Assembly (NCBI GenBank): GCA_002256025.1 | Contig: NKIB01012462.1 | Span: 1 to 64,000, forward strand | Direction of reading: 5' to 3' | From: Asterionella formosa | Taxonomy: Eukaryota | DNA: 64,000 nucleotides | Part shown: positions 1-64,000 of the stretch, piece by piece | Numbering within the stretch: position 1 is the stretch's first letter | Layout of the letters: the number at the start of each line of letters is the position of its first letter | Position numbers and translations under genes: made by a program | The notes under the pieces: generated by a model | Databases searched by the model: none | The model's input: only the letters and a program-made list of their open reading frames with translations | Told to the model about the DNA's origin: nothing

Positions 1-34
1 TTTAAGGCAATGTGAACTGAATTACAGAATTAAT

Positions 35-122
35 TGAAGTATTTCAAATAATTATGTGAAGTATTTCAAATAATTATGTGAAGTATTTCAAATAATTATG
101 TGAAGTATTTCAAATAATTATC
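35..122. repeat. 22-bp tandem repeat, 4 copies (TGAAGTATTTCAAATAATTATG)
   Basis: Read directly; units start at 35, 57, 79 and 101. Confidence 0.95.
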
Positions 123-143
123 TGAAGGTGATCACGTAATAGC

Positions 144-322
144 TATAGTGATGATCAGGAATGCATGCATGATACTCTGATCAAATAATGAACGTGATGT
201 ATTCAGATAATATATAGATATATTCAAGTAAGCATTTTGATGTATTCAACTAATTCATGTGATCCATTCAAAATCAACTAGGCTTATTTACGTGATGGTC
301 ACTTCACGTAATACGCGGCTTA
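144..322 (+). repeat. Dispersed repeat, probable DNA-transposon end; inverted copy at 49144-49322
   Basis: TATAGTGATGATCAGGAATGCATGCATGATA...CACGTAATACGCGGCTTA matches the reverse complement of 49144-49322 along its length. Confidence 0.85.
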
Positions 323-349
323 GATGCACACTAGTGAAGTAGCTACCGG

Positions 350-1235
350 TAGTACCTTGTGGTAGTACATCCAATTTCCAGACAGCTGGAAGATAAGCCC
401 ACCCAACAGGAGCATTTTTGGGCATTGCAACAACAAACTTCAAAATAGTCAGAAATTCAAAACTATAAGCAAGTTTCTTCTTTTTATCATCATCAATGAG
501 TAGGCAAACATTTTTGTAAGTGGATACAAGTGCAAAGAATGCCAACTGATTTCTTCAGGCCGAAGGACAAAATGACTTCATCAACAAGTTGCCGTAATTG
601 TGCTGAAACTAAAACTTGAGCTATCTTTATCGCATATTTAATTGTTTATATAAGCAAAATGACCGGAACTTGCAGGATACTCCATTTCTGTTGGGCGAGC
701 AACCCAGACTTCATCTCAATTCTAAAACCTAGTTGTGAAAGGAAATAGCTAAACGCATCCTTGCTGGATGATTCTCTTTGACTTCCAAAAAAGGGACAGA
801 AGACTTGATCAGCCATTGTAGAAAAGCATCATCTACAATATATTGTCCTGGCTGAAGATTGGCTGTGTTCTTTCAAATGCCTTCTGATCTGGACATTTTC
901 CTGGTGCCACAACACCAAATTATAGGAACAATAGTTACTGTCATCACAAACAGCCAGAACATTAATCCATACAAAATATAATAACCAGACCAATATGCTT
1001 GAGGGAACCCATCATCATAATACATTTCTCTTGGTTTGGTGATAGGCAGTAAGTAACCAGCATCTGTTACACCAATGCATCAATGAAATAGTAGTTGATA
1101 ACTTTTTAAATTAAAATATTTTCATCACTGCTTGTTTCTCTTTGTTTGTTGTGGGGAATTTAATTAATAGTGATGGGCAAGAGTTCACTGGATCAATGAA
1201 CATTTGAGAGATTGTATAAACAGATGACAGTCTAT
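350..1235 (-). mobile_element. Decayed PIF/Harbinger-type (DDE_Tnp_4) transposase, interrupted by a MITE
   Basis: Minus-strand fragments across frameshifts: FIDPVNSCPSLLIKFPTT, AYWSGYY..INVLAVCDD, GVVAPGKCPDQKAFERT, PGQYIVDDAF, GSQRESSSKDAFSYFLSQLGFRIEMKSGLLAQQKWSIL. Confidence 0.75.
585..672. mobile_element. 88-bp palindromic MITE-like element
   Basis: Ends CAAGTTGCCGTAATTGTGCT / AGCAAAATGACCGGAACTTG; homologous to 9166-9302, 9317-9404 and 60419-60438. Confidence 0.75.
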
Positions 1236-1414
1236 GTATAGACTGACTTATATTTTCCTACATTTCCTACATTTGTCTCTGACTGACCTACCAAAAAACC
1301 ATGGGAGACCATTTTAAGACATGACAGTTCTAAGATCAGGGGAATGTATGGTAGCAAATCCTATGGCTCATTCAGTTCACCATTGTGATCCAGTTGGAAA
1401 GTAATTTGCTAAGG

Positions 1415-2146
1415 CTATTTCCCGATAATCCACTCACACACCACTTGAGGTTCACTACCCATTGGTCTGCCCTTGGAAGAAACACCGAACACTCTGCCAT
1501 GTTTGTTAACAAAGTGGAATAGTGCGTCCTCTGCATCCAATGGGAGTAATTGAACATTGTCGCCAGGACGCAAGAAGTTGACCCATTCTGATCGCTTCCC
1601 GTCATTGGAGTTGCACTCGATCGGTCCGCCGTTTGACTCCCAGCAGAGAATACCATCGTTTGTACACATCACACCGGGAGCATCCATGGAAGCACCTGAC
1701 CCAGCCGATCTCGCCCAATAATAAGATCCGACATGATGATTGTTGAGGCCCAGAACAAGCTTTGCAAGCGGCAATGAGGTTGCTATCAATGATGAGTATT
1801 GTGATGGCTCCAAGTCGAGCTTGGCCAGAGTCGTCTCTTTTCGGGGAACAAGTACACTTGTATGGAGATAGCAAATTGCATCTTTAGAATCAGAAGTAAA
1901 TATATCAACAGGATCTTTGTTCAAGGCGAAATCATGTGGACATCCATCATGGTTGGATGGCACGAGAAGCAGGCTTCGCGCTGGTAGCAATAGGGGAGGT
2001 ATAGATGAAAGTATCGATCCACTCCGTGCATTGACTCGTCGCTGCAAACTGTCCATGTCTAACACAAAGGATGGCGTTGGCAAATCATTCAAGAGCAATG
2101 CATCTGATTCAATCAACAGAGTCAACACAAAAGCGAAAAAAATCAT
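1415..2146 (-). CDS. Signal-peptide protein resembling the N-strand and C-terminal beta domain of D-serine dehydratase/D-threonine aldolase-like (fold III PLP) proteins
   Basis: 243-aa ORF with hydrophobic N-terminus; motifs DLPTPSFVLD, LRPGDNVQLLP and VVCEW; no recognisable PLP barrel. Confidence 0.6.
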   Translation of the reverse strand: MIFFAFVLTLLIESDALLLNDLPTPSFVLDMDSLQRRVNARSGSILSSIPPLLLPARSLLLVPSNHDGCPHDFALNKDPVDIFTSDSKDAICYLHTSVLVPRKETTLAKLDLEPSQYSSLIATSLPLAKLVLGLNNHHVGSYYWARSAGSGASMDAPGVMCTNDGILCWESNGGPIECNSNDGKRSEWVNFLRPGDNVQLLPLDAEDALFHFVNKHGRVFGVSSKGRPMGSEPQVVCEWIIGK

Positions 2147-3009
2147 TGATTTGTTGCTGCTACTAGCAAGCAGGAATAACTTCCACAGTCACTCAATCTG
2201 ACTGTGGAGAAGGAGGTGAATACCTCTCCAGCTCAACACAGATACGGTGTGCGTTGGCACTCTACGCCGTGCATTTCTGAAAGTGATTCATTGATGGATG
2301 CGAACCGTAATTTGTATCGGGTTCTAGACATTTGCACCATGACGATGATCGAACATGCTGGCAGTGCGAGAGATGCGTTGTTCAATATACGAGTGTCACA
2401 AATTGTCGTACACCGGGATATTGTACCTGGTACCTTGTTGTCATTATGCATTTTATGTGGTACAGCCATACTGGCTGTAGCAAGTACCAGATAGCTATTT
2501 ATTAATATTATGTTGAGGCGATCTTGTGTGCCACCACGTCACATTTAGGATCCTATTTATATTCCTAAGTAACACGAGATCTTGTTGCTGACGAACATTC
2601 TATGCCGTTCCTCATCTCATGCAAATACCAACGTACCCGGTACATAGTGCCAGGTATTGACACATTTGTACTTCATGTATATATATATAAATCTAGTCTA
2701 CATGATACTGAAGTCAATCTGGCTTGATTTATGTACCGAGGTATTTGGTATTCCTTACACATGTGCCAGTATGATATCGGAGAAGTACCGGGGTACCAGG
2801 AATACAGGTAACAATACATGATATATTTTACTCACGCGTTGTGGGTCGTTGTCAAAAATCGGCTGTGTCGCTCCCGCTTCGGCTGAGCATTGTTGTCCAT
2901 ACATAGCTGGCAACTCGAATCATGTCGCCTCACACTTTTAGTATTCGATATAAAGTTCACAATCTCAGCACAATATATCAAACAGGCAAATAAGCAACCA
3001 TAACTTACA

Positions 3010-4143
3010 ATGCAAATCCAAAGCGCCGCCCTTACATTTATCTGCCTCGCTACCGGCGCTCAATCGTTTTTGGCCCCTTCGGCAAGCCGAACTGTCACTA
3101 CCAAAAAGGTCTTTGGCAGAAGCTTTCAACCCGTACATTATGTTAACACACAGCTCTTTGCCGGGGACGACAGCGTTAGCAGTGAAGTCGAACGTCTCAA
3201 GTCCATGGCCGCCAAGCTCCGTGCTGAAGCATCATTGCTAGAAGCTCAACAGAAAGAGGAACGGGCAAATGAGACAGAGCGAGCCTTTCGTAAGTTTGAC
3301 ACAAACAAAGACGGACAAGTATCCTTTGAAGAACTGAAGCAGGGACTTGAGAAGTACTTGAAGACCGAATTGAAAGAGGATCGTGTCAAGAAACTGATGG
3401 AGGAATTCGATGCCTCCGGGGACGGATCACTTCAGCTTGATGAATTTGTTAACGTGGAGCAGTTCCGCAATCGATTGGAAGCTATTGTTCGTGATGAAAA
3501 GGCGGTGGCCCTCGAAGCTCAAGTAACTGCCAAAAAAGCTGCTGAAGCAGCGGCTTTTGCCGTAGCCAAGATGGAACTGATAAACGAGAAGGAACCGACT
3601 CTATCGGAAAAGGCCCTCGCTACACTACCATATTTGTTGCCCTTACTTGATGGCCTTCAGTTTGGACGTTTTCTCCTTGAGGGCCAAGACAATCCAGCAA
3701 TTGCTGTGTTAGCCGGCCTTTACATTCTATACAGAAGCATTCCTTTCTCTGGATTTATCGCCTTTTTTGCGCTCAATATTCTTTCCAACCAATTGGGTAT
3801 CAACCGTTTGATTCGATTCAACATGCAGCAAGCCATTTACCTGGACATTGCCTTGTTCATTCCTGGACTCCTTGCAAGTGTCGGTTCTCTTGTATTGGGT
3901 GGCCTTGGAGTGACTCTACCTACTCTCTTTTCGCAAATCGGAAGTGATGCAATCTTTGTCACACTGCTAGCGGCTATTGGATACTGTGTGGTCAGCTCGC
4001 TTTCAGGAATTGTTCCTGACAAGATCCCCTGGATATCAGACCAAGTCAACTCTCGTATTCCCACACTTGATATGTTTGATGATAAAGGCCGTTTCATTCC
4101 AACGAATCCAAAAGATAAAGAAGACAAGGAACGAAAAGATTAA
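3010..4143 (+). CDS. TIC20: Plastid Tic20-family translocon protein with two N-terminal EF-hands
   Basis: Signal peptide + AQS-FLAP; EF loops DTNKDGQVSFEE and DASGDGSLQLDE; Tic20 motifs PYLLPLLDGLQFG and RLIRFNMQQAIYLDI. Confidence 0.9.
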   Translation: MQIQSAALTFICLATGAQSFLAPSASRTVTTKKVFGRSFQPVHYVNTQLFAGDDSVSSEVERLKSMAAKLRAEASLLEAQQKEERANETERAFRKFDTNKDGQVSFEELKQGLEKYLKTELKEDRVKKLMEEFDASGDGSLQLDEFVNVEQFRNRLEAIVRDEKAVALEAQVTAKKAAEAAAFAVAKMELINEKEPTLSEKALATLPYLLPLLDGLQFGRFLLEGQDNPAIAVLAGLYILYRSIPFSGFIAFFALNILSNQLGINRLIRFNMQQAIYLDIALFIPGLLASVGSLVLGGLGVTLPTLFSQIGSDAIFVTLLAAIGYCVVSSLSGIVPDKIPWISDQVNSRIPTLDMFDDKGRFIPTNPKDKEDKERKD

Positions 4144-5303
4144 AGAATTGCTGGGATATTTGGGTTGAGCATCATTAGGAGTCTGAATAGGCTCGAGTGT
4201 TATTGTAAACTGATCTAGAATGCTTATTTTACATATTATGCCCTTGTAGCCTCCTCTTATACTAAAACTGCAATATCCCTCCAATTTTTGCCATTAGCTC
4301 TCGAATTTTCACGAAAGGAGTGCTTTCACTTGTTTTCCTGAATTATATTCCATGATTGACACACACAGTTTCTGTTTTTTTAAGTCTTTTCCAGTATTTG
4401 TGCTGAGATGGCCAGTCACATGGTGATATTCATGGTAGACCATCTGGTGACCTGTGAGGGTGCTGGAAGGTCCAGTACAAAATTCACATTTATGCGCCCT
4501 ACTCAACTTTAACTCCTTCCAGATGACTTGTGCCATGCCTGCATACCAAGCAAGATAGGCTAGCTTTCGATTTCGAGCTTGCTTAAATTATTTATGAAGC
4601 CATTATGTTATGGACAGATAATGATTTGCTGATTGATCATGCCACATCATTTCCAGTTGCTTAGATCAGACCAGACTGGACTGGATTTGCTGAACTACTG
4701 AACAGGTTTCAGAAAACTGGCTGGCTGCCTGAATTGGAAATAGAAATAGAAATGGAATTACTGAACTGCTAAAATGGGGCTACATATTGCTCAGAAAATC
4801 AACTAAGAATCCAATTTAAGAGTGGTTCAATGATACTCCTAATTAAAGGTGCACATCCATATTGGAAATGAACCCATTCAAGCCTGTCTACAACTTGCAT
4901 GCTTGTAAATAGGTTGAAATCAATTGAAATACTGGTAGTCAAATTTACTAAACCTTTCTGGTTTAACAGTTGTAAAATGAAGTTTTATTTGTTGTTTGTA
5001 ATTAATTTAATACCGCCGGTATAAAAGGGCATGCCGGTAAATTATCTGTATATCTGTATCATTCATTATCTACTTGCATACCGGTCGTACACGAAACACG
5101 TGAGACCCGGAGATTCTACTCACACAATCATGTGCTCGTCAAGCGACTATTAAAATAGCTATTTTAGCTACCGGTAATAGCAACGCCACTGTATGCCGTG
5201 GCGACCACATCGTCGGACCTTGTAAGAATGAATCATCGAGTTGGCTGATGAACACGAGACAACAAGCAAGAAAGTATCGCGAACAACTTACTCGTCATCG
5301 ACC

Positions 5304-6222
5304 ATGGTGTCAGCAAGAGCAGCTGTGATTCTCGCGTTGGCGGTTCGCGGCTCTGTAAATTCGTTTTCCGTTTCGACCTGTGCTCGTGTGGGTGCTGGTA
5401 GAACAACAACGTCCAGGCTGAAATCAATCGAATCCGTCCTTGCTTCCAAACGCGACGATGGAGACGTTCCAGAATACTTACCAACCTCGTTTGGTATGGA
5501 TGCTGTTCCCGAGGGACAGCGTCCGGTGAATGAATTTACGGATTTGATGCGAGCGCCACTCTTTGGTTGGGCCTCGGAAGAAAGGGGAACAAATGGGTTG
5601 CTCTTTCGCCTCGTTGCAACATATGTCGTCACTTTCGCCGCCGTCTGCTACCCCATTTCTGGTGCCACGTTTACCCAAGAAGGATTCGAGTTGCAAAAGC
5701 TTGCGGCTAGTAACGTTGGGGCGCTGATGTTGATCATGTTGTTGTTGCTCCGTTTGTACTCTGGTTGGGGTTACGTTGGATCCAGATTGAATAGTAAGGT
5801 GGTTGAATACGAAGAGACTGGTTGGTACGATGGAGCTTCCGAAGAAAAGTCTGACATTGTCAGACAAAGAGATCAATTTCTTTATCAGAGCAGTGTCAAG
5901 CCCGTCATAGATAGACTGAAACTTGTCTCCCTCGTCACTAGTGGCCTCTTCGTCGCGGCATGCTTTGGGTTCAATGCGTCAATGAGCATTAGACCCATTT
6001 TCAACGAATACGATCCGAGAATTTTGGAGCGAGTCCGATACGATGGTACGTTTTGAGCTCCGATGTTGTTGCCTTGTGTATGAAATTTCTCAAAGCGCGA
6101 ACGACTGTCCCGCTGTAGACAAACTTTCAGATATTGCTGCCAAAGAAAGTAATGGACGACCAACGTATTGTGATTCCCGATATTATCGCGCTATTGCTGG
6201 GGGAGGACAAGGATGTGATTGA
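5304..6222 (+). CDS. CGLD27: CGLD27/Ycf36-like (DUF1230) plastid protein; exons 5304-6045 and 6119-6222
   Basis: VPEGQRPVNE, RLYSGWGYVGSRL, YEETGWYDG; the GT..AG intron 6046-6118 restores the C-terminus GRPTYCDSRYYRAIAGG. Confidence 0.9.
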
Positions 6223-6593
6223 CACATTTGCAACTGAAGCCAACGATAATCGTGGGCATTCATATCTCATTCCTTTCTATTATTCATAGCGTACTATTGC
6301 CATGTGCAAAATGGGACATCCACTACAAACACATAGTTAGGAATTGCTCCAGGGTAAGATGAATCCTGGCACATGGCAATCACTTATACTAGGATATATA
6401 CACAAAACATTGATTGCGGGCAATGGCATAGCTTCTTCATTGATAACCAATGCCTCATCGTTCATTCTTGAGTTTTCGCGTGAAATATTTTTCTCGTTGA
6501 ATTTTTTGATGCTTCTCATCGAGGTCGGCCTCGATTCATCGAATAACATACACATTTCGTTCTAGGTGTTTGAAGATAAGATCATCAGATGGA

Positions 6594-8270
6594 TCACTTA
6601 GGGATTTCCACTTGGCTATTGTGTGCAATCAATTTCTCTTGTCGACGACGACACTCCCACTCGTGTACACTGTCAACGGTAAAACGCATTGCCAACTGAC
6701 TGGCATCCTTAGCGATCGGATCTTCAAAGAAATAGTCGGCAAGCAATGCTTCTTCAGTAGACCAGCGATTATCGGGATTCAAAATCATAAGGTTGTCGAT
6801 TAAATCAATCGCATTCTCAGTCATCCATTTTGGGTTGTACAGGTTGGACTTGAGCGTTTCTCGAACCCGGCGTTGCAGACGAGGCTCGTTCTCCTTGGGT
6901 TCAAAGTTCTTCCAAAGTCGGCATGTCTTGCTGATGTTCGGCCACTCTTCCTCAGTGGGATGACCACAAGTGCGGAAAATCAAATCAAGCTGAGACGCTT
7001 CAGTTTGCCCTCGAAGAAACCCAGAGCGACGGAACATTTCAGCAATGATACAACCAACCGACCACATGTCGATTTTGGGCGTGTATTCCGTCGCTCCGAG
7101 TAAAAGTTCAGGAGGCCGGTACCAAAGTGTGATGACTCTATTCGTTAAACGCTTCATCTCACTATTCCAGCTTCTTGCAAGACCCCAATCAGCAATCTTG
7201 AGCTCTCCCATTCGATTAACCAAAAGATTTGATGCTTTTAGATCTCGGTGGATTACCTTATTTTTGTGCATGTAATGGCAGCCACTCAAGAGCTGCTTAG
7301 ACCATGACTTGACATGATCCTGGGTAAGACGGATCTCAGGAGTTTCGAGAATACCAGTGAGGTCATATTCAAGGTATTCAAACACCATGAAGACATTCTT
7401 GGGAATATCACCACCTTGTTCTATGTCGTGTGGATAGGCCAAGCACAAACACATACGAGGAAAGTGAAAAATTAGCAAAGTAGTCTCGTGGGGTAACGAC
7501 ATCAACAGAGCAAAAACCCGAGCTACCGTAACTTGAAATTGAAAGATTTTGGCATTATTTATACGGAAACGCACATGCAATTAAGCGTTCTGTGATAGGC
7601 ATGCCAAAATAGTTTCGGCGATTTGAACAGCACTTGCCTCGATGAAAAAAGCGAAGACACGTGTGAAACTGTAACGCCATCACGACGAGCGAAAGCAAAC
7701 GAGACGAAATAGACACGCACCCTTGGATGTGACGATCCCCTTCAATTGTACAATGTTGTCATGGCTGAGCGCCTTCAAAATTTTGACCTCCCGGATGGCT
7801 GTGATTGGAAATCCATTTTCCTCTTGTTCAGTGTTGATTCGTTTCAACGCAACAACTTCACCGGTATCTTTATCAGCTCCCACGAAAACGGAACTACAAG
7901 GCGATTGGAAAAGTTAGTCAACAGTTCTTCACTACGTGACGAAAGCTGCTAACAAAACGTACCCGTAAGTTCCTTGTCCTACTTGATGTTTCTTTTGAAA
8001 ACAAGTAACATCACGGAGCTCCACGGGGGCCCTGATTCTAGGTCTCTGAGTAGGCCTGCACAAATCTGCAAAACAACCTTCCGCAGGTCGTTTTGGAGGA
8101 GGGGCCGTTGGAGCAGCAGGTGGCGTCAGCTTTGGAGCCGGTGGCCTAGGAGCTGCAGGTGGTGGACGATGAGGGGGGGGAGGCGGTCTGGCACCAGGAG
8201 GTCCCTTCGGGGGTGGAGGGCGTGGCCCTACTGGAGGTGCAGGCCTGGTCATGGTGCTTGCGGCCGCCAT
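6594..8270 (-). CDS. CDKC: Cyclin-dependent kinase C (CDK9/12-like CTD kinase); exons 8270-7963, 7893-7721, 7420-6594
   Basis: GQGTYG, PITAIRE, HRDLKASN, ADWGLAR, VITLWYRPPELLLG; both GT-AG introns keep the frame; Pro-rich N-terminus. Confidence 0.93.
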
Positions 8271-9165
8271 TCCGTCCTTCTCTCGTATCTCGCTTGCAAT
8301 CGTGATTGTTGAAGTTAAAATGATTACGGAATGAGCCTTTCAAAACACTCTATGAAAAGTCGAAGAAAACCAATGGCACTTGCTTGTCCCTAGTTGCGGT
8401 GATCCTCTTCGTGAAATTGTCGGCAAAACTCCAAAAGGAGTGAACGACTGTCAAAAGCCTCTTATTTGTTGTTTGTTCCTATGGATCCGTGAGTAGGCAA
8501 ATAAAGAACGAGCTTGTCAGTCATTGCTGCATGAAATAAGAAGGTCGACGACGACGGCGGCAAACATTGACCAACAGTATCAGACTCGCATGACGGTCAT
8601 TCGCACGACATCACAACCACGCACGATTCACCAAGGCAGTCCGTCAGTCGTACGTTCGACGGTGAAGACGATCGAAGCAAGCGCCGACGCAGAGAGGCAG
8701 CGCCATGAGCCTGTAAACAACTGAACGGATAACCAACCAATCATCGCGTCGCTCCTTTGCGTTTTGGACTCACGTAATGATCTTAAATGGTTCAAGGAAT
8801 ATTCAACAAGCTTTGGATAGCTGAAGGAAGGAAAGGTTTGATGGAAGAGTCGATGACGACTAGGAAGGGATCGTCGTCGTGAAGAGGACCACAGGGACAA
8901 GTGAGCGAAGCGCGGCGTAACATTATGAACGAAGCGATCAAATGCTGACGTCATCAATCGCAGGTTTCCCTGCCGAGTGTACCTGGTACCTGGTAACTGG
9001 TACAGGTATGTCACTGTGTGGACTTCGATTCTAGGAGTACCTAGTATCAGGTACTCCAGCTACCTGGTAGCTTACCTGATACTGCCTGTTACGTGGTAAG
9101 GTACCTGGTACGGAGAGAAGATACCGGTACTGCGGTAAACGACGGTAATTACAATTAAGACCAAG

Positions 9166-9404
9166 CAAGTTGCGGTAATTTTGCTGAAACTAAAGATTTA
9201 GCTTTCTTTATCCCAGATTAAATGTTAGTTTAAGCAAAATGACCAAACGATCTGGGATAAAGATAGCTAAATCTTTAGCTTCAGCAAAATTACCGCAACT
9301 TGATGGTATGCCTGTGCAAGTTGCGGTAACTTTGCTTGAACTAACAATTTAATATCGGATAAAGATAGCTAAACTTTTCAGTTTCAGCAAAATTACCGCA
9401 ACTT
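9166..9404. mobile_element. Cluster of palindromic MITE copies: 9166-9302 foldback with ~53-bp arms; 9317-9404 monomer
   Basis: CAAGTTGCGGTAATTTTGCTGAAACTAAAGATTTAGC... is inverted at 9250-9302; the second copy is the reverse of 585-672. Confidence 0.85.
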
Positions 9405-9612
9405 ATGATGTTCTTATTTACTACGGTACCTACCGGGTACTCTACCTCGTAGGATTAAATCTCGAGTACCTTTTTACGACCTGTATTACGGTAGGTTTTG
9501 AAGGTGCAATAAGAGGTATCATCACAATAGGTATTACAACATGAGGCAGTACAGTCGTCGTCATTCATTCCCCTTCGTCGTGCTTTGATGAAACTAAGCA
9601 CAAAAGTCAAAG

Positions 9613-10195
9613 ATGAAAATGACGAAACCGACTCAAGAAGACCTTTCCTTCACCATCCTTTGGTCGCCGCTGCCGCCAATCACATGGATTATTCCCTTCA
9701 TCGGTCACACAGGAATTGCCAACTCGATCGGGGTGTCCTCGGACTTTCAAGGGCCGTATTTCGTAGGTGACCAAGGAAGGATGGCGTTTGGTGATCCCAC
9801 TAGAGTTCTCAAGGTTGATTTAACTGGCATACCAGGTAGGAACGGTACTGGAATAATTTAGTTCAAGCTGCTGTTTCAATTGCTAAATCGCCGTTCAACT
9901 TAACTTCATGTAAGGCGGCGCCGAGCGGTGGGACGAAGCGATTGAAGAGGCAAACAATATCTATCGAGGTCGTATGCACAACATTTGTTGCGATAATTGC
10001 CATTCGCACGTTGCTTGTGCTTTGAATAGAATGCCTGTCGAGGCCTATGGAATTAGAAAATGGGACATGATCAAGATTTGTTTCTTGGTTTTCTTTAGAG
10101 CAAAGTTCGTGAGTTGGTGGGCTATCTTTGCCCAATTCGCGCCGTTTTTAATAATGTGTACGATTATCGCATTGTCAACGTCCTTGGCAAAGTAG
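9613..10195 (+). CDS. TMEM222: TMEM222/RTE1-like (DUF778) protein; exons 9613-9835 and 9915-10195
   Basis: WSPLPPITWIIPFIGHTGI, DFQGPY, MAFGDP, HNICCDNCHSHVACALN; intron 9836-9914 joins the two ORFs in frame. Confidence 0.92.
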
Positions 10196-11101
10196 GGATT
10201 TGAATCGATGATCAAAGGATTCCACAAGAGGAAGATTGCTTTTCTTAAATTTCTGTACAAAATTCTCCTTATTTCAGGTTGTATTAAAATGTCAAAATCG
10301 CCTCGAACATGACCGTGACCCCTTCAACAAGATGCCTCGTCGTCCTTGTCTGGCCTGAGGATTCAATGCATGCAACAAGAAGGAATAATATCATAACTTC
10401 TACCTGGTTGTGTTTGTTGTAAATTTTTTACTTTATTTCATGGTACATCTAGTTTCAAGATATCAACAGGTTCAAATGCTTTCCTTGTTATCACGATTCA
10501 GTCGGTCACTTCAAGATTCTGAGAAATAAGAAGGGGAGGTTCACTGTTCCCACACGCATCTCCTTCATCCTACATATGTATAGTTTTGTGTTTGTTTTCT
10601 TAGCAGCTGTGTGGGCGAACATCATTTGTTCCAGGGCCTACGTATATGTTGAGCCACGTCTGATCACACTTGCCTGCATGAATGTTACCTATACTCTGGA
10701 AGTACCAGTTTGGACTTTGGCGTGAAAGAACTCATTGCTACTAGTATAAGCAATCATACCCGGTTGACTACCGCATAGACGGCATTTTTGGTTTGGTAGC
10801 TCATCCCAAGTCTACATGTAACCAGACCATTACATTGCCTGCCTATTTATTAGTCTGAGCATCTATTGAGAAATGAGAAATAATAGTCTACGAAGAGCCT
10901 TACTCGCTAGGAGACTACCGGTACCTGGTACCGGTGGTATCATGATACATAGTATGATATGCCGGTCCCTACCGGGACTGGTACACAAGCCGCAATCATG
11001 AAATGAATCATCATGCCTCACAATGGTTGAGACTATGACTGTGCGGTGAATCTAATCTACTTGCATCATTGTTATTGAGTTGTGAAAAGCTCAATCTTGC
11101 G

Positions 11102-12580
11102 ATGACCCGGCAGAAACTGGAGGATACCGTCTGGGACGAGGCTCGACAAATGATCAATCTTGCCATCCCGACAGTGATTGTGCAACTTGGCGCCACCATC
11201 CCTCCTGCCTTGACCGCGTCGTACGTCGGCAGAAAGCTTGGTTCTGTTTATTTGGATGGTTTCACACTAGCAAATCTCACTGGAAATCTCTGCACTCTAT
11301 CACTGATATCAGGTCTTTATTCAGCATCGGATACACTCTCGCCACAAGCTTTTGGCGCCGGAAACTATAGCGAACTTGGCTTGCTGGCCATGCGAGGTTT
11401 TACAGGATCGATGCTCCTTGTAGTTCCCATCAATCTCGTCATGATACTATGCATGGATAGGATACTAGTGGCACTCGGTCAAGACTCAGAACCATCGCAA
11501 CTTGCCTGCAAATGGTACCAAATTTACGTCATTGCATTGCCGTTTTACGCACTTTACAACATCACTTGGAAATTCCTATCCGCACAGCAAATAATGGCTC
11601 CGCTTGTGGCCGTACTGATGCTGACGCTTGTAATGCTACCTACACTATTGGACACTCTCCTACCGGCGTTTGGATTTTTGGGGTCGGCCTACGCTATTTT
11701 GATTTACCAATTCAGTCAGGTGGCCTTGTTGCTGGGCGTTCTGTGGTGGCACAAACCTCATCATGACGGAACATGGCCTGGACTTGGAGCCTGGAGGGAA
11801 GCCTTGGAATGGGAGCCCTTCAAGGCATATTTATCGCTGGGGATGGGGGGTATTCTCTCAGCTAGTGAATGGATTTACTGGGAAGTCGTCGGGCTAATGA
11901 TAGGGACACTAGGACAAATTCCCCTTGCAGTTCACACTGTTCCAAACCAAGTGATTTCCGCTGCATTCATGATACCATTGGGTATTGGAATAGCTCTATC
12001 GATTAGGTTGGGACAAACGTTGCCTCAGAGTGTCACTCGAGCAAAGCGACTTGTCGTTTGGACCTTTGGCATTACGTTGTGTTTATCTTCGACTCTGTCA
12101 CTTTCTCTTTACGTGTATCGGTATCATATCTTTCGGCTGTTTACGACCGAAATCGATGTGCTCGATGGATGTGATCGGATTTGGTTGAAAGTGATGGTGT
12201 ACAATTGCACTCTCAGCATTTTCGCTGTCTGCGTTGGCGTCGCATCTGGTCTGGGTATGCAGTGGACTTTGGGAGCTGTTATTTTTGTTTGTCTTTGGGT
12301 TGTTGGGCTCCCTGGGTTATGGTACTTTGCAATTCACCGAAATGGTGGCATTGAAGTGGCATGGAACTGGATTTACCCGCAATACATGTTGATGAATGCT
12401 ATCCTACTGTACAAATTTTACGTCGCTGACTGGGATGCGATCAGCCATTCAATTCGATTACGTGAAGGACTAGAGTCAATTGTTTCAGTATGTGGCCAGC
12501 ACAAGTCGTATGGTGCGATGGTCGAAAGTTCTGTCAGCCTCATCGAGGTAAGCGATGAAAGTGGGAAAAATAAGCGCTGA
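11102..12580 (+). CDS. MATE-family efflux transporter
   Basis: About 12 hydrophobic segments; DTLSPQAFGAGN, SEWIYWE, SIRLGQ. First ATG is at 11102; the true start may lie upstream. Confidence 0.92.
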   Translation: MTRQKLEDTVWDEARQMINLAIPTVIVQLGATIPPALTASYVGRKLGSVYLDGFTLANLTGNLCTLSLISGLYSASDTLSPQAFGAGNYSELGLLAMRGFTGSMLLVVPINLVMILCMDRILVALGQDSEPSQLACKWYQIYVIALPFYALYNITWKFLSAQQIMAPLVAVLMLTLVMLPTLLDTLLPAFGFLGSAYAILIYQFSQVALLLGVLWWHKPHHDGTWPGLGAWREALEWEPFKAYLSLGMGGILSASEWIYWEVVGLMIGTLGQIPLAVHTVPNQVISAAFMIPLGIGIALSIRLGQTLPQSVTRAKRLVVWTFGITLCLSSTLSLSLYVYRYHIFRLFTTEIDVLDGCDRIWLKVMVYNCTLSIFAVCVGVASGLGMQWTLGAVIFVCLWVVGLPGLWYFAIHRNGGIEVAWNWIYPQYMLMNAILLYKFYVADWDAISHSIRLREGLESIVSVCGQHKSYGAMVESSVSLIEVSDESGKNKR

Positions 12581-12678
12581 TTTTATTGGTTGGTCCCTCC
12601 GCCGGATCAAACAAAGTGCACCTACCACAGAAACATACTGAACCAAGAGTACAGCGCATTGAGTTAGTCTTAATGTAA

Positions 12679-13674
12679 CTAACAAGGGAGAAACGGCGTG
12701 TTTTCGAAGCTGTGTCCAAGCGTGCGGTCTTGGTTTTGGTCAAGGAGTACTGGCGGCACCGATCTGTCCATCAACTCCACTTCGAAAATCTCAGTTGATC
12801 GTCCCCCAAACTCTTGACATGACTTTGGTATCAGACCATCCTTTAGGAATACATCTGGCGACATTCGTTGACAGGAAAACCCCAACTTGTCGGACAAAGT
12901 AAAGAAAAGATCGTACGTCATTTGGGCCCGGTTCACTATCCCTAACAAAAATATGGGACGCGACAATCTCGATGTCCATAAGAGTGCTTTCACTGTGTGC
13001 AATAGTGGCTCAACCACTTCTGGCCACTGAACGACATCGGCCGCTATAACAACGTCGACGTGTCCATTCATATCCTCAAGTATGCGAGTCAAATCAGCCT
13101 GTTGCCCCCAAAGAAACTTGGATGCTGTTACAATTCCAGCCGGATTTGTAATCGAATGCGTCGACGAGTACGCATTCTGTCTCAGTAAATCCATTACAAC
13201 GTCGTTGCCGTCAGTCAAAACAACACGGTCCGCAAAGTGGGCAGCAACCAAACCAGGGAAGCCGCACCCAGCGCCTAGCTCGACTACATTACTTCCCTTG
13301 ACAACGCCTTGACCAAGTCCTGACGCGACGTAGTGACCTAAAAGCATCGACACAGGCCAAAGTATTTGGCCTGTTAGGTCGTAGTCTGTACTAGCTGCAG
13401 TGCTATATTTTATTGCGACTGTGATAGTCGAAGGTTGTAGAGGTTCCTGGTCGTCCTCCTCCCCTTTTTGCTCGTTTGATTGACCTCCAATAATTATTGC
13501 ACTTGCGCTGCAACTCAAAATGTTAGGATCATTTCCGTCGGCATTTTTAAGAGGAGAAGGTGCCCCAATATTTGTGGTAAGAGTCCGGCTCACCCAACCG
13601 TTTTCCCTGTGAGAGGGGATTGTGACCACAAAGGCATCGTACTCTGTGATCGTGAAGAGTTTGTCAAGATCCAT
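12679..13674 (-). CDS. Class I SAM-dependent protein methyltransferase (METTL21/Methyltransf_16-like)
   Basis: TGQILWPVS, VVELGAGCGFPGL, VVLTDGN, DVVIAADVV. Confidence 0.9.
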   Translation of the reverse strand: MDLDKLFTITEYDAFVVTIPSHRENGWVSRTLTTNIGAPSPLKNADGNDPNILSCSASAIIIGGQSNEQKGEEDDQEPLQPSTITVAIKYSTAASTDYDLTGQILWPVSMLLGHYVASGLGQGVVKGSNVVELGAGCGFPGLVAAHFADRVVLTDGNDVVMDLLRQNAYSSTHSITNPAGIVTASKFLWGQQADLTRILEDMNGHVDVVIAADVVQWPEVVEPLLHTVKALLWTSRLSRPIFLLGIVNRAQMTYDLFFTLSDKLGFSCQRMSPDVFLKDGLIPKSCQEFGGRSTEIFEVELMDRSVPPVLLDQNQDRTLGHSFENTPFLPC

Positions 13675-13914
13675 CTTAATTTGGACTTGAATTTGGTCGT
13701 CGCTGTTGGTTAACTAATCTACAAGTAAGCTGATATCAATATCCTGACAAAAGGTGCGAACTCCGAACATCATCAGTGGACTCTGTGAATTGTCGACCAC
13801 GATGCAGCATACTGCCTCTGCGGAAAAGGTCCGTGCTCCTTCCCGCGGGCTGGCTCTCTCTTCACGTAGACTCGTACTTGCTCGTAGTACTACCTAGTAC
13901 CACTTACTTTCTCT

Positions 13915-14475
13915 GTAATAGCCTCGGCTCACCAACTGTTGTACATCATCACTGCTAGTACCATTTTGATTGTTGCATCGCTTGCAACTGGAGCAAATGT
14001 CTCAGTAAAATCGACACCTGCTGGGATTTGCTCATATCCCTTCACGACCAATCTTGCCTTGTAAATGGTCTTCCTGGTTAACAAATTTTCTTTAATTCAA
14101 AACACCCATCTTGTTTTTAGTGTTCGCTTCTTGACAGTGTCACTTGACAACTTTCCACAATCCTCTTGACTGGAAGTTTTCACATTCTTTGTTAATTGCC
14201 TTAATCCACTCTTTCTTGTCTGGTCTTGCCATTGCTTCATCGTAGCTTGCTGGTAATCCTGTATCAGAGGCCAGACTTACGTTGTACACAAAATTCACCT
14301 GTGTATTCTTCATAACTTCCTTCATGTCATCCTCCTTGATAACACTACTAGGCAACTTAGTATCTCCTGAAAATCTTACAATTCCGTATTTGTAGGATTG
14401 AATGATGAGTCCAATCTTCGCATTTCACGTGCCAACTTTGCTTGCTTAGACTGAGCACTTTCCGCAACAAGTTCT
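13915..14475 (-). mobile_element. Ty1/Copia remnant: linker and RT N-terminal part
   Basis: [69 protein letters not shown]; contains stops and frameshifts. Confidence 0.9.
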
Positions 14476-14835
14476 GTCTGCAAATAAAAAATATCGTACT
14501 TATAAGATCAGGGGTATCATACGATATCTGGCACAGAATTTTTCTGTGCATGATACATATTTCGTTATATGCATGATAAATGCATACTATGAAAGTGAAC
14601 AGGCTAAGCTTACTCATAATAATCAAACCACCATATAATTATCAAAACATTATCCTATGATGTATATTCTTTTATCATATACCTATCCTGCCTTATATGA
14701 AGGTAACTCTAATCGAAATAGCTGTTAAAAGTAGGTTGAAATGAATTTTAATTTTACTGTTATATCACGAAATCATTTTTATGTTTCTAAATTTTGTGTG
14801 GTTAAACAGCCAATGTTCCCCTTTTATATTCTTAT

Positions 14836-15050
14836 CTCAATGCTCTTGATGCATGCCTCCCCCAACTCTCTTCAATGCTCTTAAGGATACATGCCTCCCG
14901 CTTCCCTTCAATGCTCTTGAGGATGCCTGCCTCTCCCCCCTTCCCTTCAATGCTCTTGAAGATGCCTGCCTCTCCCCCATTTCCCTTTGATGCTCTTGAG
15001 GATTCATTGCATCCTGCCTTCAAATCTCTTAGTAATGCATGCCTCCCGCA
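14836..15050. repeat. Degenerate 33-39-bp tandem repeat (TCAATGCTCTTGAnGATGCCTGCCTC...)
   Basis: Five to six imperfect units are visible. Confidence 0.85.
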
Positions 15051-16066
15051 GCCCTTCCACTCAGATTCTGAAACTCATCTGACTTCATGCTGCAAATCCC
15101 ATTTCCTTTTGATCCGATTCTCTTTTATCTATTTTGATTTCATCATCATAACAACAATGAGAAGGAATTACTTGCTCGTTAGCCATGTCTTGTTTATATC
15201 TCAACACTGCAGTCCCATTTTAGCATGCTCCACTTACCAGAAATCGATGAACTTTTCGCATAATTCTGTAAAATAATGTTTCAGTCAATGATCACATAAG
15301 TACAAATCAGTATACCGTCCCACCAATGTCATTTATAACTTACAACAAAACTCTTTGATTAAAATTATCCTTAAAGATTGAAAAACAAACATGTGTCAGT
15401 GATGTTCTAACAGTGGCTCATTGATCCAACAAGAGCATTTACAAGTTTTTGGTCGACATTGGTGGTATCCCGCTGAATGCGAAATATGCTTTTGAATTGT
15501 TAGGGAAGGAGGCAATCATTTAGTCTTTGTGAACCCAACAATTGATCACCTTGGCATGTACTCATGACATACCATAGCTAGATTCAGTTCACTCTTCCAT
15601 TTTCAATCCTTGCTTCGAAGCCGCAAGGTTTATCATCATGGTGTGCGTTGAAGCGTCGTTCTTTCAGTTTTTCTTGCTTGTCACAGGGCAGAGATTATCT
15701 TTCATTTCAGGATCGTGTGGTACCGGTAGGCATAACAAGGAACCTCTAAACACATGATTTCAAATGTATAGGCTATTTATACATTTATAAAGATTTGAAA
15801 ACAAATAAATATATACACATAATGTTTATACTATCATCAATTAAGCTTATACATAATATAATTATATACAATGCATGAGGATATCATTGTTTTCCACGAC
15901 CTGATGTACTGTCTTTGAAGTTTTCCGCATCAATTCTTGTACCTACAAGTAAGCAATTTAATTAAACCCCTCTATTAGCGGGAGTCATACGAAAATATTC
16001 ATAGTATGGTACAAATCATATAATATTACCCGGTAGATGAATCGCTCGAATCAATCGTTATGATTC

Positions 16067-16486
16067 ACAGATCATACCTCCTGGTTAGAAATGATTGCCA
16101 ATAAATAAGATCACAGATGACAATTTTTAGCTTTTTTGATCTTACTTTTAACATGAATATATCTTACTACTAAATAATTACAGATCATTCTTTGGTTAGA
16201 TACGATTGCCAATAAAAAAGATCACAGATAACAATTTATAGCTTTTTTGATCTTACTTTTAACATGAATATATCTTACTACTAAATAATTACAGATCATT
16301 CTTTGGTTAGATACGATTGCCAATAAATAAGATCACAGATAACAATTTATAGCTTTTTTGATCTTACTTTTAACATGAATATGTCTTACCACTAAAAAAT
16401 TACAGATCATACTTTCTGGTTAGATATGATTGCCAATAAATAAGATCACAGATTACAACTTTTAGCTCGTTTGATCTTACTTTTAA
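16067..16486. repeat. 111-bp tandem repeat, ~4 copies
   Basis: ACAGATCAT unit starts at 16067, 16180, 16291 and 16402. Confidence 0.95.
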
Positions 16487-16490
16487 CCTA

Positions 16491-17065
16491 AGTACGAGGT
16501 GACATTAGATATCAATGTCACCTTGTTTGTATGAGAACAACGTGTTATTGCGTCCCCTCCATCACCAATAGAAGATACCAATGTCGTCACCTTGTCTGTA
16601 AAAGAACGTGTTGTAGCCCGAGTATGAGGTGACAATAGATACCAATGTCACCTTGTTTGTACGAGAAAGTGTTATTGCGTCCCCTTCATCACCAACAGAT
16701 ACGAATGCCACATTGTTGTACGACTACGTGATATTGCGTAGTACCCTCAATCACCTTTAGATACCGGTATACCAAAGTCACTCCCCAACCCTATTCCTAT
16801 CATGGGCATGATTCAAATTCAAATCAATCATACACATAGTACGTTTACATACAAATATCTGTGCAACATACCGGTATATAGGTGTCAGTATCATGATGGA
16901 CATGATTTGAATTCAAATCAATTGTATGCATACTGGTACGTACGTTTACATGCAGAAAAATTTGTGCTACATATATACCGGTAGGTATCCCGATGATGGG
17001 CATGATTAAAATTCAAATCAATTGTGTACATACGTTTACATACAAAAAATCTGTGCAACATATTG
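16491..17065. repeat. Two further tandem arrays: ~130-bp x2 with hairpin AGGTGACA..TGTCACCT, and ~95-bp x3
   Basis: Units at 16491 and 16621; ATGG(G/A)CATGATT..AATTCAAATCAAT near 16802, 16896 and 16996. Confidence 0.8.
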
Positions 17066-17452
17066 GTACTACCAGGGTACCATGTAGTACAGTAGATGAT
17101 ACAGTAGACCTGGTACCAGTACTCACACACAAGTAGGCTCGAACATGAATATGCACATACCGGTATGAATATCTATCATGTCTTCTAAGCTATAGAATGC
17201 TACAGCAGCTATGTACACATACCCATGTACGACTGTCCTACTCATGCAACACGCATTCAGATTGAGCGGTTGTTGATGTTTGCAGCCAGTAATGGTATAC
17301 ATATTAAAATATATGTATCGATATATATATACATACAATATTCTACATGATGATAAATATTATTCATATTAGATGATAAATCGAATTTATATGATCATAT
17401 GATCGCCATTATAAGATGCATCACACGAATTAGATGTTTTCTTTTTGCAGAC

Positions 17453-17995
17453 GTCAGTCTTCACAATTGGGGTATTGGTACCTGTATCTTCGTATTTGGT
17501 AGTACCAACTTTCTTAGTTGATTGTTCAGTTTTCTTCCCCAATTCTTGCTTGTCATCATCTTCATCTTCATTATCGGATTCTTCTTGAGATTTGAACTCG
17601 TTATAAAAATCGTCATGCAATTCTTCATTATCTTCTCGTACTGATATCTCTTTATCCTGTTGGTTGGTGACTGGTTTGAACATTTTCTCTAGTCCATCTG
17701 TTGGTACATTTGTTCCATGCCAGTCACTCCACTTTATGTCATGTGTATTGACCACAGTATTTGTCTTGTGATTGTACATGCGATACGTATCTTGGGAGTG
17801 GCTGGTCATCTGAGTATCCCAAAAAGACACACTTGATGGAATGTGCATGTAATTTCTTGACACCTTCTCTTATAGTAACCCAACCAACACGTCCAAATTG
17901 CCTGTAGAGCTTGAAGGGCCGCCTTGTATTCGTTTCTCCATAGAACACATCATCAGGACTCTTCTTAGTCACTGAATTCACTGTACTGTTCGTTT
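17453..17995 (-). mobile_element. Ty1/Copia remnant: integrase C-terminal/SH3 region
   Basis: SPDDVFYG, RQFGRVGWV, KCVFLGYSDD, DTYRMYNHKT..HDIKW; frameshifted. Confidence 0.88.
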
Positions 17996-18599
17996 CGTAG
18001 GATTTGGAGTATTGGTAGTCTAACCCTGGTACCGGGAGTGTTTACACGTCTTAATCATTAGTAGCTATGTACAGGAGGTAGGCCCCTCAGATAACGTTAA
18101 AAAATGTACATAAACAATTGTTAATGTATGTAATTAATTTTGATCAAGTATCATGCAGGAACGACCACACCACGATGACAGTACCGCTTCCCGTCTGCTC
18201 AGCGAAGTCAAGCATCGTCGGGCCCAGTTAGTACTACGGTGGGGGACCACGTTGGAATCCCGGGTGTTGTTCTTTTTATTTGCCACTGAACCTTATTCAC
18301 TAGCTGTTCCTGCATTTGAACCCAAGCTCGACGTAGGCATAAAAAAATGATAATAAGTCAGAGTAGTCAAACACACAATTCTTACGATTGCAATATAAAT
18401 ATTTATCGCCGTCTTCTCCCTTTGAACATCAACATAAATCAAGATGGACAAAGTTGATCAGACAGGCAACAGTAATTACAATTAATGATTATTTTATTCT
18501 ACCGGTAGTCATCATCATAGTATTTGTTGTGCACCTACTGTAAATTGTCAAATCATTTCAAAACATCATTGTTTTCAATTGTGCATATCAAAATTTATT

Positions 18600-18800
18600 G
18601 AGAAACTTTGACATCAATTTTCGTTATTAATATTAGAATCATAAAAATAATTCTTTTACCATTGTATTTTCTATGTTGTACTTGATATATCTACCAAATA
18701 GGTGGAGAGTGTTTTGTTCTCAATTTTCGTCATGGTCAAGTCTGAGACAACATAATGCAGGATGCTCCACCTGGCCACAATGATTACACTTAACATAGTG
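18600..18800 (+). repeat. Diverged dispersed repeat; inverted copy near 52000-52200
   Basis: Shared TATATCTACCAAATAGG and ATGGTCAAG..CTG..ACAT.ATGCA.GAT.CTCCA.CTG. Confidence 0.6.
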
Positions 18801-19647
18801 TTGACTGTGTAGAAAAGATTGGCTAAGTTATTATGTACAAGCAACTACGAGGAGGGTTCCCTGGTTTACAGCTGGTAGATGAATGTATTTCTAAAGTGAA
18901 AAAAAGAGAGAATTTTGCTGATGTCTGAAATGATTTGTATTCTGTGCCTAAACCAATAATTGTACATTTCTTTTCCGAAAATTCTCGTAAATTAAACTGA
19001 TTTACACTTTTATTCTTCCAAGGCCCCATCTTAGTACGGTGCCCAAATTACAAAGATTGAGTCGCCCGAATACCTGTTGGGCGTTTAATCTTCGAATTTC
19101 ATCCCTTACGGGCTAAATTACTCGCAAATCTCCCCATTACAAAGATTTATATTCATTTGCCCGAATATTTCGGGGGTCATCCCTGATATTGACCCAATCT
19201 TTGTATTTTCTTGAACAATCTTCGTTTCCCAAAGATTAATCTAAGGGGAAATGAAGATTATCTCCACCAATCAGAATAACGGAAACAATATATAATTGTC
19301 ATCACATTCACTGATGATATAGTAGTCAATACTTCTATAAGCATTATTATTGTCATTATTATTGCATATTATTAATATAATTATTTTTACTTTAATATTT
19401 TTTTATGATAATAATAATTTGTAACATGATCACCTCTGCCAACGCTACTATCGTCAACCTTCCTGGCGCATTATCAACAGTTGGCGCAGCCATGGAAGCA
19501 ACAATGGTTGTCATGGCAACTACCAGCAGCCTTGCCAGCTGTGTTGCGAAATGTATGAGCTGGCTTCTCAGTTCCATTTGGATGTTCAATCTGAACAAGG
19601 AAATCAACAATCGCCATCCAACAACATCTGCTAGCTAAGCAAATAAG

Positions 19648-20780
19648 AATGAAACAACCTCTGGTGTCAAGGCAAGAGTCATGTTGGTGGAAGAAGTTCC
19701 TAACAAACGAAAAACGCATATTAAAATTGGACATGAACACATGGGAAGCAAGACTCTTTCGCAATATCAAATGGTTGGTATGATCTGCACAGGAAAGATT
19801 GCTCCAATCTTCTGTGCAAGGACCACGAGTTGCTTCTACTGGGTGCTTTCTACACTCTATCAACCGGTGCTTCCCATTTGTATGTGTACATTCAAACTGA
19901 CATCTTTAAAGAGGTACACCGCAAATTTTTCATTCACTGGACTTAAAAGTTTGCAGAAAAGAAGGATGAATATGTAAACATACTGAGAGAGGAAGATGAT
20001 GACCAACTGCAACGAATTCTTAATGACTACAATTCCCTTGGGCTTCCAGGATGTACAGGCTCCTCAGTCCATTGTGTGCACATGGGGTGGAATTGATGTC
20101 CAGCCTACTACCAGAAGAATATATTTAAAGGTTCCAAGGGGTATCCTTCAGTTGTATTTGAATGTGGTTTCTGATCACAGTAGAAAGATTGTATTAATCA
20201 ATCAGCTAGCTACCTACAACCAGTAACAAGTAATGACAATCACATATTCAAGTTTGATGCTGCTGTTTCCAATCTACATGATAAAATTTTTTTTCAGGCA
20301 AGAGTGGAATGTGCTCACTGTTGAATCTTCTCTTACTTGCAAAGGCTACTATTTCATTTGTGATGGAGGGTACCTAGGATGGCCGGTGTTGATTTGTCCA
20401 ATTACATACGGCAATGAGCATGGAAAGAAAGCAAGGGCATGGGGTATGATGGTGGAGTCTGTTCAAAAAGATATTGAATGAACTTTTGGTATGTTGAAAA
20501 GTCGATGGTTATTTCTTAAGAACTGGAACAACTTGTCTCGACCTGAGCATATCGAAAATGCGTTCACATCATGCTGTATGCTTCTCAACATTCTATTAGA
20601 AAGCGATGGTTACCTTGACTGTGAAAGTTCTGACACACAGCATATTGCGCATACTGTGTGAGGTGACTGTATGGAATTGCATGTTACTTCACACCGCAAC
20701 TTCTTGAATGAAAGAGTGGCTACCGGTAAACAAATTCAATGGTGGAATAGACTTCAACTACTTGTTGATCATGCATTATG
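19648..20780 (+). mobile_element. Decayed PIF/Harbinger (Plant_tran-like) transposase; convergent second ORF remnant at ~20880-21410
   Basis: ELLLLGAFYTL, EVHRKFF, LGLPGCTGS..CVHMGW, ICDGGYLGWP, VESVQKDIE*TFGMLKSRW, CCMLLNILL; several stops and frameshifts. Confidence 0.85.
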
Positions 20781-21841
20781 ACGAATTTTGTAAAAGCAGT
20801 AAGTTAGTAAAAGATGTAACAAGTTAGCAAGATAGCTTAACACATACTACTATGTAACTACATAATAGTAAAAAATATTCATGAGTATTTATGTTGCCAA
20901 CTTTGTTCCTGAACATCAGAGCTATGCATTAAAAAGCATGCACCACAACACCAAATGTTCTGGAGATTTTGAAAACCATCACAACAAATGGAGCAGTCAA
21001 ATTTGATGCAATCAATGCAAAGATGTTCACTGTTTATGACTTGGCAGTCAATGCAAATCCCTCCAAGTTCTGGAACTTGAGGGAATTGGTCTAGTATTTG
21101 TTGGAGTGAGCTCATTTCCAAAGACACTTGTTGCACTGAAAACTCTTTTGTCTGTCATAACTCTTGCACTCTGAAAGTCATAGTTGAAACAATTCAAAAC
21201 AGCTGCATGATATCTGTCATCAGAGAGTATGTGCTTGAATATCTCATATAGATCAAGATGAGCAACAAGCTCATAAGTTTTTCCCTTTTGAGTTTGCACT
21301 GCTTGAAAATGGAACATTGCCATATCCATCATGGTTGGGTTTTTCTGTTTGCTTGGTGATGAGCAAATAGTCATTATCATGATGATGCTTTTGTTTGCTG
21401 CTCCTTCCATGCTCCTTATCCCTCTTCTCTTCGCAATCTACCAGCAGCATCTCTCGTCAACATGTATTTACAACATCACTGTCTTTCACATCTGGAACCA
21501 ATTGTATATTCTTCCAAAATGCGAAAAATCTTAACAGTAAGCAAATAACACAAAGTTGCAACCTGGTGGTACCAGGTACCAGGACCTGATGTGGAAGGTC
21601 CGGTAAAACACTTTTTTCATAGGAAAAGAATAAGCTAAATATCTCGATTACTGGATCTTCATTGGAACCACCAGCCAAGCTATGAGGTACCTGGTACCAG
21701 TACCTGGTACCAGGTACCAGATACCTGGTACTGCAGGGGAAGCATTTAGAAATTGGTGGAACAATACATTTTAGAAAAATTGATGTATTACATTATTACT
21801 CAGAAGTGCATTACGTTTCCACCACCCATTTCGATGTGACC

Positions 21842-23629
21842 ATGATGCGTCGTTTGCTGTTCAAGGGAGCTCGACGACCATATTGTAATGCAAACAGAAC
21901 AGCCTCCACAGTCTCCAAGAATCGTACCCTACCCAAAGATGGACTCTCGTTGACTGATTTTATTCAGGAGAAGCTCAATGATGGCGTTGACACGGCTTCC
22001 ACATTGCTGCCCTTCAACCCAGACACAACCTCCTTTCATATCAAAACCTACGGCTGTCAGATGAACGTTTCTGACTCAGATATTGTAAGAGCCTTGTTAT
22101 TGAAAGCTGGGTTCAGAGAAACGCTCTCAGAGGCGGATGCGATCGTTCTATTGACCAACACGTGCGCTATCCGAGAGAACGCAGAGCGCAAGGTCTGGAA
22201 CCGACTAAAAGAACAGCGCGCGCATTACAAGAGTTCGAAGAAACAACAAAAAAAGATTGTGGGAGTTCTGGGATGTATGGCGGAACGATTAAAGGAACAT
22301 CTGTTGACGGATGGACTAGCTGACTTGGTGGTTGGGCCTGATGCGTATCGCGAGTTGCCCAATTTGATTACTACATTATTGGATACTGAAACTGAAACTG
22401 AAACAGAGACAGCTGTGAATGTGCAGCTGTCTTTGGAAGAAACATATGCCGATGTTACTCCCGTTAGATCGTCTCCTGACAGCATATCGGCTTTTGTGTC
22501 GGTCATGCGAGGGTGTAACAACATGTGTAGCTATTGTGTCGTTCCCTTTACAAGAGGCCGTGAAAGAAGCAGACCAATGGAGAGTATTCTGGGAGAAATC
22601 AATGAATTGATACAACAGCAAGATGTGAAAGAAATAGTTCTTTTGGGCCAAAATGTCAATTCCTATCACGACAAGAGCGACGCTGCTGTCCTTCTCAAAC
22701 CAGTGAATGATTACACTACATCTAATGACGGTTTTACCAACATATACCAACTACGAGGCGGAGCGGGACACTACTTTGCAGATTTAGTGGAAGCAGTTTC
22801 CGACATTTCACCGGAAGTTAGAGTTAGATTCACCTCACCTCACCCGAAAGACTACCCGCTAGAACTACTTCAACTCATGGCCGAACGACCCAATGTTTGC
22901 AACCAATTGCACATGCCAGCTCAGAGTGGTTCTACCTCCGTTTTGGAGCGAATGAGGCGAGGATACAGTCGAGACGCCTACTTAAAGCTGATTGATGATG
23001 TCCGTGCCACTATTCCCGATGTAGCAATTTCTTCGGATTTTATTTCAGGCTTTTGTGGGGAAACAGATGAAGAACATCGTGATACCGTGTCATTGATAGA
23101 GCAGATTCAGTTCGATCAAGCTTACATGTTTGCATATAGCATGAGAGGCAAGACACATGCGCACCGCAAGCTTCAAGATGATGTTCCTGAAGAAATCAAG
23201 CAAATAAGACTTCAAGAAGTGATAAATACATTTCGAACTCAGGTGCAGAGTCGAAATGAAGAGATTGAAGTTGGTCGTCTACGGTTAGTTCTAATGGAAG
23301 GAGAAAGTAAGAAATTCAACATTGATTCTCCAACTTGGAGTGGGCGAACAGATCAAAACAAGAGAATTGTATTTCCATCTATGGAATTGGGATGTTTTGA
23401 TGATGGTATTGTCAGTTCTATATTGGCTGGTGGTACTGTACTAGACTTTCCACAAGTTCCTATCACAAAGGGAGATTATGTAGTTGTACATGTGACGGAA
23501 TCTCGTGGGCATACTTTACGAGGCAAGATCGCATGGAGAACATCTCTATCAAAATTTGACGAAATGAATCTTACGATGGACAATGAAACTGCATTGAAGG
23601 ATGCATTAGGGCTGCATGCGATCACATAG
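21842..23629 (+). CDS. CDK5RAP1: tRNA 2-methylthiotransferase MiaB/CDK5RAP1, probably mitochondrial
   Basis: TYGCQMNVSDS, NTCAIRE, LGCMAERL, radical-SAM CNNMCSYC, FTSPHPKD, TRAM-like C-terminus; Arg-rich presequence. Confidence 0.96.
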   Translation: MMRRLLFKGARRPYCNANRTASTVSKNRTLPKDGLSLTDFIQEKLNDGVDTASTLLPFNPDTTSFHIKTYGCQMNVSDSDIVRALLLKAGFRETLSEADAIVLLTNTCAIRENAERKVWNRLKEQRAHYKSSKKQQKKIVGVLGCMAERLKEHLLTDGLADLVVGPDAYRELPNLITTLLDTETETETETAVNVQLSLEETYADVTPVRSSPDSISAFVSVMRGCNNMCSYCVVPFTRGRERSRPMESILGEINELIQQQDVKEIVLLGQNVNSYHDKSDAAVLLKPVNDYTTSNDGFTNIYQLRGGAGHYFADLVEAVSDISPEVRVRFTSPHPKDYPLELLQLMAERPNVCNQLHMPAQSGSTSVLERMRRGYSRDAYLKLIDDVRATIPDVAISSDFISGFCGETDEEHRDTVSLIEQIQFDQAYMFAYSMRGKTHAHRKLQDDVPEEIKQIRLQEVINTFRTQVQSRNEEIEVGRLRLVLMEGESKKFNIDSPTWSGRTDQNKRIVFPSMELGCFDDGIVSSILAGGTVLDFPQVPITKGDYVVVHVTESRGHTLRGKIAWRTSLSKFDEMNLTMDNETALKDALGLHAIT

Positions 23630-25763
23630 GTTTTCTACTCCAGTACTGTCATGAACTGTTTGGTCTAAACAGTGTTCAACTGCATTGCCTTAGAATGGAG
23701 GTAGTTCAAATATCCTGTTTCCTTAAGTTAGCATGATGAGTTTTCATCCCAAAGATACAATATGTGTATCAACACAATGCTGTAAAGATCCCACTTTGTG
23801 CTAGAAAGTGACAGAATCATTCTGACTCTAATGATGGGAGCATGGCTCAACATGATGGCTAAATATGGTTTGTCATTTCGCTCCATGGATGACAAACATT
23901 TATGAATGATTATGTCACTGATGGTAGCTGTGACAATGGTCTCATCTCAGTTCCTATGTCTTTTTATCCCAGTGCTTCTCATATGCATTCTGTAATGAAG
24001 CGCATCTAAACAGGTTTTCTACTCACCCCAGAGAAGACCCCACACAGACAGCAGGACAATCTAATTCGATTTCAAGTCATTGTATCCAATACCCAAGGCA
24101 AAAAAAGCAACTGAGTCATCCTCCCAAAATGGAGGGCTTGTTACCAGAAAGGCATAGGAGAATATCTGAAGCTGCAACCCCTTAAACAACCTTACGGTTC
24201 ATCCTTCTTCCTAGTGATTCTGGGAAAGGGGGCAGGATTTTTCAATGAGAAAACCTTGCATCTGGACATAAATGTAGATGTGATTCTACCCAAGGTACGT
24301 CCTGCCTCCAATCAAAGTCACCAACGAAAAGAAGTAGAGGCAAGATCTATGGAAGCAAATTTTCAGCTTTAATATGCTAATTGCAAATACATCGACGTTG
24401 CCATGACAAAAGAATTTTTTTGACCTGATGAAGACTGGAACAGCAATAAAGTATGAGTGAGATACTTTGAAGAGGAATACAACTTTATGAAATATGACCT
24501 TTTGGGAATCCACAAAGGGAAGCTCGTAATGGTGACCTTGATCGGTGCTGGGACTGATGATTGCCGATTTGATCGCAAGGTGAGTAACATGTAGAATAGG
24601 CCAGGGGAGGAACCGCAGGAGAGAGTTATTTTAGGAGTACCGGGATTAGGAGCAAAAGTACATGTGAAGTGGGAATTCAAAAGGGAGAGATGATCCACTG
24701 ACAAGTAACTAGTACTATGGCTTGTTATCCCAAAGTTTGTTAGATGCAGCCAGGACTAGTATTGCCAATAGTAGGTCTAGTACAGCTACCATTCATTGTA
24801 GCCACATGGTCAAAACCAGGATTCAAAACCTACTAGCTTTTGAAGTGACTGAGGCAGTTGGGAAAAATGTCCACTGATGAATTGGAGTCAGGACAGGAAA
24901 TTCATGGTATATGGCCCTGATGCAAATGCTTATGGAATGGCCAACATGGCAGCATGCCAACCCAAGGGTAGTACTGGTAGAAGGTCAAGGTGATCAGCCA
25001 AAAGGGTGATGATCATTACTAGGGTACCTGGTACTTTCGTTCCCTGTTTACCAGTACCTATATGTCTTACTCTTCTAAAACAAGAATGAAAAGGAGTGAA
25101 CAGCTTTGTTTGCAACAGAATTATGTCACCACTCCAAGATGATCAATGTCCTTCTAAAAACGTGTGCGAATATAACTGTGTAAAAGCAAAAGATGACTCT
25201 CACAACATGGGAGAAAGAGGTACCAAGGTACCAGGTACCTTGTTAACAGGTACGGTACCAGGGTGCCCGGTACCTATTACCTGGAAAACAAATCTACTGA
25301 GGATGTCTCTTGGTAAAAATCTCGCATTAAAAGATGACTTATGTATATATACCGGTAATGCAAATGCATATAGGTGATGTGGCCTTTACATACAGTCGAT
25401 CAAGTCGATCTATGCTATCTATACCGGAATATATTAAGTTCACTTGTATGACATACTTTGAATGTATGTATGATATATTATTTTACCAAGAAAAAGTGAA
25501 AGCTGGCTTTGACATAATTCACCAGACATAATTGTTCTGGATAGAGACTTTTGCATGGTCACAGCCAACCCACAGGCCATGATGAAATGACCAAATGCAC
25601 ACCATTCCGCCCACCATCAACAACGCACACATTCGTCTAAATGTGTCATAAACTATATTATATTCATCTCCTCGCTCTCCACATCGGGAGAAGAATAACT
25701 AGAGCCGACAGTTAAAGAAAGACAACCAGAAGCAGAAAGAGATAGGAGGAAGGAGAAGGAAGT

Positions 25764-28700
25764 ATGAGCAGAGACGACGAACATGCTGATCAGAAGATCG
25801 GGATAAGTGTCGATCAATCGCTCGTGGATGTCGAGGTTCGACGAGTAACAGGATCTGAGACGTTAAATATTACCGACGCCAACCTTCCAGAATTTGAATA
25901 CAAGGGATGTCTCAATGAGTTAACGACGACTTATGAAGACAACCTTGGATCATTTGGCAATATGTTTGACATTCACACCTATGACGACATTCAACTCTAT
26001 GGTATTGACATCTACACTGACGTCGAAAAGTCTGTAGATTTTGAAATATACACAAAAGCCAATGCCTTTGCCGAAGATGGCGGTAATGTCAGTATCGACG
26101 CCTGGACACTGCTCATTAACGGAACAACAATTGGAAGAGGCCGATTAAATCCAACACCAATAAGAGGATTCAAAGTTGTCAACATTCCATCTCAAGTAAC
26201 CATGGGATTTTATGTGACGCTTACGACCCCTGATTTAAGGTATCGTGACATACGAGCGGAAATGATTAACAGTACTGTTGGGGTTGTGTACTCGAAAAAT
26301 GAAGACTTGGAGATTCGCGTGGGTGTTAGCGTAGGAGAATATCCGTTTTCGCCAACATTTTTTGAATCAAGAGCGTGGAGTGGGACTTTGCACTATGTGC
26401 CCAACACTGGGTGCCCGTCAGCAGCGCCGTCATCCCTCCCTGTACCGAGTGCGTCGCCTTCTGTATTGATAGAAACTGAGTTTCCTTCAGTTGCACCTTC
26501 CATTTTACTCACTGTTGAACCTACTCGAGCTCAAGCGGGATTAGGGAACTGCACTGACGAAGGGACTCTTGAGACAACTATGCAAGGAGGTACCGGTGCA
26601 TACGGTAGCATGTTTACCGTCAAATCAAAAAATGCAACTGTATCCATAACTTCGCTTTCATTTCATAGCGATTTCACAGAAGGATTACTCACTGCCCAAG
26701 TGTACACCAAAGCAGGCGATTTTATTGGCTATGAGAGTGCACCTGAGTCGTGGAAACAAATATCGGAATCAGTGTTGGTTGGGGAAGGTACTGGCTTGCG
26801 AACCAAGATCCCGACTGATGACTTCGAAGCCATCATAATGAGGCCACATGAGCTACGAGCGTTTTACATGACATTAACTACAGCTGACATTCGATACACT
26901 CGAACGAACAAGACGCTAGGCGAGCCTGTCGCTCAAAACAAGTTTATTTCTGTTAACGTAGGAGCAGGACTTGCAGATTTTCCCTTTGCTACTAAATTCT
27001 TTATCTATGAACCGCGAGAGTTTAATGGTGCAGTGCATTTTGAAACAACTGCCGAGTGCCTTCCATCTGGAGATGTCTTGTACGTTTACAACGTTCACCA
27101 TACCCCAGGCATGCGCGAGGTCGACGTGATTCGAATTATCACCAACAATGTACAAAGTACGATGGAAGGATTATTTAGGGACGATCCAGAAGTGATCAAA
27201 TACGCGACTAAAAGCAAGGTAAAATTGGTAAAGACAGCTTCGATCGTTCCCGACCAGACATGTCAGCCTATCAGTGCAAAATTCGAATGTACACGTGTTG
27301 AGGTTAGAGTCACTCTGAAACATGCCCCAGCCTTGCGGTGGGGCGACATTAAATACTTTTTTCTTCAATTCAACGAGGATGTGACCCTCAATATCAACTT
27401 GGAATTCCAAGCTCAATATGTCGGCGACCGTCCAGCTGAGCAGGGAACAAAGTTTACCCTGGGATCAGATTCCCCACTCCGAAAAATGACGCCTGCACAA
27501 TCTGCTGCTTTTGAAAACGCTATCTTTGATTTTCTAGTAGGGCCTTTAAAAGAGAAAGGAGTTGTTCCCCTTTCAGTGAAAGTCAATAGTCAAGTGATAC
27601 ATGGAAATGGTGATAAGCGTCGCCTCGGCACCCGTAGGCAGCAAAGTAGCGGTGGATCGATCGACATTTCGACTTCAATTACGGGAGAATATCGTCCTCC
27701 ACCTGAAGTCAACTACGACGGTGTCGTTAGCGATGCTTTGGATGCAAGCAACCCTGACCTTCAGCAACGCATTAATCGAGCAGACAAATATTTTGAAGTC
27801 ATCAATAGCGTAGAGGCGGTGTCAGATACTGGCCCTAGTGGTGGAACAAAAGCCACAATGGCGCAAACCTCAACCAACAGCATTCCTGTCGTCCCCGTTG
27901 TTGCTGGAATTGGAGGCTTTTTTGTTGTCGCCTTTCTATTTTGGTGCCTCAAAAGGTACAGGAAAAATCAGGAACTGAAGAAGTGGAACCAGCAGCTAAA
28001 TCTCGATTCTGATGTTTTGGACTCTAGATGGCGCAGGTTTGGTGGTTTGTTCGGCAAAAAGAAACCGAAAAACTTTATCAATGACTTCGCTGGGGATGCA
28101 GAAGTGTCCGGTTGGAATGAACTGTCGCATCAACATGCATCCTTTGATGATAATTACAACAGTACCCAAAAGAATATCTACGGCGACAACAACGATGATT
28201 ATTTGTCACAGCAGGGCAAGAACAATCACAGTGACTGGCTTGATGCTAGTGTAAAGCAACAAACGGAAACTCTGCTTTACGCCCAGTCCCGCGAGGATAC
28301 CTTTGAAGATGAAAATGATGACAACTACCCCAGCAAACGGAGTCAGTCGTCTATGCTTACCCTAGATGAGTACACGAATGAAGACTATCTCACGAAGCCA
28401 CAAGTTGAAGCGCAAAATCAATGGCGACCTCAAATGAACCCTCGAGGACAAAGCCACATGAATTTAACTAAAAGCCAGCGGAGTATTCGGTCAGGAATTG
28501 CACCAACTTCATCTTCTGGCGACGCTGGAAACCAAGGGCGACCTCAGATGGATCCTCAAGGACATCACCAAATGAATCCATCAAGAAGCCAGCGGAGTAT
28601 TCGGTCAGAAATTGAACCAACTTCATCTTCTGGCGACATTGGAAATCAAGGGCGACCTCAGATGGATCCTCGAGGACATGGCCAAATGAATCCATCAAGA

Positions 28701-28919
28701 AGCCAGCGGAGTATTCGGTCAAAAATTGTATCAATTTCGTCGTCTGATGATGTTGGAAGTGGTGCACATAGTGTATCTACGTGGCATCAAGAGCAACGTG
28801 AACATATGCATACCAGCTTCAATGATAGCTATAGAAAGGTTGGGGACAGCTATTCAGTCGACCAGCAATCCATTTCTATGTCAGAAAAAGGGCAAGGTGC
28901 TGGATGGGCTGAGGGATAA
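25764..28919 (+). CDS. Large single-pass membrane protein: two repeated ~150-aa beta-rich domains, RRL motif, TM helix, repetitive tail
   Basis: 1051-aa ORF; duplicated GxMF...FYxTLTTxDxRY...G..(E/D)(Y/F)PF; TM VVPVVAGIGGFFVVAFLFWCL followed by KRYRK. Confidence 0.85.
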   Translation: MSRDDEHADQKIGISVDQSLVDVEVRRVTGSETLNITDANLPEFEYKGCLNELTTTYEDNLGSFGNMFDIHTYDDIQLYGIDIYTDVEKSVDFEIYTKANAFAEDGGNVSIDAWTLLINGTTIGRGRLNPTPIRGFKVVNIPSQVTMGFYVTLTTPDLRYRDIRAEMINSTVGVVYSKNEDLEIRVGVSVGEYPFSPTFFESRAWSGTLHYVPNTGCPSAAPSSLPVPSASPSVLIETEFPSVAPSILLTVEPTRAQAGLGNCTDEGTLETTMQGGTGAYGSMFTVKSKNATVSITSLSFHSDFTEGLLTAQVYTKAGDFIGYESAPESWKQISESVLVGEGTGLRTKIPTDDFEAIIMRPHELRAFYMTLTTADIRYTRTNKTLGEPVAQNKFISVNVGAGLADFPFATKFFIYEPREFNGAVHFETTAECLPSGDVLYVYNVHHTPGMREVDVIRIITNNVQSTMEGLFRDDPEVIKYATKSKVKLVKTASIVPDQTCQPISAKFECTRVEVRVTLKHAPALRWGDIKYFFLQFNEDVTLNINLEFQAQYVGDRPAEQGTKFTLGSDSPLRKMTPAQSAAFENAIFDFLVGPLKEKGVVPLSVKVNSQVIHGNGDKRRLGTRRQQSSGGSIDISTSITGEYRPPPEVNYDGVVSDALDASNPDLQQRINRADKYFEVINSVEAVSDTGPSGGTKATMAQTSTNSIPVVPVVAGIGGFFVVAFLFWCLKRYRKNQELKKWNQQLNLDSDVLDSRWRRFGGLFGKKKPKNFINDFAGDAEVSGWNELSHQHASFDDNYNSTQKNIYGDNNDDYLSQQGKNNHSDWLDASVKQQTETLLYAQSREDTFEDENDDNYPSKRSQSSMLTLDEYTNEDYLTKPQVEAQNQWRPQMNPRGQSHMNLTKSQRSIRSGIAPTSSSGDAGNQGRPQMDPQGHHQMNPSRSQRSIRSEIEPTSSSGDIGNQGRPQMDPRGHGQMNPSRSQRSIRSKIVSISSSDDVGSGAHSVSTWHQEQREHMHTSFNDSYRKVGDSYSVDQQSISMSEKGQGAGWAEG
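28416..28757 (+). repeat. In-frame 114-bp (38-aa) repeat x3 in the predicted cytoplasmic tail
   Basis: NQGRPQMDP..HxMNPSRSQRSIRS..PTSSSGD units at 28416, 28530 and 28644. Confidence 0.92.
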
Positions 28920-30417
28920 ATCGTTTTCTCAAGTGCACTATTGTGCAAAGATTCTTGTGTTAGGGTTCACGGAAAACAACATGCAAATATTTTAAGTAGC
29001 TTATTAATAGTATACCATCCGTGACCAAATCGTATGGATTGATACCAAAGCTTGAAGCATTTTGACTAGTCCATACCACTTGGCTAATAGTTTGACATCG
29101 CGCAGAGGTAAACCATGAAAAATGAAAATTTTGCGATGTCACTAGCAATATGGAGTCCATCAATCAGGCAAGTTACAACGAAGATGCACAATGGGCACAC
29201 AATACAAATTTTACTGCTACACGCCATAACTCAGTTCAACGACGCACATGTTTGCAACTGCTCCAAAGATTTGTAATTAATGAAAACACATATCATATCA
29301 AAACATAAAATTGATGATCAAATCTTTTAGTATTAATTAATTGCTACATCCATGATTATAGCTAATCTTTCTATCTACACCTATGCATTGCATTTTTGGC
29401 TGAATTCACTCCAAATAGAAGTTAAAATAAGCGAGTTAGTTTTTGATATCAGATGAGCTTGATGTTCATGTGAGCTTCTTTCAAAAAAATAAAGACTACA
29501 AATGATACATGAAACTAATGGGTTGTGGTTTTAAAAAGAAATATAGCAAGGAATTCGAAAATGAAAATTAAGCAAGATCTGATTGACATCACATAACAGA
29601 CTTCTAAATGTGTGACCAGCTTTCGCTGTTTGCCAACCTTCATCAATGCCATCTCTTCGTAGACTCCAAACATATTTTAGAAAGTAGGGATTAACCTCAG
29701 GGCAGCCAGGTAGGTACCGGTATGTGGCTCGGTGAACTAACCCTACCTTGCATTATTCTTTGCTTCAAGAATTGATCACCGACTAAGAATATACTATGCG
29801 CAATCCTGGCAAATGGATGCAGTTCCTAGTTCATTGGGGACTTCGTGACGGATGGAAATGCACTTTCACGCAACCTGCAGTACAGTTACTTTGTAATATA
29901 CTGGAATATTCTTGTCGCAGGACTCTAGATCGACGTGATCAAAGAGCGAACCCCTCGCTACCCCCTCCGCCTTTGTTCCATGGTGGAGAACCTGGTACCT
30001 GGTACTGCTACCAGGTATACCACCTACCAGTGAACTGCCACTAGCTAGGTCGTGCTCAGGGTTGTGGCTCGCCGTACACACCGTTGCGTACCTTGCTTTG
30101 TTGGATCCACGGTTCGCTTTTGTTTGTTGACACTTTATTGACATCGATTTGTTACCCTACTATATACTCAAGCGTACTACCTATTCAGTGTGGATACCTA
30201 GTACTTAACATCATCAAGTAAAATCAATTTTAGGATGTAAACTTCTGGTACCAGGTACCGGTACATTCATATGTATGTTACATATTTATGTATGAAGAAA
30301 TTTCTTTTTCTGAGATTGAAATAGTTGACATCATTTGGATCTGTTCGTAACACAGTAATCTGAAAATTTACGCTGCGAAAAATCCACTTTAATTAAACTC
30401 ACTATTAAATTTCCAAC

Positions 30418-30810
30418 ATGATGAGTCGCCTTCCACTTTTCGCCTTTCTTTCCACCATTGCCATTAGTCAGGGCTTCTATCCCACCTTCCAGGGACATAC
30501 CAAGCACGCATTCATCCTGATGGGTGGCTTCTTTGATTTTGAACCTGTGCACGGAAAGGGGAGCGCTGGCGAGGGTGATCTTGACGAGCAATGGGAAGTC
30601 CAACAGAAGATTCTAGCCGAACGACGAGGCCATTTGGACAAAGCGCACCTTAGGAAGAAGTATAATACTCCCCAGAAGCTAGAGTTGGGCGGGAAGACGA
30701 GCCTTGACAAGAAAATTGACCTTATTGATGACATGATTATTGATGAGCCAAAAGGAAAGAAAAAGGCTGTTTCGAAGGCTCCAAAGTTCAAGATGCCATG
30801 GGATAAATAG
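30418..30810 (+). CDS. Small predicted plastid protein of unknown function
   Basis: Signal peptide + SQG-FYP motif; GGFFDF...LDEQWEVQQKILAERR; C-terminal KFKMPW. Confidence 0.8.
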   Translation: MMSRLPLFAFLSTIAISQGFYPTFQGHTKHAFILMGGFFDFEPVHGKGSAGEGDLDEQWEVQQKILAERRGHLDKAHLRKKYNTPQKLELGGKTSLDKKIDLIDDMIIDEPKGKKKAVSKAPKFKMPWDK

Positions 30811-31332
30811 AGTTGGTCCTTTGAATTGCTTTACAATTATTTTCCACTTGCTGCAACGCCTTGATAGCGCAAGAACTGCACAAAATATGAGACCAGATAA
30901 CACACTATAGCGGTAGAATCAATCATGAGTAGCTTGTAGGAACCCCATGCACGGGATCGAACACTTCATTTCCGGATTGAACGAAGTCTGAAAGATAGAC
31001 AGGACGCTGCATTGTTTCCACTTTGTTGCCAGAATCAAATGAAACGTATGGCAAGGTCAAAATGCACGTTGCCTCTTCAGAGTTCGCAACTTGATCATGT
31101 GTGCTAATATCAGAAGGAATGAAGAGGGTGAAAAGATTTATTGAATACCAGCAATGATTGAAGATCTTCACTTCATCAAAAAGTTAAAGCCCGTCGTCGC
31201 TGATTCTCAAAATCATTTTTGTCAAAGAGTGGGACACTTTCCAACAAGTCTGTAGTGTCTTTGTACCTGGCAAAGTGTAAGCATGCCTCGTATTTCGATA
31301 CAGAGTATGTGAACTGTGAAGATTCCACTTAC

Positions 31333-32836
31333 TCACACAGCACTCATGGGAAGCAAAGTTGAAATTGGCTTCGGTGTCTTTTGTCGCTGTGCCTTGTAAT
31401 GCGTAAATGACATAAACCCAACAAATGATACCATAACGCCTGTCATACCGAGAAAGGAAATGGGGATGCGAAACAATATCGAAGTGACGACAATCGCAAA
31501 AATTCGTCGAAGGCAATTCAAGGCAGCATGATGGACCACTGATATTCTTGTCAACACAAACGTGGATGCAAGGCTGAAATGCGAACGATTTAGAATTCAA
31601 ATCATGTCTTACAGGTAGGCATATTACCTGCCGCATTCTTAAGCAGAGAACAATACAAATATGAACACACCAGGTACTCACTTGTAACAGGTAAAAGCAA
31701 ATCCATTCACAATTGCCAACCCGAGATAATTCACAGCAACTGTTAAGCGAACTCCTTTCCACAGTGTCGCTATCAGTGAAGGCATATCTATCATTAAAAC
31801 AGGGACAACCAAAATGCCCACTCCTATTTGTTGCATGCGATATTGCAAATTCAAATCATCCACCAAGCTAGCACTTCCGATCGGCGAAGCCCGAAATAAT
31901 TTTTGATGCAAACCACGAAACGAAAAGCATAGATTGGCGATCATTACGATAGCACAGGTGCGAATATTGTCGGAAAAGGTCGCGGTTCCCTGGCCGCCAC
32001 GTGCATTTCCAAGTGTACTCATCAAAACGCCGACGACAACAACCGCGAGGGAGACACTTTCGGGAGTGCTCAAGGTTTCGATGCCCCAGGCCACGGCCGT
32101 TGCAGCGGATGTGATGGGTTCTGCAGCCTTGATTGTTTCAACAAAGGCAGCAGATGAACTTTGAAAGCTAAAATTGGTCGCTAGAAAGCCAAAACAAAAG
32201 AAAGCTCCAGTCAAAAACAGGTCTTTGGTGGGGAAGGAGGAAAAACTGATAGACCATAGGTTCACCATGACTAGTTAGTAGGCCGAGCCTTGTACAATAA
32301 ACTCATCAAACATATTTCATCTACGACAAGCAGGGCACTCACCCATATCCTTCATCTTGATTCCGTTGCAGCCTCCGCACCGGACTGTTTTGTGACGCCT
32401 TCGGCCAGGGTTGCAAACCGGCAGATCCCATGGCTCTAAATTGCAGCAAGAGCCGGAGGAAATTGGAGCCTAAAAACAATTGTTGTAGCGTCAACCAAAG
32501 AGGCCCAGCTCCTCCCTGCAACAGCACTTTGGTCGTACCAATGCTGACCACGCCCAATAAGTACCAAAGTAAAATGGCAGTACTCAAGGAAGCATACGAA
32601 TTGGTGAAGCCTGATATCCACTTGTGATGGAATCGCTTCAGGAAAGACTGGTTTCCTTTCCTTAATTGGACGAGAGGCTGGCGACGTCTTATTCTTCCAG
32701 GCTTTGGCTTGGTGTCGTCATCAGATCTGCTTGCGCCATCGGACGAGGGCGGCGTTGGCGACATGTACGATGGTATTTCTGTGCCATTCGACCAGCCGCC
32801 GTTGGAATGTGAATCACTGGCTCCTCGTTTACTCAT
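31333..32836 (-). CDS. Triose-phosphate/nucleotide-sugar (TPT, SLC35E-like) transporter; exons 32836-32343, 32245-31682, 31573-31333
   Basis: LLWYLLGV, FVETIKAAEP, NLCFSFRG, YNLASTFVLTRIS...LNCLRR; two GT-AG introns keep the frame. Confidence 0.9.
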
Positions 32837-33736
32837 TTCAAGCTACTCAGTGTTGCAGAATGTTCAGAAAGGTAGAAAACGAAGAAACGAAGGCACCGAA
32901 AATAAGTGAGCAGTGGGCACTAACTTCCGCTACTGGTAGCAACTACCGGTATGCATTTGTTTGTCCTTGCTCATAACATTTCAATTGAATTTCGTGCTTG
33001 AGGTCAAAACCCCACTCCACCTCCTTCCTGTTCCACTACGCCGTATGCATGTACTTTGATTCATACATGTAATGTCCTATGGTCCGTACGAGGCTGCACG
33101 TAAACATCATCTGGTTTATACAGCAGTATACGCTCGTACGATAGCTACCATAGGATGTTCGACTACCTGGTACATACTATTCATGAGGAACGTGATGTAC
33201 GCTGAATGCTGACATACCGGGTTCCAGTTACTGGTACCATACCAGGTACCAGGTAGGATAGATACGGTGTGGTGTAGTTCTACAAACTACTGGCACAGTC
33301 CATAGTAAATGTCCAAAAAAGACACACGGCCGTAGCTATGCACGTAGTATGCATGGTACCACTCCGTACCCGTACCTGGTACCTGGTAGTAATGTTCAAC
33401 GTCAGCCACGCTTTCACTCCCTGTGGCGGCTTGCTGAGGCCTGAATGCAAGCAACAATTGGATACAATTCATAAACAAAGTTACTCATTGCTGACCCTAG
33501 GAAACTGCAACTATGAATGCTCTTGCCCGTGCCGCCATTAACCGTGTCCCACGGTGAGTTTAATGTTGACGAATAGTAAGAGAAGGAGTCAAACAACGGA
33601 GATGTAGGACTTCCATTCTCCCTACTGGCCCCACGAAGCAGCCAGATTGCCCGGTATTTTTGTTCTCCCTGTCCATGTCGGAATTAGTACAAACTGATGT
33701 AGAAATCGCCAACCCAGCAAGAATGTACTAACCTGA

Positions 33737-33767
33737 GGGGGGGGGGGGGGGGGCGGGGGGCGGGGCG

Positions 33768-33800
<33 letters not shown>

Positions 33801-33831
33801 CGGGGTGGGGGGNNNNNNNNNNCCCCCCCCC
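33737..33831. other. Scaffold gap (10 N) flanked by poly-G and poly-C, likely sequencing artefact
   Basis: G-run, then N x10 at 33813-33822, then a C-run. Confidence 0.9.
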
Positions 33832-33838
33832 AATCCAT

Positions 33839-34084
33839 GTCAGCACATCCTCCATTGTCAGCAAGCGTGCTGCATCCGGCTCCGCTCCTACTGGAAAGTT
33901 CTCTGACTTTGACGTCAAGGTGTGGACTTCAGATGCTGGTGCCTACCCTGTCATGTTCGTTCTTGCATTTGCCTGTGCTTTCTGCGGATGGTACGGCTCA
34001 CGCAATTTATTGACACATCCTGACATTCGCATTTCTCCTAGCAAGAGAGTGAGCGTAGTTCGTACTTGGGGAAAGACGGAATAA
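33839..34084 (+). CDS. NDUFA4/B12D-family small mitochondrial protein; 5' end lost in the gap
   Basis: Open frame VSTSSIVSKRAASGSAPTGKFSDFDVKVWTSDAGAYPVMFVLAFACAFCGWYGSRNLLTHPDIRISPSKRVSVVRTWGKTE*. Confidence 0.85.
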   Translation, partial: VSTSSIVSKRAASGSAPTGKFSDFDVKVWTSDAGAYPVMFVLAFACAFCGWYGSRNLLTHPDIRISPSKRVSVVRTWGKTE

Positions 34085-34293
34085 TCGGTTGGTTCTATTG
34101 TTGATATAACTAAATTGTTGTAAAGAAGGATAGACTTGCCCTTTCGTTACGTTTGGGATTGATCTCACCAGCACTTGAAAAGTCCGAGTTGGCACAAAAT
34201 GCAATTATACATTGCTAGTAGACGACCAGGGTGCAGCTTTTCAATTTAAAGGATAGAACTGCCGTTTCGAAAAGGAATGTACAAACCTGGGGA

Positions 34294-35784
34294 TTAGAGG
34301 GTTTCTACTTCTTCCTCATGCTCATTCTCCTCCAACTTTGCAGGAAAACCGTCGTCGATCAATTGTTTTCCGGTTGTTCTGTCCACTCGAGGCCACCACA
34401 GTGGCATGTAAGGCAGATATCGAAATTCTTTTCCGCCGACCTTGATTTTATTCGTTCGCGACCACTTTTCACCTTCTACCAATCCTGTTTTGTCCAATCT
34501 CAGTTGTGCCAAGACACAAAACGTCCCCGCAGCCGGCGTACTTACAACTTGCCCAATGGTGTTGCCCCCAGCATCCACCATCTTTTCTCCTGGCTTTACA
34601 TGCTCTTCCATGGCCCGCATGTGCAACTCTGCATGTTCTTGCAACTTCTTCATGTCGCCAGAATCTTCGTCCTTAACTGCTCCCTCTGGCACCTGACCTG
34701 TGAGAACACTCATTAATCCACCAACCGAAGGCATACTCAAGGCTGGGAGGGGAGATCCATTGGTAAGTCCTGCCAGAATGCCATCTCGTTCCTCTTGCAT
34801 TTGACTTGCCGAAATCCACGGCCTTGGAAGTTGAGTTGTCGTGTCCAACAGCAAAACTGGTAGTATTCGTTTTCGTATCGTTCCGGTATGCATCGTTCGG
34901 GCCGTCAATTCTTGTCCCAGATAGCATCCCTTATGAAATGATACGGCCTGCAACCATTCTTGATTGGCCTCTAGAGCTGTTTTGCCGAGCAGTTCGTTGC
35001 CTTCCGCAACTCCCCCCAACTTTCTCAGGACCTCGTACGTGCCCGGGCAAGGCGGAAATACGCTTGACAGCATATTCTTAACCACTTCCGGCCCATGCTC
35101 CATAGATACGACTCGCATGCCGAGAGATGGATGTCGTGGGTCCATGCCCACATTAAAACCTGGTGGAGCGTTCTGCGAGTTGTATGTGCCGTAAACTACG
35201 TGCGACGATATCTCTCCAGTGAGATCCGAAAGCTGCACTTTGGATCGTCGTAGTTGATAGTGCTGCAAATGCTGCATTAATTGGTCTGCTGAATTTCTGG
35301 GAACATCAATCAGATATTGGTTGCCCTCGTCCAATTTCCAAAGCAAGGCGTCTGTGAGAATCCTTCCCTTGTGGTCCAAGAAGCAAGTGGCTCGGAGGTT
35401 CGTGTTGAATTGAATGGGTAGCTCGTCATTAACCACAGGTGGTTCTGGTGCATGTATTGGTTCTGCTGTTTCAATCTGGTCTAGTCCCTTGTGCCACAGT
35501 TGGATGTAGTCATTGGGCGGTTCAGGGGGCTTGAGAAGATCCGACGTGACGAGCCCCTGCAAGTAGGTCGTGGCCCCAGATCCTTGGACGGACAGGATTC
35601 GTCGCAAACCATTTCCCAAGTTCTCGTGGCCTTTGCCCCACAGCATGCCCCACTGTCGGGCCAGTGTACTGGAGGATTGATTCAATTGAGACGCCATTCG
35701 TATCTGGGGGGTAGCTCGGGTGAAGAATGGAAGGTCAGAGTCACTAATGCTTGGAGCATCGTGCGACAAACTATCGGTATTCAT
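34294..35784 (-). CDS. IBA57: IBA57/CAF17/YgfZ Fe-S assembly factor
   Basis: YLQGLVTSD, FLDHKGRIL, DPRHPSLGMR and the signature KGCYLGQELTAR. Confidence 0.95.
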   Translation of the reverse strand: MNTDSLSHDAPSISDSDLPFFTRATPQIRMASQLNQSSSTLARQWGMLWGKGHENLGNGLRRILSVQGSGATTYLQGLVTSDLLKPPEPPNDYIQLWHKGLDQIETAEPIHAPEPPVVNDELPIQFNTNLRATCFLDHKGRILTDALLWKLDEGNQYLIDVPRNSADQLMQHLQHYQLRRSKVQLSDLTGEISSHVVYGTYNSQNAPPGFNVGMDPRHPSLGMRVVSMEHGPEVVKNMLSSVFPPCPGTYEVLRKLGGVAEGNELLGKTALEANQEWLQAVSFHKGCYLGQELTARTMHTGTIRKRILPVLLLDTTTQLPRPWISASQMQEERDGILAGLTNGSPLPALSMPSVGGLMSVLTGQVPEGAVKDEDSGDMKKLQEHAELHMRAMEEHVKPGEKMVDAGGNTIGQVVSTPAAGTFCVLAQLRLDKTGLVEGEKWSRTNKIKVGGKEFRYLPYMPLWWPRVDRTTGKQLIDDGFPAKLEENEHEEEVETL

Positions 35785-36839
35785 TGTGAGTACATACCGG
35801 TAGCTAAGTTAATACTTACATACATATATACCGGTATGTATATGGTAGAAGGACCTGCAGGCTGGAGTACCACCCTGTACGTATGATACGGTAACTGGTA
35901 CCTGGTAGTCGTTGTACATGGTGCCATGATCACCAGGTTCAAAGCATTATTGGACTGATTGGACTCATATTCGAGTCCACAGTCCTCATGACTCGTGACA
36001 TCCATGATCATGATTGATGCTACGTATGACTGACTGGTTAGGAAATACCAGTATCCAATCTTGAGCGATGCTTCGTATGCCAGGTAACCATTGAGACTCA
36101 ACATACATACTGTAGCCACTAAGATATCCAAATAGACCTTGAAGCGACCACGTACGTGATGTGTATGACACGTAATTTACTTATCTTTTAGCTTGTGTGA
36201 TGACGTCGACTCAAGGTAAATGACGTCATTCGATATCACACGACACTGGATCGTATGTACCGGTACATACCGGTAGGAGTATTGCTTTGTATTGGCATCG
36301 TGCTGTACCTTGATTTATACCTAGGTACGGTGTACCTGCGTACCTGCACATTCAAACTGGTACATAGAGTTTCCTTCTAATTATGTTGCTAGGCAATAAT
36401 ATATTACCATGAGATGTGAGTTGAATGGATGATGTACGCATACCGGTACATAAAAGACGGTACCTGGTACATTGGACCAGGTACCGTACTAGTATACAGT
36501 GGATTAGTACCGGTATGATAGTAGTCAACATGTTGTCTTTCTCGTCAGTTCACAAGTAAAAGCATCAATCCTCAATTGTACAGCCATCTGGAGAAAATAA
36601 TACCCGGTAGAATATATATCCTGCATTTCCGAGTACCGGTATACCAGTATATATTTTTTTCTGCACACATTCCATCATTTCCGATTCTTCGTTCATTTCT
36701 TCATTTGGCATTTTTGCTTAACCGTCCATTCCGCCGTCGAATACAGCATACGCCGATTCTCGATTGATTAACGACAGAAGTAACAGCGAAAGAGAGGTAA
36801 TAGTAGAACTTTCAAACAAGCCCACCAAACCCGAACAAA

Positions 36840-39653
36840 ATGAAACATGCGTTCATACTAATAAATGCATTCGCCCTGATGTTGCCCTCCACTGGCGCCT
36901 TTTCAACTCGACATATTACCAATGCAGCCGGACACCCACGAATACGATCCCTCCAGCAGACTGCTCAAGACGAAGACAGCATCGCCCGCCGCTCATTTCT
37001 GGCGGGACTGGCACTCCTGACGATTACCCCGGCAGTCGCCGCTGAGTTGCCCTGGGAACAATCACCAGTCAACAAACGCAGTGGTGTCACCGTCTTTGAT
37101 GCCGAGCGAGATGGGTACACTGTACGATTTGTCACATATTTGTCACGATTTTTACTTAATTTTGATGACGATTGTCAGAGGTGGTGGTATAGTCGAGCGG
37201 CTGACCTTCCGCGACGAGGGACAGCGGCGGAAATCGACGCCATGCGACTGATGCAATTTGGTGCCTTTAGTGCCAGTGTCGAAGTGGGATTGCAAGAGTA
37301 TCGAGGTCCTGATGGACCGCGAAGACTCATGGCGAGTTTGCTACGGAGGTATGGTCCTGATCCAGATAAATTGGTGGAGGAACGTGAGGCGAGGGGACTG
37401 GAACCGTGGACGGAGTCTACTTTGGCGAGGGAGGGGAGAGAGATTAAAGAAGCTAGACGACAAATCGCCTTGTTGATGGGTTTGATAGAGCAGAGGCAGC
37501 CAGTGGAAGAAATTACAAAGCTGCTGGCGGCGATTGACAATGGGGCAATTGATAAGGTGGAGATTGTCGATCCAGGATCTGGATATGCGCCAGGGTATGG
37601 GAGTCCACTTGTGGTGTTTCCGCCACCTGAAGCTGGAGATAATTATCAGCGAGCGGCAGGTAGAGCAGTGCTAAAACCCAATGGAAAGATTTTGAGAATA
37701 GATCTCGTTAACCGAGGCTTTGGCTACGCCAAAACTCCAATTGTTACCATTTCGCCTCCCGCAGCTTTGATGAAGGAACAAGGGAGCAAGACGACCGCAA
37801 ATTCTACCATGTGCACTGCAACTGCCACAGCCTTGCTTTTTCGTACAGGGGTCAATAAGGGAAGAATTGAGCGCATTCAACTGACAGACCCTGGTGCTGG
37901 TTATACCAAGGACGAAACAATTCGCATCAAATTTACATCTCCAGAAATGGCACCTGCTGACGGTGGCACGATAGCAACAGCTATCGCTGTCTTGGAATAT
38001 GAAGTGGGGGCCATTGAAATGACGAATGGGGGATCTGGATATGCGGTGGAGAAACCTATCAATGTCTATGTAGAGCCTCCTCCTCTCACGGCTCGTGTCA
38101 ACATGAATGACCCAATGATGGCACGGATCTTTGCACCCAACGAACCTCTTCCCGCATCAACTGTCCCCACAAAGGAAATGCGTAAAAAAATGCCTAAAGA
38201 CAACGACCCAACATCCCTGGCGGCACGAGCAGAAAGAGATGCCATAAATGATGGTAATGGTGGAGGTGGTGGTTGTATTGGGAGAGCCTGTTATGATCGG
38301 GCTGTACAAGCCGTGGCATATCCAAGAGCCGAGATGTATTCTTACACAACCTTTCAGAATCCAGAAGATACCATGAAGGTGCAAAAGGTGGAAGCTGCGA
38401 TTCGAACACGATCATCGGCTAGTGTACCAACCTGGACGGACACTTCCTATAATCCCAAACAGCCGAAGAAGGTTGTCAGCGCCACAACAAGTGGTCCTGA
38501 AAGTTCTCTACCTTCTCTCCCTTCTTGGGGTGGAGGATCATCCTCCTCCGCACAGCTACTATCCCTGCTGCCTTCTGGGATCGGTCTTGAGTATGATAGG
38601 GTTTTGAAACGATATCGACTGGGATCAGGTGATGGCATGCCAGACTGGACACAAGCACCTTCATCCACCAAACCGTTGGATCCAGAGTTTGGTCCTCGGG
38701 GTAGGTCGCCTATCGAACGTGACATGAAGTTGGGATTCGACACATATCTTCGCTTTTGTGCCTCCGGAGCCATTTGTTGTTCAGCTGTACACTTGGCGCT
38801 TACACCAATTGATGTCGTCAAGACCAAAGTGCAGACAAATCCGATCAAATATCCCGGAGTTATTTCTTCATTCCAGAAGGTTTTGAAGGAAGAGGGGCCT
38901 GGAACATTTTTCACTGGTTGGGCTCCCACTTTTACTGGTTTCTTTCTCTGGGGCGGATTCTCCTATACTACAACTGAATTAATTCGACGATATTTGATCG
39001 AAGCTGCAGGAACGGATGCTTCGGCTCTAGAGGTTCCTATTATCCTGGTAGCTTCCAGCGTTGGAGCCTTTTTTGGATCCTTCCTTATTTGTCCATTTGA
39101 AGCAGTTCGCATCAGAACAGTTTCCCAGCCAGGTTTTGCACCAAATTTTGTGGGTGTATTGAAGAGAATTATTAGGGATGAAGGACTCCTGTCACTGTTT
39201 ACTGCTGTTCCAGTCTTCATGGTAAAGGAAATTCCCTTTGCCATGGCAAAATTTACTGTCTTTGATTTAAGCACAGAGTGGATGTACGAGACGTTTCCAG
39301 CAGCTCGTGAAGATCTCCAACTCTCCTTGTTAGTGAGCTTAATCGGAGGTACTTTGGGTGGAATCACAGCAGCGTTTGTGTCCAACCCTGCAGATGCAAC
39401 AATTTCTGAAATGAAAAAGGCTGCCACAAAGGTGGGTCCTGTCACTTTTGCCAGAATCATTTGGAAGAGGGGTGGACCATCAGCATTTTTCAAGGGGTTG
39501 CAGCTCCGGATGTTTTTCTATTCATTGCTTGTTAGTCTTCAGTTTTTGGTCTATGACTCAGTTCGATTTGCCTTGGGCATTGGATCCGATGACTTGAAAT
39601 TGTACTTAGATGTCCTGGGTGGGGCCTTGAGTGAGAATGGAGGATCTGTTTAG
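36840..39653 (+). CDS. Predicted plastid-targeted fusion: long N-terminal domain with 4 GSGY repeats plus a mitochondrial-carrier (phosphate carrier-like) domain
   Basis: 937-aa ORF; TGA-FST cleavage motif; RRSFL..AVAA; carrier motifs PIDVVKTK, CPFEAVRIR, NPADATIS, KEIPFAMAKF. Confidence 0.9.
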   Translation: MKHAFILINAFALMLPSTGAFSTRHITNAAGHPRIRSLQQTAQDEDSIARRSFLAGLALLTITPAVAAELPWEQSPVNKRSGVTVFDAERDGYTVRFVTYLSRFLLNFDDDCQRWWYSRAADLPRRGTAAEIDAMRLMQFGAFSASVEVGLQEYRGPDGPRRLMASLLRRYGPDPDKLVEEREARGLEPWTESTLAREGREIKEARRQIALLMGLIEQRQPVEEITKLLAAIDNGAIDKVEIVDPGSGYAPGYGSPLVVFPPPEAGDNYQRAAGRAVLKPNGKILRIDLVNRGFGYAKTPIVTISPPAALMKEQGSKTTANSTMCTATATALLFRTGVNKGRIERIQLTDPGAGYTKDETIRIKFTSPEMAPADGGTIATAIAVLEYEVGAIEMTNGGSGYAVEKPINVYVEPPPLTARVNMNDPMMARIFAPNEPLPASTVPTKEMRKKMPKDNDPTSLAARAERDAINDGNGGGGGCIGRACYDRAVQAVAYPRAEMYSYTTFQNPEDTMKVQKVEAAIRTRSSASVPTWTDTSYNPKQPKKVVSATTSGPESSLPSLPSWGGGSSSSAQLLSLLPSGIGLEYDRVLKRYRLGSGDGMPDWTQAPSSTKPLDPEFGPRGRSPIERDMKLGFDTYLRFCASGAICCSAVHLALTPIDVVKTKVQTNPIKYPGVISSFQKVLKEEGPGTFFTGWAPTFTGFFLWGGFSYTTTELIRRYLIEAAGTDASALEVPIILVASSVGAFFGSFLICPFEAVRIRTVSQPGFAPNFVGVLKRIIRDEGLLSLFTAVPVFMVKEIPFAMAKFTVFDLSTEWMYETFPAAREDLQLSLLVSLIGGTLGGITAAFVSNPADATISEMKKAATKVGPVTFARIIWKRGGPSAFFKGLQLRMFFYSLLVSLQFLVYDSVRFALGIGSDDLKLYLDVLGGALSENGGSV

Positions 39654-39984
39654 AAGTGCATTATTGCCTAAACCAAAAAGGGTAGTTTTGGTTTGAATTG
39701 AGCTTGGGAAATTGTGAATTATTTGAAATCCAGAGTGAATGTCCAGCAGGGCCATGATATCCTTGATAGAAAATTGTCTACCATAGAGTGTAACGACATC
39801 CCTTGTTTTGACCTCATGTTGGGAGGTGCTATGATTTATTGAGACACCTCCTCATTCATAGACTACATACTGAAATACTTTGTAAGACATAGTCATTCTA
39901 GAGCTACTGCTTGCCTAAATTTGTATGTAAAAAATTAAAATTGAACTACGGATTTACACATGGAATTTTTATAGCATGGCTTGC

Positions 39985-40265
39985 AACAAGTCTGTGCGCT
40001 TCCCTAGTTTTGTTAGCATAGGTGAGTCCCCAACCATCTTTTGCGAAAGGTGACTATCTTAGCCGCAGCATTAGGGGAAACTCCGACCATCTAGGAAGGC
40101 GGCACACTGCTTGAAGGGGGACAACCCACTTTTCCGGGCAAGACGATGTGGAATGGTGAGGAGTGTGGGAGTCGAACCCAACAATGGCTTCTCAAAAAAT
40201 TGTGGGAATCGAACCACACAACTTGAAATCAAAGGCAAGGTGCCCAACCAACTGAGCCATTCCCC
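39985..40265 (-). mobile_element. tRNA-derived SINE-like repeat, copy 1
   Basis: Minus strand GGGGAATGGCTCAGTTGG (A box)...GGTTCGATTCCC (B box)...GGGTTCGACTCCCACACTCCTCACCA; body shared with 48878-49142. Confidence 0.65.
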
Positions 40266-40864
40266 TTGCTTGGATTGTACACAAATAAAACAATAATCCC
40301 AGTGGTGACTGATAATTTCAGATGCAGGTTGTTGCAAGGGGGAAACATGTCTCTGATTATAGTAGTGCTTCCTTCATCCTGATTACCATGACTGTGGATT
40401 ATTAATACCTGGAACAGAGAAATACTCTGGCAATACCTGTGCCAAACTGAAGACCTTGGTCATTTGGTACAAACATGAAGGTGATGCGCTGATCCCAACA
40501 ACAAGACAGAATCTATTAACCCAGTACCTTGATATAAATCGCAGAGAAGATCAGATACTGCAAATTCCAAACATAATGACGTCTGATAGCAGAGGAGAAT
40601 GATGCTACAACATTGACAAAGGTGGGAGAAGATGCGCAAGTGAGTCTGGTATTTTTATATCGTTTTCCGACATATTCTAGAAGTATGCTAGAATCGATCC
40701 CCTCTTTCGCCCTTTGGCACGACATTAGTTAGTTCATTAAGCTACATGAGAATCAGATCATTTATTTACTTAAACATATCATATTAACTGAGATCTATCC
40801 ATTTTAAAAGTGACAAAAACGGTCGAAGCGGCTCAAAGCCATTGATTAAAATTTTACCATACAT

Positions 40865-42694
40865 GTAGTTATTTTTATAGGCGACGGTTAGAAAATATTA
40901 TATCTTTTGCATGTTTTTTGCAGTTGTTGCATCGTTTTTAGACTGATGGTGTTCTTGTTGGTTCTGTCTCCTTATATTTTTTCGCAGTAGTTGTTGCATC
41001 ATTCTTAGACTTGTGGTCCTCGTCCCATCATATCTTGTTGTGTAATAGGAGCAACCAAAGGGTGCTGAGAAAGTGGCGCCATTACAGCAGTTGCAATTGA
41101 AACTGCAGCATCGCCACGCATCATGGTGGCATGGAATCTGGTAAGTAGAAGTTGTTTCGTTGTTGGTAATGTAAGATCGCCTGCTCGCTTGTACCACGTT
41201 GCCATTGTTTTTGTTTGTGCTACTATCCACTCAGCTGGCTGTTTTTTAAGCGATCTGATTGCATAAACCGTTTTTGCAAGCGCCATGTGTGCATCTTTTT
41301 CCAATGCTCTCGCTCACTCTGCACTTCTTCCGCATCCCTCTTCCTTTTTAGCTGGTCATCGACCACTTCAGGACCTAACAAGTAACTGCCTGCAGCGACA
41401 TGAAGACCGGCTGTTTATCGTTCTTTATTGCTTGCAATCGCCCTTAGTACTGCTTCTTTTTGTTGGCAGGCAAGTTTTGTCCAGATCTATTTCGTTTTTA
41501 GCATCCTCACGATTCCGATACTTTACAACCTGATCAACAAGGGTTGCAGTGATGCCTTGGCTCAAGTTTAGTCTGGATGCGGGAATGGAAGAGGCGGGTT
41601 GATTATTGTTTGCTTCTGCTTGTTGATTTGAGGTACTTGTCAGATGAATTTCCGGATGGAGTAACAATTTGTAGTTCAATGGATCCCAACCTCTTTCAGC
41701 AACAGCTGAATGGTTTTTTAGCAATATTGCTGGGCAAAGGATTCATCCCATGCTTTTGACACCAGGTCAACAATATCTTCCTTTTCAACAGCAAATGCAG
41801 CATGGCGCCTTTCCTTTTGGGTGAGTAAGTCTCTTGTGCATTTTGTGAGTTGGATATTTAAACTTGAATTTATAGTCAGGGTAGAAATTGATGAGCTATG
41901 TCCTGCCAAAGACTGCGAATCATTTTTTGTCATAGTAGCATGTAATTGCACTAGTGAATTAGTTAACTTTCCCGCCTGATTTAGCTTCTACAAATGGTAC
42001 TGGACTATTGGTTTTGTTTGCCAAGCCAGTGTAGCTTCCTTCGATGCAACAATATTCGATATTGCACAATATATTAGTTTGCCATTGTTATTTGCCTTTC
42101 AAAGTTTCTTTAAGTGACACTGCAGTCTTATATCCAAAGAAATAGGTATGACCTTGTACTTTTTGGGTGGTTGAGGCTGTTTTCTTGCTGTAGGTTTCAT
42201 TGTTGTTAATGAGATGAACTGCGATTTGCCTCAATTTTGTGTGTGTCAGAAGCAATTTCTGCTGTGAATTACGTAAATTTGGCTCCATTTTTTTGCCTTG
42301 AAGAAATATTGCATTCATTTACTACTAAGAGTGACTAATTGATTAATTTATTGCTATAGTGCATGGTCCATGGCGTTTAAATGCAACTAAATATATATTA
42401 GATATAAAGTTATCTATACAAATGTATATATGTATTTCCAGGAGATGGCGGCTCAGTGGAACAATATTTTTTGTCACTTTTGGCCCGATCGCTACTTTCC
42501 GACACATTTATCTGATTATCCAAAACACAACACCTTATCGACAAGTTGATACCGGTATGTTGTATCTGGCGCAACATCAGGAACAACTTTATCGAGCTAA
42601 AAATAGTCACAACTGAAAAATTAGAAAAATCTATGTCCACATTGTGAATATTATGTATTTTATCGGTAAGTGGCTCAAAGCCATTTTTAACTGG
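40865..42694 (-). mobile_element. Decayed pogo/DDE_1-like DNA transposon, copy 1
   Basis: DIVDLVSKAWDESF, AVAERGWDPLNYKLLLHPEI; terminus TA|CCAGTTAAAAATGGCTTTGAGCCAC; colinear inverted copy at 52656-54568. Confidence 0.75.
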
Positions 42695-43040
42695 TACGAT
42701 AGTTCGTATCCAACATGCAAACTATATAGAATAGGTTAGAACCACGACACATTCAACATTCACAAGGTCCGTGCGAGACATACAGAATATGACTACCCCC
42801 ATCAATCATATACCAGTATTCACATAATATTAATATATACCGGTACCAGGTACCAGGTACCAGAACAAACTACCGGTTCAAGATGGTGTCATCAGTCATC
42901 ATGTGTAGAACGCCGGCCCATTTATTCCCTCCTCCTTTTCTGCATGTAATAAGCCACCACCAGCCCCTCACCTACACATGCACGATAATCAATAGCAAGT
43001 GTTGTAATTGTATGATCATTTTTATTCATCACAAGCCGAA

Positions 43041-44720
43041 ATGCCCATCCTCAACTTTCTGAACCATGAGTTTGCCTCAGTAACTTCGCATTTCGCTCAT
43101 CGGGATGCAACAAGATCTTTATCTAAGAATGATGCAACTATTAATGAAACAGACTGCTCCCGAATATATCCTCTGGAAACCACCTTTGTTTCAGAAACCA
43201 AGGGCTTTGGTTCAATGTTCAACGTACGATCCAAAGAGGCACCTTTGAAGATACTGACGCTGGCGTTTTCAGCTCTTGAGCTAACGGGTGTTCCAGTCGA
43301 TGTGATGGTTTACACCAGATTGGGTGGGTACATAGGGCACGAGGACGCACCATGGGCATGGACATTGATTAGTGAAGCCACGCTCATGACAGCTCCAATA
43401 GGACAAGGAACTCTGATACCCCAAGCGAGTTTCAAATCAGTGGAAATGAATTCCAATGAGACTCGAGCCTTCTATATTACCCTGAAAACCAGGGATTTAA
43501 GGTACTCTATAGCCAAAGGAACAGTTGGCCAAGTGGCGGTTCAGGATGATCATTTACAAATTCACATCGGTTCGGCTATGTTGGAATATCCATTTTCAAG
43601 ATATCTTTTTGAGCCACGAGTCTTCAACGGAATTTTTTACTATGAAGCTCAATTAAATTGCCAAGACTTGCTTCTCACTGCTGAAGTTCCTCTACCGTTT
43701 GTCATTCAGATAGATGATTCATTCATTGAAGCTGTGCTCATCTCCCAAATCAATAATATCCTGAAGGCCTCAGTCATTTCCATCATGAAGACCGACCCAA
43801 AACTCCGACAGCTCCAGAAGTCTTTCGCTCTTTCACTAGTTGATGTCAATACTTCCATTCCGAAATCGTTGCATGTGGCAGCTGTCAGCAGCTGCGAAAA
43901 TAGCTCGAAGAATGGGTGCATTGTTGTTATGACTTCTATTCGCTTTCGACATTTCGATACAATTCAACCAGGGCAAGTTACATACCAGCTGCTCAATCAT
44001 CGCCAGAAATTTATCAACGATCTCAATTTGGGAAACGTTAGAGCCACTTATGTGGGCGCTCTGCCGATGGAGAGCCGTACAGTTTTGACACTGGAAGGTG
44101 TACCGGAGGGAAAACACATGAACCAAAACCAAGTAGCATATTTCGAAGAAGTCACAAGCGCTTTCTTGGCGAAAAGATTGTCGAACACACCGAGTGCCAA
44201 TATTTTGAGTGTTCAAGTAACACATCAAAAGGTCGTCTCTTCAGGAAGGAGACGCTTACGAAGCAGCTCCTCGTTACAAATTTCAACTACTGTAACGGGA
44301 GAGTACCGGCCACCACCATTTGTAGCCCTCGATGGTGTTGTGAGTGATAGTATTGACGGAGGCAGTTCATTGGCAGATGACTTAAAATCGAAGCGAGAAG
44401 TTCCAGGGTTTCTTAAGCCAGGCAATTCTGAATTTTTCGCAAATGTTGATGCTGTTCATACTACACCCCCGTCAATTGTCGCCAAACAAGCTCAGTTGGC
44501 AACGACGAGTCAAGACAAACCAACATTCTATCCTTATTTTAGTTTACCCTTCGCATTCTTGGGCTTGCTTGTAAGTGGTTACATTTTATACAAGAAAAGG
44601 TCCAAGAGAAAGCAATTGCTGGACAAGCAAATGAAAGCGTTGGATGACTTTGGGGGCTGGAACGATCATAATGTGTTGACTGCTGAAGTCACGCCACTTC
44701 ACATTGCAAGAAGGGACTAG
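43041..44720 (+). CDS. Single-pass membrane protein, paralog of 25764-28919 with one beta-rich domain
   Basis: GSMFNVRSK, RAFYITLKTRDLRY, FEPRVFNG, GRRRL, TGEYRPPP; TM FSLPFAFLGLLVSGYILY followed by KKRSKR. First ATG used; the 5' end is uncertain. Confidence 0.85.
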   Translation: MPILNFLNHEFASVTSHFAHRDATRSLSKNDATINETDCSRIYPLETTFVSETKGFGSMFNVRSKEAPLKILTLAFSALELTGVPVDVMVYTRLGGYIGHEDAPWAWTLISEATLMTAPIGQGTLIPQASFKSVEMNSNETRAFYITLKTRDLRYSIAKGTVGQVAVQDDHLQIHIGSAMLEYPFSRYLFEPRVFNGIFYYEAQLNCQDLLLTAEVPLPFVIQIDDSFIEAVLISQINNILKASVISIMKTDPKLRQLQKSFALSLVDVNTSIPKSLHVAAVSSCENSSKNGCIVVMTSIRFRHFDTIQPGQVTYQLLNHRQKFINDLNLGNVRATYVGALPMESRTVLTLEGVPEGKHMNQNQVAYFEEVTSAFLAKRLSNTPSANILSVQVTHQKVVSSGRRRLRSSSSLQISTTVTGEYRPPPFVALDGVVSDSIDGGSSLADDLKSKREVPGFLKPGNSEFFANVDAVHTTPPSIVAKQAQLATTSQDKPTFYPYFSLPFAFLGLLVSGYILYKKRSKRKQLLDKQMKALDDFGGWNDHNVLTAEVTPLHIARRD

Positions 44721-45397
44721 GATCCAAATACTTAGTCCGTTATCCCAATCCTTTTGCGTGAATGTTGCATGCATATGATCATGTTTGTGCCAGGTGGATC
44801 ACTTTTAAGCTGGTATCAAAGCCTCGTTCCATGTGTGCTAACGACATTTTGTAGAAATATTTCCTTAGTCTGGTACCTTCTTACGGGTGCTTCAGTTGAT
44901 TGGGAGCTAGTGCTGGCGGCCATACAAAGACAATTTACAATACGGACTTGAGTGATGGCGTCAGACTAAGTGTGTAATCATTCTTGTTTGAGGTGGGACA
45001 AGCACGGCCGCGATCATCCGAGTTCACTACCTAATTCTGCCGTCCCAAACGAGTAATGACAATGAACCCATGATTGAAGAAACCAATGGCAAAGCACGAT
45101 CATCGCATGAAAGCATATGGTGGCAACAACGTGCAGCGTTACTGCCGATTTCTTGTGACCCCCGTCGTCGTTACAGAGAAGTGAGAGTAGAGCTCCAACT
45201 GTGACCACTTTGGGAGAACCCTGCTGAAGGTCAAAACTGAATAAAGCACCCTTGAAGTCTATGTAGAACAGAATACTTAAAGTCATATGTCGTATTCAAC
45301 TGTAACTGCAATATGCATCAAATGCATAATTGTACAAATTTAGCACATTTTATAGCGGCAAATGATTCATCAGGCATTGATTCAACCTACCTAGAAT

Positions 45398-46081
45398 TTA
45401 CAGCTCGTTATTCATATTCTTGAAATGATCATTAATAGTCTTGGATAGCATTGTGAAAGTGGGATTCACCAAAATCTGCATATGTACACCTTCCTTATCA
45501 ATTACAAACAAATTCGCCTTGTCGGGTCCAAATATTTTCTGTTCCAAAATTTTATTTAGATACACTAACAGGGGGTGGTTCTTGTTCAATCTATTTTCAA
45601 GTACCACCAGTGGGGACGATGATTTTACTTCTAACCTCAACCCATCTTGGCCTTCAAGGGGAATAAAAAGAAGCCGTACTTTATGATTGTAGATTGTATC
45701 GAGATGCTCGAGCGCATCGTACCAGTATTGACCCATACCGGGATAAATGGGAACGGCTGCGACGACCGTGACGTAGCCTATATATTCCTTTAGGTTGACT
45801 TTGCGATCGGCGATATCTTTAAATTCGAAGAAATAAGGATTCATTTGATCAGGATTTTGTTCCACTCCGGAACTAAACGAATTGCTCGGCTGATGTGCCA
45901 AGGAGCAAGTATTGGGGCACAGGAAATAAGTATCGGGGTCTTTCGTGCAATAACCAGCCTTGGCATATTCATCGCATCGTTTACCAGTATCTTCATAAAA
46001 CTTCCTTCTTCCACTTTCATTAGCGAATGTCTTCGAATCAAAGAGGAAGGGGAGTGAAAAGAACAACAATGTTGCCAACAT
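45398..46081 (-). CDS. Secreted/ER protein: ShKT-like Cys domain plus a glutathione-peroxidase-like fold lacking the catalytic Cys/Sec
   Basis: Signal MLATLLFFSLPFLF; CDEYAKAGYCTKDPDTYFLCPNTC; FEFKDIADRKVNLKEYIGYVTVVAAV; FVIDKEG; ends NNEL. Confidence 0.7.
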   Translation of the reverse strand: MLATLLFFSLPFLFDSKTFANESGRRKFYEDTGKRCDEYAKAGYCTKDPDTYFLCPNTCSLAHQPSNSFSSGVEQNPDQMNPYFFEFKDIADRKVNLKEYIGYVTVVAAVPIYPGMGQYWYDALEHLDTIYNHKVRLLFIPLEGQDGLRLEVKSSSPLVVLENRLNKNHPLLVYLNKILEQKIFGPDKANLFVIDKEGVHMQILVNPTFTMLSKTINDHFKNMNNEL

Positions 46082-46249
46082 ATTCAATACAATATAAGGG
46101 ATTATCAATGGCTACGAAGAAATTGATGTTGATCTCGATGTACATAAAACATGAACTACCGGTAATATTTTAAATCATGCGAGTTTAAAAAAAATAGATT
46201 TTTTATTTTGTGATACCGGTATGTTATATTGTGTCGCAGTATACACAAT

Positions 46250-48460
46250 GGCCGAGCTCTGATAATATAAAAAAAAATTATTATATGTTGCGTGTATTAT
46301 AACAAAAATTATTCTGGTGATCTGCTACATACTATCGTCCTTGCGCTCTGATAATAGAGATATTTTAGATTACTTCTCTGACATTATATATATTTTTAAC
46401 TTTAATTTTCAACAGTTAAATTTTCATATCGATGCATCTTCTTGTATGCTATGCCACCTCTTGTTCATTATATGCATGAGTTCTATATATTCATCATTGT
46501 CGGTCACTGACCATGTCGACTTTCATCTCATCTCATCTCCTGATGATGATGATGATGATGACATTATGATCACATTGCTACTGTTAGCAATGTGCTATCC
46601 ACCAGTAAATAGGACACCATCGTTCAGGGAAAGTTTGACTGTTGATGAGGTCAGAAGAAGAAGTGGCAAAATCCGTCGCCACGCACTACAGCATCCATTA
46701 TCGAGTCCATTCTGGACTTTGCTTGTTCAACAGCAAGCATGATGATGCACTGATTGCCTTGTGTGGGTTTGACCATGCTTCTTTCGAGCTCCTACACCAG
46801 CTGTTCAAACCTTGTTTTTATTCCTTCACTCCCTGTAGGAAAAATACGGATTTCATTGTTAGAAATTCAACAACAAAGAAAGGTCGGCAAAGATACCTCT
46901 GTTCCATCAGTTGTCTAGCGCTTGGGTTAGCATGGACCAGGACTCGTGGTTCCTATATGATTCTTCAGATTATTTTCGGATTAACTCATGGTTCTTTGAG
47001 TGTTTGGTTGAGGTTTTCAAGGCGAATGATTGTAAAAGTACTGCTGACACATGAAGATGCCGTTGTGAGACTGCCTACTTCTGCAGACGAAGCCACCTTG
47101 TTTGCAACCATGATGATCAATCAGAAATACCCACTTATAACGAATTGTTGGGGAGCAATGGATGGTCTGAAACTGACCCTGCAACGGGCTGGAAATGAAA
47201 CACAGCAGAACAACTTCTACAATGGATGGACCCATGAACACTATGTGACAAACTTGTTTCTTTTTCCGCCTGATGGAAAAATTCGCTGCTCATATTTCAA
47301 TGCACCTGGTGTTTTACATGACTCCACCATGGCAATTTGGTCATCGAGTTTACAGGGATACAGGCAAAAAAGTAGTTGTGGATTCAGCATTTGCATCTAA
47401 AAAATCAAATGCAATGTTGAAATCACATCAAAACAATGTTGATGCAAATGGTAATCCTCGACAAAGATTTGGTATGAATCGCCAAGCCACCTCCATCCGA
47501 CAGCTGTCGGAATGGGGAATGCGATGCCTTCAGGGATCATTTCCGAGAATCAAAGACAAATTTCGTTATGAAGAAAAAGGTGAGAGAAAATTAATTCTCC
47601 AAATGATTGTATTGCTCTTTAACTTTCGTGCTAGCAAAGTTGGTCAGAACCAAATTGCTTCAGTGTATATGCCCTATTTGCATAGGAATGCAAATAGATA
47701 TGCCATGTAATTCAAAAAAATTATTCCTTCATGATTATCTAGCACCACTTCTTTCACATTATATTAGAATGAATTAATTTAAGGTTATTCATCATCACTA
47801 CTACTGCTACCAGCCACTGTTGTTTTTTGGTGTTTGACATTGAGTTGAGGCAGACAAAGTTTTTTGTGCATTGGCACCTGCTGTCGAGTTTAGATTTTGG
47901 CTTTGCATTGTTTGCTGCATTGAAATCATGTTTGGAGCAATAATTGAATTCATAATTGCCTGAGTGGGATTGGCACTGTCAGTTGAGGTGGTTGTTTGAG
48001 ATACCCCATGCTGATTCAACAATGATGCCATGATTGACATCATCATCATGTTCATCATGTTCTGTTGCTGCAGTTGTTGCTGCTGTTGTTGTTGCTTCTG
48101 CAGGTTATCAGTATCAGTTCGAGTAGTCTTGTGAAGCAACTGTGCCGAAAGAAGAGAAAGCACTTTTTCAACAGGCCCAGTATTGTTTGACACTGCCTTT
48201 TCTCTAAATCGAGGGGACACCATAGATCAAGGAAATCTTGAACCAGAAAAATTAACATAAGCGGCAGATGTTGCTCCACCATTGTCTTCACTCTCCCCAG
48301 AAATCGCTATAAAATCATCATCAACATTTGGCTCATCAATATTGAGCTCATTGGGCTCTCTATTTTTGGTCAACACAAACACAAATTTTGGGGTTATGGG
48401 TACAACGATTTGTGTTATAATACACATGATATAATAATTTTTTATTATCAGAGCGCGCCC
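46250..48460 (+). mobile_element. PIF/Harbinger-superfamily element with ~55-bp TIRs, AAT target duplication and a frameshifted transposase (~46456-47710)
   Basis: Left AAT|GGCCGAGCTCTGATAAT...; right ...ATTATCAGAGCGCGCCC|AAT; GAMDGLKL, FYNGWTHEHY, APGVLHDS, VVVDSAF, RQLSEWGMR; convergent Q-rich ORF at 47807-48223. Confidence 0.9.
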
Positions 48461-48877
48461 AATATGTCTGTACAAGTCCCACCAGGCAGTACATATTTAT
48501 ACACGTAGTTCCGTGATATGGATGTGCAACAATGCATGTGGTGCAGTGCCACCTAAAAATATTATCTTTGTGCATGTGCACCTGTTCAACGTTCATCTCC
48601 ATCATTGCATCATCCACATCAACAAACAGAAATCAAAACAATAACAAAATCGCAACAAATGTGATGGTTGAAATTGGTTGCTGGTTGACATTAGTATGAA
48701 TGCCATGTTTTGTTTTCATTTTACTAACCAATTAATTCTACGACAGCAGCAGGCCAGAGCAGTCACCAGAATAAATGCTAGTCGAATATGATCAACCAAA
48801 TTAATAAATGATAATCTGTTCTATAGCCCATTCCTACTCCCATTTTTAAAGGCAAGCAGTTATTGTTTTGCCTGCCG

Positions 48878-49142
48878 ACAAGACCTGTGCTTCCCTTGTT
48901 TTGTTAGCATAGTTGAGTCCCCAACCACATACCAGCACGAAAGGTGATCATCTTAGTACTAGCTGCAGCAATACTAGGTGAAACACCAACCGCCTAGGAA
49001 GGTTTCACAAGCTGCTTGTAGGGGGACAAACCCACTATTTCTTGCACACCAGGAAAGACCGTGTGGGAGGACAGTAAAGAGTGTGGGAGTCGAACCCAAC
49101 AATTGCTTCTCAAAAAAATTGCTGGAATTGAACCACCAACAT
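48878..49142 (-). mobile_element. tRNA-derived SINE-like repeat, copy 2 (head truncated)
   Basis: Shares TTTTGTTAGCATAG.TGAGTCCCCAACCA, CTAGGAAGG and GAGTGTGGGAGTCGAACCCAACAAT.GCTTCTCAAAAAA with copy 1. Confidence 0.65.
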
Positions 49143-49143
49143 T

Positions 49144-49322
49144 TAAGCCGCGTATAACGTGAAGTGACCATCACGTAAACAAGCCTAGTTGATTTTGAAT
49201 GGATCACATGAATTAATTGAATACATCAAAATGCTTACTTAAATATATATATATTTTATCTAAATGCATCACATTAATTATTTGATCAGAATATCATGCA
49301 TGCATTCCTGATCATCACTATA
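49144..49322 (-). repeat. Inverted copy of the repeat at 144-322
   Basis: Direct reverse-complement comparison. Confidence 0.85.
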
Positions 49323-52300
49323 TTGAATTGAAGCAACAAACCGGCAACAAACCCAGCTCACTGATGCGTTCAAAAGAGTGCTACTGTTGTGAAATGAACG
49401 GCTAAAATGTAAAATAAATGTAGACAGCAATAACAGAACCATATGATTTATCGCTCGCTTTGCTGATACAATGACAAAAACTGAAGATTGAGCTTACTTT
49501 AAAGGCCTCCATTGCGGGTCTCCATTTTGTATCATTTCACCCTCTATCACGCATGCTTTCCAAAGAACACTCCTTTTCTGAAAAGGCCTGTTCAAATGTC
49601 AAATGAATTTTGAAAACAACAGCATATCAGTATGAGTTATCCTTCGCTTGGTGATATGATAGCAAAAATAATAAGCAAATAAATCTTAGTATGTTAAAAG
49701 TATCAATTGCTTACGATCTCAATGTTACATCATTCCACCTTCTGTTGTTGCAAAAAACAATATGTGAGTTCTTGGCTGATAAAGGATTTGGTGATGGTGA
49801 GGCGCTGAAAAGCTAGAAGGGGGATGCTGGTTTTAAGGGTCATCGCCATGTTGAAAACATATTGTGAGCAGTGGTGGTTAAATGTTGTCTTTATGAATTC
49901 AGAGGGTGTCAAAAATCCTGGCGCAGCCATGACTTCATCTTTGCACCAACAGAACCTACAATCTACAAGAAAAAACCTGGCGCAGTCTTACTTCGTCGGG
50001 ACAAAGTCTGATGCTACAAGTGTGACCTAAAACAAATATGACAAGAAGGAGAGGACACAGCCAATGGTTACTCTTAATATATTCACAGTACGAACGCCAT
50101 ATTCTATTGTAACAAGGGGAATACAGGAATGCTGGTAGGGCAAAGCAACCTACAGTTCCACAGTACGCACGTCGAAATGAGTACAGTTTCACAGTACGAA
50201 CGGCATAATTCCTATTGTAACAAGAAGGGAAAGACGGAAATACTGGTAGGGCAAACCTACAGTCTCACACTTGTAATGACGACCTGGTTCCTACCAGCCA
50301 GGAGTACCTGGTGGTACCATACAGTATAGCTATTTGTTAGTATGTATGAGCGAGTGCAGGGTCAAAAGGCAGACCCAAGGTAACAGGTACCAGGTAGTAT
50401 GTATTATGTATCATAGCCCTGTCTAGGCCTTGTATACCGGTATCTGGTCCCAGGTCCCATAATACCTATTCATTACCTGAGGTCAACACACTCAGCACCA
50501 CGATGCCATTCCAAACATTTCACAATACAGGTAAGTTATTCATATATTTTTTATCTTTAGAATTCATACGAATTATAGTTTATGTTAAAGAATAAGAGAA
50601 TTCATATTGGATGCTGACAATATCGATGGTAAGGATCGTGATTGTTGATATGCTTCATGCACCCAGTTGCCGACAACCACATCGCTTCGATTTTCTCCAT
50701 CAATTCATGCCCGCTAGCACTCCGAAGATTTGCAGTCGATAACACACACTAATTCGAATAGATATTTAGTTAAGCATTTTAAATTCAATATTAAATGATT
50801 TGTTCTGTACCTGTTTTGTGCTCGTCATTAGGGTTGGTTGTTGCTTACATCACGAATCATGTCGCGATATTTCTCGAGATCCATTTCGCTCCGTTTTTCT
50901 CAATCAAATAAGGGCAGATTGCAATCAAACAATTAGTAGTGAAGTTGTCTTTCGCAATGATTTATCCTCTAAAAAATTTATCTTGAACTTTTAAAATGTT
51001 TTGTTGTAACATTAACTAGTCCTGCCTTGGAAATAACTGTATGATTGTGAACCAGCCATCACATGAAACCACGATGAGTAATCTTGTTCAGCAAAACAGT
51101 AAATATTATTTACGTGAAGTGCACAACCATAAACTGTAGCTGAATTAAGACACCACTGAAGCATGAATTAAGACACCACAAATATCCTTACTATTTCACA
51201 AAGGCAGGAAGGTGCATGTCGTAAATGAATTAGCCTCAAGAGCAGGACTAAGTTGAATTTTGAAATGAATTATTTGAAACATCAACTAATTTAGTCTTGA
51301 GTTCAAAGTTTTTTGTGAAATCTTCACATGAAACCGTTAAAAGTAACCTTTTTTACGGGAAGAGTAACATTAATGTCATGTGAATTACCACTGAATTAAC
51401 ACTCCTACGCAGAACAAATTTAGAAAAGTGGCGTATTTCGCGGCTTAGTAGATGAACTAATCTCTGTACGATATCGGAATGCACTTGTTACTATCAATTT
51501 AACCAAAAAAATTTCAACAGACATATTTTTAATTTTTCCAATGCATTCAGAATTCTTTGGGACATTTGATCCTCAATATCTGCTGGTATATCCTTGGCAT
51601 ACAAGACTTTTCTAGGGAGATTAGCAGCAAGCTTTTTGGTCTCCCTCTGAGTAACCTTTTTACTGATTCTGACAATTCAAGTATATGGATTCGAAACTGG
51701 CAAGTAGAGTGAATAAATTAATCAACAAATATTGGCGGGTAGTCATTTGAGGAGCAAATGTATTCCTGTGCAGTTATGAAGGTGAATATAGAAGCACGGA
51801 TTCAATATGCATACCACATACTTCATTGTCCTGGAACCTGGACAGTTTTCTTGAGGTGCCGGCACCAAGCACCCAATAATGTTTTACATAGAAAAGACAA
51901 TGGGCTATAATTCTGTTTCTCTCGTAGACAATGATATATAATTATTTAGCTGAAATATTGCCATTCTCTGTATGTATGAAGAATTTGAGTGTACTGGTAG
52001 GAGTGGCTGTGAGCAGTTGGAGAATCTTGCATCATGTAATCTCAGCAGCCTTGACCATAACAAAAATATCGAATATCTCCACAAAATTTGATAACCGTTC
52101 TTTCCTATTTGGTAGATATACCAATCACAATATCAAGAACATCCAATTTGTTCAAGAATTATTGTAATAATTATGCTGACGTCAAAAATTGAAGTCAATG
52201 ATAGCACAGTGATAATTCGTCTTTCTTGAAAGGTGAAGAACTAAGTTTCATTTTATAGAAATGGTGATTATAGAAATCAGAAAAATGCAAACCATCCTGT

Positions 52301-52655
52301 AGAAGTAGAAGTAATAAAATTACTTAGGTCTGATATAAGCGAAAGCTCATCGTAGTCCTGTACTATCATGATGAGACAGTCAAATTCGGTCACGGCTAGT
52401 TTTAGACTATCGGTTTGTACAATGTGGAGTACATAATTGGAGCGATGAGTTCAGTGCAGCTGTCAACTTACCGATGTTTAATTTCATTTACATAAATAAT
52501 TGTATTTTGCTCATATGAGGTGGGAATAGATACGGATGAGAGTCATGCACATCTATTCTTATGAATTACATTCGGTTATGTCTTGATGTGTAAAAGCAGA
52601 ACATGTTCTAATATATTCTACCCGTACCGGGTACTCCAGGTACAGTGTTATGACA

Positions 52656-54568
52656 CCAGTTAAAAATGGCTTTGAGCCACGTCGAATTGCTTTGAGCAAC
52701 TAAATGTTATAATTTTCACAGTGTATACATAGATTTTTCCAATTTGACAGTTATGACTATTTTTAGTTCGACTAGGTTGTTTCTGATGTTGCGCCGGACA
52801 GAACATATCAAGGTATCTTGTTGTCGATTAGGTCTTGTGTTTTAGATAATTAGATGGATGTCTCGGAAAGTAGCGATCAGTCCCTTCCATTGAGCCGGCA
52901 TCAATTAGAAAGCTTATAATCTAATGTATATTTATTTCGTTAGCCACCATGGACCATGTACTATAGGAATACATGAATCAATTATTCACTCTTAGTAAAT
53001 GAATGCAATATTTCTTGAAGGCCAAAAGATCGAGCCATATTTATATGTCAGAGACCGTAATTCACACAAGAAATTGCTTCCGACATACCACAAAATGAAG
53101 CGAATTGCAATCATCTCATTAGCAACAATCAAACCTGCAGCAAGAAAACAGCCTCAACCATCCAAAAACTACAAGGTGATACCTAATTCTTCGGATAAGA
53201 CTGTAGTGTCACTTAATAAAAAAATATTAACATGGAATTAGAGACTTGAAAGGCAAATAACAATGGAAAACCATCATGTGATGCAATATTTGAATATTAA
53301 TGCATCTAAGGCGGCCACACTGACTTAGCTCTTAAATAATAAAACCTTTGGTCCATTACCATTGCAGAAGCTAAATCAGGCGGGAAAGTCAATTAGTTCA
53401 CTAGTTCAATTACCTGCTACTACAGAACTAAATGATTCACAGCCATTGACAGGATATACCTCATCAATTTCTATCCTGACAACAAATTCCACTAAATGAT
53501 TCACAGTCATTGGCAGGACAAATCTCACTATTTTTTACCCTGACTACAAATTCAAGTTTATATATCCAACTCACAAAATGCAATAGAAACTTACTCACCT
53601 AAAATAAAAGGCGTCATGCTGCATTTGCCGTTGAAACAGATGACATTGATAATCTGGTGTTGAAAGCTTGGGATGAATCCTTTGTCTGTATCGCCACAAA
53701 GACCAAAAAGTTGTTGCTGAACGAGATTGGGGTCCATTTAACTACAAATTGTTACTCCATCCGGAAATTCAACAGACAAGTACCTCAAACCTGCAAACAG
53801 AAGCAAACAATAATCAACCTGTCTCTTCCATTCCCCCATCCGAACTAAACGTGATGCAAGGTATCACTGGAACCCTTGTTGATCAGGTTGCACAACATCG
53901 CAATTGTGAGGATGCAAGAAATGGAATAAATCTAGTTGAAATTGCCCCGCGACAAAAAAGAAACAGCAATAAGGACGATTGCAAGCAATAAAAAATACAT
54001 AGCCGGTCTTCATGTTGCTGCAGGCAGGTACTTGGTGGGACCTGAAGTGGTCGATGACCAACTGAAAAGGAAGAGTCATGTGGAAGAAGTGCAGAGTAAG
54101 CGAGACAATAAGAAAGTAGGCACGCGCATGGCGATTGCATACAAGGTTTATGCAATCAGAATACTAAACAAACAACCGGCAAAATGTACAGTGGCGCAAA
54201 CGAAAACAATATCAACATGTTACAAGCGAGCAGGCGATCTTCCACTACCAACAGCGAAGCAACTTCTAATCAACAGATACCATGACACCATGATGCATGG
54301 CGATACTGCAAAACCAGTTGCGACTGTAAGGGCGCCACTTCCTCAGCACCCTTTGGTCTCTCTTGTAACTTAGCAAGATATGATGGGATGACCACCAGTC
54401 TAAGAACGATGCAAAACGAATACTACGAAAAAATGCGAGGTGTCTTTGATGGAATCGACAAGATATAAAATGGGAACACAACCAGTATAAGAACGATGCA
54501 ACTAGTCTACTGCGAATAAACATGCAAACAATATAATATTTTCTAACCATCATCTATAAAAATAATTG
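52656..54568 (+). mobile_element. Decayed pogo/DDE_1-like DNA transposon, copy 2
   Basis: Starts CCAGTTAAAAATGGCTTTGAGCCAC; LKAWDESF, LLLHPEI, YKRAGDLPLPTAKQLL. Confidence 0.75.
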
Positions 54569-56116
54569 CCCCCCCCACAAACAGAAGTGAAGTAGAGTTG
54601 CCCTGACAACTGGTTCGACAAACTCTTTGGCTGGCAAAATATCATGTGCCCTGCTCCATTTTCTTCGAAACGCGAATTTAAAGTGCGAAATCGATAACCG
54701 ACCCTTTATTCTATCAAAATCTTCTTTCATTTTAAAAAAGAATGCATATTTATAACAAAGGTATGCTTGTTTCCGCAAAAACGTCCTTTTTTGGAAATCC
54801 AAGAATTCTTGCCAATTTGCCAAGTGCCACGCTCTATGGGCGCGGTATGGAAGAAATAGAAACAAATAAAAGCATGGTAGATGTACTGGCTAAATATTTT
54901 TTAACACGGTAGAATCACATGCAAATATGTAGTCTAGCTAGTGTGCTTGAAGTCACCTAGACTCTATTTTAGTACTTTAAACTGATGCTATGGGGGTTAA
55001 AGTAGCCATCTTCTCTCTAAGGACACCAAAAGGTGCTTTGACAGCATTTATCAATCCCTCTTTGTCCAATTTCATGATATTTACTGGTTGAGGGTGCGTC
55101 AGTGAAATACCTCAACATGTCCTGGAGCTGCTTGTTGCTTTGTCCACTTAACAATTGTATCCTCATCATTATGTATGGCTGCATCAATCAGTGGAGTTAA
55201 TTTGAGTGAGGCAAAAGTGAAAGCTTCAAATCAGACTGATCCTTTGGAGGTTGTCTCCGCCACAAAGGAATCCATCTAACAGAAAATGAGCACATGTGCA
55301 ATAACTCTGGACATCAGTTATTTATGACATTATTACTCACCCTTGTATGTCACCAGACCCTTTCATCAGCCTTGCCTGTTCTTACCTCATCTTTGGCCTC
55401 CAAGACATGGTTTGATTGTTGGAATTGAATGTGGGCTGCAGTGAGAGAGGAGAAGAGTAAGTGATGCAAATTCATGAAGATGATTAACATTCATCCACCA
55501 GTGCCAAAAAACCTGAGTTGGTGATGTACATACAAATTGTTGTACTGCTATTGCATGCCTTTTTACGAGGGATTCGGGTAGCGTGCGCCCGCAGCATTCG
55601 AAATCATTTATGATCATCAAAAACTATTCATAAATGTATGAACTAAAAATAAGACAAGATCCTACGGAAGTTCTACATGGGGGTGTACCACAAAGTCAAA
55701 TCCAATATTGGTCAGGGTGCCGGTTTGGTCAGGTCAACTCTACGACATTACTGGTATGCTGTTCTCCGAGAATCTGATACATAGAGGAAATACCGAATGC
55801 TCCTCAACGACAAATTTGGGAACTCCAAATCGACACGACTTCCGTTGATCCGTTGGACGCTGCTACACAGCCATAGGAGCGATTTTGACGGGAAATTCAT
55901 CACCATGTACGTATAGTACAAAGGAATCGTACTAAAGTGACTCCAAGATACCTCTTTGCTCAGATCTCACAGGCTTCAACGATCCTAGAAAACCCGAAAT
56001 AATTGAGATCGATCTCGTATCATACACAGTATTAATATCCCATTTACTCTTGATCAATATATATAGATCGCATCAGTTTGTCCAAGAACTCGGACAGGAA
56101 AGCTTCAGCATTAAGA

Positions 56117-56539
56117 ATGGTTGCTACGCGCCTCCTTTCTCTCCTTCTAACCTTCGCGCTTTCGGCGTCCTCCGCTAGCGCTTCTAAATTTGCCTATGAT
56201 GAATGCATCAACAAACTCTCAGTTATGGGACACGACATGACCAAGGAGGACTATGCTCAGCTTCTGACAAATCTTAGCCAAGGGCAGATTGAACCATCAT
56301 TTAACAAGCTACCGCTTCAACTCGTTTCGGTCTTTTCCTTTCATGCTTGCAATAGTGGACGCCCATGTCTGAGAAACGCAAAGGCCACAATTTCCACGTC
56401 AACTGAGGGTGACTATATACAAGCGTGCTCAAAAATTGAATATAACTTGCGAGCACTGGATATGATTTCAGGACAGGACTGTGGAGACAAGAACGATACT
56501 GCGTGTAGGCAACCGCGAACTATAATTCGAATAGCTTGA
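56117..56539 (+). CDS. Small secreted Cys-containing protein of unknown function
   Basis: Signal MVATRLLSLLLTFALSASSASA; EDYAQLL..FNKLPLQLVSVFSFHAC; 6 Cys. Confidence 0.75.
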   Translation: MVATRLLSLLLTFALSASSASASKFAYDECINKLSVMGHDMTKEDYAQLLTNLSQGQIEPSFNKLPLQLVSVFSFHACNSGRPCLRNAKATISTSTEGDYIQACSKIEYNLRALDMISGQDCGDKNDTACRQPRTIIRIA

Positions 56540-56712
56540 TACGTCTCCGTGCCTATTGAAACACCAGTGTATGACACAGGGGGTGACGTTCTTTGTTCCA
56601 TTAAGGTAGCTCACAGATTAAATGAACAATAATGATACATTTGCATCCAAGTTCTAGGATTTCTGAAAACTCAAGGTTGAATCTATTGACAAGCACTTGC
56701 CAGCCAATTTAA

Positions 56713-58100
56713 TTAGACAAAATTCGCATCGGAATATCGTCCATTAGTCAATGACGACATTTCCTGACCTTCAGTCTCCTCGTTCCCCTTCAGATGCCGT
56801 CTGCCCGTGTCTCCAGGTATCGGAACGGGAAGGAACTCCGGCTCCCGCAGTGACGGAACAATGATTGCAAGAAACGGATTTCGCGCCCCGTAAACTTGCT
56901 GGAAATTTCGATAAAGTCCAAGATCATATGGATTTCTCCATTTCCTTTTCAACTGTTTGGCTTTTCGTTTGTTTGCACAATTTCCATGAAACTCAATTGT
57001 CGTTTGACTCGTCAAAACTAGATAAGCATGGAATCCACCCAAAACAAGAACAGCAAGGCCTACACTCAAACAAAGCATGAAGGAAAAAGCAATGGGTGTT
57101 CGTTGGTCTTCCGTCGGGACCCAATTTTCCAAGATGACTGGCGGTTTTTGCCTTATTTGTTTCCAATAAGTTTTCGACGAAATTTCATTGAATGGCTTGA
57201 AAGTTATGTAAGTTCCGTATGCCATCCCCCAAAAGACGAAGAGCAGAAAGTTGCAAAAGTAGCGATAATTGAAATAGCCGACTGTTAATTGTGGAAACGT
57301 TGGGTTTCAAGTTAGCACACGATCCAAGGACGAAGAAACCAACAAGCTGACGTCAAAAATATCACATCCCGCTCACCTGTATTAAACATCCAAGGACAGA
57401 AGTGGTCCATGTTGAGCACCAAAACTTTGGTAATATGATCGTAATGCGATCGTGGTGGCTTTGGCTGGTTGGTGTAGTTACAAAAGGCCCATTCATGAGG
57501 CCCCAAGATCATCCATCCTCTCAGCGGAGCATGTGCTCCTCCTTCTGACGAAACTTGCGCTCGCTCTTGCCGTCGTTGCATCCGAAACATCATGCGCTCT
57601 TCAAAATCTCGTTTTGATTGAATGACTTCTTCATTAGTCTCAGGATATACAAAGCTAGTGGCGACAGCCAGTTCTCTGACGACTCGATTGAAGTTCTTGC
57701 CCTTATTTCTAGTCAAAACGCACGCAACATAATTGAATATGACATTCGTTAATATGAAACATACAAATGCCGTGTGCAGCCAGGTGTACAGGAAGCCCCA
57801 GGGGATGTCGGCGTTGGCTCGTTCCATCATCGGTACAATGACGAAAAAGTAGGTATAGGCGAGTCCCGAGATAATGACGGTCGCGAAAACGATCAGAAAT
57901 GGACCCAGCAGGTAGACGAAGCCATCCAGAAAGCTTGACAGAAGGTTTGCCACAGCCACAGTGATGCGCCGCGGACAGCTGAAATTTGATCCCCACAATC
58001 GAAACATTCTGCGTCTCACAAGAGGAGTCGGCTGTTGCACGGGCTGCTGATCCTGTAAAGGGTCAGCGACGCTGCTGTTCCGGTGTATCAGCGCTGACAT
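56713..58100 (-). CDS. DHHC-type protein S-acyltransferase (DHFC variant); exons 58100-57377 and 57281-56713
   Basis: KPPRSHYD, MDHFCPWMFNT|VGYFNYRYF, QTTIEF, NPYDLG; the GT-AG intron 57376-57282 keeps the frame. Confidence 0.93.
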
Positions 58101-58623
58101 GGTTGATCTCAACTCAGCGATAAATGGCAGTGCCAGTCATCAGCATCCACAGTGGCAGTCGTGTTGCTCCCGAATTCTATCTTACAGCTCGTTCCTTAGA
58201 TGTTGGGAGGATCATCAATCACCCTCTCTGCCTGCGGTTGGTTTCTGGCGAGGAGAAACAAAGGCAGGCACAGTCGTTTGAAATGTACCAGGTACCGGTA
58301 ATAGGTTTTGTCACGGTAGGACCATGTCAAGAATATTAGCTTGAGTCACGAGGATTGTGGACCTGATTGTGATCCAACGAGTCGAATCTTGCATTGCCAT
58401 GCCAATCAGCCACGTAATGAGATCAAAGATTGAAGTTTTCTATGGACATGTTCAGTGGACATTCGAAGAGAGTTTTAGAACGAATTTGTGAGAAGCAAAG
58501 ATGAATGGAAAGGATACTTAAGTTTAGCTCAAAATTTTTGATTATCAATTACAGAAATAGTGTGTTAATTGACAGGAAGGTCAATTAGTTTATCTACTAG
58601 CTAGCAGGAAGGCAACAAGCAGA

Positions 58624-58720
58624 ACAGAGAAAAAGTAGGTGGTACTAGGGAGTACTAATAGCACGTAAAAATCTACGTAAAGAAATCCAGACTGCAGGAA
58701 GGAGTACAAAGCTTTTTAAC
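58624..58720 (+). repeat. Diverged repeat homologous to 13825-13916 (minus strand), possible LTR fragment
   Basis: ACAGAGAAA..GT.GGTACTAGG.AGTACTA and TCTACGT.AAGA...CCAG....GGAAGGAG occur in both. Confidence 0.55.
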
Positions 58721-60829
58721 ATGACCAACCAGCACCTTGACTAACAAGCATTTGAATTGGTATGCTGTGCGTCTGTGTACTGTATTCTTGGTATATGAAG
58801 TGTATCAAGAAGGTCCGGTAGCACACGTTTTATGTGTACCTTTTCAGTCTTGAATCACTCCCAATGATTCATCACATGCCTGCTGGACAAGATAGCCCAG
58901 CTTTTGATGGAATTAATATTCCTCAAGTAATTTATATGGAAAATGTTACTCTTATTGACTGTTGGCGATTTGCAGAATCGGTATCTGGTGAGCACGACTC
59001 GGATTTGATAACTGATGAACCGCTTCATCAAACAGTCTTCTAGCTTCGGAATACAATAGATTTTCTCAATGACTTTTATGCCTGCTATGAAGTATGTACT
59101 TGCATAGACACAACCACTACCCCCCCCCCATCAAGGTGTCCTTGCCAATTCTATGAACATATGCATGTAACGTTCTATCTATAAATATCGTCACAGTCAT
59201 TATCATGCCTGATTCAATAGCCTACCGGAGTACCACTATATTTGCAATATCATACATATCACTTACTATGGCCGGGATATATGATATGCTCAGGGTACTA
59301 CCCAAAGCAGCCCTTGTCGATGCTAGTACAAATTTTTTCTGCCTATTTATTGCGATTTTTTCTAGGTATAAAACACAAGAGTGTAGTCGTTGTGAGCGGC
59401 CGGAAAATACTGTATCATGTTGTATCAACCTTGTCCATGACGAAAATAACAAATATCTCCATGAAAAATGAGAATGACGCCTTGCTATTTGATACCTATA
59501 GTATATGCATAGTAGCTCACGACAGAGACAATTTTATCGTAAAGAATTAGTTTAATAACACTGATATTGATAACGAAAAGGGAAGTTGCCAATGGAGCAT
59601 TTTTTCATGTAATTTTTAGATGCACAATTCAGAACAATGGTCATATGAACAGATTTGACACTTTCACAGTATGCAACACTCTGAACTACGGTAATCTATA
59701 GGTCGAACCAAATTTTGCTTGATTCTCTATCTTAAGTATCAATTAATAGTCCATTGCCATTTTTTAAATGACTCTTTAGTTTCTGATTACTGATCCAGTT
59801 GGTGACTAGCAAGTGCATACGACTAGAAATCTGCTGACAACGATTAGAACTTGCTGACCACGACTGAAATTCGCTGACTAGAAATTGCTGACTACGATAG
59901 AAGTTACTGATTGGTGAATTCCAGTAGCAAACCGACATCCAGTTGTTGAAAATTTTTACCAGTAGTAGCAAGTGAACAAAATTTCAATGATCAGAACACG
60001 ACTTGCTTGGATCCAATGAATGATAACTTAAGATTATAGAAAGTTACTTAAGAGAGTTTGGAATGGAGAGGAGCCAGCCTATCTTATCCGGCAGGTAGTA
60101 TGGGACGAGTCATAGGGAGAAGTTTGAAACTTAATAGGGGCGCATAAAATGTAAGCTACTACTAGGACTTCTAGGGGATTACCAGCAACTGCATTTTAGG
60201 TGATGTTCTTTTAACCAGTAAGTTTGCGAAATGCAAACATAAGCAAGATGTTTTTGTAGGCCACCGGTAAATCCATCTCCATTCTGATACAACAAACATG
60301 AGATACACACCATGGTAGGAGTAGGTAGACTATTGATCTATTTATTGACAAATCTCCCGTAGATGTGTATATTTACTGATGGCTCCCTTTATGTATGTAC
60401 AAGCATAAAGGGTACCTGCAAGTTGCGGTCATTTTGCTAAAATTGCTAACGTGACGCAGGACAGGCGTTAAATTACATAGAAAACGTCATCAATTCAGTC
60501 TTTAAAATCGTCTGTATGCATGGTGTTAGTGAAATAATAGGTTTTATGCTAATTAGATTCTTCAAAACAGGGAAACGTCAAGAAAGCACAACAATGACCA
60601 GGGCAGGAGTAGAGGGGCGGCCCGAAGCAAAAGTAAGAAAAGTAAGCAAGTCTTGCTTTCGTTGCTTTATTCTCTCCCAACTCCAAAACCTTCTCCTTTT
60701 CCGACCGAAGTGATTAAATTACCTGCTATCTTAGCTAATCAACGGCTTTCAAAGACTTGAGGATTAGAAATTCGTAACTGCCAGCATCATCATGATAGCA
60801 ACGACCCAATATAACTATCATAAACTTCT

Positions 60830-61136
60830 GGTATGTATTTACCGTACGTACGCATGTTATGTATGCATGTATAGAAAAGGAATACCAGTAAATTCACCTC
60901 CATTGTCATGTATAGAACTTCTGGATGCGGATATTGGGCTAACCTATCATTTTCAAATTTCATTGCAATAAATATAACTATTATAAACTACCGGTATGTA
61001 TTTACAGTACGTATGCATGTTATGTATGCATGTATAGAAAAGGAATACCAATAAATTCACCTCCATCATTGTCATGTATATAACAACGCTCTGGATAGGG
61101 ATTTCGGGCAAACCAATCAATTTCAAGTTTCATTGC
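60830..61136. repeat. Direct duplication, 2 copies spaced ~163 bp apart
   Basis: GGTATGTATTTAC.GTACGTA.GCATGTTATGTATGCATGTATAGAAAAGGAATACCA at 60830 and 60993. Confidence 0.85.
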
Positions 61137-61464
61137 TATTTATTCTTATGTCATATTATCATTGATACATGAAATTTCTGCTAAATTGGTGACTGTGTGA
61201 ACACAAGTTAGAGCACGAAATTCAATCACTTGTGCAGCCAACCACTGTTATCTTCCATGGACGAATTAAATCCACTGCGACTTCTGACCATTGTAATAAC
61301 AAGGCATTCCTAGGTGCGAATTCAACATAACCATAAACAGGTAATTTCGTATGTTGACATGCTTCACATATGCTTTCAGTATGTTCAACTCTTGCTTTTA
61401 ATGTGGGGTGAGATTAAATTGCGTATGAATTGCAGCATTTAATTTTTTTCATACCCACATGAAC

Positions 61465-62463
61465 TAACACCTATTGTGTACTTTGGTGTCAAATAAGCGA
61501 ATGAGTTGCATACCAAGATTAAATTATAAACTCATATTTTCAATATTCTACTACTTCTAGTTAGTTAGTACTTCACTTTGAATTCAAAAAGAGTCCAATT
61601 AGAATTAATAATGTTAGTTCCAGCAGATTCCTTGTTTGTTCTCCTACTGCTAGTACAAAAGATAACTCACAGATATTGCCTTGTCTGATTGGATGAGCGT
61701 TGGGATACACCCTGATGCTAAGTCCCATGACAGTCTCAACAAAGTCATGGTGATGTAGCCGGAGGATTATCTTCCTCATGATATCTTTGAGAGTCAGGAT
61801 CAGTGGATGCTATGATAATAATCGATAAAACATTTTAACATGCTGGTGATGGACTTCTCTGCCTATCTCAAGACCTTAAATAAGCTACTCAAACTCATGA
61901 TGCATCATCCAGATGATCAGGAGGTGTTGGCCAAGTTGACGATTTGAGGATGATTGTCATTTACTTTATGCCCGATTTGTGCTGGCATTTAATCTTTTCA
62001 TTACCACATGAGCTTATATCTGATGATACCAATCAACAGTAGGATCCAATAGTGACATAGGAATGGCAATACACCAAGTATCCCTTGGATTCTTCACAAA
62101 ACATGATATCAAATGTATTTCATGAAAATTGATAGATGGAAATTTTAAATCAACAAGAGGCTTCCACTGATTGTGGTGCATTGATCATATCTTGGTTGAA
62201 CGATTCCAAACATTGACCTAGTTGTGATGCACAAAAAGTTCTGAGTTTTGATGTTTAGTATGTTGTTATCCTTCATCAATGGGACCACTGGGCCTTGAAA
62301 GTGGTACTATATCAACATTTTTAATTCTAATTGGACTCTCTTTGAATTCAAAGTGAAGCATCTAACTGGAAGTAGTAAAATTTGTTGAATATATAAGTTT
62401 ATTATTTAATTTGATTTTCAACTCTTTCTCTTAGGTTGACACCAAAGTATACAGTAGGTGTTA
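61465..62463 (-). mobile_element. 1-kb element with ~150-bp imperfect TIRs carrying a decayed Gypsy-type integrase fragment
   Basis: TAACACCTA.TGT.TACTTTGGTGTCAA...CTTCACTTTGAATTCAAA.AGAGTCCAATTAGAATTAA is inverted at ~62315-62463; internal minus-strand WCIAIPMSLLDPTVDWYHQI*AH..MKRL. Confidence 0.7.
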
Positions 62464-62820
62464 CCAGTACCCGGTAGTCGAGTGCTCTCATTATTGAGTT
62501 CTGATACAAACGATGTAACCCTACATACATCGGTGTTGTGGCGCGGGCTCACCCGTTACCCCTGGTACCAGGTACCTGGTACCCTGGTACTGTAGAGAAT
62601 AGAGGGGAGGAAGGGGCAGAACATGAAGGGCATGGGTCGCGACAGCCGGGCGGGCCGGTTGCTGAAGTTAAAGTTGACACCTTGGTGACACTGATAAATT
62701 CGGATTCCTTGGGGCGCTCACAAAATATTGTTAGCAAAAACTTTCTCGTCTGATCTCCTCATAAAAAGCTCGACCATTTGACTACAAATCTAGTTAGTAT
62801 ATACTACAAAGCACGCAACA

Positions 62821-63132
62821 ATGACCTCAATTTTGCATTTCCTCTTGCTTTCTTCCTTTTTGGCATCGTTCATGTCAGTGGAAGCCAAAGCCTCACGCCG
62901 CAGCGTGCTTCCAATGCGGGACTTTGGGCACCGTTCCCTTCCTAATAATAATGGTCAAAGCTCCTTCAATCTTTCTCGCTTCTCGTCTTCATTCACTGGA
63001 TTCTCCGGCCTTGACCATGATGACCATATGCATGTTGTAAAAGCGAGCAACAAAAATCATGCCAAAAAAGGTGAGTGCAAGTGCAATGCCGATGAAACAT
63101 TCCAAGTGAATACTCATTCCTCTTTCGTTTAA
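62821..63132 (+). CDS. Small signal-peptide protein, possibly the first exon of a longer gene
   Basis: MTSILHFLLLSSFLASFMSVEA; possible donor AG|GTGAGT near 63070. Confidence 0.5.
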   Translation: MTSILHFLLLSSFLASFMSVEAKASRRSVLPMRDFGHRSLPNNNGQSSFNLSRFSSSFTGFSGLDHDDHMHVVKASNKNHAKKGECKCNADETFQVNTHSSFV

Positions 63133-63633
63133 AGTTCCAAATGCAGAATTGGATCCACTTCCCTTTCACTTTGGTTTCTAAGGTCACTCATGGTAGAAAT
63201 CCGGAATATCTTTTGAATTTCTCCTACCATTGCATTGTTAATGTTACAAAAGAACGTGAAGCATCTTGCCAAACTGCACATGCAATAAAAACAAGGTTTT
63301 TACTTTGGCACAAATGCAATACTCCGCGCCACCATTTTTCTTCTACGAAAGTAATTACATTCCATGAATTTATTCCAGTTGATGAGCACTCTAGATATGC
63401 TAAGACAGAAACCTTTGATGTTTTATTATTCATTTGTCTCAATTATATAAAAGACAGAATAGTTCATGTATAATTTAATGTGCCACTTCTCACCGGTATT
63501 TGATAAAGGAACAGGATGATTCCTCAGCGAGTATGTACAAATTCTGTACGACAAAATAAAATTCCCTCGACAGTAGCAATTATTTCTAATACATAAGCAC
63601 TACTGGTGTTATGACATTATATATAAAGTGGAA

Positions 63634-63999
63634 TCAAACCTCGCCATCTCGCTCCATACGCTTTGCCATCCGTTTCAGTGCTTTCATGCCGAGATCTGCG
63701 GTCGAAACATAGGGTTCCCCTATCTCGCCTTCTTCAAAACTTTCGAATTGCTCCATTTTTGGAACAAAGTCACCGACATCTCCATCGTAGTAAACCTTAT
63801 CACTGTTGCTATGAATCCAATCATAGCCTTGATCATAGGCCAGCTCTTCCCCATCATCAAACGGCATTATATTTCCATCTTCGTCCAACTCCAACCCTCC
63901 AACATCTTCGGCCATTTCATTATTTCGTTCCAACTTGACTCGCAACTCACCAACTCTCGTTTCACAGGCTTCTAGAATAATGGTCCAAAGGGCCTTGGT
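63634..63999 (-). CDS. 3' end of a gene running off the window edge, with an acidic C-terminus
   Basis: Frame is open from the edge: TKALWTIILEACETRVGELRVKLER...MERDGEV*. Confidence 0.7.
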   Translation of the reverse strand, partial: TKALWTIILEACETRVGELRVKLERNNEMAEDVGGLELDEDGNIMPFDDGEELAYDQGYDWIHSNSDKVYYDGDVGDFVPKMEQFESFEEGEIGEPYVSTADLGMKALKRMAKRMERDGEV

Positions 64000-64000
64000 T

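Follow-up and report, generated by a model that had tools for sequence, protein, structure and literature searches.

A candidate thylakoid carrier of diatoms and haptophytes: an SLC25 protein of the phosphate-carrier lineage behind a twin-arginine-like signal and a large soluble module

The window analysed here is a stretch of 64,000 nucleotides of Asterionella formosa DNA (contig NKIB01012462.1, positions 1 to 64,000), and the locus of interest is a single long reading frame on its forward strand (Table 1). Several in-frame stops precede the ATG, which is the first one after them; the nearest stop lies ~36 nt upstream. Two RNA-library contigs from two runs of one study, which give neither exact transcript ends nor strand, span the frame collinearly and end just beyond it (X1 record 1, 3072 nt, 36677..39748; X2 record 3, 3328 nt, 36563..39890), and a further contig (X5 record 6) extends to 39946. 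The fusion is also encoded by complete MMETSP transcripts of orthologues. The initial annotation had read the locus as one uninterrupted ORF, and a single unit, not two separate transcripts, is what the RNA data support. The gene is a real, expressed and intronless diatom nuclear gene, the orthologue of Phaeodactylum Phatr3_J11866, and its product is, by its predicted features, a plastid membrane protein. Two antisense ORFs (38447..38773 and 38963..39460) lie inside the conserved coding region and are taken as mechanical.

Table 1. Features of the carrier-fusion locus (positions in the window; aa, residues of the predicted protein).
Feature	Position	Strand	Basis or remark
Uninterrupted ORF P0001	36840..39653	+	937 aa and stop
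Approximate transcript span	36563..39946	+	Collinear RNA-library contigs without joints
ER-type signal peptide, aa 1-20, STGA end then F21 (diatom plastid-type cleavage motif)	36840..36899	+	Hydropathy
Transit-peptide-like stretch, aa 21-49, short and basic	36900..36986	+	Length-variable, poorly aligned among orthologues
Putative twin-arginine signal, aa 50-68: RR, F/L-rich start, G/S/T/A-rich hydrophobic core, AVAA	36987..37043	+	
Conserved helical-bundle domain, aa ~85-235	37092..37544	+	AlphaFold2 helices, pLDDT ~90-98
Four GxGY beta-repeats, aa 236-415	37545..38084	+	Conservation and matches to phage proteins
Insert, mainly diatoms, aa 416-500: TARVNMNDP and C479-x-G-R-x-C484-Y-D	38085..38339	+	
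Variable low-confidence linker, aa ~531-566	38430..38537	+	pLDDT <50, poorly conserved
Conserved pre-carrier element, aa 568-627: LLxLLP, beta-hairpin, PLDPEFGPRGRSP	38541..38720	+	
Six-helix SLC25 carrier, phosphate-carrier lineage, aa ~630-912	38727..39575	+	Pfam PF00153 x3
Conserved C-terminal tail, aa 913-937, DDLKLYLDVLGG	39576..39650	+	

The protein is made of six parts, namely an ER signal peptide, a transit peptide, a twin-arginine signal, a helical bundle, four GxGY repeats and an SLC25 carrier with its tail. Residues 1-20 are hydrophobic, with the hydropathy peak at aa 4-22, and the STGA|F junction followed by a transit peptide corresponds to the bipartite plastid presequence of diatoms (ASAFAP type). 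By a crude pattern of our own, a small residue followed by F, W, Y or L is present near the end of the signal peptide in 104 of the 121 homologues with a signal-peptide-like N-terminus.

The third element of the presequence, RRSFLAGLALLTITPAVAA, has the context S-I-A-R-R-S-F-L-A-G ... A-V-A-A in the window protein. Both R50 and R51 are invariant in the diatom alignment (22/22 sequences), and RR with 12 or more uncharged residues precedes the soluble domain in 179 of the 189 homologues with complete N-termini, compared with 21/189 for the same pattern in a control region, 400 aa of the soluble domain further downstream. A separate homologue count gave 173/179; both counts include distant relatives of 28-45% identity. 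Most of the 10 N-termini (of 189) missing the pair look like truncated gene models; Chattonella has RK and Chlorarachnion KKR. The RR motif itself appears to be under selection because the surrounding sequence is otherwise unconserved. The Tat consensus is S/T-R-R-x-F-L-K, and the family consensus, S/N/T-R-R-x-F-[FLM]-[AG]-[SAT], fits it position by position. With a median hydropathy of 1.83, the hydrophobic core is weaker than the ER signal peptides that these proteins carry (2.22), and an A-x-A follows the RR signal in 137/181 cases versus 121/815 control windows. Motif, moderately hydrophobic core and A-x-A site, all features of a Tat signal, can be recognized in the sequence, and the G/S/T/A-rich core followed by A-x-A resembles a cleavable signal rather than an anchor. 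The initial annotation had described this N-terminus as a signal peptide ending TGA-F, a short basic transit peptide and an RRSFL-hydrophobic-AVAA stretch; all three descriptions hold, and the RR pair is kept in diatoms and in other ochrophytes.

Downstream of the RR signal come ~560 residues of soluble sequence, as first described, without hydrophobic segments. AlphaFold2 modelled this N-terminal module with a pLDDT of 84.7 and a pTM of 0.79 (whole mature protein: 84.0 and 0.72). In the helical bundle, F97, R103, L105, W116, Q220 and P221 are invariant across the family. The repeats that follow are centered on GSGY (246-249), GFGY (293-296), GAGY (352-355) and GSGY (398-401), each G-x-G-Y being kept in 82-94 of 95 family sequences. 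The motifs of the insert are invariant across 22 diatom sequences, and the insert is gapped in 20-34 of the 95 wider-family sequences. The pre-carrier element is modelled as strands (pLDDT 85-93) and is strongly conserved (L576 in 93, P578 in 94, G618 in 92 and G621 in 90 of 95 sequences).

The GxGY beta-repeats resemble modules of phage fibres and baseplates. A comparison of this block with BFVD returned 25 matches at E<=1e-3 over ~180 columns, to phage tail-fibre, baseplate and structural proteins; the best had an E-value of 2e-8 and 28% identity over 180 columns, with low TM scores (0.13-0.21). Among solved chains, the weak top VIA matches were phage sheath proteins (T4 gp18 domain I; Z 4.7 and 4.5), and the Pfam family Gp18_dom_I matched the block below its cut-off (E 0.098). 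For residues 66-500 the ESM Atlas gave no more than scores of 0.82 and TM values of 0.28-0.40, to phage proteins, which we treat as leads. In the Pfam search of the whole protein, the N-terminal 630 residues matched no family apart from KH_DEAH11, which was treated as noise (E 0.029, 14.4 bits, below the cut-off of 27), and no EF-hand family appeared at E<=1. The N-module had no match in the sequence search of solved structures; its whole model gave 0 matches at E<=1e-3 with Foldseek against the PDB and 0 at Z>=5 with VIA-align against 48,161 solved chains, the rows for the helical bundle (Z 3-4) being uninformative. Because the searches showed neither a signature of catalysis or cofactor binding nor a match to a solved structure, any role for the N-module is a guess.

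The remainder of the protein is a carrier. Mito_carr (PF00153) matched in three stretches at residues ~630-930 (E 7e-38, 128.7 bits versus a cut-off of 22.3), which confirms the three carrier repeats noticed at the outset from the strings CPFEAVRIR (751-759), KEIPFAMAKF (796-805) and NPAD (849-852). The model has six long helices joined by short matrix helices. Foldseek gave 16 matches to the carrier at E<=1e-3, with TM scores by target of 0.63-0.75 for UCP1 and the ADP/ATP carrier; the 12 listed of these 16 were all UCP1, ADP/ATP carriers or Tetrahymena complex IV entry subunits (TM by target 0.54-0.75). The sequence search of solved structures returned carriers only (UCP1, GGC1, UCP2 and the ADP/ATP carrier, E 3e-10 or weaker), with no phosphate carrier among the matches. 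The SLC25 signature is Px[DE]xx[KR] on helices 1, 3 and 5. It is conserved on helices 1 (P656-x-D-x-x-K661) and 3 (P752-x-E-x-x-R757), and helix 5 reads P850-x-D852-x-x-I855, without the basic residue.

Judged by nearest neighbours and annotation, the carrier belongs to the phosphate-carrier (PiC) lineage. Its ESM Atlas neighbours are the Pic2 and Solute carrier family 25 member 3 clusters (0.94-0.95), and the JGI annotation of relatives names a phosphate carrier. Three Arabidopsis proteins, AT3G48850, AT5G14040 and AT2G17270, which we take to be phosphate carriers, point the same way. They are the best Arabidopsis BLAST hits of J11866, at 32-34% identity, in a supplement table of PMC9546453. 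Behind the carrier, the tail is conserved in most of 89 sequences (D918 in 76, L923 in 73, D924 in 75 and V925 in 75, the remaining rows being mostly gaps), extends to the haptophyte, raphidophyte and chlorarachniophyte proteins, and shows a confident strand (920-923) and a helix in the full-length model.

The architecture is shared across the family. Among the 120 matches listed, 92 homologues were at least 850 aa long and 119 contained PF00153, and 27 of the 35 distant N-domain matches scanned also carried Mito_carr. Named members come from diatoms, Chattonella, Chrysoparadoxa, Prymnesium, Chrysochromulina, Pavlovales, Phaeocystis and Chlorarachnion. Both the fusion, whose presence in orthologues had been a point of the initial annotation, and the RR signal, as recognized by pattern, are conserved in diatoms, a raphidophyte, Chrysoparadoxa and haptophytes.

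Published data on the Phaeodactylum orthologue agree with a plastid location. J11866 is predicted to be plastid-targeted, is co-expressed with photosynthesis and Calvin-cycle genes and is reported to be enriched in a plastid proteome fraction (10.1101/2024.12.16.628690). In the supplement table of PMC9546453 one localisation column gives "Other" and another "chloroplast," and the protein is listed with "No mitochondrial presequence." It is also named among the transporter genes identified by a genome-wide CRISPR light screen, in a passage on the high-light-depleted set (10.1101/2025.09.15.676419). In the papers searched, the location statements concern the plastid as a whole, and J11866 is a catalogue entry (a predicted plastid "phosphate transporter") in which the RR signal, the thylakoid and the N-module go unmentioned. 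The mitochondrial location that the initial annotation had raised as a check is thus not what is predicted or reported for the orthologue.

On balance, we favor a model where the Tat pathway exports the N-module to the thylakoid lumen while the carrier remains in the thylakoid membrane, oriented relative to the proton gradient just as mitochondrial carriers are. The protein would cross the four plastid membranes to reach the stroma, where the N-module would fold before the thylakoid Tat translocase carries it into the lumen. The RR signal would be cleaved after the A-x-A site, and carrier helix 1 would halt the transfer, the other helices then inserting. Both termini of SLC25 carriers lie on the "cytoplasmic" face, which would thus be lumenal together with the N-module and the C-terminal tail, leaving the "matrix" face stromal. 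The carrier would then pass a small solute between the lumen and the stroma, with the lumenal module serving as a lid, a sensor or a docking piece at its entrance. No protein known to us combines an N-terminal Tat signal with a folded domain and, behind it, six membrane helices. Of the original idea of a redeployed SLC25 carrier, the predicted plastid destination, the Tat-type signal and the large extra domain stand, and the thylakoid location and lumenal exposure are what we infer from them.

Other explanations had to be weighed against this model. That the long frame is an artefact, two neighbouring genes or a pseudo-fusion read as one, is extremely improbable: the variable linker is the sole place where a break could hide and gave no support for one, 937 codons run without a stop, single contigs in X1 and X2 cross the whole ORF, the same architecture recurs in complete transcriptome-derived orthologues and in the long homologues counted above, and both halves are modelled at high confidence. 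A mitochondrial or dual location, as for ordinary phosphate carriers, would suit the mitochondrial lineage of the carrier domain, and two other Phaeodactylum phosphate-carrier-like proteins have been suggested to be dual-targeted (10.1101/2024.12.16.628690). We nevertheless hold it to be very improbable, as the N-terminus has an ER-type signal peptide with Phe after it, the usual arrangement in plastid proteins of diatoms, and as both the absent mitochondrial presequence and the reported plastid-fraction enrichment of J11866 speak against it. The protein could, instead, reside in the inner envelope of the plastid or in a different plastid membrane outside the thylakoid, with the RR stretch acting as an anchor or sorting element and not as a Tat signal, and the N-module facing the stroma or the intermembrane space. 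Other plastid SLC25 carriers, the diatom MCFc included, are described as envelope proteins (PMC12645085), the published J11866 data resolve no finer than "plastid," and a polytopic protein after a Tat signal would be unusual. This is unlikely in our judgment, as the motif agrees with the Tat consensus at each position, is kept across lineages that share no other sequence there, and precedes a core and A-x-A site of the cleavable rather than the anchoring kind.

The solute is a separate question, on which the comparison with the mitochondrial phosphate carrier (SLC25A3; yeast MIR1 and PIC2; the three Arabidopsis proteins above) bears. The three Mito_carr repeats, PxDxxK on helix 1 and PxExxR on helix 3 are common to both, and the fusion differs in its plastid presequence, its ~630 extra N-terminal residues and its conserved C-terminal tail. 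In PIC2, His33, Thr44, Gln86, Lys90, Leu127 and Met275 are reported as needed for phosphate transport, Lys90 and Met275 being called important for it (PMC7924939). We mapped all of these residues but Leu127 by a numbering offset from His33 = H651, assuming no indel and using no alignment with PIC2 or MIR1. In this mapping, and among 89 family members, the position of His33 is His in 67 and Arg in 19, and that of Thr44 (T662) is Thr in 87; Gln86, Lys90 and Met275 are not conserved, falling on W704 (W/L/N/S/A in the family), S708 (S/G/A/T/L, never K) and F893 (F/Y/L). The identification as a phosphate carrier therefore stands for the lineage and is doubtful for phosphate itself. A thylakoid carrier with a lumenal N-module whose PiC-derived pocket has been remodelled for another small solute, for instance a metal such as copper or another anion, is accordingly a tentative option, which we consider less probable than not. 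The three altered positions favor it, as does helix 1, which keeps a nearly invariant Cys (C646, 87/89) besides the His/Arg position; Cys29 and His33 on helix 1 of PIC2 are copper-relevant (PMC7924939), copper is a further cargo of PIC2 and SLC25A3, and Thr at mapped residue 44 is the MIR1-type state. On the other side, the mapping consists of offsets, T662 and H651 are states linked to phosphate transport (PMC7924939), every annotation and nearest neighbour names a phosphate carrier and, by our own reasoning, a proton-driven carrier so oriented would empty the lumen of its solute, yet copper is needed inside. As a best guess, the carrier in the thylakoid membrane would export phosphate, or some similar small anion, in a proton-coupled manner.

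Several known systems share parts of this design. The initial annotation regarded SLC25 carriers as normally stand-alone proteins of ~300 aa; this is weakened by the existence of large N-terminal fusions, the EF-hand carriers (aspartate/glutamate and ATP-Mg/Pi) and the green-algal cNMP-binding fusions, in which a soluble domain also precedes helix 1 on the cytoplasmic face and whose clusters are structural neighbours in the ESM Atlas. Unlike these, the diatom protein contains neither domain and has a helical bundle and phage-like beta-repeats preceded by the putative Tat signal. Membrane proteins integrated by Tat include the bacterial tail-anchored hydrogenase and formate dehydrogenase subunits and the thylakoid Rieske protein, in which a folded domain crosses behind a twin-arginine signal and a hydrophobic segment stays; the examples known to us have a single anchor helix or an uncleaved signal, or use Sec too, whereas here six carrier helices would come after the exported domain. 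TAAC (AT5G01500), the green-plant thylakoid ATP/ADP carrier, is of another subfamily (nucleotide carrier) and, to our knowledge, lacks both a large N-terminal domain and an RR signal. It indicates that an SLC25 carrier is able to work in the thylakoid (PMC5948301). MCFc, another SLC25 carrier with plastid targeting, occurs in diatoms and other complex algae and has been assigned to the envelope; it was considered as the same gene and rejected, being Phatr3_J46742, a ~40 kDa protein of another subfamily without the N-module and not an orthologue (PMC12645085).

In plants, PHT4;1 (ANTR1) is a thylakoid phosphate transporter with a proposed role in moving Pi across the thylakoid membrane for ATP synthase, the same function as proposed here for an unrelated protein family. 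As the PHT4 family is reported to be missing from diatoms and haptophytes, or chlorophyll-c algae, the carrier fusions could be a non-homologous stand-in for PHT4;1. A bolder proposal, which we put forward as speculation and think rather unlikely to hold in full, is that chlorophyll-c algae have in this family their missing thylakoid phosphate/anion exporter, and that it is the first polytopic carrier behind a Tat-exported folded domain, its phage-fibre-like module and C-terminal tail docking on the lumenal mouth and gating it by lumen conditions. If so, gating by the lumenal module would adjust, under high light, both the proton motive force and the supply of Pi to ATP synthase.

How ATP supply is balanced against photoprotection is determined by the ion and metabolite transporters of the thylakoid. 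Diatoms and haptophytes carry out a large share of marine photosynthesis, and almost no thylakoid transporters are known in them; the present family spans both groups and has a clear sorting signal that can be mutated. If the proposed topology is true, the known range of Tat would extend to a 60-kDa folded domain with six membrane helices behind it, and a mitochondrial carrier would have found a further use in a second energy-converting membrane, with its orientation to the proton gradient unchanged.

The protein studied here, P0001, is encoded by a single open reading frame of 937 codons (36840..39653, forward strand), which begins at the first ATG past several in-frame stops, the closest of them about 36 nt upstream. 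The initial annotation had described a phosphate-carrier-family protein behind a three-part presequence; every sequence string it quoted was found in P0001, and that observation is borne out.

Features of P0001, in residues of the encoded protein
Feature	Residues or extent	Strand	Basis or remark
Signal peptide	1-20	+	hydrophobic, STGA at its end, then F21
Short basic stretch	21-49	+	sequence reading
RR signal	50-68	+	RRSFLAGLALLTITPAVAA
Soluble part (N-module)	~560 residues	+	hydrophobic segments absent
Helical bundle	~85-235	+	AlphaFold2 model
Beta-rich block, four repeats	236-415	+	model; G-x-G-Y per repeat, kept in 82-94 of 95 sequences
Insert	416-500	+	C-x-G-R-x-C-Y-D motif
Linker		+	disordered in AlphaFold2 model
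Conserved hairpin and G-P-R-G-R-S-P stretch	directly before carrier helix 1	+	AlphaFold2 model
Mito_carr repeats (three)		+	Pfam E 7e-38

Part of the P0001 stretch was contained in 16 of the 18 sequencing runs listed in a survey, 15 of these 16 being recorded as RNA, and 8 runs contained half or more of the words sampled from it. Contigs were compared for four RNA runs out of three studies. One 3072-nt contig of the polyA run X1 spans 36677..39748 and one 3328-nt contig of X2 spans 36563..39890; both are without joints, collinear with the window and end just beyond the reading frame, which is covered by two pieces in each of X5 and X7. Such contigs place both halves of the frame on one molecule in RNA libraries, which is no proof of transcription, strand or exact ends, and they fit an intronless mRNA of about 3.1-3.4 kb. 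The fused protein is also encoded by complete MMETSP transcripts of orthologues. Ten single-position differences between the window and the contigs of the four runs were seen over 36745..39692, and a single base is inserted after 38880 in one X7 contig, 68 nt short of its end. Variation between strains and a slip in assembly are the probable causes.

Two other regions of the window were noted. On the reverse strand at 34294..35784, the neighboring 496-aa reading frame has a match just above the cut-off to GCV_T, the folate-binding domain of aminomethyltransferase (E 6e-6), and a weak one to the C-terminal barrel of CAF17; it is probably a CAF17/IBA57-type iron-sulfur assembly factor. The G+C content falls to 0.355-0.37 within 14001..20000, compared with mostly 0.40-0.50 over the rest of the window, and the GC skew is as low as -0.204 within 14001..16000.

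Plastid precursors of diatoms enter through an outer membrane that is continuous with the ER and are taken across the inner membranes by a transit peptide, and proteins of the lumen use a third signal after it. A small residue followed by F, W, Y or L after the signal peptide is the plastid-type motif of diatoms. Scored with our own crude patterns, this combination was present in 104 of the 121 homologues whose N-terminus resembles a signal peptide. Among 22 aligned diatom sequences, R50 and R51 are invariant, and the rest of the region before the soluble part varies in length and sequence. The pattern of RR and then, within five residues, at least 12 uncharged residues was found in 173 of 179 homologues with a complete N-terminus (179 of 189 once more sequences were added), whereas the same pattern occurred in only 21 of 189 within 400 aa of the downstream soluble domain. 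The six misses of the 179 consist of one RK variant (a Chattonella cluster) and five others, at least three of which are visibly truncated gene models. By position, the family reads S/N/T at -1, followed by R, R, x, F, F/L/M, A/G and S/A/T, which is the Tat consensus. The hydrophobic core is rich in G, S, T and A, with a median best-window hydropathy of 1.83 versus 2.22 in the ER signal peptides that these proteins carry; A-x-A follows the RR in 137 of 181 sequences versus 121 of 815 control windows, and the RR lies a median of 66 residues upstream of a conserved anchor motif in the soluble domain. The weaker core, the A-x-A and the spacing all fit a Tat signal. P0001 is very probably a plastid protein.

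The word-indexed search with P0001 gave 283 matches at E<=1e-3; among the 120 matches listed, 119 contain PF00153 and 92 reach a length of 850 aa or more. Named sources include Mayamaea, Fistulifera, Nitzschia, Pseudo-nitzschia, Cylindrotheca, Epithemia, Attheya, Leptocylindrus, Amphora and others. When only the soluble part (residues 66-625) was used as the query, an exhaustive HMMER search returned 549 representatives at E<=1e-3, 94 of them at <=1e-30. Mito_carr was also present in 27 of the 35 distant relatives scanned (28-45% identity), and the other 8 look like fragments or, in one case, a repeat protein of 3120 aa. In this last protein (P0306, from ENA), 20 separate stretches match the soluble-domain query, with ~31% identity over the GxGY repeat block, and no Pfam family was matched at threshold; the predicted giant protein is made of the same GxGY repeat as the P0001 module. 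Cluster look-up added the haptophytes Prymnesium parvum, Chrysochromulina parva, a Pavlovales species and Phaeocystis antarctica, the ochrophyte Chrysoparadoxa, the raphidophyte Chattonella, the centric diatoms Cyclotella and Thalassiosira exigua, and Chlorarachnion reptans. The fusion is found in diatoms, haptophytes and other algae, and is therefore old and widespread among complex-plastid algae; no land-plant, red-algal or bacterial member was seen among the named matches, most matches being nameless. The complex plastid of chlorarachniophytes is green-derived, and the Chlorarachnion member (P0405, 846 aa), full-length and with KKR where others have RR, could reflect gene transfer between algal lineages. 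Matches of ~45-47% and of ~30% identity to P0001 both come from centric diatoms (P0377 of Thalassiosira exigua, P0394 of Cyclotella, and P0275), and the family seems to exist in two diverged forms in diatoms. Among the supplementary entries of PMC9546453, Phatr3_J11866 (J11866), the Phaeodactylum orthologue, has two Amphora matches, of 64% and 40%.

The AlphaFold2 model of the N-module, built on a 95-sequence alignment, has a pLDDT of 84.7 and a pTM of 0.79. The only residues invariant across the family (F97, R103, L105, W116, Q220 and P221) all lie in the helical bundle; the motif of the insert is invariant in diatoms, but has gaps in 20-34 of the 95 wider-family sequences. Neither Foldseek against the PDB (E<=1e-3) nor VIA-align against 48,161 chains (Z>=5) gave a match to the N-module, the top two VIA-align rows being phage tail-sheath proteins on the repeat block with Z of 4.7 and 4.5, below that level. 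Predicted viral structures gave 25 matches at E<=1e-3 (best 2e-8), of which the named ones are all phage, mostly cyanophage, tail-fibre, baseplate or structural proteins, over ~180 columns at 17-28% identity; a Pfam match to Gp18_dom_I was sub-threshold. In our reading, the GxGY block belongs to a class of beta-repeats that is common in phage fibres, and the helical bundle is a domain with no recognized relative. Nothing suggests an enzyme or cofactor site in the N-module.

The carrier part models as a standard six-helix carrier and matches UCP1 and ADP/ATP carriers with TM values of 0.63-0.75 by target. The Tetrahymena complex IV chains 7w5z_M2 and 8b6h_DV/DS also match it and, because of this match, appear to have the mitochondrial-carrier fold, which would then sometimes serve as a structural subunit rather than a transporter. 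The full-length model (872 residues; pLDDT 84.0, pTM 0.72) ends in a confident strand and helix, the C-terminal tail (DDLxLYLDV) being conserved across the whole family. The Arabidopsis proteins AT3G48850, AT5G14040 and AT2G17270 are the three mitochondrial phosphate carriers. They are the best Arabidopsis matches recorded for J11866, at 32-34% identity, in supplement file 2 of PMC9546453. These matches, the JGI annotation of many homologues and the ESM Atlas neighbors of the carrier (Pic2 and SLC25A3, 0.94-0.95) all point to the phosphate-carrier lineage.

For yeast PIC2, PMC7924939 gives His33, Thr44, Gln86, Lys90, Leu127 and Met275 as relevant to phosphate transport. We placed these positions on P0001 by a numbering offset, taking H651 as His33, and not by alignment with the PIC2 sequence. 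By this offset, Thr44 becomes T662, right after the PxDxxK motif (T in 87 of 89 sequences), Gln86 becomes W704 (W, L, N, S or A in the family), Lys90 becomes S708 (S in 41, G in 18, A in 10, T in 7, L in 7 and K in none of the 89) and Met275 becomes F893 (F in 65 of 89). At H651 itself (38790..38792, helix 1), 19 of the 89 members of the family alignment A3 have Arg. If the mapping is right, the carrier would be of the PiC lineage with a remodelled binding site, and phosphate would then be a first guess as the substrate.

The J11866 sequence in the PMC9546453 supplement has the same SRR-I-L-F-A-S signal and the same soluble-domain start, and the gene is absent from the main text of that paper. 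In 10.1101/2024.12.16.628690 it appears as a phosphate transporter with predicted plastid targeting, described as enriched in a plastid proteome fraction and as sharing its expression pattern with genes of photosynthesis and the Calvin cycle. In 10.1101/2025.09.15.676419 it is among the CRISPR-screen transporter genes, in the discussion of the high-light-depleted set, and is proposed as a malate-shuttle candidate with its being a transporter as the only argument. The words "thylakoid" and "extension" do not occur near J11866 in the searched text of these two preprints, nor do "twin-arginine" and "mitochondrial carrier" in that of the screen preprint. A full-text literature search found no paper tying a mitochondrial-family carrier to a Tat signal. 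Already known are the catalogue entry for the gene, SLC25 carriers of plastids and even of thylakoids, and SLC25 carriers with N-terminal domains; new, as far as we have searched, is the combination of a conserved Tat signal that precedes both a large folded module and a polytopic carrier, that module as such, and the spread across chlorophyll-c algae.

Location, topology, substrate and the role of the N-module are what we infer from sequence. The initial annotation had proposed a mitochondrial-type carrier redeployed to the thylakoid membrane with a large lumenal domain, possibly transporting phosphate or another anion. A thylakoid protein with a lumenal N-module is the reading towards which we lean, with some reserve. 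Residence in the envelope or another plastid membrane, the RR element being unrelated to Tat, would agree with the plastid fraction data on J11866 and is rather improbable given how constantly the RR and its A-x-A recur. Mitochondrial or dual targeting would suit the ancestry of the carrier and is very improbable beside the plastid-type N-termini of the family. An artefactual fusion can hardly be credited at all; the unbroken contigs of X1 and X2 and the transcripts of orthologues speak against it. As to the substrate, the lineage argues for phosphate, which we consider a possible but doubtful candidate, and the offset-mapped binding site for another solute carried at the same thylakoid location, itself a tentative reading.

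In the thylakoid reading, the P0001 precursor would enter via the ER-continuous outer membrane and cross the inner membranes through its transit peptide. With a Tat signal, the N-module would fold in the stroma first and leave it in the folded state. An SLC25 carrier has both its termini on the cytoplasmic face; with the N-module lumenal, that face and the C-tail would therefore be lumenal and the matrix face stromal. The carrier would then present the same face to the acidic, positive side as a mitochondrial one does, and the light-driven pH gradient could move a solute from lumen to stroma through a PiC-like, proton-coupled carrier. Both the N-module and the C-tail are conserved and would lie on one side of the membrane, where they may, at a guess, cap the lumenal entrance or act as sensors there.

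What the first reader, a model, noticed from the sequence alone, without database searches (positions are those of the whole stretch)
37545..38090. Four phage-structural-protein-like GSGY beta repeats in the carrier's N-terminal domain
Seen: VEIVDPGSGY..PLVVFPPP, IDLVNRGFGYAKTPIVTISPP, IQLTDPGAGY..IKFTSP and IEMTNGGSGY..VYVEPP, interleaved with Ala-rich strands (AAGRAVL, ATATALL, ATAIAVL). From memory this resembles the I(T/V)xxGGSGYTxxPTVT repeats of T4-like/cyanophage tail and baseplate proteins and some bacterial surface proteins. Inference: a horizontally acquired module fused to a eukaryotic carrier.
Basis: partly seen in the sequence, partly recalled or inferred. Interest (0 to 1): 0.7.

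Follow-up and report, generated by a model that had tools for sequence, protein, structure and literature searches.

The report
Algal thylakoid carrier with phage-like domain
A diatom gene encodes a mitochondrial-type transporter that seems to have been re-addressed to the photosynthetic membrane and carries a large extra domain built partly from a module common in phage tails and bacterial surface proteins, which could explain a known high-light defect.

Summary
The four GxGY repeats are real and lie in one transcribed 937-aa diatom ORF (36840-39653). They match phage virion families (PHROG E 2e-13), 107 mostly cyanophage records and the inserted D3* domain of tailspike Dpo31. They match T4 sheath domain I only weakly. 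Bacterial and archaeal proteins score nearly as high, and the tree cannot name a donor, so "phage-derived" is unproven. The acquisition is ancient: diatoms, other ochrophytes, haptophytes and a chlorarachniophyte share the fusion.

A twin-arginine thylakoid-transfer peptide follows the plastid presequence (172 of 175 relatives; shuffles at most 9). The same genome has a repeat-less paralog, so the module is an insert. The carrier belongs to the phosphate-carrier clade and keeps its gates, but has lost the phosphate-contact Lys, Gln and Met in all 98 family rows.

The Phaeodactylum ortholog J11866 is annotated as a phosphate carrier. A high-light CRISPR screen lists it as a malate-shuttle candidate. 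Best reading: a thylakoid, proton-coupled carrier of changed specificity, with a lumenal domain whose barrels act as a docking arm. Location and substrate are predicted, not shown.

The parts
36840..39653 (+). Single-exon ORF, 937 aa (P0001); ortholog of Phaeodactylum Phatr3_J11866
   Evidence: RNA contig 36677-39748; 62% identity over 866 aligned residues to P0043, whose N-terminal ~100 residues I compared by eye with the J11866 sequence in the supplement; both are 1057 aa
36840..36902 (+). ER signal peptide ending in A|F (diatom plastid presequence, part 1)
   Evidence: hydrophobic peak at residues 4-22; motif rule recalled; ortholog predicted chloroplast by HECTAR, 'Other' by ASAFind
36903..36983 (+). 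Putative stromal transit peptide
   Evidence: position between signal peptide and RR motif; low-confidence, unstructured in the model; inferred
36984..37043 (+). Twin-arginine (Tat) thylakoid-transfer peptide: RRSFL, hydrophobic stretch, AxA
   Evidence: 172 of 175 family proteins with enough N-terminus carry it; shuffled mean 3.9, maximum 9; RR columns at least 90% conserved in the 150-row alignment
37047..37535 (+). Family-specific helical domain (residues 70-232), no known family; present in all three paralogs of this genome
   Evidence: no usable Atlas hit; no prokaryotic relative found
37536..38087 (+). Four GxGY beta repeats (residues 233-416), read as two nested beta barrels
   Evidence: nesting inferred from secondary structure
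37692..37997 (+). Inner barrel (repeats 2-3), weakly like T4 gp18 domain I
   Evidence: VIA Z 4.0-4.1, rmsd 3.3, 73-74 aligned; PF22639 E 0.088, below cut-off; shuffle test
38088..38330 (+). Helical insert with a CxGRxC cysteine pair, then the strand (489-495) that likely closes the outer barrel
   Evidence: C479 and C484 invariant in 43 diatom-clade rows; strand in both models
38331..38540 (+). Variable, disordered linker
   Evidence: pLDDT under 50 for residues 502-575; poorly conserved
38541..38732 (+). Conserved pre-carrier segment; follows the helical domain directly in the repeat-less paralog
38733..39575 (+). SLC25 carrier domain of the phosphate-carrier clade, gates kept, phosphate contacts replaced
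   Evidence: PF00153 E 7e-38, 3 stretches; VIA Z 24.5 to UCP1; tree; residue tallies
39576..39632 (+). Conserved C-terminal helix, on the same membrane side as the N-terminal domain
   Evidence: sidedness from general SLC25 topology (recalled)

Best explanation
The protein is a nucleus-encoded SLC25 carrier of the thylakoid membrane in algae with complex plastids.
(1) Shown in sequence: a signal peptide, a transit peptide and a Tat peptide in a row. Inferred: about 560 folded residues are exported into the thylakoid lumen, and the six carrier helices sit in the thylakoid membrane. The face that looks to the intermembrane space in mitochondria would then look to the acidic lumen.
(2) Shown: the carrier descends from the mitochondrial phosphate-carrier clade and keeps both salt-bridge gates, but the phosphate contacts are replaced (Gln86->Trp, Lys90->Ser, Gln176->Glu, Met275->Phe, Asp124->Ser in Pic2 numbering). 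Lys796, Arg890, His651 and the new Glu797 line the cavity. Inferred: it still transports, most likely a small anion other than, or besides, phosphate, coupled to a proton through Glu797, and so helps set lumen pH or solute balance in strong light.
(3) Shown: the four repeats are a prokaryote/virus module inserted once, long ago, between the helical domain and the pre-carrier segment. Inferred: as in T4 gp18 domain I and Dpo31 D3*, the barrels are a non-catalytic protruding arm that docks a partner protein and positions or regulates the carrier.
Rough odds: module homologous to the phage/prokaryote repeat 0.93; thylakoid with lumenal N-domain 0.75; active transporter not mainly of phosphate 0.6; barrels as protein-docking arm 0.55; donor specifically a phage 0.35.
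For: Tat motif 172 of 175 vs shuffles at most 9, consensus [STND]-R-R-x-F-[FLM]. No hydrophobic 19-residue window above 1.09 between residues 70 and 630, so nothing flips the topology. Gates in 98 family rows: D658 96, K661 96, E754 98, R757 98, E713 93, R716 97, D906 91, R909 92. Phosphate contacts: Q at 704 0, K at 708 0, M at 893 0, D at 747 0, Q at 797 7, against K in 4 of 4 PiC-type paralogs of this genome. Family plus PiCs form a clade, 100/99. Repeat-bearing rows form one side of a branch, 94/88, with the repeat-less group outside; algal repeats are one group against prokaryote/virus repeats, 100/98. In print: J11866 is co-expressed with photosynthesis and Calvin-cycle genes, and is named among transporter hits in the high-light discussion of a genome-wide CRISPR screen. 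gp18 domain I is an inserted, protruding domain that binds tail fibres and baseplate. D3* is an inserted, protruding domain that folds alone.
Against: No localisation, transport assay or partner exists for any member in what I could read. ASAFind calls the Phaeodactylum ortholog 'Other'. MCFc (J46742) has a similar RR motif, yet was read as envelope-associated, and its first 87 residues gave a 'stromal' GFP signal; an RR motif therefore need not mean thylakoid. I found no paper on Tat-dependent polytopic carriers in diatoms. His651 is kept in only 77 of 98 rows, and the subfamilies differ at the cavity, so one substrate may not fit all. The gp18 match is weak (Z about 4; Pfam 13.2 bits vs cut-off 27; hhalign probability 8%). 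Carrier monophyly of repeat-bearing plus repeat-less members is not recovered, only not rejected (p-AU 0.454). Pic2 numbers were mapped through this genome's own canonical carriers by motif spacing; Pic2 itself was not aligned.
Confidence: 0.45

Rival explanations
1. It is a plastid-envelope metabolite carrier of the chloroplast-to-mitochondrion shuttle (malate or similar), as suggested for J11866, with the N-terminal domain in the stroma or between the envelope membranes.
For: The CRISPR preprint lists J11866 as a malate-shuttle candidate. MCFc, also RR-bearing, is published as envelope-associated. Loss of phosphate contacts fits a new substrate.
Against: The suggestion rests on annotation only. 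A Tat motif with h-region and AxA kept in 172 of 175 proteins from distant lineages has no clear use at the envelope. The carrier groups with phosphate carriers.
Confidence: 0.15
2. It is a thylakoid carrier that still moves phosphate, doing the job that PHT4-type transporters do in green-algal thylakoids, by way of a rebuilt binding site.
For: PiC clade; automatic annotations as SLC25A3; His651, Lys796 and Arg890 kept; a thylakoid phosphate transporter is reported in Chlamydomonas (PMC12056506, search listing only).
Against: Lys90 and Met275 are reported as important for phosphate transport in Pic2 and are absent in 98 of 98 rows (4 gaps at the Met column); Gln176 is Glu in 82 of 98.
Confidence: 0.15
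3. It is a thylakoid metal carrier (copper or another divalent ion). It kept the Cys/His site of Pic2 and dropped the phosphate site, and the lumenal domain hands the metal to a client.
[quoted passage not shown]
Against: The paralogous subfamily has Arg in place of His (16 of 98 rows). The residue matching Cys29 is variable. Basic Lys796 and Arg890 remain.
Confidence: 0.12
4. The carrier no longer transports and only anchors a lumenal strut: the nested barrels set lumen width or tether membranes, or bind a glycan as speculated for Dpo31 D3*.
For: The module is a structural appendage in virions and occurs as long tandem arrays in bacterial proteins. D3* is distantly like sugar-binding Ig folds. 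The substrate site has diverged.
Against: Both gates are conserved in more than 90% of rows, as expected of a working carrier. The repeat-less paralog shows the carrier unit exists without the arm.
Confidence: 0.09
5. The likeness to phage proteins is convergent, from Gly/Pro/Ala-rich beta repeats, and the module arose within algae.
For: Identities are only about 28-32%. No solved-structure match reaches significance by Foldseek.
Against: An algae-only profile scores 78 bits over positions 2-168 of a cyanophage protein and at least 30 bits in 87 of 112 prokaryote and 84 of 120 viral loci, against a maximum of 9.6 bits after shuffling. Foldseek E reaches 8e-9 on viral models.
Confidence: 0.04

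Closest known systems
Phatr3_J11866 of Phaeodactylum tricornutum (ortholog)
   Same: Same architecture; 62% identity via P0043. Listed as a plastid mitochondrial-carrier protein (PMC9546453 supplement), called a phosphate transporter (bioRxiv 2024.12.16.628690), CRISPR hit (bioRxiv 2025.09.15.676419).
   Different: In the passages and sections I read, none of these papers mentions the Tat peptide, the N-terminal domains, the repeat module or the lost phosphate contacts; no localisation was tested.
Mitochondrial phosphate/copper carriers (SLC25A3, Mir1, Pic2)
   Same: Clade, His in helix 1, both gate networks, helix-5 motif lacking its basic residue.
   Different: Phosphate contacts replaced; about 630 extra N-terminal residues; plastid and Tat signals.
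Repeat module of T4-like cyanophage virion proteins (protein downstream of gp6, gp14 neck insert, baseplate wedge) and of bacterial FG-GAP and multicopper-oxidase proteins
   Same: Same strand-GxGY-PxVxI-AxAxA unit; profile and fold matches.
   Different: Here a fixed set of four units inside a eukaryotic membrane transporter, instead of variable tandem arrays on virions or long bacterial proteins.
Dpo31 domain D3* (phage Carin-1) and T4 gp18 domain I (PF22639)
   Same: Two-repeat inserted, protruding beta domains; profile hit E 3e-4 to Dpo31 residues 444-505, inside D3* 434-536; Z about 4 to gp18 residues 101-185.
   Different: Single domains there, two nested here; the gp18 match is below every threshold.
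MCFc (Phatr3_J46742) and Arabidopsis TAAC
   Same: SLC25 carriers placed in plastids; MCFc has a similar spread over complex algae.
   Different: MCFc is a 40 kDa carrier of another subfamily with no large N-domain; TAAC is a nucleotide carrier reported as restricted to green plants (title).

Membership tests
SLC25 mitochondrial carrier family | Three Mito_carr repeats above the Pfam cut-off | tested here: met
   128.7 bits vs 22.3, 3 stretches
SLC25 mitochondrial carrier family | Six-helix carrier fold | tested here: met
   Z 24.5, rmsd 3.7, 275 aligned to UCP1
SLC25 mitochondrial carrier family | Matrix and cytoplasmic salt-bridge gates | tested here: met
   91-98 of 98 rows at eight gate positions
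Phosphate carrier (SLC25A3/Mir1/Pic2) | Descent from the PiC clade | tested here: met
   100/99 against four other carriers of this genome; long outgroup branches, small outgroup
Phosphate carrier (SLC25A3/Mir1/Pic2) | Phosphate contacts Gln86, Lys90, Gln176, Met275 | tested here: not met
   0, 0, 7 and 0 of 98 rows; residues from PMC7924939; mapped through own-genome PiCs
Phosphate carrier (SLC25A3/Mir1/Pic2) | Phosphate transport activity | not testable with these tools
   needs an assay
Thylakoid Tat substrate | RRxF motif, hydrophobic stretch and AxA after a plastid presequence | tested here: met
   RR plus hydrophobic stretch in 172 of 175 vs at most 9 shuffled; AxA read in P0001 and by eye, not counted; motif definition recalled
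Thylakoid Tat substrate | Lumenal location of the passenger | not testable with these tools
   needs fractionation or tagging
GxGY repeat module of phage virion and prokaryote proteins (no Pfam family of its own found) | Profile similarity over several units | tested here: met
   PHROG E 2.4e-13; 78 bits vs 9.6 shuffled
Gp18 domain I (PF22639) | Score above the curated cut-off | tested here: not met
   13.2 bits vs 27
Gp18 domain I (PF22639) | Same six-stranded barrel | tested here: inconclusive
   top three rows of 48,161 chains but Z only 3.3-4.1; 0-4 of 500 shuffles reach the real score for 6 of 7 profiles, 69 of 500 for the seventh
Phage-to-alga horizontal transfer | Algal module nested in, or sister to, a phage clade | tested here: inconclusive
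   algal rows form one group (100/98); the 16 non-algal rows are unresolved
MCFc subfamily | About 40 kDa carrier of the J46742 group | tested here: not met
   ortholog is J11866, 1057 aa, a separate table entry

The most novel reading that the evidence does not exclude
Algae with complex plastids share an undescribed class of thylakoid transporter. It is a mitochondrial phosphate carrier re-routed by Tat, stripped of its phosphate site and fitted with a lumenal arm taken from a cyanophage virion protein, and it acts as a regulated proton/anion valve needed in high light. It then spread between red- and green-plastid lineages.
Probability: 0.2. Interest if true: 0.85.

Novelty: new variant of a known kind. 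Interest (0 to 1): 0.62.

Why it matters
Which transporters tune the diatom thylakoid, and which carry the chloroplast-mitochondrion shuttle, are open questions. J11866 is already a screen hit but is filed as a phosphate or malate carrier. The Tat peptide and the rebuilt cavity give a different, directly testable placement in a model species with CRISPR tools. The protein would also be an unusual SLC25 architecture (a Tat-exported 560-residue domain) and a case of a virion/prokaryote surface module kept over deep time inside a eukaryotic organelle protein.

Tried and rejected
Sequence search of the PDB with the repeats alone gave only a kinase at E 0.065 or worse, rejected. Foldseek on the PDB gave 0 matches at E 0.001; a second look at its top 989 chains gave Z at most 2.5. 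Peptide-pattern scans with the single repeat region found no relative in genome or viral contigs; they need near-exact 8-mers, so this is no evidence of absence. The mixed repeat alignment had no stretch conserved enough to scan with. No plasmid match. No NCBIfam family for 4 of 4 proteins.

The helical domain had no usable Atlas hit, no prokaryotic relative (two patterns only) and only generic helical matches with Z under 6; it was not folded alone. A complex prediction of the helical domain with the carrier half gave no answer (score 0.01) and is not used.

Recent HGT was rejected (GC3 and taxonomic spread). An assembly chimera or missed intron was rejected (RNA contig; conservation). Identity with MCFc was rejected. 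Earlier findings of this scan: none returned.

Literature searches that found no description of the N-terminal domain or its repeats. The library lacks most subscription papers.
Full report
The observation. The finding lies in one open frame, 36840-39653 (+), of 937 residues. Every motif quoted is there. Family profiles of the four units match each other with hhalign probabilities of 96-98% in 6 of 6 pairs. A model of residues 228-500 is confident and mostly beta (pLDDT 87.8). RNA contigs from 4 of 4 runs laid cover the gene, and one polyA contig runs from 36677 to 39748 with no joint, starting and ending just outside the ORF. Contigs cannot show level or strand.

The host and the family. The best named relatives are diatoms, so the host is read as a diatom; the runs are from fresh water. 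With residues 70-520, 304 of 7999 scored candidates pass E 0.001. The deep search returned 612 representatives, 150 listed. Of the 148 new ones, all but five carry other family segments beside the repeats; four are short repeat-only pieces and one (P0175) is a 3120-residue array protein. Red algae, green algae, cryptophytes and dinoflagellates were not tested. The own genome holds three members: this one, a second with repeats on contig C12208, and a third on C12614 with the presequence, helical domain, pre-carrier segment and carrier but no repeats. Four more repeat-less proteins were found in 568 candidates.

What the repeats are. Pfam has no significant family for them. PHROGs gives 16 families at E 0.015 or better, 14 of them annotated as virion, baseplate, neck or tail-fibre proteins and 2 as unknown, best 2.4e-13. 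tblastn finds 107 of 50,697 phage records, 104 named Synechococcus, Cyanophage or Prochlorococcus, at about 30% identity. Foldseek finds 31 viral models at E 0.001, with low TM-scores of 0.2-0.34. The module is not confined to phages. An algae-only profile scores 78 and 69 bits on two cyanophage proteins, 72 on the best viral contig and 70 on the best bacterium; shuffles reach 9.6. The cyanophage rows were picked by likeness to the query, so their lead is biased. A tree of 17 algal rows and the 16 of 235 non-algal stretches that cover most of the profile separates the algae cleanly (100/98) but names no sister.

Solved relatives. A mixed algal-cyanophage profile hits tailspike Dpo31 at residues 444-505 (E 3e-4, the only row at E 10). 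The paper (PMC13317679, sections 3.1 and 4 read) describes residues 434-536 as D3*, an inserted, protruding Ig-like domain that is soluble alone and only distantly like sugar-binding domains. The wide fold search ranks T4-type sheath protein residues 101-185 first, against model residues equal to 287-384, but at Z 3.3-4.1. Pfam's Gp18_dom_I shows at E 0.088, and T4 domain I beats nearly all shuffles for six of seven profiles. These are weak signals that agree. Domain I is an inserted six-stranded barrel that binds fibres and baseplate (PMC3004832, passages). I infer that repeats 2-3 form an inner barrel, and that repeats 1 and 4 with strand 489-495 form an outer one; I did not see coordinates.

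Targeting. After a signal peptide ending A|F comes a twin-arginine motif, a hydrophobic stretch and AxA. Among 212 proteins with the family anchor, 175 had at least 95 residues upstream; 172 of these have RR plus a hydrophobic stretch, against a mean of 3.9 and a maximum of 9 in 200 shuffles. Of the three misses, one has RK and one has RR with a weaker hydrophobic stretch. No membrane-spanning stretch lies between this signal and carrier helix 1. That such motifs direct folded proteins to the lumen, and that both SLC25 termini lie on one side, is recalled knowledge. Against it, MCFc has a like motif and was read as envelope or stroma, although its GFP signal co-localised with chlorophyll and PsbA.

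The carrier. It is a full SLC25 domain. The best matches in the own genome are phosphate-carrier types, and family plus PiCs group at 100/99 (34 of 62 rows used). Repeat-bearing rows form one side of a branch (94/88). The repeat-less group falls weakly with the PiCs (85/65), and a single family clade is not rejected (p 0.454). One gain of the repeats is the simplest reading, but loss in the repeat-less line is not excluded. In 98 family rows (129 carriers, less 8 own-genome carriers and 23 near-duplicates or fragments) the gates are kept in 91-98, while the phosphate contacts named for Pic2 (PMC7924939, passages) are gone: Gln86 0, Lys90 0, Met275 0, Asp124 0, Gln176 7. That paper reports Lys90 and Met275 as needed for phosphate but not copper. 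PMC7611774 (passages) ties proton symport to acidic residues in the predicted site (the passage is cut there), which fits Glu797.

What is in print. The ortholog J11866 appears in a supplement as an untested plastid carrier (PMC9546453, passages and supplement rows). It is called a phosphate transporter co-expressed with photosynthesis genes (bioRxiv 2024.12.16.628690, passages and section 9; its proteomics line prints the id as J11886). It is also offered as a malate-shuttle candidate among hits of a high-light CRISPR screen (bioRxiv 2025.09.15.676419, passages and sections 6 and 12); that it is in the high-light-depleted set is my reading of the text, and the table was not seen. PMC12645085 (first part, passages, section 3.1) concerns MCFc. 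The pyrenoid preprint 10.1101/2023.10.26.564148 (passages) has no occurrence of 'carrier'. Searches found no account of the N-terminal domain.

Verdict. The larger result is the whole protein: a probable Tat-targeted thylakoid carrier with a rebuilt cavity and a lumenal arm, whose ortholog already has a light-stress phenotype. It is a new variant of a known kind. Location is likely, while substrate and the role of the arm remain inferred.

Noticed in passing
G000:C12614, locus L006 457-2427 (+): Third paralog with plastid and Tat signals, helical domain and carrier but no repeats; four more such proteins. A natural control for what the barrels add.
   Followed up: partly
G000:C12208, locus L003 1972-5076 (+): Second paralog with repeats; Arg replaces the helix-1 His, so its substrate may differ.
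   Followed up: partly
PMC9546453 supplement, row J46742: MCFc itself has an RRFF motif, a hydrophobic stretch and AxA, although published as envelope-associated; it may be a thylakoid protein, or such motifs may serve another route.
   Followed up: no
window 38274-38291 (+): CxGRxC cysteine pair invariant in 43 diatom-clade rows but not seen in the distant subfamilies; a possible lumenal disulfide.
   Followed up: no
loci L005 and L009 (own genome): Two more PiC-type carriers that keep the Lys90 equivalent but have Glu for Gln86 and His for Met275.
   Followed up: no
window 3004-4143 (+): One frame holds EF-hand and Tic20-like domains.
   Followed up: no
window 25746-28919 (+) and 43008-44720 (+): Open frames of 1057 and 570 residues with no Pfam match.
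   Followed up: no
window 34294-35808 (-) and 33845-34081 (+): Ordinary neighbours: a CAF17/IBA57-like gene and a B12D/MLRQ-type small gene; also CGLD27 at 5232-6056, MatE at 11039-12580 and a DDE transposase piece at 46639-47400.
   Followed up: no
window 24067-24456 (-): Weak second carrier-like match with three stops inside; an intron-split gene, a relic or noise.
   Followed up: no
loci L020-L132 and L133-L252: The GxGY repeat is abundant in phages, bacteria and archaea, yet Pfam gave no significant family for the 13 repeat stretches scanned; it merits its own family model.
   Followed up: partly
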